Origin: Heterodontus francisci | Taxonomy: Eukaryota | Assembly (NCBI RefSeq): GCF_036365525.1 | Contig: NC_090384.1 | Location: 85,408,413-85,472,412, forward strand | Direction: 5' to 3' | DNA length: 64,000 nt | Shown: in pieces, positions 1 to 64,000 of the stretch | How positions within the stretch are numbered: position 1 is the first letter of the stretch | How the letters are laid out: every line of letters starts with the position of its first letter | Notes under the pieces: generated by a model | What the model was told of the DNA's origin: nothing | The model's database searches: none | What the model saw: only the letters and a program-made list of their open reading frames with translations | Program-made: the position numbers and the translations under genes

Positions 1-485
1 TGCGATGGGCTGCTGCCTGGGACACCCCATGCATGTCCCCAGTGGTGGATCACTGGAAAGATCCAGATGCAAAAAAGTTTAGAGCCTCTGTGAACTTTGG
101 GGCCACTGGCATGGGGTGACCCCCAAATCTCAGAGGTCACAACCTGTCCTGCAGCAGGGCATATAAGTCAGTGATGGCTTCCCTGGACAGTCGTAGTCCT
201 CACAGACAGTAGAGTTCGGCCATTTGGAGGTAGCTGATACGAGTCCAGTACACTCTTTCGCATACATAAGCCCTTCTTGGCACGGCCGGCTGCTGTTGCT
301 CTTGTTATGGAACTTCATGGACAAGTGCAGTTGCCTCTTGGCCATCCTTCCATCGGAGGCACTGCATCACGCCCTCGGGTCCAAAAATACAGGCTGTATG
401 ATTTCTGGGCAGACACTTCCGACGCGATTCTCCATCCCCCCACTCCACCATACCTGCCTTAACCAGCCGCATGAAATTTTGCAAT
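1..485 (-). mobile_element. Decayed PIF/Harbinger transposon end with N-terminal HARBI1-like transposase pseudogene (continues beyond window start)
   Basis: Minus frame over ~265-1 reads RVYWTRISYLQMAELYCL*GLRLSREAITDLYALLQDRL*PLRFGGHPMPVAPKFTEALNFFASGSFQ*STTGDMHGVSQAAAHR, homologous to the transposase ORF at 22410-22835; three stop codons. Confidence 0.85.
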
Positions 486-1394
486 TTTGCTCATGATTTC
501 TCTCAACAGTGAGCTGTGGAAAAGTGTGTTTGGTAAAGTTGACAAACTGGTCGGCTATATTAAAAAGATCTTCAAACACTGTCCTAGCCGTAAGCTTTGA
601 TACAGGCAACACATTGCAAATGCGACTGAAATGACTGAAATTAGGGAACAAAACATCACCCTTCCTCCAGAGTCAGTAATTACATGTTAGAATTTTTGGT
701 CTCTGGCAGTATCATGCAGCTCATCTGAAATACTAGTCAGACTACATCTCAGAAGAGCTCACACTTACACCGAAAACATAGATTTTAACAGATATTGTAA
801 CCCTTTTAAACAATGCTCAGTTGAATGAGGAGGATCAGTTTGTTGGCAAAAAAGCTACACAACTGATGGATTTAATTAATTGGTTTGAATCTTAACACAT
901 CCCAATCCACAAAGCTTACATAAAGTAATGGATGTACTGTTCTGGGCTGAAGCACAGTCAAACAAACAACACTCTGATGAAGCTGAATTAAATGCCTATC
1001 CTCAATAAGTGTTTTCTTGCATGGCAATGAAGCTCAAACAATATTACTGCTACAGGGAAGAGTCTGACACCTGTTTTGAGGATGCTGTTCAGGAAAATGT
1101 GGTCTATATACACCCTAACCAGTGGTCCTTAAAGGGACTTCATGCTCCATTGCCATTCCGAAGACTGTTCATGACTCCCACTCAGCCCCTTCACAATCGA
1201 TACTTCCTTCGCAAGGACCCAGTAGTCTGCAATACAATGCTGATTTGCCGGCAAGTTTCCTGGGCTGCCCAGTATGCATCTGCAGCTCACTGGTCTCATT
1301 TAAACAAGGCCGAATATTAGTTGTGCCTTAGGCCTATCCATTCCGATGCAAAGGTTGTTCCCAGCACATGTCAGTGAACCAATTTCTCGCATTA

Positions 1395-1525
1395 AAATAA
1401 AAGCAAAATACTGCAGATGCTGGAAATCAGAAATAAAAACAAGAAATGCTGGAAATGCTCAGCAGGTCTGGCAGCATCTGTGGAGAAAGAAGCAGAGTTA
1501 ATGTTTCAGGTCAGTGACCCTTTCT
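1395..1525 (-). repeat. Short Penelope-like pLTR-derived repeat
   Basis: Near-identical to the reverse complement of 42275-42397 and to 41319-41410. Confidence 0.85.
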
Positions 1526-1948
1526 AACATTGATGTTTAAAAATTTGTGCTGAATACCACCTAATGGGAAATAGTTTTCAGAGCCATGAGGCAGTGATCC
1601 AGCTAATATTTGTTAATGAAGGAAGTCAATGATTCATAACTGCTGTTTGTGTCAGCAGTCTTGGTCACTTCCTGATACAGCTGCTTAAGCAATTGTAGCC
1701 TTGGCGAGAGGAAGCTTGGAAAATTGAAATTTGTATGAACTTCTAATATTCTTAGGCTACATTTACACTCCAGCTATAGTATTAGCATCAAAAGTAAAAA
1801 GTTATGAAAATCTTGGATCAGGTTCCTGTTCTAATCAGGAGCCAGGTTGGGCTCCGACTCTGGACAGACAACACAATTTATTAATGTCAGCCTTGAAGCA
1901 AATCCATATTGTGCCAATTCTACAGCTACAACAACAACTTATATCTAT

Positions 1949-4018
1949 TTCTTGGCATTTCTTCCCGGACAAAGATTTTGGGAAGGTTGTAGTCATCAGT
2001 TGCAGGCCCGCTGGTGGCGAGTCAGGCCTATCTGTGACCAGCAGATTCTCCCACAGTGGGTACAAGTGAAGGTGTAGTTACAATCCTTCTCCTCCTTTTC
2101 TCTTTCATGCTGGTTCTTCGCTTAGTCTCAAAGGTGTCTGTAGCACTCCTGCTGTAGCATCTCCAGGCATGACTATCTATGGCCCCTGCGCTTCCCACTG
2201 GCGATGGTCGATGTGGCAGACAGAGAGGAACTTCTTCAGGGAGTCCTTGAAATGTTTGCATGGGGCCCCTCTGTTCCTTTTACCTGTGGTCAGCTCTCCA
2301 TACAACACGATCTTGGGCAGGTGATTGTCGTCCATCCGGGCAACGTGACCCACCCAACGCAGTTGGCTTTGCAGGAGGATGGCCTCGATACTGGTGATGT
2401 TGGCTGTTTCCAGGACTTCAATGTTCGTGATGCGGTCCTGCCAGCGGATCTTGAGGATGCTGCAGAGGCAGCACTAATGGCCTATCTGTGACCTATGTGA
2501 TGGCGGTATAGGACCCATGACTGGGCGCCATACAGAAGGGTGGTGTGGACTATGGCTTTGGACACTTTGAGTTTGGTCTGTGCTCTGAGACTGCGGTTGC
2601 TCCACACACATTTGTAAAGTCTGCCGAATGTACTGTTCAGTTTTGAGAGCCTATTGTCCACTTTCTTGTCTATAGTGGCATGAAACGAGATGATGCTCCC
2701 CAAATAGGTAAATTGCTTGATGGCATTCAGCTCGGTTCCCTCAATGACAATGCTCGGTGGTCTATATTCTTCTTGGGGTGCAGGCTGATGCAGGACTTCA
2801 GTTTTCTTGAAACTGATTTTTAGTTTGAAGAGTTGTGCTGCCTCAAAAAAATGTGGCGTTATATGTTGCAGGTCTGACTGACTGTGGGCCAGGAGAGCAC
2901 AATCATCGGTGAATAGAAGTTCATGGATGAGTTTATCTTGTGTCTTTGTGTGAGCCTCAAGATGCCTGAGGATGAAAAGGCCTCCCTCAGTCCACAAGTG
3001 TACGTAAACTCCCTCCTTAGCGTCTTCCATTGCCTGCTGCAGTATCATGCTGAAAAAGATGGTGAATAGGGCCGGGGCCAGCACACATCCCTGTTTCATG
3101 CCATTGGAGATATGGAAGGGACTTGAGAGGTCGCTGTTTTCCTTGACTTGTCCGAACTGATTTTCATGAAACTGCTTTACCAAGGCCAGGAACCTGGGTG
3201 TGTATCCAAGTTTTTCAAGGATTTTCCAAAGTCCATCTCTGTTGAATGCCTTGGTGAGGTCTACGAAAGTGATGTACAGGCCTTTGTTTTGCTCACAACA
3301 CTTTTCTTGTAATTGTCTGAGTGTAAGTACCATGTCTGTGGTGGCTCTGTTTGCTCTGAAACCACACTGGCTCTCTGGGAGGTTTTTTTCTGCACTGGTG
3401 GGCACAAGCCTGTTCAGAAGTATTCTAGCCAGGATCTTCCCAGCAGTAGGAAGCAGGGTGATCTCACGGGAGTTGGATCAGTCTGATTTTCCTCCTTTGT
3501 TTTTGTACAAGGTGATGATAACGGCATCATGAAGATCCCGTGGAATCCTGCCCTGTTCCCAGCAGGCTGTGAAAAACTCATGGAGCTTGGTGTATATGGC
3601 AGGGCCACCATTCTTCAAGGCTTCGGGTGGAATTCCATCAGCTCCGGGGGCTTTATTGTTCTTCATCGGGTTGATGATGGTCACAGTTTCCTCCAGTTTG
3701 GGGTCTCATCCAGTTCTTCTTTGACAGGCTGTTGTTGGATTCGATTGATGGCAGTATCGTGCATTATGCACTTGGCACTGAAGAGAGTTTCAAAGTGTTC
3801 CAACCAGCGATCCAGGTCTGATTCCTTGTTGGTGTGTAGGGTCTTGCCATCGGCGCTCCTCAGGGGCATTTGGGTTTGATATGCTGGTCCATAGACAGAT
3901 TTTAGTGCTTCAGAGAAACTTCTTATGTCGCCAGTATCAGCATACAGTTGAGTTTTTTTTTGCAAGTGCGATCCACCAGTCATTTTGGATGTTCCTCAAT
4001 TTACATTGAAAGGTGCTG
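1949..4018 (-). mobile_element. 5'-truncated RTE (BovB-like) LINE with disrupted RT ORF
   Basis: Fragments KAPGADGIPPE, ESQCGFR, VDLTKAF, KQGCVLAP, LLFTDD, FTYLGS and C-terminal zinc finger CTHCGRICWSQIGLTRHQRAC; flanked by a 34-bp direct repeat (1915-1948 / 4019-4052, one mismatch). Confidence 0.92.
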
Positions 4019-4273
4019 CAATTCTACCGCTACAACAACAACTTATATCTATACAACACCTTTAACCTAATAAAATGTCCCAAGACAGTTCACACGACCA
4101 TTATAAAACCATTATAACACCGAGCCTCATAACGAGATATGAGATCAGATGACCAAAAGCTTGGTCAAAGAGGTCGGTTTTAAGGAGTGCCTTAAAGGAG
4201 GAAAGTGAGGGAGAGAGGCTGAGAGGTATATGGAGGGAATTCCAAAGCTTAAGGCCCAGGCAACTGAAAGTGC

Positions 4274-5607
4274 TGTGATGAAACATAGGTATAATTGTCT
4301 TAATTAGGCCAAATTTAGATATAATTAATACATTATACCTTTTAGAATTAAAGATTGAAGTTTTCAAGACTCACTGAAATTCCCCTTTAAGGGTAGAGTT
4401 TTAAAAAATCCATTTCAAGGTCTTGCAAGATCTTTGTTACAATGGAATTAGAACATGACACACATTGAAACATCCTATGTGATGTCAGTACAGGATGGCG
4501 ATAAACTTAATTCGTTGATCGTGTTAGTGATATAGACAGACTGACTCACCAGGATGCTACAAGGTATCATAAAAAAATTACAGATAATAAATTACAAAAT
4601 GAAATTGTACTTACAAAAACAGATGCCAACTAAAAACCAATTATAAACATTTTGACCAGATAAGAGCTCACAACTTCAAAGGCAGGAGATTTCCAGCAAA
4701 TACATTAACTGGGGATGGTAGCTAATGATAATACCATCTATGGATCTCAAAAGCAGGAATAACACACACAGAAAGGTAACACCTACATTCTAAAAGATGA
4801 GATGATAGATTAGAAACAGTATAAACATGAGAGATTTTGAATCAAGAAACCAGAAATATTGAAGTCCTCATCAATGCTTCTCAACCTTTGGCTTACTTGG
4901 GGAATTTAAGGTAAATTTTACTTTAAATTTTGATGGATATTCTAAGATATTTTGCTGTGACATTGTTAAGGTTGAACATTTGGATTCTATTTTAGAAATG
5001 AGATTATGTTTTATATCTCTTAGTAATCTTTGATATTGTAGTATACTTAGCCACTTAAAGTGTATTGCATGTCCAACTCTTTAATAAATATATAAAAGTT
5101 AATAAATCATTTCATGTAGCATTCTGTATACAACAACAAGAACCCCCTCTCTGTGTCTCCTTCAGTGGGGAGATACATATTGAAGAGAGTTTCCCAGACC
5201 CCTATAATATCTGGGATATTTTAGACTTAAATATAATTATTTTAAAAATAGGCTATCCGAAAGCTAGTAATATTCTCTGTTAGTTTTCTTTCTTTGAGGG
5301 AAAACTAGTTCAGCTATTTTGACCCAAATAAGAACAAAACAAAGAACAAAGAACAGTACAGCACAGTAACAGGCCATTTGGCCCTCCAAGCCTGCGCCAA
5401 TCTTGATGCCTGTCTAAACTAAAACCTTCTGCACTTCCGGGGACCGTACCCCTCTATTCCAATCCTATTCATGTATTTGTCAAGATGCTTCTTAAACGTC
5501 GCAAATAAGTGTCTATAAGAATTTGTTTGGTTTGAACTTAATTAAAGGAGACTTATAGCTTGATTTGGTTTAGTGCCTATAAGGAGTTAAAGTCATAAAA
5601 CACCTCA
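4274..5607 (+). mobile_element. Probable solo LTR (LTR retrotransposon or ERV)
   Basis: Starts TGTGATG, ends CACCTCA; 4-bp TSD GTGC (4270-4273 / 5608-5611); removing it restores a continuous L2; AATAAA at ~5084 and 5101; no long ORF. Confidence 0.7.
5331..5501 (-). mobile_element. Short CR1 3' end inserted in the solo LTR
   Basis: (agaacaa)n tail and CR1 3'UTR; flanking repeat caaataag at ~5325 and ~5502. Confidence 0.75.
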
Positions 5608-6069
5608 GTGCGGCAACCATTGGTAGATTAAAATTGGGGATGCTCAAGAAGCCAGAATTAGATGAGCATAGATATCTTGGAGGGTATAATAAAGGCACTT
5701 CAAACATTTTCTCATTCTCTACTGCCAGTCAATGGCCAAGATCCAGATTGCGATTCAGCTCTGATTATCTTCTGCTCCTTTGATTAGAGAATTCAAGCCA
5801 CACCTTTCAACTTCGTAAAGGTTCAACACACACCATGATATGTGATGTAAATGTGCAGAATGCATTTTGGAGTGACATATGCATGTGCTGGGGGAGGTGA
5901 ATCTCTTTTTTGGGTGTGAAATAGGCCAAACAGTGTCCACAGTCAGATTGCAATCTTCTGTGTCCCAGTGACACATGAAGACTGCCTCGGGCAATATTGA
6001 ATCAGGGACAGTACTGCTGGAAAGTAAAAAATTGAGTCAGGATAAGCTCTAAACTGTAAATAATCTATT

Positions 6070-8428
6070 GGCATTGGATTTAGGATTGCACGCATGGAGA
6101 AACTTCACATTTTCAGCAGGGAGTCTTTTTCACTGGCAGCACTTATGGGAAATTCAGTTATCTGGTTTGCAAGATATTCTGAACCCTTCATTTTAAATTT
6201 AAGCAAAAATTGTGCACAGCTCATGTCTGAATGTCGAATATGTGCTGTGGTCGATCGCATTGTCAGAAAATGAGCCCGGAAGGACAGTCACCAGCGTACG
6301 TGCCAAAGGGCCACTTCTGATCAGCGAATTTGGCCTCGGAACAAGTGAGCACCTTCAGGAGAGGAGATAGAGAATTCCAGAGGGAACATGGAGACAGATG
6401 TTGTTGTAGTATGGCATGGAATGCTATTTGCCGATTGTTAGACTTGTCCCCGCATCCTTCAGCTCACATTTCTGCCTAGAAAGTTGCCGACGGTGTGATC
6501 TGATAATGTCACAGTGAGGGAAACAGGGCATATGGGACTTGAGTGAACAGGGCAACCAACAGGCTATCTCACTAACTAATGAGACTTAAGGATTGGAAAA
6601 TAAACAAAGGAAGGATTGAGAAGGAGGGCGAATTAAAAGAAATGAATTCAATATTAAATAATGTACTAAAAGAGAAATAAAGGTACAGGAAAAAAGATTA
6701 TGTTGACAGAGAGAGGTAAAAAGAGACAAAAAGTAAATAAAATGTATAATTTAAAATTAACATTTTAAAAATCTCCTTGAAAGATTCAAAACTTGAAAGA
6801 CTGAGACTCCACATTTGTAATAGTTAATGTTCAGTGCCAGAGAGGTTAACTAGCAATAATTAATAATTATCATATCTTCAACAGTGTGCATAACTACTAA
6901 TTTCTCGTGCTAAACATCTGCGGTGAGGTTAGTTAGTTCATACCTTCCACAGAAAAACAGGAACTTCGTAACATTCAGTGGATGTCAGTAGTGAGGCAGA
7001 CAACAAGATGTCATCTTCACAAAGCTAATGGTGGAGCAGCATGACTCGGCCAACAAATTCTGGATAGAGTCATAGCGTTATACAGCACCGATACAGGTCC
7101 TTCGGCCCATCATGTTCATGCCGGCCATCAAGCACCTATCTATTCTAATCCCATTTTCCAGCACTTGGCCAGTAACCTTGTATGCTATGGCATTTCAAGT
7201 GCTCATCTAGATACTTCTAAAATGTTGTGAGGGTTCCTGCCTCTATCACCCCTTCAGGCAGTGTGTTGCAGATTCCAACCATCCTCTGGATGATTTTTTT
7301 TCCTCAAATCCCCTCTAAACCTCCTGCCCTTACCTTAAATCTATGCCCCCTGGTTATTGACACCTCCGCTAAGGGAACATGTTTCTTCCTATCTACCCAA
7401 TCTAAGCCCTTCATAATTTTGTATACCTCAATCAGGTCCCCCCTCAGCCTTCTCTGCTCTAAGGAAAACAACCCTAGCCTATCCAGTTTCTCCAAAGCTG
7501 AAATGCTCCAGCCCAGGCAACATCCTGGTGAATCTCCACTGCACCCTCTCCGGTGCAATCACATCCTTCCTGTAGTGTGGCAACCAGAACTTTACACAGT
7601 ACTCCAGCTGTGGCCTAACTAGTGTTTTATACAGCTCCATCATAAACTCCCTGCTCTTACATTCTCTGTCTCGACTAATAAAGGCAAGTATCCCATTTGC
7701 CTTCCTAACCACCTTATCTACCTGTGCTGCTGCCTTCAGTGATCAATGGACAAGCAGATCAAGGTCCCTCTGACCCTTTGTATTTCCTAGGGTCCTACCA
7801 CCCATTGCATCTTCCCTTGCCTTGTTAGTCCTCCCAAAATGCATCATCTCACACTTCTCAGGATTAAATTCCATTTGTCACTGCTCTTCCCATCTTACCA
7901 GTCCATCTATATCATCCTGTAATCTAAGGCTTTCCTCCTCACTATTTACGACACCACCAACTTTCGTGTCATTTGCGAACTTACTGATCATACCTCCTAT
8001 ATTCACGTCTAAATCATTAATGTACACTACAAACAACAAGGGTCCCAGCACCGATCCCTGCGGTACACCACTGGTCACAGGCTTTCAATCGCAAAAACAA
8101 CCCTTGACCATCAGCCTCTGCCTCCTGCCACTAAGCTCAATTTGGATCCAATTTGCCAAATTGCCCTGGATCCCATGGGCTCTTACCTTCTTAACCAATC
8201 TCCCATGCAGGACCTTATCAAAGCCTTACTGAAGTCCATGTAGACTACATCAACTGCTTTACCCTCATCTGCACATCTAGTCACCTCCTTGAAAAATTCA
8301 ATCAAGTTTGTTAGATATTCACGTTTAATCACTCATCTGCTCCTTACCTGAAGATGCTGTACTATTTATGCATAAATAACTCAAGTGCCATTAGCCTCAC
8401 CATTATTTTGACAGCAAATTCTGTCTCA
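6070..8428. mobile_element. Old non-autonomous DNA element (Harbinger-type end) interrupted by CR1
   Basis: Right part resembles 54780-55551 and ends cagcaaattctgtc; left boundary uncertain. Confidence 0.4.
7064..8316 (-). mobile_element. CR1 (HER1-like) LINE 3' fragment
   Basis: GVPQGSVLGP, KFANDTKVGG, LVRPQLEYCVKFW, RRLRGDLIEVYKIM; atgactct-type tail. Confidence 0.93.
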
Positions 8429-8951
8429 CTAATTTGAACTTTTATTTGAGTGCATCACAATTATATGAAATCAGCCCTCATCAGCAGGTGGTTAGTAATT
8501 TAATATCTAACTTCTCCAGAGTGCACTTCACCCAAAGCTTATATATTGCCATCTATTCAGAGCAGATGCACTGTGCATATGCTTCTAAGATTTATTTAGA
8601 GTGAACTGGAGACACAAATAATCAGGCACATTCTGTTCAACATGCTTGCTGAAGTTATTCTAATGCATACCAATCCAAAATAATACAGTTGGAGATTAGT
8701 TTTATTTGCAGATATTAATTAAGTATTTCATTTCAAAAAATAGTGAACTTTGCAATTTCCACAGGCTCTAAGAATCAAAAAAAACCTTGCTGACATTTCT
8801 GCCTTTTCCAAATATCTCTCATAAATGCATTTTGCAAAGTCTTTGGGATTGGCCAGGGTTTAATATTTATTCCCATCTGAATTTTTAATTACAAAGTGAC
8901 CGGGAGGGACTAAATATAATACTGTGAGAGCTACTACAATAACATCAGAAG

Positions 8952-9114
8952 AGGGCATTTTATGAGCTCACGAAGCCTAGTCTGCAGCTGCACATATTGG
9001 AAATTTGGGTGCAACTGACCACTATTTTCTCATCAATGTAATACCTGAATTCCGAATACATGAAGCTTTTGGACAATGTTCATGCTGGCAGCATAAGTTC
9101 ATAGAATTACCCCT
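8952..9114. mobile_element. Short palindromic MITE
   Basis: Imperfect TIRs agggcattttatgagct ... agttcatagaattacccct. Confidence 0.5.
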
Positions 9115-10769
9115 ATACGTGTATGTTAAAATAAAGTTTAAAACAGCGCCACTAGGCAAAGCATTTAAAAAAGCAAATCCATAATAAGCATATTTCAAAT
9201 GGACAGCAGTATGCCCAAGAGCATAAGGTCTTGAAAATATTTCTGGGCTTATACTGCCTTTTCGCTAACCTGCCTTTTTAGTGTTTGCACAAATAGTTCC
9301 ATTCACCTCCTAGTAATGGATCTAGTCTTGATTCAATCTTAAAAAGATTTGACTTTTCTGATGGCTTCTTACCAATCTTCCAACATTGCAAAATTGCATA
9401 AAGGCCGTCACTTTGTGCTTACATTTTTAAAGCTCAATCCCAGTTATTTTCAATGTGTGAAAGAAAACTACAATGCTGTACAGTTGAACCCCCCTGGCTA
9501 AACACTCCAATTTCTGTTAAGTTGCCTAAATAGTTGCTAAATCTGACCTATCTAAAATAGGAAACACTAAGCTACATAAATTGAATGATGTTAGCATCAA
9601 ATACACTTTCCATATAAATTTTTTTAACAGTTCTGTTCACCAGATTATTGTAAAAAATACCATTTATGTAATTTTTTAAAGTCAAAAATAGTCTTATTAA
9701 TCAATATTTTTTTTTAAAATCCTTATAAGTCTTGGTTATGATCTTAAATGTTATCTTTCTCGGCAAACTGAGTAGTCTGTTTTGAGCCACTGCTTAATCC
9801 TTGAAATGTATGCACACAAAGTGTTTTCTCCACTGAAAATGTAAGAATCCGTAATATTCTTGATGGTGAAATTTATGGTTAAGATTTGAGAAAGTTATTC
9901 AGCTTGGACGGAGGGGGGCATTGACAGTTCAGATAAAAGGCAAAGTGCTTTTTGCTTCAGCCAATTGTGCAGAAGCCTTATTAGCATGTTTTACAAAGCC
10001 AAAAGAGAAACATTGCAGGCTAATTTTAGACAAGATAAACAAAGCCACTTGACTGTGATGAGAAACAACAGTTTCAGGCTATGGTAAACCTAGCTAAGGG
10101 GCCCAAGGTTTGTAAAATAGGGCTGAAACTAACAATAGCCGTACTTCAAAGCTGTGTTTTGCTTTGATGCAAAGGTAGAACCTTAGTGAAACTTTATGTT
10201 TCAGTATGTCTGATGAGAAATGAAACTGGACATAAAGAACATGGAACCAAAATGTCTGTCCCAGGGGCATTATAGAATCCAACTACAGAAGTTCAATTAA
10301 TTTAATTGACATAACGTTTACTTGGAAGCTGCAAGAAGATAACACAAGCTGACATTGATTGATGACGCCAGGGTTTGTCTTTTGAAAAGCAGCACGCTGA
10401 TTCCACAAGCAAGTTTTACTGTAAAAGATGTTTAAGAAACATGGAACTTATCAAGGTAGGATTTAACCCTATCGTTTAAGCAAATATTTCAAAATATCAT
10501 CTAACAATTGTTGCTTAAGGTGGATTTTGATAGGATGGTATGACCCTGTCAATCAAACATCCACACCCACTTCAGAAAGAAAGGCAAAAAGATCATTGTA
10601 AGGAATGATTTGACACTGCAGCTGAGCAACTTGGTCAGTTGCTGAAGACTACAATCAACAGCAGGTGACCACTCATTGGGTGATCATATGTATAACTTCT
10701 TGTAACATATTTGCAGCTAACGGGTGTATGTATTGATAACAGGTGTATTGTATTGATAATGTATGTACT

Positions 10770-11918
10770 GTGAGGTGAGAGTGACTGCCATTGACATCAA
10801 GGCAGCACTTGACCGAGTGTGGCATCAAGGAGCCCTAGCAAAATTGAAGTCAATGGGAATCATGGGGGAAAATTCTCCACTGACTGGAGTCCAATGAGAA
10901 CAAAGGAAGATGGGTGTGAATGTTGGATGCCAAACATCTAAGTCCCAAGACATCGCTGCAGGAGTTCCTCAGGGTAGTGTCCTAGGCCCAACTGGTTTCA
11001 GCAGCTTCATCAATGACCATCCCTCCATCATAAGGTCAGGAATGGAGATGTTCACTGATGATTTCACAGTGTTCAGTACCATTCACGACTACTCAGATAC
11101 TGAAGCAGTCCATGCCCATGTGCAACAAGACCTGGACAACATTCAGGCTTAGGCTGATAAGTGGCAAGTAACATTATGCCACACAAGTGCCAGGCAATGT
11201 CCATCTCCAACAACAGAAAATCTAATCATCTCCCCTTGACATTCAACAGCGTTACCATTGCTGACACCCAGACTATCAACATCCTGGGGTTACCATTGAT
11301 CAGAAACTGAACTGGAGTAGCCATATAAATACTGTGGCTACAAGAGCAGGCCAGAGGCTGGGAATCCTGAGGTGAGTAACTCACCTCCTAACTCCCCAAA
11401 GCCTGTCCACCATCTACAAATCAGGAGTGGGATGGAATATTCCCCACTTGCCTGGATGAGTACAGCTCCAACAAAACTCAAGAAGCTCAACACCATCCAG
11501 GACAAAGCAGCCTGCTTGATTGGCACACCATCAACAACCTTCAACATTCACTCCCTCCATTACCAGTGCACAGTGTCAGTAGTGTGTACTATTTACAAGA
11601 TGCATTGCAGCAACTCTCCAAGCCTCCTTCTACAGCAACTTCCAAACCTGTGACCTCTACCACCTAGAAGGACAAGAGCAGCAGACGCATGGAAACACCA
11701 CCATCTGCAAGTTCCCCTCCAAGGCACACATCATCCTGCCTTGGATCTGTATCACTGCTCTTCCTGCAATGTCACTGGGTCAACAACCTGGAACACGCTT
11801 TCTAACAGATACACTACAGCGGTTCAAGAAGGCGGTTCGCCACCACCTTATCAAGGGCAATTAGGGATGGGCAACAAATACTGGCCTTGCCAGCAATGTT
11901 CACCTCCCATAAAAGAAC
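10770..11918 (+). mobile_element. 3' half (RT plus tail) of the tRNA-headed CR1/L2-group LINE family
   Basis: TAIDIKAALDRVWH, GVPQGSVLGP, MFTDD, MEYSPLAW, IQDKAACLI; tail caagggcaattagggatgggcaa shared with 47205-47800 and 50972-51050. Confidence 0.88.
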
Positions 11919-12419
11919 TTTTAAAAACCTGGTAAAGCATTAATATTTAATTTGGGCTTTGAGTGTTGCATCATTATTTCCCGCAATTCTCATATTCGAA
12001 CCGTAGAGTAACCTGTCAACAGCAGGCAGTTACATCTTACAAAATCTTTTTGGCAGAAGACTGATTTTAAATTTAGAACTATACTACATGATATTCTTTA
12101 ACAAATGGTAGGAGAATTTGGCTACATAGGCCAAGACGGCAGAACTACTGGTAGATCGAAAAACTCACAGAGGATGTGAGGTACTGTTTCTTTTGGGGTT
12201 TATGAGATTAATCTTCTGTTTTTTCTTCAAAAGCTTATTTCCTCTTCTAATTTTGATCTCATCTGGCACAGGGCAGTCGGGGTTTGACAGATGATCTTCA
12301 GTTACTTCAAACCAAACTGAGCTTTCATTACAGTTATCTACACACAAACAAGTTATACTCACAATGGATGCCACTCACTATTAAAACTCATATGCCTGCA
12401 ACTCCCTAACAACGGTCCA

Positions 12420-13135
12420 AGGCTTACCGGACTGTTCGCAACCTTGGTTCATTTTTGACCCTGAGTTGAGCTGTTGACCACATATCCATTCCATCACCAA
12501 GACCACCTTCTTCCACCTCCTTAACATCACCTCACTCCGCCCCTTTCACAGCTCACCTGCCGCTGAGACCCTCATCCTTGTCTATGTTACCTCTAGACAT
12601 GATAATTGTAATGCTTTCCTGGCCAGCTTCCCATCTTCAACCATTATAAACTTGAGCACATCCAAAACTCTGCCACCTACATCCTAACTCACACCAGGTT
12701 CCGTTCACCCACCATCCTGTACTCGCTGACCTGCACTGGCTCCCAAACCAGCAATGCCTCAATTTAAAAATTCTCATCCTTGTTTTCAAATTCTTGGCCT
12801 CGCCTCCTCCATATCTCTATAACCTCTTCCAGTCCTACAACCCTCCAAGATCTCTGCAGTTCTCCCAGTCTGGCCTTATGCCATACTCAATTTTAATCAC
12901 TCCACCATTGGCAGCCTTCAGATGGGCCCTAAGGTCTGGAATTTCATCCCCTAACCTCTCTGCCACTCAACTGCTCTCTCCTCCTTTAAGATGCTCCCTA
13001 AAACCTACCTCTTTGACCAAGCTTTTGGTCATCTGTCCTAATATCTCCTTATGTGGCTCAGTGTCAAAATTTGTTGAATATCACTCCTGTGACACGCTTT
13101 CGGACATTTTACTATATTAAACACAAGTTTCTGTT
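12420..13135 (+). mobile_element. L2 LINE 3' fragment
   Basis: Homologous to 15180-15890 (cgcaaccttgg...tttgaccctgag; ctgcactggctccc; acctacctctttgaccaagcttttggtc). Confidence 0.85.
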
Positions 13136-14429
13136 GTCCCATTATTCACTACTCAATTTTAATGTGCAGGATGACACATCATGTGACTCCTATGTTGGTT
13201 GAGACATGGAGCTGCCGAGGCTACTGACTGGGTAAACTGAATTCCAAAACCTACTTTGCAATTGGAGTTGCACATGGTCATTGGGCAATATCTTCAGCAT
13301 AAGCAAATCTATCAACAACAATATTAAATTAAGGAATAGGGCTTCTGAAATAAATAGTTGTCATGTTATCAAACACGTATTCCAAGAAGACTGATGGTAC
13401 TTCAGATTTTAAATCCAAAATTATACTAAAGCCTACAGTGCTTTTAAGAGGAATTTTCTGCAATCTGTAACCCCATCTACACCTTCATAAATTGATTTAG
13501 AAATTGATTTATGAATAGTTCATCAACTTTGATACTTTATCATTCAATATCTACATGTGCCTAATTCATAAGAAAAAACACAATCTAAGATTTTAAGCAA
13601 TCCTAAGCATTCCTAACATTAGACAATATAAAACTCAATGGAAATAAATGGTGGCAATACAGTTTTTACTCTAAATGTTGTAAGTTATGGATAGAATGAG
13701 TTCAGTAAATTGCACATGAGGTCTTAATGATATAATCCCATTTTTAAATCAATATACAATGTCTTGATTTTCAATTTTGGTTAATGAAAACATATTGCTC
13801 TTGCTGTTAGCTGGTTGCTGACAATGCTTCAAATTCATAAGTGAAAAATGCAACATTACCTCTCAACAGAAGAATGAATCTCCTGCAACAGCTACTGTCA
13901 GCACAAAGCTGAGCATCTTGCAATAGATATGTGCACAACACAGCAATATGATCTGAGGTCAAGCATTCTAGGTAATGTCATCTTAGTTCAATCAATTGCT
14001 CAATAGGGATTTGATTTTTATTTTGTTTTGAAGGATATTACACCCATTATGCCAATATTTTTGTAACATACAAGTTGTGGAATTGTACCATAATGTAATC
14101 TTGGCTCAAGTGTAAAAATGTACAGACTTTGATATGAGTCAGTCAAAAATATGAAGAGTGACAAAATAAATTGTAAGTTTATTTATATTTGCCTCTACAT
14201 ACCATGTATCAGAGGTGGAAATCATTGTTAAGCCAAGTTTTATAACCCTTTCAAGCCCTTTTACAACTGCAGTATTTACATATCAAGATACAGTATACTG
14301 AATATCATCCCGAGCTAACCAAATGTTTAAAATAATATATTATTCCTTACATATATCTTTAGTTGCTGCATTTCACAAATCCCTTATTCAAATATTTATA
14401 TTTTAGCTTGAGAAGTCAGCAGCAGAAGA

Positions 14430-15890
14430 GATCTCTCTCTTCAGGTGTTTGTCCCACTCTCCCTTAAATCTACCGTCATCAGCCCTCTCCTCAAAAAAAC
14501 AATCCTTGATCTCACTGTCCTTGCAAACTACCATCCAACCTTCAACCTCCCTTTCCTTTCCAAAGTCCTGAACACGTCGCCTCCCAAATCCTTTCGCATC
14601 TTTTCCGGAACACCATGCTTGAATCTTTCCAAACAGTTTTCTGCCCCCTCCACAATACTGAAACTGCTCTTATCAAAGTAACAAACAACATCCTATATGA
14701 CTTGTGACAAAGGTAAACATTCCCTCCTTGTCCTTCTCATCCTGCCCTCTTTGAGACAATTGCATACACCATCCTCCTTCAACACCTCTCCACCGTCCAC
14801 CGTCATCCACCTGGCTCCATTCTTATCTATCGAATCATAGCCAGAGTATCACTTGCAATGGCTTATCTTTCTGCTCCCGCACCCTTACCTCTGGTGTCCC
14901 TCAAGACTCTATTCTTGCCCCTTCCTATCTCTCAGCTACATGCTGCCACTCAGCAACATCATCCAAAAGAACAGTGACAGTTTTACATGTACACTGACGA
15001 CAACCAGCTCTACCTCGCCACCACTTCTCTTGACTCCTTCACTGTTGCTAATTTATCAGACCTCTTGACTGACATCCAGTATCATTGGGAAGACTGAAGC
15101 TATTGTCTTTGGTTCCTGCTCCAAACTGCTTTCCCTAGCTACCCAATTCTATCCTTTGCCCTGATAACAGTCTGAGACCAAAACAGTCTGTTCGCAACCT
15201 TGGTGTCACATTTGACCCTGAGATGAGCATCTGACCACATATTCGCACCATCACAATGACCACCTATTTCCACCTCCATACCATCACCCAACTTCACCCT
15301 TGTCTTAGCTCATCCATTGCTGAAACCTTCAATTATGCCTTTGTTATCTCTCGACTTGACTATTCCAATGCTTTCCTGGCTGGTCTCCCACATACTACCC
15401 TATGTAAACTTGAGGTTATCCAAAACTCCTCTGCCCGTGTCTTAACTCGCACCAAGTCCTGGTCACCTATCACACCTGTGCTCACTGAATTACATTGGCT
15501 CCTGGTCAAGCAACATCTTAATTTCAAATCCTTCCATGGCCTCGTCCCTCCTATATCTGGAATCGCCTCCAGACCTACCACCCTCAGAGATATCTGCGCT
15601 CATCTAATTCTGGCTGCTTGAGCATCTCCAATTTTAATCGCTCCACTATTGGTGGCCATCATCAGTTGCCCAGGCCCTGGGCTCTGGAATACCCTCCCTA
15701 CACCTCTCCACCTCTCTAACTCATTTTCCTCCTTTAAGACACCTCTTAAAACCTACTTCTTTAGCCAAGCTTTTGGTCATCTGACCAAAGGTTCAGTGTC
15801 ATATTTTGTTTTATAATGCTCTTGTGAAGTGCCTTGGGATGTTTTATTACATTAAAAGCACTATATAAATGTAAGTTGTTGTTGGTGGTG
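14430..15890 (+). mobile_element. L2 LINE fragment (RT to 3' end), decayed
   Basis: PLLKKTILD...NYHP...LPFLSKVL, AFVISRLDYSNAFL, ITPVLTELHWL; ends tatataaatgtaagttgttgttg. Confidence 0.9.
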
Positions 15891-16769
15891 GCGTTGGTTA
15901 GCCTAGAAATTTCAGCTGTGCCATTATACATCAGAAATGCGGCAGGTCAGAACTTCCGCCTGCTGCTCTGCCCCACCATAATCATGTTCCAAATCTTAAA
16001 GATGGTGTCCCTTAACTATTAGGGGCAACCGTCTGGGTGCTTTGGCAGCCACCCAGCAGATGCAGTGGAATTTCAGAGCGGAACCTTGCTACTGCAAAGT
16101 GTTTGAGGAAAGCCATAGGCCAGTTTACTAGGTTGAAGATGGGAACTCATTAGAGGCACTCAGATTGTACTCCATTAATGATACACGCCCTAATCAAATT
16201 GATTATGGTTTGCTTTCTGTATGGCAGAGCCCATATACAGCCCTATAGGACATAAAAGCTTGCTTCCTGCAGGGTCAAATATCATTGGCCATAAAAGGGG
16301 CATATCTGGTCTGGTATTTGGGAAAAGTTATAAAGAATTTATTAAAATTGTTATAGTTGCATAACTCAAAGCAAATAATTGCATGCGTCACACACATGCC
16401 AAGAGTGTTGGCAATTCATGAAGTTTTTCACCTATTGAATAATTGATCATCTAAGTGGGATGTAAATTATATATTGAAAAATGCAACCTCATAATCTATA
16501 AATAATGGAAGTCCTAAGGTTATTTATCTTAGTAGGGTAATGAATGGAATTCTGTCTGTCCCTCACAGATGACTGCACACTATTCAATTAATGCTGTGAA
16601 CAAGCATAGTGATAATAGTCAATTTGGGAAATTATAATACATTATAATGTTTGCACACAGACATGTAGCAGTGTCCATCTGTGTTTAATAATGCATTCAG
16701 ACATACAGGGGCCAACTCATCTCAGTCTCACAATTTGTGTGCACCTGCTTTCATGGCATCGGGATGACA

Positions 16770-17175
16770 ACTAGGGTTGTACTTCCTGGAATTTAGGTGG
16801 TTAAGGGGAGATTTGATAGAAGTTTTCAATATATTAAGGGGAGTAGAAAGAGAGAAGTGATTTTCCCTGGTTGGGGAATCTAGGACTAGGGGGCCTAATC
16901 TAAAAATGAGAGCCACACATTTCAGGAGTGAAATTAGGAAACACTTTAACACACAAAGGGTGATAGAAGTTTGGAACTCTCTTTCGCAAATGGCAATTGG
17001 TGCTCAATCAATTGTTAATGTTAAATCTGTGATTGATAGGTTTTTGTTAACCAAAGGTATGAAGGAATATGGGGAAAAGATGGGTCTATGGAGTTAGTTT
17101 GCAGATCAGCCATGATCTCATTAAATGGCAGAACTGGCTCGAGTCGCTAAATAGTCTACTCCCGTTCCTGTGTTT
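16770..17175 (+). mobile_element. CR1 LINE 3' fragment
   Basis: RKHFNTQRVIEVWNSL and CR1 3'UTR. Confidence 0.85.
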
Positions 17176-18349
17176 CCAATGGATTACAGTGAGGAAAAAG
17201 GGGCAGATATTCATTATGTTGGGTTACTGCATCACCAGCACTCAAAATGGATGAACAGCAACATCACATTCAGAGCGACGCAGTTAGAACCAGAAAAGGC
17301 ACAAAAATCCATTTTAACGACTTTGGAGTACTGTTCTGAGGACTCCTGTGTCTTTTCCAGATGCTGTGACATCAACAGCCAAACTAACAAGGGGTCCAAG
17401 ATTGCCAAGTAATGATCAGTGCCGGCAAGAACATGAAAAGGACCACAAGAGAAGTATCCTTTTAGTATCCCGAGGTCAATCCCGAGGTTTATCGTGCCTT
17501 TGCTTTTTCTTCCATTTATGACATATAAGTTCGCAGAAGCCTTTATACTAAATTATTATTATTTTTTTCTCCCATGTTGTGGATATAATGGGTTTACCAA
17601 TGATAGTCCCTCAATATGAGGAGCTGGGGAGAAGTGGAGGATCCGCAATGGTACATAGGTCAGGATAGACTAGAGACACTCAGCCCCCACCCTCCCTGGT
17701 TGGTACTTGCACACATGCCTCTGCTTGGTGGGCACCAGAGCTTGATTTAGCAAATGATTAGTTTAAAAGGAGGCTCCAGTTCTTAATTTATGCTCACAGC
17801 ATGCCTGATGACACAGATATGTGTGAAGAGCTGACAAATTGTTGCACTGTATCATAGTTCAGAAGCTCAGTATATCATGCTTTATTTACTAGAGTATGAA
17901 CAAAGCTATGCCAGGATGATCAGCCACAGACCATACCTGCAGGCATCGGTGATGTCACCACCAACAGCTGGGGTGAAGTGTTTTCAGACACTGTGCCAGT
18001 ATCTGTGCCAGGACAGGGATGCCATCTGCCATGTGGACACCTGCTGCTAACATGCACAGCAAGTAACAAAACCAGTCAGCTGCAGCTTGTAGTATACATG
18101 TCTGGTCATTCTTAAATCCCTACCCATTCAGCCTTGGCAAAGGCTGCTATGAGTTGAGATGAATTTTGAACCTTTCTAAAGATTTTCAGAGTATCATGTT
18201 CTTCCATTCTGACACTTCCCTTAAATTCTCCCCTTACCCTTTAAATTTCATTGATGAACAATTTTAAGTTCGGGTTAATAATAGTTGAGGTAAGAATAAG
18301 GGAGCCATATACTGCTCAGATAATCAATAAATGGGGTAGAGGAGCAAAG

Positions 18350-18755
18350 GAATCTAAGGGTACAGATACACAAACCACTAGAAGTAGCAATGCAGGTTAA
18401 TAAAGCCATAAAAAAGCAAGTAAAGCAGTGGAGTTCATTTCTAGAGGAATGAAATTGAAATGCAGAGAAGTTATGTTAAATTTGTATAGAACCTTGGTTA
18501 GACCACATATAGAGCACTGTGCACAGTTCTGCTTTCCATATTGTAAAAAGGATATAGAAGCCCTGGATAAGATGCAAAAATGATTTGTAAGGATGATACC
18601 AGATCTAAGAGGCAATAATTATTAGGATAGGCTAAACAGGATGGATCTGTTTTCCACAGAAAAGAGAAGGCTAAGGGCTGACCTAATAGAGGTCTTTAAA
18701 TTTTGAAGGGTTTTCATAGGATGGATGTAGAGAAGATGGTTCCACTTGTGTGGAG
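18350..18755 (+). mobile_element. CR1 LINE fragment
   Basis: Decayed LYRTLVRPHIEHCAQF and RRLRADLIEVFK. Confidence 0.8.
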
Positions 18756-19735
18756 CATAAACATCGGCAAAATCCGTTGGGACGAATGTTCGGTTTTTGT
18801 GTTGTAAATTCTGTGCAATTCTATGTAACAGTCTGCACCTGGATCTGTGAATAAAGGTGCAGGATTTTGGGTATTGTTTTCACATTATTATTAGTGTCTA
18901 ATAAGTTTTGTTGATGGATGTTAAATACCTAGTAGTTGACGGTAATAGGGTGAACAGGTGTTAGGTATTGATTAGTTAATTGTACTCAGATGTATATACA
19001 AAGAGACAGCCAGCACTGGCTAGAGATTGTTAGCAGTGGAGTAGTGAGTTCTGTGGTAAGCAATGAACAGTCTCCACAAAAGCATCCTAGTCTCAGTGTC
19101 TTCTTCACAAACAGGCTTGGAAGTTTCTCTAACATTTACCACTCCATCAGATGTAACAGGGTTATCCAACCTTTTCACGGGGGGGGGCACATTACAATTT
19201 TTGTCTTACATAGGGGGCTGGTGAGACAGTTTTGCAAAGTTAACGGCATAAATAATTTATCTTGCTTTTCAGCAAAACAACAACAAATGTGCATTTTTGT
19301 GATAAAACTGTAATTGAGAAGATTAATTTATTGACTTAATTTCCCATCACTATGTTAGACGCTGATTTAGTGAGCTACCTGGCATTGTTTTGCTGGTATA
19401 AGTAGTCAATGGCTGGAATTTTACGTGACCCAGCAGGACTGCAGTCTGGGAAGCGGAAATGGGTGCCGAAGGCGCTCCAGCTCGATGCTCAACTGCTGCC
19501 GCGATGGAGTGCTAGCTAACCAATTAGCACCATTTAAAAGGGCTGTCAAAACCTTTAGTGGCTTTGAGAATGCCGCATGCTTCTCAGGGGACGGTGGGAG
19601 GAGCAGGAGCTACATTGCTGACACATATAGCAGGCTAAGGGGAACAGGAGCTGTCCTCTGACTGAAAGGGGTGACCCACCAGACCTTGTCAGAAACCAAC
19701 CTGAGACCTTGGAGGATCAGAACCCACTTGCAGCA

Positions 19736-21512
19736 ATGGCAGAGAGAACCAACTGGGTGACCCCATGGTTTGCAATGACTCCCTACATGTCCTCCACCAG
19801 GCAGCTGAGGCAAGGCGGGAGGTCCTCTTCCCACCAGTCAAAAGGAGAAAGCCTCCCCAGATCACCAGGAAGGCCTGGATGGAGGTTGTGGAGGAGATCA
19901 GCAGCCGCGGGGTTGTGAGGAGGACATGGATGCAGTGCCGCAAGCGGTTCAATGACCTTCTCCACTCTGCCAGGGTGAGTGCCATGTCTCAGTCCTCATT
20001 GCTTTGTACTCATAAGGGTGGGTATCCCGGTGTTGATGCTGCAAAGTGGAAGCCATCCATCTGGAGTGAACGGCTGCAGCCCTGTCATGGGGCATATGCC
20101 AGCACACCTGACCTGCACAAGGGACCAGGAGTGTGCCAACCTTACACTTGAATGGCAATGGTCCCAGGGGCAGAATGTAGCAAGTTGGATGAGCAGGCGA
20201 TGTAACTGAAATGATTATCATGTGTCTCCACAGGATAAGAGGACCCAGAATGCCCATGAGAGGACACGGACCATTGGTGGAGTTCCAATCCTTGCCATTC
20301 TCACTGTTGAGGAGGAGGAAGCATTGCTACTTACTGGTGAGGATGGAGGCTGGTCAGTTGCTGATGGTGAGGCTGGAGCACCTGGCCAGGAGGGTAAGTT
20401 CCCCAATTCCCCAATTGTTCAAACAGTGAAGGTGGTTTGCACATCCAAAACTCACAAACATGTGGCCACGGTGCCATCTAAGACATGTCCTTCAGTCCAG
20501 AGTGTCGCTCAGACATGATCATTCTGTTTTCCACTGCAGGTGAATCACAGCTCCTGCCAGGTTATGTACCCAGGGGACATCCGACCACCTTTGAGGAGGA
20601 GCAGGGGACCTCAGAGGCTGCAGCTATACATCCTTTCCCCACACCAAGCATCAGCTCCGATACAAGTCACCTTGGTTGGGCTCATAGCGCGTTCAGATTC
20701 GTGGTCACAACCTGGTACTAGCAACGCACAAGTACCGGACCAGCTGCCAGAGGCAGTTTTGACCGATGCCTCTGACACTCTGAGGACTGAGGCAGACCAG
20801 GCCAGGGCGGAGCCCCATGTTATTGAGCCTCTGAGCTCATCCATTCAGTGGCAGATGTTGCAGGTGCAGCATGAGGTGCGTGGAGATCTGGCAGAGTCAC
20901 CAGAGACTATGCATGCTCTGGCTCGGACGATGGAGGCATCCTTCCAGGCCATGAGTTCTGCACAGTTCTGGTCATCTGAGTGACTGGCTTCCTCAGTTGA
21001 CAGATTGGTGACTGCAGTGGAGAGCCAGTTCCAGCAGGCCACCCAGTGCCTGCCGGAGATGTGCACAGACTTGTAGACCATTGCAGTGTCAGTGAGCTCC
21101 ATGTATCATGACAATGCGAGAGAGGGACGAGGCACCTAGGGTTTCCTCCAGGTGGTCAACCCTCTCAGTCAGCAGGGAGGCCCAAATGAATCTTGTGATG
21201 GCACAGGAGCAACAGCAATCTGCATTGTGGGGCTTTTCTCAGGGCGATTCTGATGCGAACAGCGGCTCCTTGTCCTCTCTGCCAGTGACAATAGCACTTC
21301 AGAATGCCAGGATGACAGAGGGTGGTCCTGAGACTGTTCAGGGTCACTTCAACATGCCAAGGCCCTCACGGCCTCGGGCAGCCAGAGAACGCTCACCAAG
21401 GTCATCCCAAGACATAGGGCAGCCTGATCAGCTACCAGTCTCTGCCGTAGCTGGTGGCGAAGGGGCATTGACACTTGTGAACACTCGGAAACGATTTAAA
21501 AAATCACAGTAA
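19736..21512 (+). pseudogene. Harbinger Myb/SANT-like DNA-binding gene (exons 19736-19974, 20234-20393, 20540-~21512), frameshifted
   Basis: RREVLFP...RKAWMEVVEEISSRGVVRRTWMQCRKRFNDL trihelix motif; AGG|gtgagt, cacag|GAT, GAGG|gtaagt, ctgcag|GTG splice sites; frameshift near 19770 and stops in exon 3. Confidence 0.85.
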
Positions 21513-21829
21513 CTGCACTTAGGTTTCACTGGTGTAATTTTGATTCATGTTAATTTTTGTGCAATTTTCCACAAACTTTATTAAAGTGCACCTTTGGCTT
21601 ATTTATGTCTCAAGTAACTGATGATGTATGAGGCGAACCTTTTCTTCTGCATGAGATGGAGATTTGGGGAGGTTCACCAGTGGGTCATGGTGTGTTAGAG
21701 GGAAAGGTGGACCATAGCAGCTGAGATTAGTGCCTGCAGGTGAGTGCTTTTGGGGTTCCAACAGATGTGAATGTCTGAATTCAGATTGACATGTCAGTTG
21801 CTGGCAGAGTGCATGGCTCATTAACCTCA

Positions 21830-23100
21830 GGTCAGGAGAAACGCCTAAGTATTAGAGCCTCCCTTGCATGCAAACCTCCAACTGCTTCTCCTGGATGTTC
21901 AGGTGGCTGCGCCCCCTCCTCCTCCTCCTCAAACCCTTCACCCTCCTCGTCTGAGGACACCTTGTGCTGAACAATTTCCTCAGCACCAGGGCCTCCCCAA
22001 TCTGCAGTGCCAGGTTATGTAAGGCGCAGTAGACAACCACAATAAGAGATACCCTTGCTGGCGAATACTGAAGAGCACCACCTGAGCAATCCAGGCACTT
22101 AAATCTCATCTTCAGAAGAACTATGGTCTTCTCAATGGTGACTCTGGTGGTCACATGGCTCACATTGTACTGTTCCTCTGCTTCATTCTGTAGGTTCCTC
22201 ACAGGTGTCATCAGCCATCTCTTCAGCAGGTAACCGCTGTTGCCAAGTATCCATCCTTGCAGGCACTCAGGGGGGCTGAAAAGTGCTGGCACCTGGGAGT
22301 TCCAGAGAATGAATGTGGCATGACTGCTTCCTGGATTACGAGCACACACCTGCAATATACTCTTACGGTGGTCACAGACTAGTTGCACATTCATCGAGTG
22401 AAATCCCTTTCAATTAATGAAGGCTCCTGGCTGACCTGCAGGAGCTCTAATGGCCAAATGTGGACAGTCAATCATGCCTTGGACCATGGGGAACCCAGCG
22501 ATGGCGCTGAAGCCGCTGGCTCTCTCGGCCTGACTATCATAGTCAGTCTTGAACTTGATGTACTGGTTGGCCCACCTGAACATGGCATCAGTTACCACCC
22601 TTATGCAGTGCTGTGCAGATGATTGTGAGATTCCACACATGTCTCCTGTGGAAGCCTGGAATGAGCCTGATGCATAGAAGTTCTGAGTGACTATGACCTT
22701 TCCAGCCATTGGCATTGGATGGCCACCCACACAGCGGTCCTCCGCTACCATCATCTCACACAGAGATGTCACAGTCTCTTGGGACAGGTGCAGTCTTCTA
22801 AGGCACTGACGCTCTGACATCTGCAGGAAGCTCAACCGCTGCCGTTACACCCCGCCTACTGGGTAAACACATCTCAGCACAGGTCTTTGCTGCTGGTGAA
22901 CTCTCTGGCCTTCTGCCCCTCCCCCATAACAGGGCTGCAGTTGGCCAGCAGGTCGCTGATTTCCTTGGCCACTTGGCCCCTGTCTCCTTGTGCCGTTCTC
23001 CTCCTCGCTAGAGGACTCTCCTCCAGAGTGGACAATGCCCACGGTTGCAGCGTCCCGAAGATGTGTTGGGGACAGGTTGTGTGCTGCCTGCTGCAAGGAC
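21830..23100 (-). pseudogene. Harbinger (HARBI1-like, DDE_Tnp_4) transposase, inactivated
   Basis: FYASGSFQ, GFPMVQGMIDCPH, NVQLVCD, WILGNSGY (second catalytic D replaced by N), RVTIEKTIVLLKMRFKCL, CALHN; split by a stop codon and frameshifts. Confidence 0.92.
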
Positions 23101-23676
23101 AGCCACTTGCAACCCCCCTCTCCTACCTGGGATAAATCACTTATGCTGTGGCCCTACCAGGGGTATTACTCACTCAGGTAAGCCCTTGGGAGCCAACAAT
23201 ATCAGCCCCTATCTTGGAATTTACTGATAAATACAACACACAAAACAGAAGATTCAAGTACCTCCAACTCCTTCAATGAGACAGCTGCTCATTTAAAGCT
23301 GTCGGGTCTGCAACCGCACCCCCCCCCCGCCCCTACCGTGTTACCCATGCGCAGAACATAAAATGGAATGGGCAACGTAAAATGGCTGTCAATTGGCTTT
23401 TTAATCACTTCAGTTAGCTGTCAACCGCCTTAAATCGGACAGCGAGCAGAATCCCCATCTCGCCTGACGTCTGACGAGCGTTAAATGGCAATTTGACGTC
23501 ATGACATCGGGGACCCATCCTGTTGTCATCGCCCACCATTTTTCGCTGCAGCCACCTCCGAGGACGCCTCTACTTTGGAAAGTAGAATTCCGGCCAATGT
23601 TTCCCCGCACACTTCTTGTAGCGATGCAGAGTATTCCGGATCGATGTCCATCTGTCAGGAGTGATCTTGATCATTC

Positions 23677-23762
23677 TCTTTCCCTCTCTCTCTCTCTCTC
23701 TCTGTCTCTCACTCTCTCTCTCTGTTCCCCCCTCTCTCTGCCCCTCCTCTCTCTGTCTGCCT
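23677..23762. repeat. CT-rich microsatellite inside the hAT element
   Basis: (ct)n run; equivalent tract at 35932-36107 in the second copy. Confidence 0.9.
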
Positions 23763-24331
23763 CCCCAAACCCTCTGACAGTTGTGGTTGGTCAGTGTGAC
23801 AAGTGCTGATATCAGGAACAGCGGTTTCCCAACTTCGGACAGATTCGGGGTTTTCAAGCCGGCTTTTAAAAAAAAAAGTCAGAACCCGTTGGAAAACCCT
23901 GAATCTGTCCGAAGTTGGGAAACTGCTGTTCCTGATGTCACCACCTGTCAACTGTGAAATTGACAGTGCGATTTAAAAAAAAAACAGTCTGAGAGAAGAA
24001 GACAATGAAAAATTTCTCATCTCTGAAATATATCCGCAGGCTGGATGGAAACATTTGGTGGGCCAGATTCTGGCCCACAGGCCATATGTTGGACAATCCT
24101 GAGATATCAGTTTTTAACACGACTTGCACCAGAGGAGGTACTACTGTTAGGATAAATGCTTGGCTCCACACAGTTTAAATCAGACATATATTATAACATG
24201 TATTAATCCATGCAGGTTTTGTATTTACACTATAGATGTGTGGAATGCTTTCCATAATTGCATAATATGCATAATATGCATGGTACAGAGAAAAAGAAAA
24301 ACACTAACAAATGAGGTTAAAACCAAACATT

Positions 24332-25107
24332 GGGCTGGATTTTAAGAGCCTGCCGCTGATCTTGACGGCGAGCTCAAAAAATGACAGCCCACGCCAAAGA
24401 GGCAGCCCACCCCTCCCAATCTCATGGAGGGAGCAGGCTGTCCATGCCCGGCAATGGTGCCAGCTGCCTGTGCACAGACGCTGGCGCCCTTTTTAAAGGG
24501 CAGCCAGCCATGCGGCCCAATTTAAATTTTTAAAGTCCTACCCCTCAAAATTAAATAAATAAATTTCTAATGCTTATTTCCCAACCCCCCAATAACAATT
24601 ACAATAACTATTTTCCATCCCCCCAAACACACTTACCTTTTACATCTGACCTTCCCCCCCCACCCCACAAACTGCGCAAAGTTTAAGGTTCAACCCTTCC
24701 CACCATCTCCTACACCCATTCCGTATATTTGACACAGTCCCCCCACACCCAGCCCCGATAAACCTACCTCCTCCCCCCTCCCCACCTGTGTGATGCCTCG
24801 TTTGCCCAGACGGGGATCTGAAGGCGTGGGAGTGCCACCCGCCACGCCAAAGACCGTGGCGGGCCCTCAAAATCGCAGGTAAGTTTATTTAAATTTATTA
24901 ATTTTATTGATTTGAATATTTAACTTGTGGTCCCATCGCCCAGCGGCAGGGTGGAAGGGACTACCACGGAGCCTCGCCACTGCTGGGAGGATCAGGCCGG
25001 GCCCTCCAGGCGTCGAGGTCCGTGGCAGGCCTCATCCGGAGCCATCTTCAGGCACCGCCCCCCCCCGCCACAGAATCTGATGCCTGAGGGAGAACAAAAT
25101 CCAGCCC
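24332..25107. mobile_element. Harbinger-type MITE
   Basis: Perfect 12-bp TIR GGGCTGGATTTT / AAAATCCAGCCC; TSD ATT/ATT; internally similar to 37734-38515. Confidence 0.9.
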
Positions 25108-25162
25108 ATTATGCAGAGTTTAATTTCATACAGACTTTGCAGCCTTTGTAAAAAAGGCCTGG

Positions 25163-25300
25163 AGAACATAAAAAAAGGAGTAGGCCATTCAAGCCCTCGA
25201 GCCTATTCAGCCATTCAATTAGATCATGGCTGATCGGGATCTTAGCCTTCTCTTCTTACTTCAGTTCCTCTAACCCTTAATGCCCTTGCCTAACAAAGCC
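25163..25300 (-). mobile_element. CR1 3' end fragment
   Basis: ggagtaggccattc...cagccattcaattagatcatggctgatc resembles the CR1 tail at 51165-51260. Confidence 0.7.
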
Positions 25301-25482
25301 TATGCTTTTGGAAATAAATCTTATTGAAAATAACTCAATGCTACACTTCTTTTTAGCTTCTTTTTACTTTGAACTCAATAGAAAAATATTCTTTTTTTTT
25401 GATATGCAAGTGGAAATTTTCAGCATAATTTCAAAACTTCAGCACAAACTAAAAGTTATGTTATGCAACAGAAATCTGTTAC

Positions 25483-25579
25483 CTTGGCGTATACACAGCT
25501 TTCATTCAAAATCCAGTAAGAACAATTACGCTCACACATTGGGCACATGCGGGTGTCATTGGCTTCACAGATCTCCCTG
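25483..25579 (-). CDS. ANO3: Anoctamin-3 coding exon (Cys-rich extracellular loop 1), 97 nt, phase 2-0
   Basis: ttttccag|CAGGGAG...GCCAAG|gtaaca; (S)[32 protein letters not shown]; anoctamin MCPxC motif. Confidence 0.96.
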
Positions 25580-26207
25580 CTGGAAAATTACGAGAACATA
25601 AATCACAAGCTATCACTTCAATATGTATAATGGAATATGAATCTCAAAATTTCCTCAAGCCTCTATAATTCCATATTTGCTTTTTACCTACATACATTCT
25701 GTCATGCACTTCACAAGAGAATTAACGTTTTATGACAGTAAACATAAGTAAGACATAAAATTATACAGAGCTTATACAGCATTGTTTGTGTTACTGAGGA
25801 AACATCAGGAGTATATCAATACAGCATTAATAGTATAATGGATATCACATTCCAATTCTACATATGCAAGAGAGCATGTACAAAAATATCAACTTAGAAA
25901 GAGGAAACAAAGGGTGCTCAAACTTTCAGGAGTGTGTGAGGAGAATACCTCAGGGGCTAGCCTCAAGTACCAACGATTTGCACAAGGACTAGTCAGCTAA
26001 AACAGCAAGTGTCTCAAGTCTATCATGCCAGACAGCACCAAGGTTGAAAAGGATACATGAAATGAAGTAAATCTGGAAGTAGACATTAGGTGAGAGCAAG
26101 TCTGGATGTAAAATATTGAAGATTCAAGGAGCAAGGAAAAGCTGAAACAGATAAGAATTTCCTTGATTTTAGGTTTCTAGAAAAGAGTAAGTTAGAATAA
26201 GAGTCCT

Positions 26208-26874
26208 GGGCTGAATTTTATTTTGGTGACGGGGGCTCCCGGTACAGACAGGGGTGGGGATGTGGGGGTGGCCCCGCCTCAGCCCTCTATTGGACCCCCG
26301 GCTGAATTCAATCACAGGCAGTTAATTAACTGCCCACCATTGGTGATGCTGTCCCTGTAAGGGAAAGATCCCACCCCAAGAGCTGCTGGCCAATCAGAGG
26401 GCCACAGCTCAGCAGTAACAGCAGCTCCACTGGGAGCGGTGGCCAATACTGGTGCTGCATAAGACCGGAGCAGCGAAGGTGGAGGAGGCCGCCAGGACCA
26501 AGGAAAGTTGTGCCAGAGTTGCCAGGGCCACTCAGACAGGCCCCAGCGGGGGGTGTGGGGGAGTATGGTTGGGGAGGGCATGGGGGGTGCTCCTGCCATA
26601 GGGATGGCTATCGTCATCAGGGGAGCCCTCCATGGGCCATGGATTTGCCCCTAGAATGTGTCCCCCCCACCCCTGGAGGTGTCTCCATGCCTCAGAGGGC
26701 CCCTCCAACATTGGCTAAATGCTATCAGAAGTGGGAGGTGGCCCTTTATTGGTCCTTAATGGGCCACTTAAGTGGCTTAATTGGCCACTGCAGCGGACAA
26801 TGTGGCATGGGGGCAGACCAAAGTCAGAACACACCACCCGACGCCAGCCGCCTCCAAGGACCAAAATCCAGCCC
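26208..26874. mobile_element. Harbinger-type MITE
   Basis: GGGCTGAATTTT ... AAAATCCAGCCC; internal motifs gccaatcagagg and ttaattggcc/cacttaag shared with 45698-46354 and 63247-64000. Confidence 0.82.
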
Positions 26875-28964
26875 CTGATTTCAACAAAGTCAGAGTTTAG
26901 GAATAAGGCAGTGTTGGTAGGATGGCATATTTGAAAGAAATGTGAGAGGAGCATTCAGAGGAGAGTGCTTATAGTGATGTATTTGAATAGAATAGAACAT
27001 TATATTGTCAAAGAAGAATGTGTTCTGTCAAATCAATGAAATTATATTCGGATAAAAATTCCACTGCTGTGGGTCAGCAACACAGGTCTTTGCCAAACGG
27101 AATGCAGGAGCAGAGATCATGTATGATACATGCTGTGAATGCTCAGCCTGGGATTTCTAATGCAAGTAGTGCCTGTGATGCAATATGCAACCATTGTTCC
27201 AGCGTGTGCGCCTCATTACATGTCGGAATTTTACATGCTCGGCGGCAAAGCTACTCAGCCCTGCATTTTGCACCAATTCAGACCTATAAGGTAACATCAT
27301 TGGTATGTACCTGCAAAAACGCACCTTTTCAGTTCAGCTCTTTTGTCCATGTTTGAACCAAGGCTGTGATGAGGTCAGGAGCTGAGTGGCCCTGGTAGAA
27401 TCCAAACTGAGTGTCACTGAGCAGGTTTTTGCTAAGCAAGTGCTGCTTGATAGCACTGTCAATGACACCTTCCATCACCTTATTGATGATTGAGAGTAGA
27501 CTGATGGGGTGGTAATTGATCGGGTTGGATTTGTCCTGCTTTTTGTGCACAGGACATACCTGGGCAATTTTTCACATTGCCGGGTAGATGTGAGTGTTGT
27601 AGCTGTACTGGAACAGCATGGCTAGGGGCACGGCAAGTTCTGGAGCACAGGTTTTCAGTACTATTGCCAGAATGTTGTCAGGGCCCGTAGCTTTTGCCGT
27701 TTCCAGTACCTTCAGTCATTTCTTGATATCACGCAGAGTGAATCAAATTGGCTAAAGACTGGCATCTGTGATGATAGGGACTTCAGGAGGAGGCCGAGAT
27801 GAAACATCCACTCGGCACTTCTGGCTGAAGATTGTTGCAAATGCTTCAGCCTTATCTTTCGCACTAATGTGCTGGGCTCCCCCATCATTGAGGATGGAGA
27901 TATTTGTGGAGCTCCCTCCTCCTGTTAGTTGTTTAATTGTCCACCACCATTCACGACTAGATGTGGCAGGACTGCAGAGCTTAGATCTGATCCGTTGGTT
28001 GTGGGATCCATTGGTTGTGGGATCGCTTAGCTGTCTCTCACATGCTTCTTACGCTGTTTGGCATGCAAGTTGTCCTGGGCTGTAGCTTCACCAGGTTGAC
28101 ACCTCATTTTGAGGTATGCCTGGTGCTGCTCCTGGCATACCCTCCTGCACTCTTCATTGAACCAGGATTGATCCCCCGGCTTGATGGTAATGGTAGAGTG
28201 GGGGATATGCCAGGCCATGAGGTTACAGATTGTAGTTGAGTACAATCCTACTTCTGCTGATGGTCCACAGCACCTCATGGACGCCCAGTTTTGCATTGCT
28301 AAATCTGTTCGAAATCTATCCCATTTAGCAAGGTGGTAGTGCCACACAACACGATGGAGGGTATTCTCAATGTGAAGACGGGACTTCGTCTCCACAAGGA
28401 TTGTGCAGTGGTCACTCCTACAAATACTGTCATGGACAGATGCATCTGTGCCAGGCAGATTGGTGAGGACCAGCTCAAGTATGTTTTTCTTGTTGGTTCC
28501 CTCACCACCTGCTGCAGTCCCAGTCTAGCAGCTATGTCATAGAGTCATGGATTCATAGAGTCATAGAGTCGTACAGCATAGAAACAGGCCTTTCAGCCCA
28601 CCGCGTCCATGCCGACCATAATGCATTAATTCCATATCCCTCCATGCCTTGTTCATTCAAGTACCTGTCCAGATGCCTCTTAAATATTGATACTGTTCCT
28701 GCCTCCACCACCTCCTCAGGCAGCTCATTCCAGATACCCACTATTCTTTGTGTGAAAAATTTAACCCTTTGATCCCCTTTAAACCTCCTCCCTCTCAACT
28801 TAAATCTATGCCCTCTAGTTTTACTCACCCCTAACATGGGAAACAGATTCTGGCTAACTACCCTATCTATGCCTCTCATAATTTATATACCTCTATCATG
28901 TCCCCTCTCAGCCTCCTTCGCTCCAGGGAAAACAGACCCAGCCTATTCAATCTCTCTTTATAAC

Positions 28965-31526
28965 TCAAGCCCTCCAAACCAGGCAACATCCTGTGAATCT
29001 TTTCTGCACCCTCTCTAGCTTAATCGCATCTTTCCTGTAGTGCGGCGACCAGAACTGCACACAGTACTCCAAATGTAGCCTCACCAACGTTATGTACAAC
29101 TGTAACATGACGTCCCAACTCTTGTACTCAATGCCTCGGCCGATGAAGGCAAGCATGCCATGCGCCTTCTTCACCACCCTGTCTACCTGTGTTGCCACTT
29201 TCAGGGAACTATGTACTTGCACCCCAAGGTCTCGCTTCTCAACAACACTCCCCAGGGCACTGCCATTAACTGTATATGTCCTGCCCTGGTTTAACTTCCC
29301 AAAATGCATCACTTCGCACTTGTCTGCATTAAATTCCATTTGCCAATCCCTTGCACACTTTCCCAGTTTATCTATATCCTGTTGTAACCTTAGACAACCT
29401 TCTTCACTGTGCACTATACCACCAATTTTGGTGTCATCTGCAAACTTAGTAATCATACCCCCTACATTCACATCCAAGACATTAATATATATGACTAACA
29501 ACAGAGGGCCCAGCACCGATCCCTGTGGCACACCACTGGTCACCGGCCTCCAATCTGAAAAACAACCCTCCACTACCACCCTCTGCCTTCTATCACCAAG
29601 CCAATTTTGTATCCAATTGGCTAGCTCATCCTGGATCCCATGTGTTCGAACCTTCTGGATCAGCCTACCATGCGGGACCTTGTCAAAGGCCTTGCTAAAG
29701 TCCATGTAGACAACATCCATCGCCCTGCCCTCGTCAATCCTCTTGGTCACCTCCTTGAAAAACTCAATCAAATTCGTGAGACATGATTTCCCACGCACAA
29801 AGCCATGCTGACTATCCCTAATCAGACCATGCCTTTCCAAATGCATGTAAATCCTGTCTCTCAGAATCCCTTCCAATAACTTTCCCACCACTGAGGTAAG
29901 GCTCACCGGCCTATAGTTCCCTAGCTTATCCCTGCTGCCCTTCTTAAATAAAGGCACAACATTAGCTATCCTCCAGTCTTCCGGGACCTCACCCGTGGCT
30001 AACGATGATACAAAAATCTCTGCCAGGGCCCCAGAAATCTCCTCCCTTGCTTCCCATAGCATCCTAGGATACACCAGGTCAGGCCCTGGGGATTTATCCA
30101 CCTTAATGCGCTTAAAAACCTCCAACACCTCCTCCTTTGTAATGTTGATATGCTTCAGGATATCGCTGTACCCTCCCTTGAACTCACTAGCTTCCATGAC
30201 CTTCTCCATAGTAAATACAGACGTGAGGTATTCATTTAAGACCTTGCCCATTTCCCGTGGCTCCACACATAGATTGCCACACTGATCCTTAAGGGGACCT
30301 ACTCTCTCCCTAGCTACCCTTTTACTTTTAATATACATATAGAATCTTTTAGGATTCTCCTTTATCTTATCTGCCCGGGAAATCTCATGACCCCTTTTTG
30401 CCCTCCTAATTTCTTTCTCAAGTGTAGTCCTACATCCCCTATACTCCTCGAGGGACTCGCTTGATCCCAGCTGCCTATACCTGACATATGCCTCCTTCTT
30501 TGGCCTGACCAGACCCTCAATATCCCTCGTCCAAGCTTCCCTAAACTTGCCAGCCTTGCCCTTCCATCTAACAGGAACATGCCGGCCCTGAACTCTTCCT
30601 ATCTCACTTTTAAAAGCCTCCCACTTGCCAGACGTCCCTTTACCTGTAAATAGTCTCTCCCATTCAACTTTTGAGAGTTCCTGTCTGAAGCCATCAAAAT
30701 TAGCCTTCCCCCAATTTAGGACTTCAACCTGAGGACCAGTGCTGTCCTTTTCCATAACTATCTTGAATCTAATAAGAGTTATGATCATTGGTCCCAAAGT
30801 GCTCCCCTCTGACACATCAACCACCTGCCCAGCCTCATTTCCTAAGAGGAGGTCGAGTGTAGCCCCTTCTCTAGTAGTGCCATCCACATACTGCTTCAGA
30901 AAACTATCCTGGACACACTTAACAACTTCTTCCCCATCTGATCCCTTAACACTCAGGCAGTCCCAGTCAATATTAGGGAAGTTAAAATCACCTATTGTTA
31001 CAACCTTATAATTCCTACACCTATCTGTGATTTCCCTACATATATGCTCCTCCAATTCCCTCTGACTATTGGGGGGCCTATAGTATAATCCCATCAAAGT
31101 GATCACCCCTTTCTTATTTCTAAGTTCTACCCATATGGCCTCGCTGGACATTCCCCCTGGGATATCCTCTCTAAGTGCTGCTGTGATGTCCTCCCTAATC
31201 AATAGTGCAACTCCCCCTCCTCTCTTACCTCCACCTCTGTCATGCCAGAAGCATCGGTACACCGGAACATTGAGCTGCCAGTCCTGCCCATCCCTCAACC
31301 ACGTTTCCGTAATAGCTATAATATCACAATCCCATGTACCGATCCATGCTCTGAGTTCATCTGCCTTACCTGTAAGACTTCTTGCATTAAAGTAAATGCA
31401 ATTTAGCCTACCAGACCTCCCCGTCCCGCTCCTGCCCGACCTGCCTACTGGACTTGCTTTAACCTCTACATTTGCCTCAACTATCTCATCTGAGAGACTA
31501 CTACTTTGGGTCCCACCTCCCTGCAA
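28965..31526 (-). CDS. CR1 ORF2 (APE endonuclease plus reverse transcriptase), 853-codon open stretch; C-terminus frameshifted into 28553-28879
   Basis: YFNARSL, IAITETW, YYRPP, GDFNFP, KSPGPD, NYRPVSLTS, QHGF, DFSKAFDKV, GVPQGSVLGP, KFADD. Confidence 0.9.
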   Translation of the reverse strand: MQGGGTQSSSLSDEIVEANVEVKASPVGRSGRSGTGRSGRLNCIYFNARSLTGKADELRAWIGTWDCDIIAITETWLRDGQDWQLNVPVYRCFWHDRGGGKRGGGVALLIREDITAALREDIPGGMSSEAIWVELRNKKGVITLMGLYYRPPNSQRELEEHICREITDRCRNYKVVTIGDFNFPNIDWDCLSVKGSDGEEVVKCVQDSFLKQYVDGTTREGATLDLLLGNEAGQVVDVSEGSTLGPMIITLIRFKIVMEKDSTGPQVEVLNWGKANFDGFRQELSKVEWERLFTGKGTSGKWEAFKSEIGRVQGRHVPVRWKGKAGKFREAWTRDIEGLVRPKKEAYVRYRQLGSSESLEEYRGCRTTLEKEIRRAKRGHEISRADKIKENPKRFYMYIKSKRVARERVGPLKDQCGNLCVEPREMGKVLNEYLTSVFTMEKVMEASEFKGGYSDILKHINITKEEVLEVFKRIKVDKSPGPDLVYPRMLWEAREEISGALAEIFVSSLATGEVPEDWRIANVVPLFKKGSRDKLGNYRPVSLTSVVGKLLEGILRDRIYMHLERHGLIRDSQHGFVRGKSCLTNLIEFFKEVTKRIDEGRAMDVVYMDFSKAFDKVPHGRLIQKVRTHGIQDELANWIQNWLGDRRQRVVVEGCFSDWRPVTSGVPQGSVLGPLLLVIYINVLDVNVGGMITKFADDTKIGGIVHSEEGCLRLQQDIDKLGKCARDWQMEFNADKCEVMHFGKLNQGRTYTVNGSALGSVVEKRDLGVQVHSSLKVATQVDRVVKKAHGMLAFIGRGIEYKSWDVMLQLYITLVRLHLEYCVQFWSPHYRKDAIKLERVQKRFTGCCLVWRA

Positions 31527-31528
31527 GA

Positions 31529-31781
31529 CTAGTTTAAACCCTCCCGAGTAGTACTAGCAGATCTCCCCGTAAGGATATTGGTCCCCTTCCAGTTCAGATG
31601 CAGCCCATCCTTCTTGTACAGGTCACCTCTGCACCAGAAGAGATCCCAATGATCCAAGTAGCTGAAGCCCTCCTGCCTACACCAGCTCTTCAGCCATGCA
31701 TTCATTTGCCTTATCCTCCTATTCCTACCCTCACTAGCACATGGCACAGGGAGTAATCCTGAGATTACAACCCTAGAGGTC
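31529..31781 (-). CDS. CR1 ORF1 C-terminus (SGNH/GDSL esterase-like)
   Basis: TSRVVISGLLPVP...MNAWLKSWCRQEGFSYLDHW...LYKKDGLHLNWKG with block V DxxH. Confidence 0.88.
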
Positions 31782-32602
31782 TGCGGTAGGTGGTAATCAG
31801 CAGGAGGTTTCCTTGTCCGTGTCCTTTAGGATTCGGCCAGCTCGGTCAGGAGTGGTGCTACTGAGCCATTCTTGGTGATGGACATTGAAGTCCCCTGCCC
31901 AGTGTACATTCTGCACCCTTGCTACCCTCAGTGCTTCTTCCAAGTGCCGTTCAACATGGAGAAATACTGATTCATCAGCTGAGGGGAGGCGGTAGATGGT
32001 AATCAGCAGGAGGCTTCTTTGCCCATGTTTGACCTGATGTCATGAGACTTCATGGGGTCTGGAGTCGATGTTGAGGACTCCCAGGGAAACTCCCTCCCAA
32101 CTGTATACCACTGTGCCACCACCTCTGCTGGGTCTGTCCAGTCTTTAGGACATTGTCTGTAAAGTATAATTCAGTGAGTATGACTATGTCAGGCTGTTGC
32201 TTAACTAGTCTGTGGGACAGCTTTCCCTTTTGGCACAAGCCCCCAGATGTTAGTCAGGAGGACTTTGCAGGGTCGACAGGGCTGGGTTTGCCATTGCCAT
32301 TTCTGGTGCCTAGGTCAATGCCGGGTGGCCTGTCGGTTTCATTCCTTATTGACTTTTTAGAGGTTAGATACAACTGAGTGGCTTGCTAGGCCATTTCAGA
32401 GGGCATTTTAAGAGTTAACCACATTGCTGTGGGTTTGTAGTTACATGTCAGCCAGACCAGATAAGGGCAGCAGATTTCCTTCCCTAAAGGGCACTAGTGA
32501 ACCAGATGGGCTTTTGCGACAATTGACAATGGCTTCATGGCCATCATTAGACTAGCTTTTTAATTCCAGATTTTTTATTAATTGAATTCAAATTCCACCT
32601 TC

Positions 32603-32692
32603 TGCCATGGTGGGATTTGAACCCATGTCCCCAGAGCAATACCCTGGGTCTCTGGGTTACTAGTCCAGTGACAGTACCACTACGCCATCACC
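32603..32692 (-). promoter_or_regulatory. tRNA-derived RNA polymerase III type-2 promoter (A and B boxes) at the LINE 5' end
   Basis: Minus strand GGTGATGGCGTAGTGGT (A box) ... GGGTTCAAATCCC (B box and T arm); anticodon-like arm CTGGA-CTAGTAA-CCCAG; long variable arm CCCAGGG-TATTG-CTCTGGG. Confidence 0.8.
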
Positions 32693-33232
32693 TGCCAAGG
32701 GACAGCATGTCGATGAGAAATAGGAAGGGGCCAAAGATAGATCCTTGAGGCTTATCAGCAGTACTGATGTGGCAGCAGGAAGTGAAACCATTGCAGGTGA
32801 TTCTCTGGCTACGACTGGATAGATAAGAATGGAACCAGGCGAGTGCAATCCCACCCAGCTGGATGACAGTGGAGATGCACTGGAGGAGAATGGTGTGGTC
32901 AACCAAGTCAAAGGCTGCAAACAGGTTGAGAAAAACGAGGAGGGATAGTTTACCATTGTCACAGTCATTTGTGATTGTGATGAGAGCTGTTTGGTACCGT
33001 GGCAGGGACGGAAAACCTGGTTGGAGGGTTTCTGGGAAAGATGGCCATGGATTTGGGAGATAGCAGCAGATTCAACGACTTAGGAGAGGAAAGGAAGGTT
33101 GAAAACAGGGTGATAGTTTGCAAACATCCAGCGATTAAGGGGTTTTTTTGAGGAGAGGGGCGATGACAGCAGCAGAAATGGAGACAGTACTTGAGGAGAG
33201 AGACAATTAACAATATCTGCTAACATGTGAGA
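32693..33232 (-). mobile_element. L2 LINE RT fragment
   Basis: MVDHTILL...ALAWFHSYLSSRSQ...PQGSIFGPFLF. Confidence 0.85.
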
Positions 33233-33949
33233 CAGGACAGTAAGTGGTTACTTACACCACCATGTGCAGTTGTCTCAATCATAGAGGAAATTGGACCTAT
33301 TCAAGGAGCTGTGTTCATAGAATATTCCACCATTGCTTCAACTTATCTGAGAGCTGAGGGCTTTTCACCACTAATGTTGGACTAGAGAGGCTGTAACAGA
33401 AATTTGCCATATGCAGAACACCAAATTTCCCCTATGATTGGGATGACTGCATGTCATGGTGTGTCATCCCTTTCTTGAATGTTTAAGAAACTGTACCTTT
33501 AAGCTGTTGCCCTACAGTACTCTAGTCTGCATCTCCCAGCACATGGCCTAATCTACAATGGGAGCCCAGGGAGAGAGGCGGAGTTGGTGGTGAGGGAATG
33601 GAGTTCGCAGTGGGGCCGAAGATAATGGTATGTAGACAAGATGCCTTGGAAAGACCTACGAGATCCCCTTCCTGTGTCAATAATGTGAAATGGGCCTGTG
33701 AACTGATGGGTGTGCTCCCAACAGAAATTCAATCCTATTGTGCATAATGATGCACAAGAAAACATTACACTTTCATCACATTGGGAAAGCTGAGTTTGCA
33801 TTTAGAGTTGGCTTCCATGAAACTTGAACAGCTGTCATCAATCGTCATTACACACGGAATGCAAGACTGGTGCAACTGCCATAGTAATTAACAATATGAT
33901 AGCTGTGCAGCTCCTTACGAATTGCCTGTAAATTAACTTGTTGGCAGTG

Positions 33950-34950
33950 ATGAAATAGAGAAAGAGCAAAGTGAGGTACAATGCACCTAAATATCAGAAG
34001 GACATGGATCTTAACACAACTGGACCAAAAGGTGGTAGAAGCAATTTAATAAGTATAACATAATGAGTATGGCAGTAATAAATCAAACACGTGTGTTATA
34101 TGGCAAATGATTTGGAAAGAGATTTCAGACTGATATAGTCAATACCTCTATTAGTTTATCAGCACAGGACTTTTTAAGAACTTAAAAAACGACAATTCAG
34201 GTACAAGTTTATAATAACGGAAGGGTAAATCAAAAGTAGTTGTATTGTTGATGTATATGGCAGCGTTTGGATATCATCTGGAGTACTGTTTCATCTAATT
34301 GTGTTCAGTTTTTTGTTTAGTTTTGCTCATCGGGAGGATATTACTATCCTTGAGAAAGGGTATAGTGCTGAGTAGCATAGATGATTCTGAGTAAAAGGAA
34401 TTTAAATTATTAAAGATTAAAGAAGCTCATTTGCTTTTGCGAAAAGTGGATACCTTAAGATAAGCTAATTTACGTTTCAAGAATCTGAAGGAAAGTGTTA
34501 ACATTTATCCAAGTAAATTGCTCGTTGTAAAGAAAGAATCAAATACAGTCGCCATCACTTGCAGCAGCTGTGCCTGAGATGTCTGGTCTAACAGCCATTA
34601 TAAAGTTAAATGTATTGTCATGATTCTCCCTAAAACACCTTGTTCTGAATCGGTGTAATTCCTGTACTATAAATTACATCAGTTGCACTCATCTAGAGAT
34701 AGTTTCAGCTTTAATCTCTTTACCCAAAGAGTGGTTAGAATGTGTAACTCGCTACCACAAGGAGCAGTGAAGACAAATACCAGACATGCATTTAAGGGGA
34801 GGCTAAAGAAGCATATAAAAGAGAAAGGAATAGAAGGATATGTTGATAAGGTTAGATTAAATAGGTGGGAAGAGACTTGTTTGGCACATAAATGCTGGCA
34901 TAGAACAGTTGGGATTAATAGTGTATTTCTGTGCTGTACATTCTATGTAT
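33950..34950 (+). mobile_element. Old decayed CR1 fragments
   Basis: catctggagtactgt/gttcagttt remnant; LFTQRVVRMCNSLPQ plus 3'UTR at 34710-34950. Confidence 0.6.
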
Positions 34951-35372
34951 TAATAGGTAATAAAATTTGTGAACTGGGTGACTCAATGTAGGCGCCCAGC
35001 TGACCGTGGACCACGTCCAAATCCCAGGATGGCTAGTAAAGAAAACAATTTGTCACAGGAGGTTTGGAGCATCCATAACCTGAAGTTTTGACATCAATCA
35101 CTGGCTTACCTGTTAATAAGACACTGGCCACAAGTGGTTTCTGCCTGGAATGAATGCAGTGCTAAAGACGCTACAATTGGCAACTTTGAAAGTGATGTTA
35201 ATGCAAATGGTTTTCAATTTTTGGCTAATGTGGACTTTTTAAATGATGGTGACTGTGCCAGAAAATGCAAGTTAAAATGTCAAGTAAGAGGAAAATGGGC
35301 AATTTTTCACAAAGTGTAGTAGATTTAGAGAATAATCCAACAGGGAAGGCTACTGAAGCAGATATTGCAAAT

Positions 35373-36482
35373 CAAGGTTGTCCAACCTTTACGTGTGGGG
35401 GAGAGGGGGGGGGGGCACATTCCAATTTTTGTCTTACATGGGGTTCTGGTGAGAGAATTTTGGAAAGACAAAGGCATTAAGATTTATCTTACTATTAATC
35501 AAAACAGCAACAAATGTACATTTTTGTGAAGAAGATTTTAATGAGAAGACTAATTTATTGACTTACTTCCTTGGGCGGCACAGTGGCGCAGTGGATAGCA
35601 CCGCAGCCTCACAGCTCCAGTGACCCGGGTTCAATTCTGGGTACTGCCTGTGTGGAGTTTACAAGTTCTCCCTGTCGCTGCGTGGGTTTTCGCCGGGTGC
35701 TCCGGTTTCCTCCCACAGCCAAAAGACTTGCAGGTTGTTAGGTAAATTGGCCATTATAAATTGCCCCTAGTATAGGTAGGTGGTCGGGAAATATAGGGAC
35801 AGGTGGGGATGTGGTAGGCATATGGGATTAGTGTAGGATTAGTATAAATGGGTGGTTGATGGTCAGCACAGACTAGGTGGGCCGAAGGGCCTGTTTCAGT
35901 GCTGTATCTCTAAACTAAAAAACTAAACTATCACTCTCTCTGTATCCCCCCTTTCTCTCTCTGCCCCCTCCCTCTCCTCTCTGTCCCTCCCTCTCTATCT
36001 GTCTGTCACTCTTTATCTCTCTCTCTGTCCCCCTTCTCTCTCTCTGTCCTTCGTTCACTCTCTATCCCCCACTCCCCTCTCTCTCTCTCTCTTCCCCTTT
36101 TTCTCTCTGACAGTTGCAGAGAGTGGGAAAGTTCAGCAGATGGTTGATCAGGTTTTTTTAACAAAATGTCGCAAATCAGTTTCACAGCTGACAATTGCTG
36201 ACAGTGGGAACAACCATTCCCCAACTTTGGACAGATTTAGGGTTTTTTAAAAGCCCACCAGAAACCCCCAAATCTGTTCGAAGTTGGGGAACAGCTGTTC
36301 CACTGTTAAACTGACTTGCAATGTTTTTAAAAAGGCTGGTGTGCAAGTAGAAGACAATGGGAAATTTCTAATTTCCAGTCACGGATGAGGAATGATGCCG
36401 AGTACAGTTTACATCTGCGGGCCGGAAAGAAACCTTTGGCGGACCGGATCCTGGCCTACAGGCTGTATGTTGGACAACTCTA
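35373..36482. mobile_element. Non-autonomous hAT element, second copy, containing a SINE and inserted in a decayed CR1 tail
   Basis: CAAGGTTGTCCAAC ... GTTGGACAACTCTA; TSD ttgcaaat / gtgtaaat; colinear with 19157-19350 and 23680-24101. Confidence 0.8.
35573..35930 (+). mobile_element. HE1-like tRNA-derived V-SINE
   Basis: A box TGGCGCAGTGG, B box GGTTCAATTC, V-domain gcgtgggtttt...ccgggtgctccggtttcctcccaca, CR1-like tail ggtgggccgaagggcctgtttcagtgctgtatctct. Confidence 0.9.
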
Positions 36483-36739
36483 GTGTAAATGGATTTAAAA
36501 GGTAAATGAAGGAGCTTCTGGAGTTAAAGCGGTCTGAGGTAAATGGTGAAATAAATGGTAATGAGGATTGACTTCTGATAAAGGAATGGATTTATGGAAT
36601 ACAATCCCATTTACCTACTCAAATGCTATGCTCAAAAACCAATCACTAATTGTTTACAGATTTCAGTTCTTAATAAAGCAATTACAAACCAGTCCTGAAT
36701 TATTCCGTTATCTACTCAAGAATTGCAATGTTTTCCTAC

Positions 36740-36874
36740 CTGACTTGACTGGATTCAGTTGTAAATAGTCCGTAAAGAAATACAAATAATCCGACCAGGG
36801 CAGCAGGAATAAGCATCCCGGTATACCAACCCAGCCATGCAAAATACAGCCCAATCTTTTCGCCAAAGTATCGC
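36740..36874 (-). CDS. ANO3: Anoctamin-3 coding exon (TM1), 135 nt, phase 2-2
   Basis: cactgcag|GCGATAC...AGTCAG|gtagga; (R)[44 protein letters not shown](S); anoctamin [14 protein letters not shown] signature. Confidence 0.97.
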
Positions 36875-37191
36875 CTGCAGTGAATGACACAAAAGCATTA
36901 GCATTGTTTAACATTGTACTGAGCTCTGCGTTTCTGTGAAAGATTGGTGGAATGGAAATTATTGCAAAGTGTTGTAACTGAGCACACCTAAATATATAAC
37001 AAGAATTACACACCTAAAGAAGTGTCAAAAAGATACAGAGGAAGTTTTATTTCATAGACTACAATGAACCTTTAGGAATATAAATATGTATAAATTTCAC
37101 AAATCGTTCTTGTAGTCTGGGCTACTCCCACCTCCTACCCGCTCAATTTATGCTACCTGTTGCTTTTATCCTATTAATTCTGAGCACCTGA

Positions 37192-37534
37192 TTTTAGAGA
37201 TACAGCACTGAAACAGGCCCTTCGGCCCACCGAGTCTGTGCCGACCATCAACCACCCATTTATACTAATCCTACACTAATCCCATATTCCTACCACATCC
37301 CCACCTGTCCCTATATTTCCCTACCACCTACCTATACCAGGGGCAATTTATAATGGCCAATTTACCTATCAACCTGCAAGTCTTTGGCATGTGGGAGGAA
37401 ACCAGAGCACCCGGAGGAAACCCACGCAGACACAGGGAGAACTTGCAAACTCCACACAGGCAGTACCCAGTATTGAACCCGGGTCGCTGGAGCTGTGAGG
37501 CTGCAGTGCTAACCACTGCGCCACTGTGCCGCCC
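37192..37534 (-). mobile_element. HE1-like V-SINE
   Basis: Reverse complement of 35573-35912 with few differences. Confidence 0.9.
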
Positions 37535-37555
37535 CACAGTGCTGCAATAAACACT

Positions 37556-39176
37556 GGGCCAGATCTTGCTGGAAAATGCGGACAACGCACACCATTATTA
37601 ACAAGCACATGGACCAGCACATTCAGGGGATTAAGAGATACGACATAAGTGGTGAATCTCCAGAACTTGCTGATCGAGTTACATCTCTCCATTATTTGCT
37701 TTGCACAAACGGCATCTCTGTGGGGGAATTACTGGGCTCAATTTTATTCTCCCGCCGCCGGGGATGGTAGCGGGAAAAAAATGGCGGCCCGCATCCGCCA
37801 AGCCACCACGATCTAGCACACAGTGGCTCATCTACTTAGGCAGGGCACTCTGCCACTCCCCCCAATCATGTGGTGGAGGTGGGCACTGCGACACCAGCAA
37901 AAGCATCGGCTCCCTCTGCGCAGGCGCTGGCGCCATTTTTAAAGGGCTGCTAGACCTGCACAGAGAGAAAAAAGTTCAGCTCCAGAATCCCTCCCCACCC
38001 TTGCTGCACTGTACGTAATTGTGTGACCCATTCCCCCCTTTCCCACCTCAAACACTTAAATTCAATAGTTGACCTCTTTTCCGCACTTCAACTGCACAAA
38101 GTGCAGAGGTCACCCATTCAGCACCCCACACTAGAAAGTCAGAGTTGACCCCATTCACTGCCCCCCAATATTTACTACACTAAAAATCCGAAGATTTCCT
38201 TTCCCCACTTCAGCGGCACCAGCTTTCCCTGGATGGCAAAGTGAAGGCACGCGAGTGCCGACCGTTGCACAGAAGATCGCGGACAGTGTTAAGATCGCGG
38301 GGAATAGTATGTTAATGTATATATGTCCTTTATTTCAATATTTAAAGTTGAGTCCCATCACCAAGCAGTGGGGGGACTGCCACGGAGCCTCAACACGGTG
38401 AGGAAGATCGCCCGGAAATCCCAACGTTGGGTTCCATGGCAGGCCGCTGCTGCTGCAATCTTCTAGCCCCTTCTGTCACGGAGCCCAATGTCTGGAGCTC
38501 AACAAAATTCAGCCCACTGTGTGCTCGGTGAGGGGAGTCACTGAGAGCTTGGTGCGAGGAAGCCACTGTGTGATGGCTGTGGGGCGAGGCCCTATTAGCC
38601 ACCCCAATTCCTTTTTGGAAGCTTGCATGATTTACACATGAATTGTCTATTAAATTGGCCACAGAAAAATAGGGTTGGAACTTAACAGCATAATACCTTT
38701 TTAACAAGGTGATAAATGTTAATGCAAAGCCAATCAACCCCTTCAGCCCAGAAAGGGAACATTTTAAACTACTGAATCTCATTCTTACAGGTGCTAAGTA
38801 AATTATTGTTAAAGATCTTTAAAATTTGAGTTTTTAGATTCTACAATTTTTCTTGCCTTTCTTTTCTGCCTCTTTTTCTCTTAAACCAATCTTTCTTTCA
38901 CTCTATTTTTCTTTCTGTACTGATTCTATTCTAATTTACCCTATTCTGTTGTTCCTCTATTTCTTTCTTGATTCTCAAATCTCATTGGTTAAGGAGACAG
39001 ACTGTTGGTCCTGCCATTCACTAAGGTCCCAGATGCCCAATGGCCTTCAGCTCGCTGTTAACAGCTCGCAGTTCCAGCAAGTTGTGCTGCAAAAAATTTT
39101 GAGTTCAAGGTTGCAGGAAAAGGGTTCAACTAATGGCGCATTCCTGATAATGTCCCACTCCAGCAAGATTTGGCCC
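37556..39176. mobile_element. Harbinger-type non-autonomous element with a nested MITE
   Basis: TIR GGGCCAGATCTTGCTGGA / TCCAGCAAGATTTGGCCC (17/18); flanks act / aat. Confidence 0.75.
37734..38515. mobile_element. Harbinger-type MITE
   Basis: GGGCTCAATTTT ... AAAATTCAGCCC; TSD ACT/ACT. Confidence 0.87.
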
Positions 39177-39594
39177 AATTCAGTTTTTAAATTTTCAAAA
39201 TATTCAAAGCTTTCCTTTCTCCTTCCTGCATTCTGCAGTAATTTCAAAGTGTATATCATTATGCAATCTTGAGCAAACATATTAGTGTTTTTCAGGCTTT
39301 GCGTTGTTGATTGTCAACCTGTTGTTTAAATGTTAAAACAAGCTGAGGCAAGCCATCTCCTTCCATCACTCTGCGGTGGCGCTGCAGCTGCCGGCCTCTG
39401 ATTGGTCAGCAGCTTTCCAAGTGCGGGACTTCCGGTGACAGGGTCCTTGAGCCTGTGGAAGGCCTGCTGCTATCCACTTAAGTGCCTGATTGGTACTAGA
39501 TTCGGTGGGCCTTCCTAAGGAGAGGCAACATGGGGATCTCAGCATCGCCTTTTCTGGATGCCGTGACTCCCGTCGCCAGAATAAAATCCTAACC

Positions 39595-40650
39595 AGAGAG
39601 TTGTCGAGATTTGGAAAACTCCACCGGAAAAAGTGGTGGAAGCTGATTCATAAATAATTTTAAAAGAGAGTTGGATGGTACTCAAGGACAAATAACGTAC
39701 AGGCTTACAGACAAAAAGTGGTGACATGGGATGAAGCACAACCACTCTTTCAAAGAGCCAGCACAAGCATGACAGGCAGAATGGACTCCTTCCATGCTTA
39801 AGTTGCTACAATTCTGTGATTCTAAATGGTGTAGAGAAGCAAAGGAACCGAGTGGTAGAAATTCACAAATCATTAATAGTAGGAACACAAATTAAAAAAG
39901 CCATAAAAAAACAAATGAAGTTCTATGGCTCATTTTTATGAAATTCAAAAGCAGAGAAGCTATGTTAAACTGATATAGAACATTGGTTAGAACATTAGAT
40001 TGCTGTGCACAGTTCTGGTCTCCATATTACAAAAAAGATATAAAGGAACATGAGAAAGTGCAAAAAATGTTTACAAGGGTGATATCAGAGTTGAAAGATT
40101 ATAACTTATTTTTTGGCCTCCTTGTCTCGAGAGACAATGGGTAAGTGCCTGGAGGTGGTCAGTGGTTTGTGAAGCAAACTAACTATGAGGAAAGATTAAA
40201 CAGGCTGTGTACTTTGCTCTAGAAAAGAGAAGGCTGAGGGGGCAATCTAATAGTTTGATGAGGGGTCATCTGGTTCGGACCTGAAACGTTAACTCTGTGT
40301 TTCTTTCTCCAAAGACCTGCTGAATATTTCCAGCATTTTCTATTTTTATTTCAGATTTCCAGCATCCGCAGTATTTTGCTTTCGGTTCGCATGTGGAACA
40401 TGCTTGCACTCTGTTTAGTGTTTTGTAGCCAGCTTGCTATCCAATCTGCTACATGACCATGTTTGGAATATGTTGAGGCAAATAGCACAGATGCGTTTAA
40501 AGGGAAGCTAGATAACAATGCGAGGGAGAAAGGAATAGAAAGATATTCTGATAGGTTTTAGATGAAGTAGAGTGCAAGGAGGCTCGTGTGGAGCAGAACC
40601 ACTGGCATGAGCCACTTGTGCCGAATTGCCTGTTTCTGTGCTCTAAATTC
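39595..40650 (+). mobile_element. Cluster of CR1 fragments containing a ~70-bp RTE tail (40108-40175, minus) and a Penelope-like repeat (40252-40383)
   Basis: tgtgcacagttctggtctccatattac and CR1 tails; 40110-40175 matches 54190-54258; 40278-40383 matches 42283-42395. Confidence 0.75.
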
Positions 40651-41569
40651 TATGTAATGCATGTCTATGTAAGGGAACAATTTCCATTTCAGTGCAATAC
40701 CAATATATCAAAATACTAATCTAACTCCTGGATTATACTGCCACTTTACCTCTAAACCACTTTACATCAATGTCAAAGAGACAGTATGACTGCAGCCTAA
40801 ATATATAGGTATTAGTAAGAGTATATTCACCATCAATTCAAGTAATTGGGGCTAGTATTTCCACAAGGTGAAACCATAACACTTCTCTTCAGTGTCAGGG
40901 TCTTTTACCAGAACCTACTTATCTAGCTTTAACTGAGTCTTGATCTGGCAGAAATATGCCAGGGCTGTAATTTTGATGATCTATGCTTTGTTAAGGGAGA
41001 TTCATGAAGGGCTGGGAGGAGTAGGAGGAATGAACAATCTCAATCATTTAGCTGTGAGTTTTCATTAAGGAAGGATGCTAAATTAGAACAAAGATCATTC
41101 AACAACTGCCATCTCAATCACTGCCCAATCACCAATCATTGAATGCACACATATAAAATGCTAAAGAAATGGAGTTCTGCAAATTTAAAGTGATATTGCT
41201 GATAAGAAAATTAGATTCTGCTGTCATTTTGATGGACAGTTCTTAAATTGTCCAACAGAAAGCATTTAATCCTTTCACACTCAGTAAAAAAAAATACAGT
41301 CCATATCCATTTTATTATAATAAAAACAAGAAATGCTGGAAATACTCAGCAGGTCTGGCAGCATCTGTGGAGACAGATGCAGAGGTAACATTTCAGGTCA
41401 GTGACCCTTCTTCAGAACTGGCAAATATTAGAAACGTGAAAGGTTATAAGCAAGTAAAGCAGGGGTGGGGCAAGAGATAACAAAGAAGGTGTAGATCGGA
41501 TAAGGTCACAGAATAGCTGACCAGAAGGTCATGGAACAAAGGCAAACAATATGTTAATATTGTTAATAT

Positions 41570-41904
41570 TTCAGGTGAAGCAGCGATTTACTTGTACTTC
41601 TTTCAATGTAGTATACTGTATTGGCTGCTCACAGTGTGGTCTCCTCTACATTGGGGAGACCAAGCGCAGACTGGGTGACCGCTTTGCGGAACATATCCGC
41701 TCAGTCCGCAAGCAGGACCCTGAGCTTCCGGTTGCTTGCCATTTCAACACTCCCCCCTGCTCGCATGCTCACATCTCTGTCCTGGGATTGCTGCAGTGTT
41801 CCATTGAACATCAACGCAAGCTCGAGGATCAGCATCTCATCTACCGATTAGGCACACTACAGCCTGCCGGACTGAACATTGAGTTCAATAATTTCAGAGC
41901 ATGA
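41570..41904 (+). CDS. Penelope-like GIY-YIG endonuclease domain (C-terminal fragment)
   Basis: FTCTSFNVVYCIGCSQCGLLYIGETKRRLGDRFAEH...VACHFN...RKLE...LGTLQPAGLN; GIY-YIG residues Y, Y, R, H, E, N retained; 5'-truncated. Confidence 0.9.
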
Positions 41905-42262
41905 CAGCCCCCCATTTTACTTTCATTTTCAGTTATTTTTTTCTTCCTTTTTTTTTACATTCTTTTTTACATTTTTTACAATCCTTTTTTTTTGCATTTA
42001 GTTCATTTCATCTTAGTTTGTTCAGTTTGCTTACCCACTGTTTTTTTTCAGGTTTGCACTTGCTGCTGTTCAATATTCAGTCCATTAACACCTTTTCTGT
42101 ACTAATGCTTTGTCTTTCAACACACCATTAACATATTGTTTGCCTTTGCTCCGTGACCTTTTGGTCAGCTATGTGGCCTGGTCCAATCTAGTCCTCCTTT
42201 GTTATCTCTTGCCCCACCCCCACCTCACTTGCTTATAACCTGTGACTTTTCTAATATTTGTC

Positions 42263-42299
42263 AGTTCCGATGAAGGTTCACTGACCTGAAACGTTAACT
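42263..42299 (+). ncRNA. Minimal type I hammerhead ribozyme motif in the Penelope pLTR (one core substitution)
   Basis: AGTT-CCGATGA-AGGT(tcactg)ACCT-GAA-ACGT-T-AACT; sibling copies at 44753-44789 (CTGATGA), 41383-41419 (minus, CTGAAGA) and 40252-40294. Confidence 0.7.
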
Positions 42300-43270
42300 C
42301 TGCTTCTCTTTCCACAGATGCTGCCAGACCTGCTGAGTGGTTCCAGCATTTCTTGTTTTTATTTCAGATTTCCAGCATCCGCAGTATTTTGCTTTTATAA
42401 TATGTAAATGGTGTGTTGAAAGGCAAAGTATTAGTACAGGTAGGGTGCAAACGGACTGAAAATTGAACAGCCGCAAGTACAAACATGAAAAAAAAGTGGG
42501 TAAGCAAACTGAACAAACTAAGGTGAAATAAAATAAAATAAACACAAAAAAAATATTAAAAAAGAAAAAGAAAAAATAACTAAAAATAAAAGTAAAATGG
42601 ACGGGCCTGTCATGCTCTGAAATTATTGAACTCAATGTTCAGTCTGGCAGGCATCCGGTGTTGCATCTCATTTACCGATTAGACACACTACAGCCTGCCG
42701 GACTGAACATGCTGATTAATTTGGTCTGGGGGTGTGGCCAATTTTGTGGGTGGGCCTGTTTTCCAACACAATGTTTTTTAACTAGCGTAAAATATGACAG
42801 AAACTCAGCTTGCACTGGACATAACTTAGGCTCAAGATTCCTTGATCTTTTGCTTTGGTTTGGCCGATTTGGGCAAATTGTGCTGAAAAAATCTGTGTAA
42901 CCTTGCAGAAACTGTATCCCACTATGTTTAAATTGAGATGTTTGCAAACACTCCACCTGGTTTACACAGCAACTGCATTTTCATGCTACAAAGTTTGCTT
43001 GAATTCCAACAGATTCTGAGGACCTCTCTACCCAAAACTGTTCAGAGGGAGACAAACCAAGGTTCTCCTGTTATTCTGGATTGCCAAATGTCGAAGAATT
43101 CAGCTCCTCCTCTAGTTGTATGCTTGTTGGAAACATTCAACATTTTAGACTTTTGCTTTGTTTTAAATCTATAATATTAACCTTAATTTAGCAGGCATCT
43201 TTTAGAAGGCCAAAAAAGTGTAACAATTAGCAGTGTCATTCATTGGAAATACACTACTGGAGCAATCTTT

Positions 43271-43497
43271 GGGCTGAATTTTCGCCAAGGTCACTGGAGG
43301 GGTGGAGGGGGGGGGCTGGTGGAATGGGGGGCTCAAGACTGAACATAAAGTCATCATCCTAACCACACCTCTCCACCGTGACCCTGACTGATTTTACTGA
43401 GTTAAGCGATTAGTTATCCAGGCTCACTGATGGTTTGAGAGCTGAGAACTTGCGAGAAGACATTTTGTGTTCTCTTCAAAGTCAGAAAGTTGGCCCC
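43271..43497. mobile_element. Short Harbinger-type MITE
   Basis: gggctgaatttt ... aaagttggcccc. Confidence 0.5.
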
Positions 43498-44101
43498 TAT
43501 ACATCAGTATAAGAAGAGCTTAAAGAGGAATATAACACAAAAGATTAACAGCTAAAAAACTGAAAGAAAATTGAAACTATCTGTCCTCAGCTCTAGAAGT
43601 CAATAACATTGAATATAGGGGAGCAAACTGTCACAAAATATGTGGAGAATAAACTCATGTCATTGTGAAGGTGCTGGGGCTTTAGACAATGTGGGCGTGG
43701 GATATCACGTTTGGTGTATTCCTGCATTTGCTTCTGATCAAATAGGGTTTTATAACAATGAGTTCACTGCTTTCATTCTTTTTTTTTTAGCTTACATGTT
43801 TTCTAATTAATGTTGCACTCAGAGTCCTGTTGTAAGAATATTGCTACTTCAGCAGTTCAGCATGTTATAACAAGTTTAAAGCAATAACAGGCTGCCTTTC
43901 AGATAATATTTTATCAAATTAAAAACTCATAAGGCATTCGGCTACAAAAAATGGCACCGTGAAATCCAAGTAAGCAAATATATATGATTAATATTAATAA
44001 CATGACACATAACATGAATTAATTGTGCATGGTTGTAATCTTCAGGGCTAAGTTAGAAGAAAGATGCAGAGTAATGATGTACATAAAGCAAATCTTCCTA
44101 C

Positions 44102-44223
44102 CTGATGAGATCTAATGGCTGGTACTTGTACCACATGCCCCAACGAGCCCAGCGCTCATATAGTAAGTGCCGGTGATTAAGTGCGCCATGTGTTTTGATT
44201 GGATGGCTGCTCTTGTAGCTTCC
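44102..44223 (-). CDS. ANO3: Anoctamin-3 coding exon, 122 nt, phase 0-2
   Basis: ctatgcag|GGAAGC...ATCAG|gtagga; [40 protein letters not shown](R); [10 protein letters not shown] and LDLIR favour ANO3 over ANO4 (comparison from memory). Confidence 0.96.
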
Positions 44224-44749
44224 CTGCATAGAGAAAGGATTGCTTAAAATGATACATGCAACTCTGGAAAACGACCTCACACAAATACATATTGGATTAA
44301 AACACAGGATACTATCTTAGAAATACAAATATAATACACTGCGGCTCATGTTTGGACAAACATGGCACAAGCTATGGAGATGGTTTTTGCGGTGCATTGA
44401 TGCACAATGCTTGAAATGAGCCAGGGTATACGGAGCTGAATGTTACAAAAATAGATGCTAGCATTGTCAAATTTAAGTTCCAGAGATAACTGATTAACTG
44501 TGAGAAAAGTAGATGCTCAACGAGATTTGACTGGCACTGATGAGATAGAAGGAAGAAGAATGTAGCAGCCCATAGGTTTTGACAGTCAGAAGGGTAGACA
44601 TACAATAAAGCACTCAAGCTTATACAGACGTAAGAGAAAAATGCACCATTAAAGCTCTGCAGAACTTGAAAAGAACAGATTTCCTAAAGTAATTTCAAAT
44701 ATAGTCTGAAGCATAAGAGAAAATAAAAAACAGAACAATGCTACCCAGA

Positions 44750-44886
44750 ACCAGTTCTGATGAAAGGTCATCAAAATGAAACGTTAACTCTGTTTTTCTC
44801 TCTACAGATTATGTCTGGCCTGCTCAGTATTTCCAGCATTTTCTGTTTTTATTTCAGATTTCCAGCATTTACAGTACTTTGCTTTT
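44750..44886 (+). repeat. Short Penelope-like pLTR repeat with hammerhead core
   Basis: Homologous to 42262-42397. Confidence 0.85.
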
Positions 44887-45697
44887 GTACTAATGTTTAA
44901 ATGAATCTCGGCTATTTTTCAAATCAAAGACACTGGTTCTTGAAGCAGAATTACAGAATTGTTACAGCACAGAAGGCGGCTATTTGGCCCATCGTGTTTG
45001 CACTGGCTTTCCAAAGGAGCAGTTTACCTAGTGCCACTCCCTCACTTTCTCCCCGTAGTCCTGCACGTTCTTTCTTTTCAGATAACAATCCAATTCCCTC
45101 TTGAATACCTCGATTGAACCTGCCTCCACTACACTGTCAGGCACTGCATTCCTGATCTTAACCATGTGCTGCGGGAAAATGTTTTTCCTCATGTCACCAT
45201 TGCTTCTTTTGCCAATTACCATAAATCCGTGCCCTCTCGTTCTCAATCCTTTCACGGTTGGGACAATTTCTCTCTATCTACTCTGTCCAGACCCCTCATG
45301 ATTTTGAATACCTCTATCAAATCACCTCTCAACCTCTTCTCCAAGGTAAACAGTCCCAGTTTCTCCAATCTATCAATGTAACTGAATTTCCTTATCCCTG
45401 GAACCATTCACATGAAACTTTTCTGGACTCTCTCTAATGCCTTCACATCTTTCCTTATTTGCAGTGCCCAGAACTGGACACAATATTCCAGTTGAGGCCA
45501 AATCAGTGTTCTATACAAATTTAACATAACTTTCTTGTTTTTGTGTTCTATACCCCTATTAGTAAAGCCTAGGATGCTGCATGCTTTATTAACTGCTTTC
45601 TCAACCTATCCTGCCATCTTCAGTGATTTACATACATACCCACCCAGGTCCCTCTGCTCCTGCACCTCCTTTAGGATTGTACCCTTTGTTTTATATT

Positions 45698-46354
45698 GGC
45701 CGGAATTTTACGTTGTGGGGGGGGGAGGGCCCACCCCCACCCTCCGGCCAAAAAGCCTCCGGCCAAAAAGCCATGCCAGGATATTACGCCACCCCCCCCC
45801 CCCCCCACCCTGGGCCCTTAATTGGACTTGGGCAGGACTTCCACATCTCTGAAGCAGTAAGTCTCAATTAATGGAGCTGCCGACCAATCAGCAGGTCAGC
45901 AGGCTAGCAGCTCTCGTTCCCAGCCACAGCACCAAGAGGGATGACGGTCCCGAAAACAAGGTACATTTTTAGGGCCTTGCCGGGGACAATCGGCCGGGGC
46001 CTGGCGAGGAAGAGGTGGGGGGGAGGGGGGGGGTCAGGTGGGGGGGGGGGGGGGAGTAGACTTTATTTCAGTGAGGCTGGTTGGGGCCTTGGGGTCCACA
46101 AGAAGGGTCTGAGTCGCCCGTCCGCCACCGGTAAAATACCAGCAGCAGTGTGAAGAGGCCCTTAAGTAGCAGTTAATTGGCCACTTAAGGGCCTTGATTG
46201 GCCTGGGGCTGGCGAGTCATTTCTTGCTGCCGTCACCCCTCATAAAATTGCAGAGGGGCAGGAAGCTGTTGGGAATGGTCCCCCCTGCCTCCCACTCAAT
46301 TTTATAGCCCCCCGCCTGCAGCCCACTCCTGTGTGTGGCTGTAAAATTCCGGCC
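45698..46354. mobile_element. Harbinger-type MITE inserted in CR1
   Basis: Perfect 14-bp TIR GGCCGGAATTTTAC / GTAAAATTCCGGCC; TSD ATT/ATT; CR1 is continuous across the site. Confidence 0.93.
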
Positions 46355-47204
46355 ATTGTCTCTCTGCATTCTTCCTACCAAAATGAATCACTTCACACTT
46401 CTCGGCATTAAATTTCATCTGCCATTTACTTGCCTATTCCACTTACCTTTCTATGTCCTTTTGAAGTTCTACACTATACTCCTCACAGTTCACAATGTTC
46501 CAAGTTTCATATCATCCAGAAATTTTGAAATTGTGCCCAGTACATGAAGGTCTAGATCATCAATATATATCAGGAAGAGCAAGGGTCCTAACACTGACCT
46601 CTGGGGAGTTCCACTGCAAACCTTCCTCCAGTCTGAAAAAAAATCCATTAACTACTACTCTCTGTTTCCTGTCATGCAGCCAATTTTGTATGCATGTTGC
46701 CACTGTCCCTTTTATTCTATAAGCTATAACTTTGCTCACAAATCTGTTTTGTGGCACTTTATCAAATTCCTTTTGGAAGTCCCAGTTTACCACATCAACT
46801 GCAATACCCTCATCCACTCTATCTTACCTCATAAAAAACTCAAGCAAGTAGTTTAGCATTATTTGCCCTTCACAAATCTGTGCTGGCTTTCCTTAATTAA
46901 CTTGCATTTTTCCAAGTGCCTATTAATTTTGTCCTGAATTATCATTTCTAGAAGCTTCCCTATCACCAAGGTTTAAACTGACTGGCATGTGGTTGCTGGG
47001 CTTATCTTTACACTCTTTTTTGAACAAGGGTGTAACATTTGCAATTCTCCAGTCCTCTGGCACCAACCCTGAGTCTAAGAAAGACTGAAAAATTATGGCC
47101 AGTGCCTCAACAATTTCTATTTACTTGCCTCAGTATCCTTGCATAGATCTTATCCGGTCCTGGTGTCTTATCAACTTTAAGATATCCTATCAGTCCTAAA
47201 CAAG

Positions 47205-47800
47205 CCTATCCAGAGGCTCGGAATGCTGCGGCGAGTTAACTCACCTCCTGACTTCCAAAGCCTGTCCACTAACTACAAGACACAAGTCAGGGGTGTGATG
47301 GAATATTCTTCACTTGCCTGGATGGGTGCAGCTCCAACAACACTCAAGAAGTTCGACACCATCCAGGACAAAGAAGCCCGCTTGATCGGACCCCCATCCA
47401 CAAACATTCACTCCTTCCACCACCAATGCATGGTGGCAGCAGTGTGTACCATCTACAAGATGCACTGCAGCAATGCACCAAGTCTCCTTCAACAGCACCT
47501 TCCAAACCCGCGACCCCTACTACCTAGAAGGACAAGGGCAGCAGATACATGGGAACACCGCCACCTGCAAGTTCTGCTCCAAGCCACACACCATCCTGAC
47601 TTGGAACTATACCGCCGTTCCTTCACTGTCGCTGGGTCAAAATCCTGGAACTCCCTTCCTTACAGCACTGTGGGAAGTACCTACCTGACATGAACTGCAG
47701 CAGTTCAAGAAGGCAGCTCACCACCACCTTCTCAAGGGCAATTAGGAATGGGCAATAAATGCTGGCCTAGCCAATGAAGCCCATATCCTATGAATAAATA
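47205..47800 (+). mobile_element. 3' fragment of the tRNA-headed LINE family, nested in CR1
   Basis: MEYSSLAW...IQDKEARLIG...YKMHC...SWNSLP; colinear with 11350-11918. Confidence 0.88.
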
Positions 47801-49879
47801 TTTAAAAAAGTACCTCCTCCTTGCCAATTTTAAAACCTTCAAGTGTTTGGATAACTTCTGCTCTTTCACCATGACCTGCACAGCATTTTCTTCCTTGACA
47901 GATGCAAAGTATTCATTTTTTACCTCAGCCATGACCCCACCTCCATGCATAGGTCCCCTTTTTGGTTCCTAATTGGCCCCACTCCTTCTTTTACTACCCT
48001 TTTACTATTTATCTGCCCAGAGAAAACTTTTAGATTCCCTTTTATATTAGCTGCCAGTCTCTTTTCATACTCTCTCTTTGCTTCTCTTATTTGCTTTTTC
48101 ACTTCCCCTCTGAACCTTCTATGTTCAGCCTATTTCTCAGCCGTATTATCCACCTGACATCCATCATTTTTTCTTCCTCATCTTAATCTCTATCTGTTTC
48201 ATCATACAGGGAGCTCAGGATTTGTTTGCCCTACCTTTCTCCGTTGTGGGAATATATCTTGACTGTGCCCAAACTAACTCTTCTTTAAAGTTACCATTTT
48301 GCCTGTCAAGCTTTGACTCCAATTTATCTGGGTCAGATCCATTCTTACCCGATTGAAGTTGACTTTTCCAATTTAATTATTCTTACTCTGGATTGTTCCT
48401 TGTTCTTTTCCATAGCCAACCTAAACCTTATGATACAATGATCACTGACTGGAAACATACAAGCTATAGATCTGAGGCATATTAATATCTGTAGCAGGGA
48501 GAATTCAAAGAAGGGACATAATTCTGAGGTTTCTGAAGGATACTATTTACTCATAAAGGTACAACAAATTATAGTGTTTGGCTTCAAAGCTTGATTGCCA
48601 AGGGCCAGCAAAGACTTAAAGTCTCACTTCACAGTGGAGAAAATTAAATTGGCTCAGGAACGTGGAGGCGAGGAGATTAAGATCACTGCAGTGTTTTGGT
48701 CGTATGCTAACTCTTGTCATGTAATATACTTACTCCCAGCTACAGGTTACTTCTTGAGCGCCTGCTGATTAACATGGACATCAAATATTACAGCTAGTGG
48801 TACTCAGAGATTTGAACAAACTTACATTCACAAAACAATTCATGTCCTCTCCCTCCTTCCCTCTCTTGACACTTCCCCAACTTCGGCCTCTAGTCTTGCA
48901 GATCATTTAACATAGATGGCACTGACTGGTGAAATGTAGCAGCATAAACTGCTGAATTTATTAAAAGGGTTTGGCACCTCTGAATTAAAACAGACTTGAA
49001 GGGGATACATTCAGAATTTGTTCAACTAATTCTCAAGGGGCCTAATTAGCGCAGGCTCTTATTTATGTTTTCGAGTTGATGTTGTCACAATACATCACCA
49101 TGTCAAATAAAATGCTACTGTGAGCAGGTTTAGATCCAAGGGGGAAAAAAGGCTCGCCTGCCTTAATCTGGAGTTGGAACTCAGTTCAGTCTACCCAGTA
49201 ATAAATGGAGGTCAGGGAATTATTGAGGTTTACACAGATGTACTTTTCAGAAAATTAAATTGCAAAAACATAATGACAGAATACACCTTTCAGCAAAATG
49301 GCTTCTGCATTTTGATTAAACTTATTAGTGTGTGACGCTATGTATCGCCGCTTGACCAGATAAACTCAGGAACGCAGACATTGCTTAAATGTATAGCAGA
49401 GATTTCCTCTCAGAACTGATTCTTAATGATACTCAATTTAAAGACATGAATATTTTGCTGTGCTGCTTGAACTTAACATTTTAATTAGAGATCAATGAAC
49501 TGAAGAGTCATCGCACAACATCACTGCTAGCCCATATGTTGAGTTTTAACAAATCAAAATCAAAATCCTCGCAGGAGTAAGTTCAGTGAGTGGTTTTGGT
49601 GCAGAAACTCATTTACACCTAGTTTTAGGCAGTGATGCAGCTCCAACATGTGCCCAAACTGGAAGGTCCGAGGCCAGCCTGAATTTGGCCTTCTATTTAA
49701 ACTGGGAAAAAAGACACCACAGGCAGCTTGGCCATTTCAGTCAGATGAATTTCAGGCCATTGCCTTGCCCTGGTAAGCTGTTAGTTCTTCGCTGGATTTG
49801 AAAATATGTAATTTCTGTGCTACTTGTCAATTGCCTTATCCTTCAGGGTGAATAGCAAAGGGAAGAATCCTTATGCTTG

Positions 49880-50390
49880 GGCTTGTACCAGGAGGTGGAA
49901 GGCCAATTAAACCAATTAATTGTCCAATTGTTGGCCAGTTCCCGCCCCGCTGGCATTTTATTGGTGTCATCATGCGGGGAGACTGCCAGGTGAACCGTGG
50001 TGACCTCCCAGTGTGTTCCGGGAAGGTGGGGGGGTGCAGGGAGAGGGAGGCTCCTTTATGGCTGCTCTATGGCCCATGGAGGGGCTCCTGGAAATGGCTG
50101 CCCTCACCTGCCTGGCGCATTGAATAAAAAAAAGCATATCAGGCCTTCGAGGGTGCCTCAACATGGAGGCACCTTTTTTCCTGCAGTCTCAGTAGCGGCC
50201 ATCTCTATCTCTGCTGGCCCTCTGATTGGACCGACAGCTCTGGGAGGTGGACAGTGGACCCGGCAGCGGCCTCTTAATTGGCGGCCGTCAGTAAAATGCA
50301 GCCGAGGGTCCCGCAGGCTGCCCGCGTGGGCTCATGATCTGATTTTGTTCCCGACGGCGGGACATCATGCCCTTTGATAAAATTCCAGCC
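49880..50390. mobile_element. Partial Harbinger-type MITE
   Basis: Ends TAAAATTCCAGCC; contains family motif ctctgattgg; left end unclear. Confidence 0.6.
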
Positions 50391-50971
50391 AGGCTGTTCA
50401 AACATGCCTATCTTCAAAGGAACATTAACATGTGATGAGGAAGCAATTCATAAAGTTAAAAACTATTCTTAAGGTGACAACAGAAAAGCAAAACAGAACA
50501 AAAATCTACTTCTGGCAATACTAAATGGAGAAAGAACTGAAAAAATGAAGACAAGAATACTCAGCGAACTACTGAATGAAAATAAGAGATCTGTGGAAAT
50601 GTTCTACATTGATGCTTCTATAATAATTTCTAAAATCACAAAAAAAATCAAGCTCTCAAAATACATTCTTATCACACATTTTCTTTTCACATTCTAAATT
50701 ATCTGCAAGCCCAGGCAGTTCTGAAATCTACTGATGTCTGCTCAGATTGCAATGTTCTCTATCTACTAATTTATTGTTCGATCCCTAAGGTGGAAGTCTG
50801 GTCAAGGGTAGTACAAAGTTATTGGAACCTGTCGATTTTGGCTCAATAACAAAACACCTTTGATTGTTCGCCAGTTTGTAACTATTGGCATAACGCTAGA
50901 TAGCCATGACATTTTTAGAATTCCACTCTAGTCAATTTAGATTAGGAAGAAAGTACATTTTTGGCCCAGAC

Positions 50972-51150
50972 TTTTTTTAAATTATTCATTCACAGGGTGT
51001 GAGTGTCACTGGCAAAGCCAGCATTTCTTGCCCATCCCTAATTGCTCTTGAAAAGTTGGTGATAAGCCACATTCTTGAATACAACTGAATGGCTTGCTAT
51101 GCCATTTCCGAGGGCAGTTAAGAGTCAACCACATTGCTATGGGTCTGGAC
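50972..51150 (-). mobile_element. Bipartite SINE-like deletion derivative of the tRNA-headed LINE (5'-truncated)
   Basis: 51079-51148 matches the LINE leader at 32368-32438 and is fused to the LINE 3' tail (50985-51075 matches the reverse complement of 47705-47797). Confidence 0.8.
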
Positions 51151-51162
51151 AGAGTGGCTAAA

Positions 51163-53545
51163 GACACAAGAACACAAAAAATAGCAGAAGTAGACCGTAT
51201 GGCCCATCGAGCCTGCTCCGCCATTCAATATGATCTGGCTGATCTTGGGCTTCAATTCCACTTTCCTGCCCACTCCCTATATCCCATGATTTGCTGTTAG
51301 ACCAAAAATCTATCTATACCAGCTTCAATATATTCAATGATGGAGCATCCACAACCCTCTGGGGTAGAGAATTCCAAAAATTCACAACCCTTTGATTGAA
51401 GTAATTTCTCCTCATCTCAGTCCTGAATGATTGACCCCTTATCCTCAGACTGGGTCCCTGTGTTCTAGATTCCTCGACCAGTGGAAACAATCTCTCAGCT
51501 TCAACTCATTCAAGCCCTTTCAGAATCTTGTATGCTTCAATTAGATCACTTCTCATTCATCTAAACTCCAGAGAATACAGGCCCAATTTACTCAGCCTCT
51601 AAACAAAAGAAAACCCCCTCATCCCAGGGACCAATCTGGTAAATCTTCACTGCACTGTCTCCAATGCAAGTATACCCTTTCTTAAATGTGGAGACCAAAA
51701 CTGCACACAATATTCCAGGTGCGGTCTCACCAAAACCCTGTACAATTTTAGTAAGACTTCTTTATTCCTGTACTCCAATCCCCTTGCAATAAAGGCCAAC
51801 TTGCCATTTGTCTTCCTAATAGCCTGCTGCACCTACATGTTAACTTCGTACGTTCCCCCAAGTCTCTCTGAACATCAACATCTGAACATCCAGTTTCACA
51901 ACTTTTAAAAAATATTCTGATTTTCTATTTTTACGACCAAAATGAACAACTTCACACTTCTCTACATTATACTCCATTTACCATCATGTTGCCCACTCAC
52001 TTAACCTGTCTAAATCTCTTTGCAGCCTCTCTACATCCTCCCTGCAGCTTACCTTTCCACCGAACTTTATATCATCTGCAAACCTAGATACATTACTCTC
52101 CGTCTCTTCATCCAAGTCATTAATATGGAGTGCAAATAGCTGAGGCCCCAGCACTGATCCTTGTGGCACTCCACTATTCACTGCCTGCCAACTTGAAAAT
52201 GCCCAATTTATGCTCACTCTCTCCTTCCTGTCTGTTAGCCAATCCTCCATCCATGCTAATATATTACCCCCTACACCATGAGCCCTTATCTTGCCTATTA
52301 ATCTTTTATGTGGCATCTTATTGAATGCCTTTTGAAAATCCATGCATACGATATCTACTGGTTTCCCTTTATCTACCCTATGAGTTACATCCTCAAAAAA
52401 CTCAGATAAATTTGTCAAACAGGATCTCCCTTTAGTAAAACCATGCTGACTTGTTCTAATCACACAATGCTTTTCCAAGTGCAATGTTAAAACTTCATTA
52501 ATAATAGTTTCTAGTATCTTCACAATGACTGATGTTCAACTAACTGGCCTGTAGTTCCCTATTTTCTCTCTACCTCCTTTCTTGAAAAGCGGCGTAACAT
52601 TTGCCAACTTCCAATCTGAAGGGACCATTCCTGAGTCTAAGGAATTCTGGAAAATCATAGCCAGCACATCCATTATCTCTGCAGCTATCTCTTTTGGAAC
52701 CGTAGGATGTAGGTCATCTGGTCCCAGGGACTTGTCAGATTTTAGTCCCTCAAGTTTCTCCCATGCTTTTTCTCAACTGATATCAATATCCTTAATTTCC
52801 TCACTCTTTTTAACCCCTAAATTACTGCCTATTTTTGGTATGGAACTTGTGTATTCTGCTGTGAAGATAGACACAAACTACTTGTTCAATGCCTTTGCCA
52901 TTTCCTCATTCCCCATGATGATTTCTCCTGTCTCTGCCATCAGGGACCAATGTCTACTTTAGCTACTCTCTTCCTTTTTATGTACTTATAAAAGCTCTTA
53001 CAATCTGTTTTTAGATTGCTGGCTAGTTTACTCTCATATTCTATTTTTTCCTTTTTATCAACTTTTTGGTAGCCCTTTGCTGGTTTCTAAAACACTCCCA
53101 ATCCTCAGACTTGCTACTGTTTTTTGCAACATTGTAAGCCTCTTTTAGTCCAATACTCTCCTTAACTTCTTAAGTGAGCCACGGATGGGTCTTTGTGGAT
53201 GAGTTTTTCTTTTTGAATGGAATGTACTTTTGTTGAACCCTTTGAATGGCTTCTTTAAATGTTTCCTACAGTTCATTTACCCCCATACCTTCCAGTCTAT
53301 TTACCCAATTAATCTTAGCCAGTTCTCCCCTCATACCTTCGTAATTGGCTTTGTTTAACTTTAAGATTCTTGTTTGTGATTGAAATGTGCCACTTTCAAA
53401 CTTAACATGAAACTCAGTGGTATTATGATCACTTTTTCCCAGTGGATCTTTTACTTTGACATTGTTTATTAACCCTGCTTCATTACACAATACGAGATCT
53501 AAGATAGCTTTATCTCTAGTTGGTTCTACAACGTATTGCTCCAAG
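51163..53545 (-). mobile_element. CR1 LINE, ORF2 decayed (APE C-terminus to 3' tail)
   Basis: PTRDKAILDLVL...LGKSDHN, QHGFTKGRSCLTNL, GVPQGSVLGP, RFADD, LVRPHLEYCVQFWSP. Confidence 0.93.
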
Positions 53546-53925
53546 AAACTTCAGCTACTAACCAGCAGTCCTTAGAGAGAGAGCGCTGGAGAAAGCCCAC
53601 ACAGAGAGAAGCAAACATTTTAGTAGTTTAATTTCTGTGGAGCCAGAAGGAGCAAAACACAAACCATTTACAGGTAACATTGCTGAAACAAAATGAGGTG
53701 CAGTCATTTTTCAAGCACAAAGACAGACATCAATTAAAATTAAAACTATTGGGCTGACTTTATGCCCAAAGAGCAACAGTTTTGTTTTTCTGACAAACTG
53801 ATTTGAAAAAAAAACTATAAAAGTATTTACAACAGTTGACATATTACATATTTATTTACTTATTAGGTGAAGCTAATAGAGCCCTTTTATCAGAAATAAT
53901 TGTAGCAAAATAAAAGTAATTCTGA

Positions 53926-54595
53926 GGGCGGCACAGTGGCGCAGTGGTTAGCACCGCAGCCTCACAGCTCCAGGGACCCGGGTTCGATTCTGGGTACTGC
54001 CTGTGCGGAGTTTGCAAGTTCTCCCTGTGTCTGCGTGGGTTTCCTCCGGGTGCTCCAGTTTCCTCCCACATGCCAAAGACTTGCAGGTTGATAGGTTAAT
54101 TGGCCATTATAAATTGTCACTAGTATAGGTAGATGGTAGGGAAATATATAGGGACAGTTGGGGATGTGACAGGAATATGGGATTAGTGTTCTTTTGGGCC
54201 TCCTTATCTCGAGAGACAATGGATACGCGCCTGGAGGTGGTCAGTGGTTTGTGAAGCAGCGCCTGGAGTGGCTATAAAGGCCAATTCTGGAGTGACAGGC
54301 TCTTCCACAGGTGCTGCAGAGAAATTTGTTTGTTGGGGCTGTTGCACAGTTGGCTCTCCCCTTGCGCCTCTGTCTTTTTTCCTGCCAACTACTAAGTCTC
54401 TTCGACTCGCCACAATTTAGCCCTGTCTTTATGGCTGCCCGCCAGCTCTGGGATATATAGGGACAGTTGGGGATGTGACAGGAATATGGGATTAGTGTAG
54501 GATTCGTATAAAATGGGTGGTTAATGGTCGGCACAGACTCGGTGGGCCGAAGGGCCTGTTTCAGTGCTGTATCTCTAACACTCTAACACTAAAAC
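53926..54595 (+). mobile_element. HE1-like V-SINE interrupted by an RTE fragment
   Basis: TGGCGCAGTGG / GGTTCGATTC boxes, V-domain, CR1-like tail. Confidence 0.9.
54190..54452 (-). mobile_element. 5'-truncated RTE 3' end
   Basis: Zinc finger FLCSTCGRACHSRIGLYSHSRRC; perfect 46-bp flanking direct repeat (54144-54189 / 54453-54498). Confidence 0.88.
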
Positions 54596-54779
54596 AATGG
54601 AATGATTACAGATACCTCATTTTGCATATCAACAATAACTATATGATTAAAAATAATTTGTCACTACAATCATTTTCTAAAGAAGAGAAACAAGTTAATA
54701 TGGAATAGTGATTTATTGTGTCAAAAGTATACCATTTACCTGGGGAATGGGCACTTCACTGGGGTACATGCAGTTCATT

Positions 54780-55551
54780 GGCCTGGATTTTGCAGTTAGC
54801 AGTGAAGCAAGGGCGCTCACACTGACCTCAAAGAAAACCTTGCTGAGAAACCGAGCAATCACTTTGATAAGATGTGCAAATGAGTGTAGTGGTAGTCTAA
54901 TGAGGATTCCCAGCATCGAGCTACAGGGATGTCATCAAGCTGCCCAAGCAGCCAATCACATTGAAGAATTCTCACAGACAGCCAAACAGGAAATGAAAAG
55001 CACTAAAATCAAATTACTTAAAAAAAAATTACACCAAGTGAAATAAAAATTTGGACATGCGCATGGAATACAGGTGGAAACTGAAATATCATGAACAAAC
55101 TTTAAAAAATTTTCTTTACAATTATTTTTAAAAATCGTATTTACAAAAAATCTATTAATTAATCATAATGGAGATATTTAACAACATTTCATAAATTTCA
55201 GGATGTTTGTTCATCAGTAGTTATTACTCAGTTTGCTGTGAAAATCTCAATTAAACCTTATTGAACAAGGTTTAACTTTTTCTCGGGTTTCTAACAGTGA
55301 CATGAGAGTAGAAAAGGAGAAGTTCTCCCCAGATCAATTGATTTTGCTGATTGCCAGCTCAGGGGTAGTTGGTAGTGGCGAGGTGTGTCAACAGCACAAC
55401 CTGCAGCAGAGCAATGTATGATAGTTGCCAACCTCAAGAATGCCGTGTTAATCTGCGCTCGTGCTAAATCCTTAAGTTGCTGTCAGATTCAGAGGGGTAA
55501 TGATGGCTAACGCTGACATTTCAGCATCAAATATTCTGCAAATTCTGGACC
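54780..55551. mobile_element. Harbinger-type non-autonomous element
   Basis: GGCCTGGATTTTGCAG ... CTGCAAATTCTGGACC; TSD ATT/ATT. Confidence 0.72.
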
Positions 55552-55970
55552 ATTATATTTCAGCAATCCACAGTCATAGTTGCCAAATCTTTTGACAGCT
55601 AGCAAAGTACATGGGGACTTAGAGATAAAGTTTTGAAATTAAGGGTATTGGCATAGAGTTTATTCTTCACCACCTGGAGACTATTCTAGTGGAACAGATT
55701 GCCCACCCATTGAAAACTCTCCCATCCCTCAAATGGAATAGAAATCGGGCGTGCTGTACAATGGTCAGGTGAGCCACTTCTCTAGCATAGTGCTCAGGCA
55801 GTGAGGACGAAAATCTACCTCAATATGTCCAAACGATACTATCCAAAAAAATAAACAGAACATTACCAAGTTACCACAGGTAATATTTCTTTTTAAAGCG
55901 TTAAGAAGCTCATGTTATATTCCATGTTGCTTCCCCAGTTTATTAAAAATAAAGCTCAATGTTGTCTCAC

Positions 55971-56026
55971 CTCATGTGGAGGAAAGGCAGCCTCATATGT
56001 TCCATTGCCGAGTAACCTATTTAAAC
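55971..56026 (-). CDS. ANO3: Anoctamin-3 coding exon, 56 nt, phase 1-0
   Basis: ttttcttcag|GTTTAAAT...CATGAG|gtgaga; (G)LNRLLGNGTYEAAFPPHE. Confidence 0.95.
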
Positions 56027-58885
56027 CTGAAGAAAAGAGAAACATCCAATTTTTTTCTGAGCAGAAGGCAATGGAAATTTTAGCCAGTACTCATAATCAT
56101 TGCATGACCAAGTAGAATATCCTTTTGCTGATATTAGATAGCAAAAGGTAGATTTTTCAGTGAAGCCATTTTTAAACACTAAATGTTTTGGGAATGCTTT
56201 GCTTGTGAAAATTATTGCACTTCATTCCTGTCTAAAAAAGATCTAGAATACTGATTCTCATGATAAACCATTTTTGCTCTTGTGATCTCTATTTCCAATT
56301 AAGCATTTTCTCGAGATATTCTGTCAGGCACCAACATTTTTCATTTTCTGGAGGATGGAAGCTCCATGTAAGCCCCAGCACTCGCAATCAATTGGGATTC
56401 TATTTATAGATTGAAATCAGAAAGCTCTCATTCGTCTGCTTGCCAAACCATTCAGAGGAGGATGTTTTTCAAAGTGGTATCAGCAACTTAATAGCCCCGT
56501 CAAACCTTTATGTAGATAAAGCAAATGACGAGCTGATTATCAGAAAATGTGGGACAGAACTGCTTCTTAAGCAGTTAGAATTAATTTCTGTTATCTGAAG
56601 CGGATTAAGAATTCTTGGGGCCCCGAGCACAAAGAACGTTCGGGCACTGATCCCACCTTCCCCTCCATGTACCCACCTCCTCTCACCTCCCTCCCCAATC
56701 CAATAAAATGTACGAAGAAATGGGCCCAAAGAGTGTTTCCAAACTGCATCAATAATAAAGATAGTCATATTACTGTATATTGTACTTAAATAAGACTGCT
56801 TATCTTTCACACACACAAACACACACACACAATAGAAACATGAAATAAAACAACTATATTTGCTTTAGGAAATATGGTTACCAAATATGCAACAACCGCA
56901 GACATACATCGCATGTATCATATGTTCGATTATTCAGTAACCTGTGTCTGATAGAAACTGTAAGGCATGAAGCAGTGAAGCTACAGGATGATGTCATTCC
57001 CCCTAACCTCTGGACCCCTGGTTCAAACCAACTCTGCCCCTTTATTATTAGGGAATTTCTTTTCTGTAAAAAGCATTTCAGTTTTCTTAAGCTTCTGAAT
57101 GCCTTTGATTGTAAGGTTCCTCAGAACTGAGCAAACAAATATTGTAATATCTGCTGAACAGCATCAGCAGGATCTCCATATTTAGTTGGTGCCCCTGGGC
57201 ATGGTCCCAATGGCCTGTGCATTAATTGGCCCCTGCCTATTTTACTTTGTGAACTGGATCATTTCTGAAATGTCAGAGCAATCTGCCATTTTTCTTGTTG
57301 CTAAGAAATATTCTTTTACCTCCTGAGCATAAATATGGAAACAAACTCAAATGGGGGAAAAAAGCTAGACATAAACTCTTAAATTAGGTGGTTTGTTTTA
57401 TTGGTCTTTTTTTTTTGCACGCTCGTCAAGCTGAGAAGAATGGAAATATTCTCAATCTTCACAGTCTATGCCCCATGAACCATTCCCAGGTCAGGAAACT
57501 GACAGGATTGGGTGCAATACCAGTTTTACACCTCATCAAATTTTACTCTTTATTCAAGTCAATAGAGGGTAAAATTGGGTGGCGGGGTGGGGAGCAGGGG
57601 TGTAACATTGGCATTCCACCTGATCCCACGAGTTTCCCATCTGGCAAGTTAGGATAAAATGACTCCAGAGAGGCAGAATGATTTGAGAGGAAATTGAATT
57701 GATATGACTGTTGTAAAATACTGATTTACTCCCAGTCTAGGGCCATTATTTGTACAGAGCTAATCAAAGGCTCTGCGGTAACATTTTGTAACAAGTCAGC
57801 AAATGCACCTCAAGCATCAATGTCATGTTGAGCATCTATACAGAAGAAGTGGCTTTGTTATTTGGACCCTGAGGAGAATTACATCAAAATGCTGTTTATA
57901 CTTAATACCATTCATTTATTTGTTTAAAATGTTAAGTAAAAAGGTTGGTTTATAACCAGATCTGGACTTTGAAAACTCATGTAGCAGCATAGGCTATTTT
58001 CCATTGAGCTGCACTACAGGTTCTGTGTTCACTCCTGGGGTTTCACTACAATAGAGATATCAAGCAGGTAAAGGCATACTCTATTCCATAAATGATGTGA
58101 GGTCCTTTTATGGGAGTGGTTAATGTCAATCAACCCAAGGAAATACCCGGTGTAAAAATCCAAAATTTTAACACCTGCTTTGTAGCCTATACACACCTAC
58201 ACTTTCTAACCAGAGCCATTGGGTCTTGGGACTCTGTGTAACTATTTCCCCTCCCTAGTCTTGGGACTGAGGTCAGATGTGACCCCGGAGGTTTGTTAAA
58301 TCAGGGTTTGAGCTTGGAAGCTTCAGTACTGTATGATTTAGTACTATATTGGTCAGTACCTTTATCTAGTAGGCCATTGAGTGTTGTTTTGTGTGGTTAT
58401 GCCTGCAACATAGGCTCAGTTATAAAAATACTGTATACTGCAACAACTTCACTCATATACATAATACATGTAGAACTAAAACAACCGGATGTTATATATT
58501 AAACTACAATTATCTCTGCCTCTCTGTTCAAGGTGGTGACTTATGCAGGGCACTGCTAAGTTGTGGGTAAAACATAACACTTTTCTCCCTGATCCTACCA
58601 TGGATGTATATTTTCTACTAGGGTAACCGGATGGCAACCAGGAATGGCTATCAGGATGACTTTTAGCTCAAATTTGTCAAAACCACCTCCCTTCCACTAT
58701 CTCCACCCCATCTCAGCATAGAAAAAGCCTACCTTCCTGGCTGTATGGCACAGGGTTACACCATATTGTGCATTCACTCAACAAAAAAGATTGCAAATGC
58801 GCTGCAACATTTTTTTATGATCTACGGTTTGTTTAAGAATATCATTGTTCTGTAATTGAAATATAATGGCTTATTAAAACATTAC

Positions 58886-58992
58886 CCATTTTGGATTTTC
58901 CATCTTCATATTTTGTCCTTTGTAACATGTGATGCACTATCCTACTTCTTGTTGAATTACTGAAAAACGTGTCTTTGTTGTTTATGGTGAAG
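58886..58992 (-). CDS. ANO3: Anoctamin-3 coding exon, 107 nt, phase 2-1
   Basis: ctcttcag|CTTCACC...AAAATGG|gtaatg; (H)[35 protein letters not shown](G); anoctamin TFFxxxxRSRIV motif. Confidence 0.95.
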
Positions 58993-59294
58993 CTGAAGAG
59001 GGTTTTTTTCAGGGAAAAAAAAGAGAACGTGAAATTCTATGTTTAAGTTTTGCATGCCTATAGAATAACAAAAGGAATCAAGACAACTGAGGGGCTATAA
59101 TTTAAACTACAAAGCATAAAATGTGACATTCACCAATTTATGAACACCGTCATAACTTCTGAAGTTCAATACAGCCTTGAACTCGCTCTTTGGGATGTGC
59201 CCCATTAATGCAAATTAATACTATTAAAATGAATAGTATTCATATATTTTCAAACTTTGGTTGTGTAATATGCTTATGTGTACAAAATACTTAC

Positions 59295-59426
59295 TGGTGC
59301 ATACGTGCTCTACTGAATGGTGCAGTGTAGCAATCAGTCTCTTCCAGATCTGGTAGAGCCTCTTTATCGAGTTTCATTGGATTTCTTGGCAACCAACTCT
59401 TCAACTGTCGCAGATTTCTCTGAACG
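59295..59426 (-). CDS. ANO3: Anoctamin-3 (TMEM16C) coding exon, 132 nt, phase 2-2
   Basis: ttattag|CGTTCAG...ATGCACCA|gtaagt; translates (x)[43 protein letters not shown](H), matching the recalled ANO3 PDLEExDCYTxPFSRAR segment; in frame with the next exon. Confidence 0.93.
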
Positions 59427-59669
59427 CTAATAAGCAAATGTCAAACTACTGATATTTAAAATGAAATGCACTTAAATAATCCTAGAATATTAGTTTATAT
59501 TTTCATAGTTGCATCGTTTAAAGGTACTTCCATGGTATCAAAACATGCACAAGGATCAATCAGTTATTTTCAAATCCACCAATATTGCAGGCCGAAATCT
59601 ATTTTATTACTAACCATCAGAATAGAGATGATGTTTACCGCTCAAATCAATCAAAGTAAGGATCAAGAG

Positions 59670-60682
59670 GTAGACTGTGGTGCTCCTCAAGAGTCAGTGC
59701 TGCCTGGGGCACTGTTTTTTTTTATATATATATATGTATTATAATATATATAAATGACATTGATCTTGGAATACAGAGTAGAATCTCAAAATTTTCTGAC
59801 GACACCAAACCTAGTGGTACAGCAAACAGTGAGAATGATACAAATTGACAAAGATAGGCTAGCAGAATGGGCAGAGAGGTGGCAGATGGAATGTAATACT
59901 GACAAGTGTGAGGTGATATATTTTGGCAGAGGGAATAGGGAGAGGCAATATATACTCAATGACACAGTTCTAAATAGTGTGCAGGAACAGAGGGACTCAG
60001 GGGTGCATGTGCATAGATCTTTGAAGGCAGCAGGACATATTGAGAGAAGGGTTAGTAAAGCATATGGAATCTTGGGTTTCATAAATAGAGGCATTGAGTA
60101 CATAAGCAGAGAAGTTATGCTGAACCTTTATAAAGCTCTGGTTAGGCCTCAACTGGATTATTGTGTCCAGTTCTGGTCACCACACTTCAGGAAGGATGTG
60201 AGGGTCCTTGAGAGGGTGCAGAGGAGATTTACCAGAATGGCTCCAGGAGGATTTTAGATACAAGGTTAGGTTGGAAAAGCTGGGTTTGTTCTCTTCAAAC
60301 CATGAAGATTGAGGGGAGATTTAATAGACATGTACAAGATTATAACAGGCTTAGATAAGTTAGACAAGGAAAAACTGTTCCCATTATCAAATGGTACAAG
60401 GACTAGGGGACACAAATTGAAATTTCTGGGCAAAAGATGTAGGGGGAGTATGAGGAAGCACTTTTTTACACAGTGGATGGTAATGACCCAGAACTTGCTG
60501 CCCACAAGGGTGGTGGAAGCAGAGACAATCAATGACTTCAAGAGGAAGTTGGATGTTTACCTGAGAGAAATAGACTAGGGCTACAGGGAGTGGGACTGAC
60601 AGCCGAAGAGCAAGCACGGACTTGATGGGCAGAATGGCCGCCTTCTGTGCCGTAAATGATTCTATGACTCTCAATGACTCTA
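59670..60682 (+). mobile_element. CR1 LINE 3' part
   Basis: WAERWQMECNTDKCEVIYFG, LVRPQLDYCVQFWSP, RGDLIDMYKI; (atgactct)n tail. Confidence 0.92.
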
Positions 60683-61914
60683 AAATAAACTAAATATTGC
60701 ACGTGTCCTTTTACTAAAATTGTCTTGAAGTCTTTCTAACACATTGATGTTTAGATTTTTACCTTAACATAATTATTCACTTAGAAATTACTAATTATGT
60801 TTTTGTATCATTTACATGTCTACATAAAATATTTATTTAGTAAAGGCCTGAAATATTTTTCCAGTAATAGTATTGGGGATTGCATGTGTATGGAGAAAGG
60901 ACAGTTTATCAAATGACTAATCTAGGCCTTATGCAAAAGTATTGTCTTACAACCTATACAGCATATTGAACAATGTGTTGAAATGAATGTTACGAAATAT
61001 TGCCAGATGAGCTTTGCTCCAATGCTAATATAGTTAGTTAGGGAGACAGTTAATTTGGAAATGGGTAGAATGCACAGGGACAATTTACTATCAAAGGTTT
61101 AAAAATAATTAAAATGTCCGGTACTGTGGTTTACAGGACAGTAAATCTGGAGGCACTGTTTAAAATTGAGGCTGATTGACATAAAGCACACTTGGTGCAT
61201 TGTTGGCAATAGCTAACTCTAATCATTCACCGAGGTACATCTTGGAACAGTCATTAACCCTATGGCTAGATATTGCATTGAGTGGCTCGTGGTCACATCA
61301 CTCAAACAAAACTTGAGTTTTAACTGCTCTCCCAGTTAATGATCAGTTTTATGAGCCAGTGCCAAAGTAAAAGCCATCAAGGACATGATAAATGTACCTG
61401 AACTTCCTGCTGTTCATTTTGGAAAATTTGTTCCCAACCCTGTGATACATTCCTTCAAAGAAAATTAATAGCATAAAAAACAAGCAAACGGAATAATTCA
61501 CGCAGTGGAGACAAGCATTTAGGGCAGTGTTTCCCAAACTAGAATGCCACTCCAAAGCTGGAATGTGGTGAGCTGGTCAAACGTCGTTCTTTTGAAAAAG
61601 AATTGAAGGGGAGCAAAGAAAAGTATTTTGACATTCATCCTAACACATGACATTGGTAAGTTTGTGTTTCTAACCAGCACAGACAGAAGGTGGCATTTGG
61701 ATATTTGTCTGGCTCATGCCTGACCAATGTAGAAATGTGATATCATGTAGTGCAATCTTGTTCATTTGGGAGGCACCACAGTAGGTCCTTTATCTGATAG
61801 TAAAAGTGCTCCAGCAAATGATATAACTTTGAGTAAACCAATATATCATGGGAGATTAATTTTTGAAGGTCTTTAACAATTTTTCCTGTAAATAAGCAAC
61901 TTGGAAAATCTGAA

Positions 61915-62412
61915 GCCCTGATTTTAACTTGGGGCATGTTTGGGGTTGGTGGGGCTGGTGTGAAGTGGAAGGAGAGCCCCCATGGAATCCTCAGCATGAG
62001 GGTAGGCCACTACAACACCACAGACTCATTTATATTTCTCTGCATGGCCTCCTACACAAAGTTGTGCGAATGATTTAAGAAACAGCAGGCGGGAATGGGG
62101 AATTTGGTGGGATGTCGACACTCCCGGGGACCCAAAGGAACAGTCATCGGTTAGGTAAATGAGGGAGGGGGGAGACAAGTCTGAGCTAACCCTGGCCAAA
62201 GAACAAGAAGGTAAAGCCCAGGGAAAAGGAGGCCCAAAGTTTCTTGGTTGAGCCAGGAGGCACATATCGGCTCTTTTCCTGCTTCTCCTGGGTCACAAGG
62301 AGCCTTAAGAAAATGTAATGTGTTACAATTTGCCTGAGCCTCCCCTAAACTGATGTTGATTGTCACCAGTTTTTGATGTGGGTCTCCCAAACCCAGGAGT
62401 TAAAATCAAAGC
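61915..62412. mobile_element. MITE
   Basis: TIR gccctgattttaact / agttaaaatcaaagc (13/15). Confidence 0.6.
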
Positions 62413-62515
62413 AATGTAAGCAAGCTGGTACTTTCCCATTTTAATTAAGCCCCTACCCGCCTCTACACTGACAGAATCCCAACAGTTGAATTGGCATATA
62501 GTGGGAATATGCCAG

Positions 62516-63020
62516 GGGCTGTATTTTGTGCTGGAAGCAGGGCTTCAGGCACCAGGCCGAAAAAGGCAGGGGAACCCCACCTCTGCCTTTGGATTCCCTC
62601 CCTGCCGTCCCCGGAGCGATCCTCTGGTCTTTCTTTGTTAAAGATTTAGGAGACAGGATCCCTGTCCCTTTAAAGCCCACCTCCAAGAATTGCCAGCCAA
62701 TCACAAGGTCAGCAGCTCAGTAGTATCGGCAATGCCATCAGGCCCAGTGTTGGAGCCCTGTAGAAGAGGTAAGTGAGGCAGGGTCGCCTGGGCCAGTCCG
62801 GAAGGCACTAGCAAGTAGGTTGGGGGATGTAGTCTTGTGGTCTAGGGAAGGAGGGTCCCTGGGGGGGGGGTGAATTGGTTCCCGGTGGTGGCCCTCTTTG
62901 GGAGGGAGGGACCCCCCAAGCCCACAGGGAAAGTGCTTCATTTTACAAGGCGTCCTCCCCATGTAATTTCCTGATAAGCCTCTTGAACTATGTGCTCCAT
63001 ATAGTGGTAAATTTTGCACC
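62516..63020. mobile_element. Harbinger-type MITE, decayed
   Basis: Starts gggctgtatttt; motif tgccagccaatcac; right end taaattttgcacc is weak. Confidence 0.55.
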
Positions 63021-63246
63021 TTCTCTCAGCAAAGCACTGCAGTCTTTCCAGGCAAACAAAAGTACTTCCAAAGTCCACAACTTTGCCTTCGCTCTCATTG
63101 CACTGAACACTGAGCTGGAAAATTTGTAGGTCTGGTATTTTCAAATGACTGGAAAAACTGTTGCTTGAGATGGATTCAGAAAAACACAGCAGAATAATCT
63201 GAAGAATGGTTTCTATGGTGACCAAATTCTCAGAAGCTGACACATA

Positions 63247-64000
63247 GGCCAGAATTTTATCCAGACAAGGGGGTCTCGACTTACAGCAAAGCTGAGAACC
63301 CTGCGTCGCCTCTTCTGTGGGAGGCACACCGAATCAAGGGCCAATTAGGCACTTAACTGGACAGCAGCGGGCCTTCCAAAGGGTCAAGGACCCTGGCACC
63401 AGAAGTCCCGCCCTCTAAGAACTGCCAGCCAATCAGAGGCTGGCAGCTCTTTAACTGAGCAGCGTCACTGCAGAGGCGGTGGCTGCTGCCAGTGGAGCAC
63501 CCACCCGAGACCAAAGAGCGGTGCTGGACCGAGGCCACAGGCAGGTCAGGGTGGGAGGAGTCTCATGGGGTGGGGGCCATGGGGGAGGGGTGCGTAGGAG
63601 GTTCAGCAGTGTGGGCAAGGGGATGGCTCTCAGCAGGCCCCCCACTTCCCGATGCCGGGTCCCTCGTTTGGGCAGTGTGCCTTTTAACGAGGGACCCCTC
63701 CCGGAGCCGGCAAGCAATCCACACGGTTTTTCCTGCCATGCTTCCTGTGTGGCGACAGGAGCACTCGCCACTCAGCGAACTGCGGCAGCGGCTGGATGAG
63801 GCCCTTAATTGGGCATTAACTGCCCAGTTAAGGGCCTCAATTGGTAGTGGGGCAGGAAGACCATTCACAGGCCTTCCTGTCCTGGACTTAATTTTGGTGG
63901 AGGCATGAAGGGGGTGGGTTCCCCTCCCCCACCACCATCCCCTGATTATCGCTCTCCATACCTCCGAACCTGCCGCGGGGAAGAGCTTAAAATTCCCCTC
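63247..64000. mobile_element. Harbinger-type MITE
   Basis: GGCCAGAATTTTA start, TAAAATTC end at the window edge; internal motifs shared with 26208-26874 and 45698-46354. Confidence 0.75.

Follow-up and report, generated by a model that had tools for sequence, protein, structure and literature searches.

Zenon LINEs of elasmobranchs have been described as CarCar, HypSab, RhiTyp, ScyCan, and SquAca_Zenon (Stuart et al. 2026, PMC13343379). As presented there, they measure about 3.3 kb and possess a single APE-RT ORF and, as known Zenon traits, a poly(A) tail and no ORF1; a single ORF and a poly(A) tail are also given for the Zenons (CR1-Zenon) of invertebrates, hagfish, and coelacanth. By its sequence, the element studied here belongs to this published elasmobranch family and exhibits no structural difference from the elements as presented. 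It is situated as a broken copy in the 64,000-nt stretch of Heterodontus francisci DNA that was analysed (the window), and represents an abundant shark and ray LINE whose full form of 3.3 kb consists of a tRNA-Thr(AGT)-derived head, a leader of about 230 nt, the single APE-RT ORF, AATAAA, 0-8 T, and an A tail. The LINE family itself is already published, and the tRNA head is visible in the published consensus sequences yet absent from the text of PMC13343379: in its main text, as in the preprint, the words tRNA, promoter, Pol III, and polymerase never occur, and the head, the purge of T-runs, the T+ SINE-like end, and the motif AUG-GCC-UAG are left unremarked. The freely searchable literature, i.e., outside Repbase, Dfam, and subscription journals, yielded neither a Pol III-transcribed autonomous LINE nor a tRNA head on Zenon.

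The window copy (Table 1) is interrupted by a nested CR1 at element nt ~918 and stops at element nt 2121, such that most of the RT and the tail are absent. Its ORF 5' part is frameshifted, with an out-of-frame ATG at 32342-32340 (-). An inversion linking the end at 27322 with the piece at 10770 was considered and found unsupported. As the earlier note on this DNA had claimed, head, leader, and APE motif I are contiguous and leave no space for an ORF1; since its lack is general to Zenon, this is uninformative about Pol III. The longest other AUG frame in the first 480 nt comprises 46 codons, and no alternative 5' module was found in 39 copies.

Table 1. Zenon-derived and associated features of the window
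Feature	Position	Strand	Remarks
tRNA-Thr(AGT)-derived head	32603..32696	-	A box 32687-32677, B box 32623-32613, 20-nt insert in variable-arm region
Leader	32395..32602	-	common to SINE-like derivative; near-identical by eye across the consensus sequences published for five sharks/rays
AUG-GCC-UAG	32386..32394	-	immediately 5' of long ORF, in frame
ORF 5' part	31820..32385	-	basic stretch at the N-terminus and APE endonuclease with motif I (AAA codon) at 32266
40-nt duplicate of element nt 710-749	31783..31822	-	at CR1 junction
Unrelated nested CR1 LINE	28539..31781	-	control; ordinary T-run content
ORF middle: APE end, linker, first part of RT	27322..28538	-	element nt 915-2121; copy cut here
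Second Zenon piece: RT 3' part and tail	10770..11927	+	element nt 2119-3296
5'-truncated Zenon copy: ORF end, AATAAA, T3, A tail	47211..47809	+	element nt 2703-3297
5'-truncated SINE-like deletion derivative	50972..51149	-	element nt 256-325 fused to 3195-3298

The tRNA-like head with A and B boxes holds up in that 52 of 74 positions are identical to tRNA-Thr(AGT) genes of the same genome (loci L230/L232), plus the 20-nt insert; however, it starts at about 32696 (-) and not, as had been supposed, at 32692, and neither ARAGORN nor Rfam calls it as a tRNA. In element coordinates, the A box occupies nt 12-22 and the B box nt 76-86. Among 39 copies chosen by the middle of the RT, 25 reach the head, whereas the other 14 are staggered 5' truncations with 14 different start points (element nt 72-1086). 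Contiguity of head and ORF is therefore confirmed across many copies, most long ones being headed and none possessing an ORF1, and the exact leader-to-ORF junction is matched 4,779 times genome-wide: head, leader, ORF, and tail form one unit in most long copies. The 5' end of the copies lies about 10 nt ahead of the A box and is G-rich, with a varying number of G. In the visible first ~400 nt of the seven published consensus sequences (five species, 2.9-3.3 kb), head, leader, and ORF start match by eye; all five elasmobranchs show the same head and no TTTT, and the boxes are recognisable in sharks and a ray though the spacer between them has changed, whereas the visible 5' parts of hagfish and coelacanth Zenons are without the head and with T4+ runs. 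Counting against a Pol III reading, the boxes of dead copies are conserved no better than their surroundings (0.92-0.93 vs 0.93-0.96). Target-site duplications, which the earlier note had proposed to look for, were not consistent among 35 copies, and when a 74-79% copy was used to look for older divergent subfamilies, most of what came back belonged to the main family.

Concerning the ORF, the column consensus of the copies contains 975 codons, and Pfam Exo_endo_phos_2, Exo_endo_phos, and RVT_1 all match one natural 805-aa frame (copy at locus L082). A quick RT tree (77 rows, no named Zenon reference) splits the element from shark CR1 and RTE and groups it with ENA/JGI and insect/crustacean proteins at ~40-47% identity, apart from shark CR1 (support 90). 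Of 80 metagenome loci, 11 were left out for ORFs <300 aa; zero T4 was found in 0 of the remaining 69, a weak control as these relatives are distant and mostly T-richer. The nearest, L147, has 20 T4 in its ORF and no tRNA head, and loose A+B patterns occur in L187, L189, L190, and L202. A single-protein metagenome scan and a viral scan found nothing.

Four or more Ts constitute a terminator for vertebrate Pol III, and the earlier note had seen none on the sense strand. T4+ runs are indeed missing there in 32692-31823, 28538-27321, 10770-11915, and 47205-47797 (antisense strand: 6, 10, 5, and 1), whereas the nested CR1 carries 11, close to the ten or so that had been stated. Nor do they occur at background frequency in the family, as the column consensus is without T4. 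Natural Zenon copies contain 10 T4+ in 96,492 nt (0.10 T4/kb), in contrast to 2.9-3.7/kb in the other LINE families of the same genome (CR1 145 in 45,727 nt, RTE 62 in 21,275 nt, L2 57 in 15,248 nt).

The purge of terminators proposed in the earlier note is strongly borne out for TTT and for T|T codon junctions, whereas the lack of TTTT taken alone is only marginal against synonymous-codon shuffles (P = 0.06-0.09), which counts against the explanation preferred below; other nulls give P = 0.027 (codon-position), 0.01 (base composition), 0.17 (Markov order-1), and 0.54 (order-2). Compared to codon shuffles, the ORF contains 4 instead of 12.8 TTT+ runs (0 of 1000 shuffles as low), a single window with 4 of 5 T instead of 10.7 (P=0.001), and no T4-or-TVTTT instead of 4.1 (P=0.007). 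Runs of A, C, and G are not depleted, and the intact C runs indicate that the avoidance is not aimed at pyrimidine tracts in general. In CR1 and RTE ORFs, neither TTT+ nor T4 is depleted; a mild deficit of TT-runs, also found in CR1 (P 0.018) and RTE (P 0.006), counts against the preferred explanation. Ahead of a T-starting codon, 5 of 125 Zenon codons end in T, vs 199 of 849 otherwise (p=2.6e-8); the corresponding counts are 34/157 vs 229/829 in CR1 and 18/97 vs 115/585 in RTE. New T alleles making TTT amount to 3/89 when shared by at least five copies and to 75/722 when private (p=0.018), a difference that is no longer significant at a stricter threshold (1/26 vs 75/722, p=0.24). On the coding strand, synonymous sites are thus used in a way that specifically avoids T-runs. 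The choice between Phe codons, to which the earlier note had pointed, turned out to be unremarkable (TTT:TTC = 4:14), since other two-fold amino acids favour C too (e.g., Tyr 3:15). At 1.7%, Phe is scarcer than in 15 close homologues (2.3-4.1%), which is suggestive only.

Shared variants in the ORF comprise 102 synonymous and 71 non-synonymous changes, private ones 462 and 1548, which shows purifying selection on the ORF in the source lineages, as judged from these variants. Eight AUGs precede the in-frame AUG of AUG-GCC-UAG at element nt 300, and the leader carries several short upstream AUG frames. The UAG is the majority allele and, by eye, present in all five published species consensus sequences, in two of which the motif lies one base out of the ORF frame, a point against its use as a start. 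In ~9% of exact matches (734 vs 7286), UAG is replaced by GAG, resulting in an ordinary AUG-started ORF; these copies have no other diagnostic site in common. The leader folds with no excess stability over shuffles (z +0.41) and hence gives no structural support for an IRES. The conserved out-of-frame ATG might also lead into the ORF by a -1 frameshift, but in some copies its short frame contains a stop, and no canonical slippery site was seen.

Among 62 LINE-type 3' ends, AATAAA is found in 51 and an A run of at least four after the conserved end in 57. T4+ runs within 25 nt of the end occur in 12 of these and in 6 of 25 SINE ends, most ends having one or two T. Longer terminal T runs accompany shorter A tails and may represent A-to-T changes after insertion, as reported for old B2 copies (PMC8466645). 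Thousands of derivatives of ~400 nt have lost the interior and kept both element ends; because the parent LINE is already headed, such a derivative constitutes a full tRNA-head SINE.

Taken together, the element is probably transcribed by Pol III from its tRNA-derived head into one RNA of ~3.3 kb, as the earlier note had proposed. TFIIIC and TFIIIB would bring Pol III to a site about 10 nt 5' of the A box, and selection would strip internal terminators (T4, TVTTT), such that the polymerase reaches the 3' end. The RNA would end in the terminal T run or in the following one downstream and be polyadenylated via AAUAAA, like the RNAs of T+ SINEs. Translation is the weakest link of this scheme: having no cap, the RNA would need to be entered internally on the conserved leader, most likely with a start at the AUG of AUG-GCC-UAG and then either readthrough of UAG-CAA or reinitiation. 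The resulting APE-RT would use target-primed reverse transcription to integrate both its own RNA and the SINE-like derivatives. An autonomous single-ORF Zenon with a fixed tRNA-Thr head, likely transcribed by Pol III, appears reasonably probable as the whole explanation. The more far-reaching description as an autonomous protein-coding SINE, i.e., a Pol III mRNA of ~3.3 kb from a tRNA-Thr promoter, with synonymous recoding that drops terminators, T+ SINE-like polyadenylation, cap-free translation via leader and leaky in-frame UAG, and SINEs arising by one-step internal deletion, could equally well prove right or wrong. To our knowledge, a translated Pol III RNA of 3.3 kb is without precedent, and the literature search found none, which counts against it. 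RNA data contain the sequence in 24 runs, as assembled Logan contigs that carry no strand, start, or cap information; the four examined exhibit a 3'-biased profile, a local rise across the leader, and SINE-type joints, and are uninformative on the polymerase.

Alternatively, the SINE-derived 5' region might serve as a 5' UTR with an internal Pol II promoter, given that LINEs swap 5' ends, with T-runs avoided for another reason, e.g., to keep U-rich signals for cleavage/polyadenylation or decay from following the two AATAAA of the leader; we consider this unlikely, though worth keeping in view. Reverse-transcribed cap Gs are known from L1, and the variable G count at the 5' end could reflect such a cap; a capped RNA would also be easier to translate. 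Furthermore, AATAAA is situated at element nt 120 and 344 besides 3245, and LINEs are generally regarded as Pol II transcripts (PMC5786205). However, CR1, RTE, and L2 of the same genome, presumed Pol II transcripts, keep their T4 runs, C runs are undepleted, the start site agrees with tRNA-gene geometry, the boxes persist in sharks and a ray despite the changed spacer, and a ribosome scanning from a cap would encounter eight AUGs ahead of the in-frame one. The translation of uncapped RNA, the hardest step, would fall away if full-length Pol III RNA served as the template of retrotransposition (hence the T purge) and protein came mainly, in trans, from a minor fraction of transcripts that are capped or arise by Pol II read-through. 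The GAG copies with their ordinary ORF and the SINE-like derivatives, which show that the protein acts in trans, would suit such a mixed mode, but purifying selection along amplifying lineages is easiest if source copies use their own protein, UAG is the majority allele and stands in all five consensus sequences, and the GAG copies lack a common diagnostic site, all of which makes it improbable.

For a chance SINE insertion or one-off chimera beside an ordinary LINE, with the lack of TTTT as a by-product of low T, it speaks that T makes up only 20% of the sense strand, for which the order-2 Markov null predicts 0.6 T4 runs, and that one-off tRNA/L1 chimeras exist (PMC13174262). At an equal T content (0.20), however, RTE still has 5 T4 and 20 TTT runs in 2.1 kb, and copy contiguity, the head shared by five species, and the genome-wide junction count refute this explanation, leaving it hardly any probability.

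LINEs and SINEs are divided into coding Pol II and non-coding Pol III elements, and Pol III normally makes only short non-coding RNAs. If Pol III transcription of the shark Zenon holds, this divide would have been broken successfully, with thousands of copies in this genome and with members in sharks as well as rays. The element would provide a long mRNA made naturally by Pol III, on which vertebrate ribosome use of an uncapped Pol III transcript becomes directly testable, and a test case for terminator avoidance shaping codon use. New SINEs could originate from a headed LINE in one step, by ORF deletion, and translation entry would be a candidate job for a conserved SINE body.

Among known systems, R2 is likewise a non-LTR element with one ORF, whose RNA is uncapped, not made by Pol II, and translated from an unconventional start, RNA traits that are only proposed for the shark Zenon; R2 differs by Pol I co-transcription from rDNA, ribozyme release, site specificity, and an RLE nuclease. 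With tRNA-derived SINEs (SINE2), the Zenon element shares the tRNA head with A and B boxes, but this class is short, non-coding, and non-autonomous, such that only the ~400-nt derivative fits and not the full element with its selected ORF. Of the DeuSINEs SacSINE1 and LmeSINE1 (PMC5499810), the shark SINE is tRNA-headed as well and near the derivative in size; as described there, SacSINE1 combines a Deu body with an L2-type tail, unlike the Zenon derivative. An identity with SacSINE1/Deu was rejected because the leader does not resemble the printed Deu alignment by eye, and the Deu motif is situated in a separate element (L040); printed UCON3 and Meta domains do not match the leader by eye either. 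Internal deletions that keep both ends have arisen more than once, as in the Persaeus SIDEs of lepidopteran Zenon (PMC6740152) and in bipartite non-autonomous LINEs (PMC5786205), but Persaeus, as described, is without tRNA homology or a Pol III promoter, unlike the shark derivative. The T+ SINEs B2, Dip, and Ves, as described in PMC8466645, likewise begin with a tRNA head bearing A and B boxes and end in AATAAA, a T run that varies in length, and an A tail; they are short elements without coding capacity, whereas the Zenon element carries a selected ORF of 975 codons between head and tail.

The tRNA-like head of the window copy lies on the minus strand, as the earlier note had proposed, but the 5' end of the element is situated at ~32696 and not at 32692. 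From the head, the sequence passes without a gap to APE motif I at 32266, as had been noticed before. The copy is damaged: a CR1 is inserted at position ~918 of the full-length element (element nt), 40 nt of target are present twice at its junction, and the sequence breaks off at element nt 2121. The duplicated stretch at the 5' junction of the CR1 (31783-31822), a copy of upstream target sequence, exhibits a pattern as left by a template jump. Two pieces of the element in the window, separated by 16.5 kb and lying on opposite strands, are exactly complementary halves, an arrangement expected from an inversion; since their divergences differ (12.5% in the plus-strand half vs 7.2% in the minus-strand half) and their flanks were not adjacent in seven related loci examined, this fit may be coincidence.

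Features of the window copy and of other repeats in the window
Feature	Position	Strand	Remark
A box	32687-32677	-	head of window copy
B box	32623-32613	-	head of window copy
Element half	27322-28538	-	element nt 915-2121
Element half	10770-11927	+	element nt 2119-3296
L2-type LINE, RT region	32693-33140	-	older; element inserted into it
RTE-type LINE fragment	2482-3477	-	used as control
Frame	21852-22844	-	presumably Harbinger/PIF transposase
Frame	19705-21512	+	presumably Myb/SANT-like partner
Fragment with nested inverted repeats	41319-42600		presumably Penelope-like, GIY-YIG
Short tails of this fragment	1390-1522, 40313, 44752		

ARAGORN and Rfam did not call the head of the window element a tRNA. 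A spacing-based pattern search of the genome found two true tRNA-Thr(AGT) genes, however, and the head of another copy (L068) is identical to them at 52 of 74 positions, with 15 consecutive matches through the B box; the variable region holds an insert of 20 nt. Copies begin ~10 nt ahead of the A box, within a short G-rich stretch. In several full-length copies (L035, L033, L077, L056), the initial 4-6 bases are repeated just upstream of the start.

For each query against the own genome (6.0 Gb), a first look yielded 17,569-25,502 candidates; 40 were scored each time. To avoid selecting copies by their head, the 39 non-self matches of a query from the middle of the RT were inspected upstream. 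The head is reached in 25 of them (two hold only its 3' part); the remaining 14 start at 14 different positions (element nt 72 to 1086), with nothing in common among their upstream flanks apart from two brief similarities to a single flank, and these staggered starts are ordinary 5' truncation. ORF1, reported missing from the window copy, is absent from all 39. The exact leader-to-ORF pattern has 4,779 matches genome-wide. A check for target-site duplications, suggested earlier, revealed none that was consistent among 35 copies. From 35 near-full-length copies, a column consensus of ~3.3 kb was derived, to which they are 91-97% identical; it holds a single frame of 975 codons. Both APE and RT are recognised by Pfam in an 805-aa frame of a natural copy. 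None of the 35 copies remains intact. Of the variants shared between copies, 102 are synonymous and 71 non-synonymous, against 462 and 1548 among private ones; the source elements therefore needed their protein.

Concerning T runs, the sense strand contains no TTTT in the four segments where none had been seen by eye (32692-31823, 28538-27321, 10770-11915 and 47205-47797; antisense runs 6, 10, 5 and 1), whereas the nested CR1 carries an ordinary load of 11, close to the ten estimated. The proposed purge of terminators is supported by strong avoidance of TTT and of T|T codon junctions, but the absence of T4 alone is weak: codon shuffles expect ~2 (P 0.06-0.09) and Markov nulls, which already contain the TT deficit, 1.8 or 0.6. 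Against synonymous-codon shuffles, the ORF has 4 TTT+ runs (12.8 expected; 0 of 1000 shuffles as low), one window with 4 T in 5 (10.7 expected, P=0.001) and no T4-or-TVTTT site (4.1 expected, P=0.007), these being minimal terminators (PMC8466645). Runs of A, C and G are not depleted. Of the 125 codons that precede a T-starting codon, 5 end in T, vs 199 of the 849 others (p=2.6e-8), compared with 34/157 vs 229/829 in the control CR1 and 18/97 vs 115/585 in the control RTE; within 2.1 kb, the latter retains 5 runs of T4 and 20 of TTT at an equal T fraction of 0.20. Natural copies (30 of the 35, five 5'-truncated ones being excluded) contain 10 T4+ runs in 96,492 nt, control copies 145 in 45,727 nt (CR1), 62 in 21,275 (RTE) and 57 in 15,248 (L2). 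New T alleles make TTT in 3 of 89 cases if shared by at least 5 copies vs 75 of 722 private ones (p=0.018), but the 1 of 26 for those shared by at least 8 is not significant (p=0.24). TT pairs are, however, mildly low in CR1 and RTE as well, and the choice between TTT and TTC for Phe, which the earlier note wanted counted, is by itself nothing special. As a wider pattern, there is a strong case that the T deficit is real. The ORF of a distant metagenome LINE (L219:345-2111, on a contig without the 5' end) has one T4 run vs 14.3 expected from codon shuffles, with TTT normal.

Among 62 LINE-type 3' ends, 51 contain AATAAA and 57 an A run, preceded by a T run 0-8 long (mostly one or two); T4+ occurs within 25 nt of the end in 12. 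The order AATAAA, T run, A run resembles that of T+ SINEs, whose RNA is polyadenylated after Pol III has terminated within the T run (PMC8466645). The T run would fit a Pol III terminator, but as such runs also grow after insertion with tail aging (same source), the layout is compatible with one and no proof.

A pattern joining leader end to tail has 4,551 matches genome-wide, with several different junctions among the matches listed; in the commonest form, element nt ~1-322 are joined, often at 92-96% identity, to the final ~75 nt, and the same joints occur in contigs from three of four public runs. This SINE-like derivative is therefore an ORF deletion of the LINE. It was rejected as SacSINE1, its leader being unlike the printed Deu alignment (by eye) and the Deu motif being carried by a different element. 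That element, a separate tRNA-like SINE at L040:4330-4660, probably represents the genuine SacSINE1 type in this genome.

Downstream of the stop (element nt 306-308), no in-frame ATG occurs until codon 285, beyond the endonuclease. Directly ahead of that stop is an in-frame AUG in purine-flanked context (AUG-GCC-UAG-CAA), and our best guess is that readthrough or reinitiation would take place at this UAG. The UAG form has 7,286 matches genome-wide. Another 734 have GAG instead, so that the frame is open; these GAG copies have no other marker in common. Between the end of the leader and the following AUG, which is out of frame, 95 of the 100 matches listed keep the frame (by-eye count; 58 nt in 82, 55 nt in 13, 59 nt in 4, 56 nt in 1), and the commonest variants of this stretch are synonymous in the ORF frame. 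The translation start is the least secure step, because the AUG-GCC-UAG frame looks one base off in two of five species consensus sequences in the visible part of PMC13343379, and the leader shows no unusual degree of folding.

The element is a member of Zenon. Stuart et al. 2026 (PMC13343379) report Zenon LINEs from sharks, rays, coelacanth and hagfish, none of which has ORF1 and all of which end in poly(A); the family is therefore known and the missing ORF1 a clade trait, and what is new here is the tRNA head and the T purge. Over the ~400 nt visible, seven consensus sequences from five elasmobranchs open with the same head and leader and contain no TTTT, whereas hagfish and coelacanth Zenons have no head in the visible part and do contain T4+ runs (all by eye). 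The main text makes no mention of tRNA, promoter or polymerase. Close annotated proteins in Rhincodon, Heptranchias and Heterodontus are 76-86% identical. In Heptranchias, the gene model P0001, annotated as an aldo-keto reductase, has a stretch 86% identical to the APE region and is probably a mis-joined annotation.

The headed, T-run-poor element is a genuine feature of the whole family and is conserved in both sharks and rays. Its transcription by Pol III would be the best explanation, which we consider fairly probable, because one cause covers the fixation of the promoter head, the position of the start, the strand-specific, T-specific and synonymous avoidance of T, and the 3' layout. No Pol III-transcribed autonomous LINE was found in the open-access literature searched. 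Human tRNA/L1 chimeras are described as rare and mostly antisense half-tRNAs (PMC13174262). A systematic comparison of SINEs and LINEs detected no LINE 5' parts in SINEs other than those of RTE and Vingi, and it regards LINEs as transcribed by Pol II (PMC5786205). In its layout, the element resembles a T+ SINE with an ORF inside.
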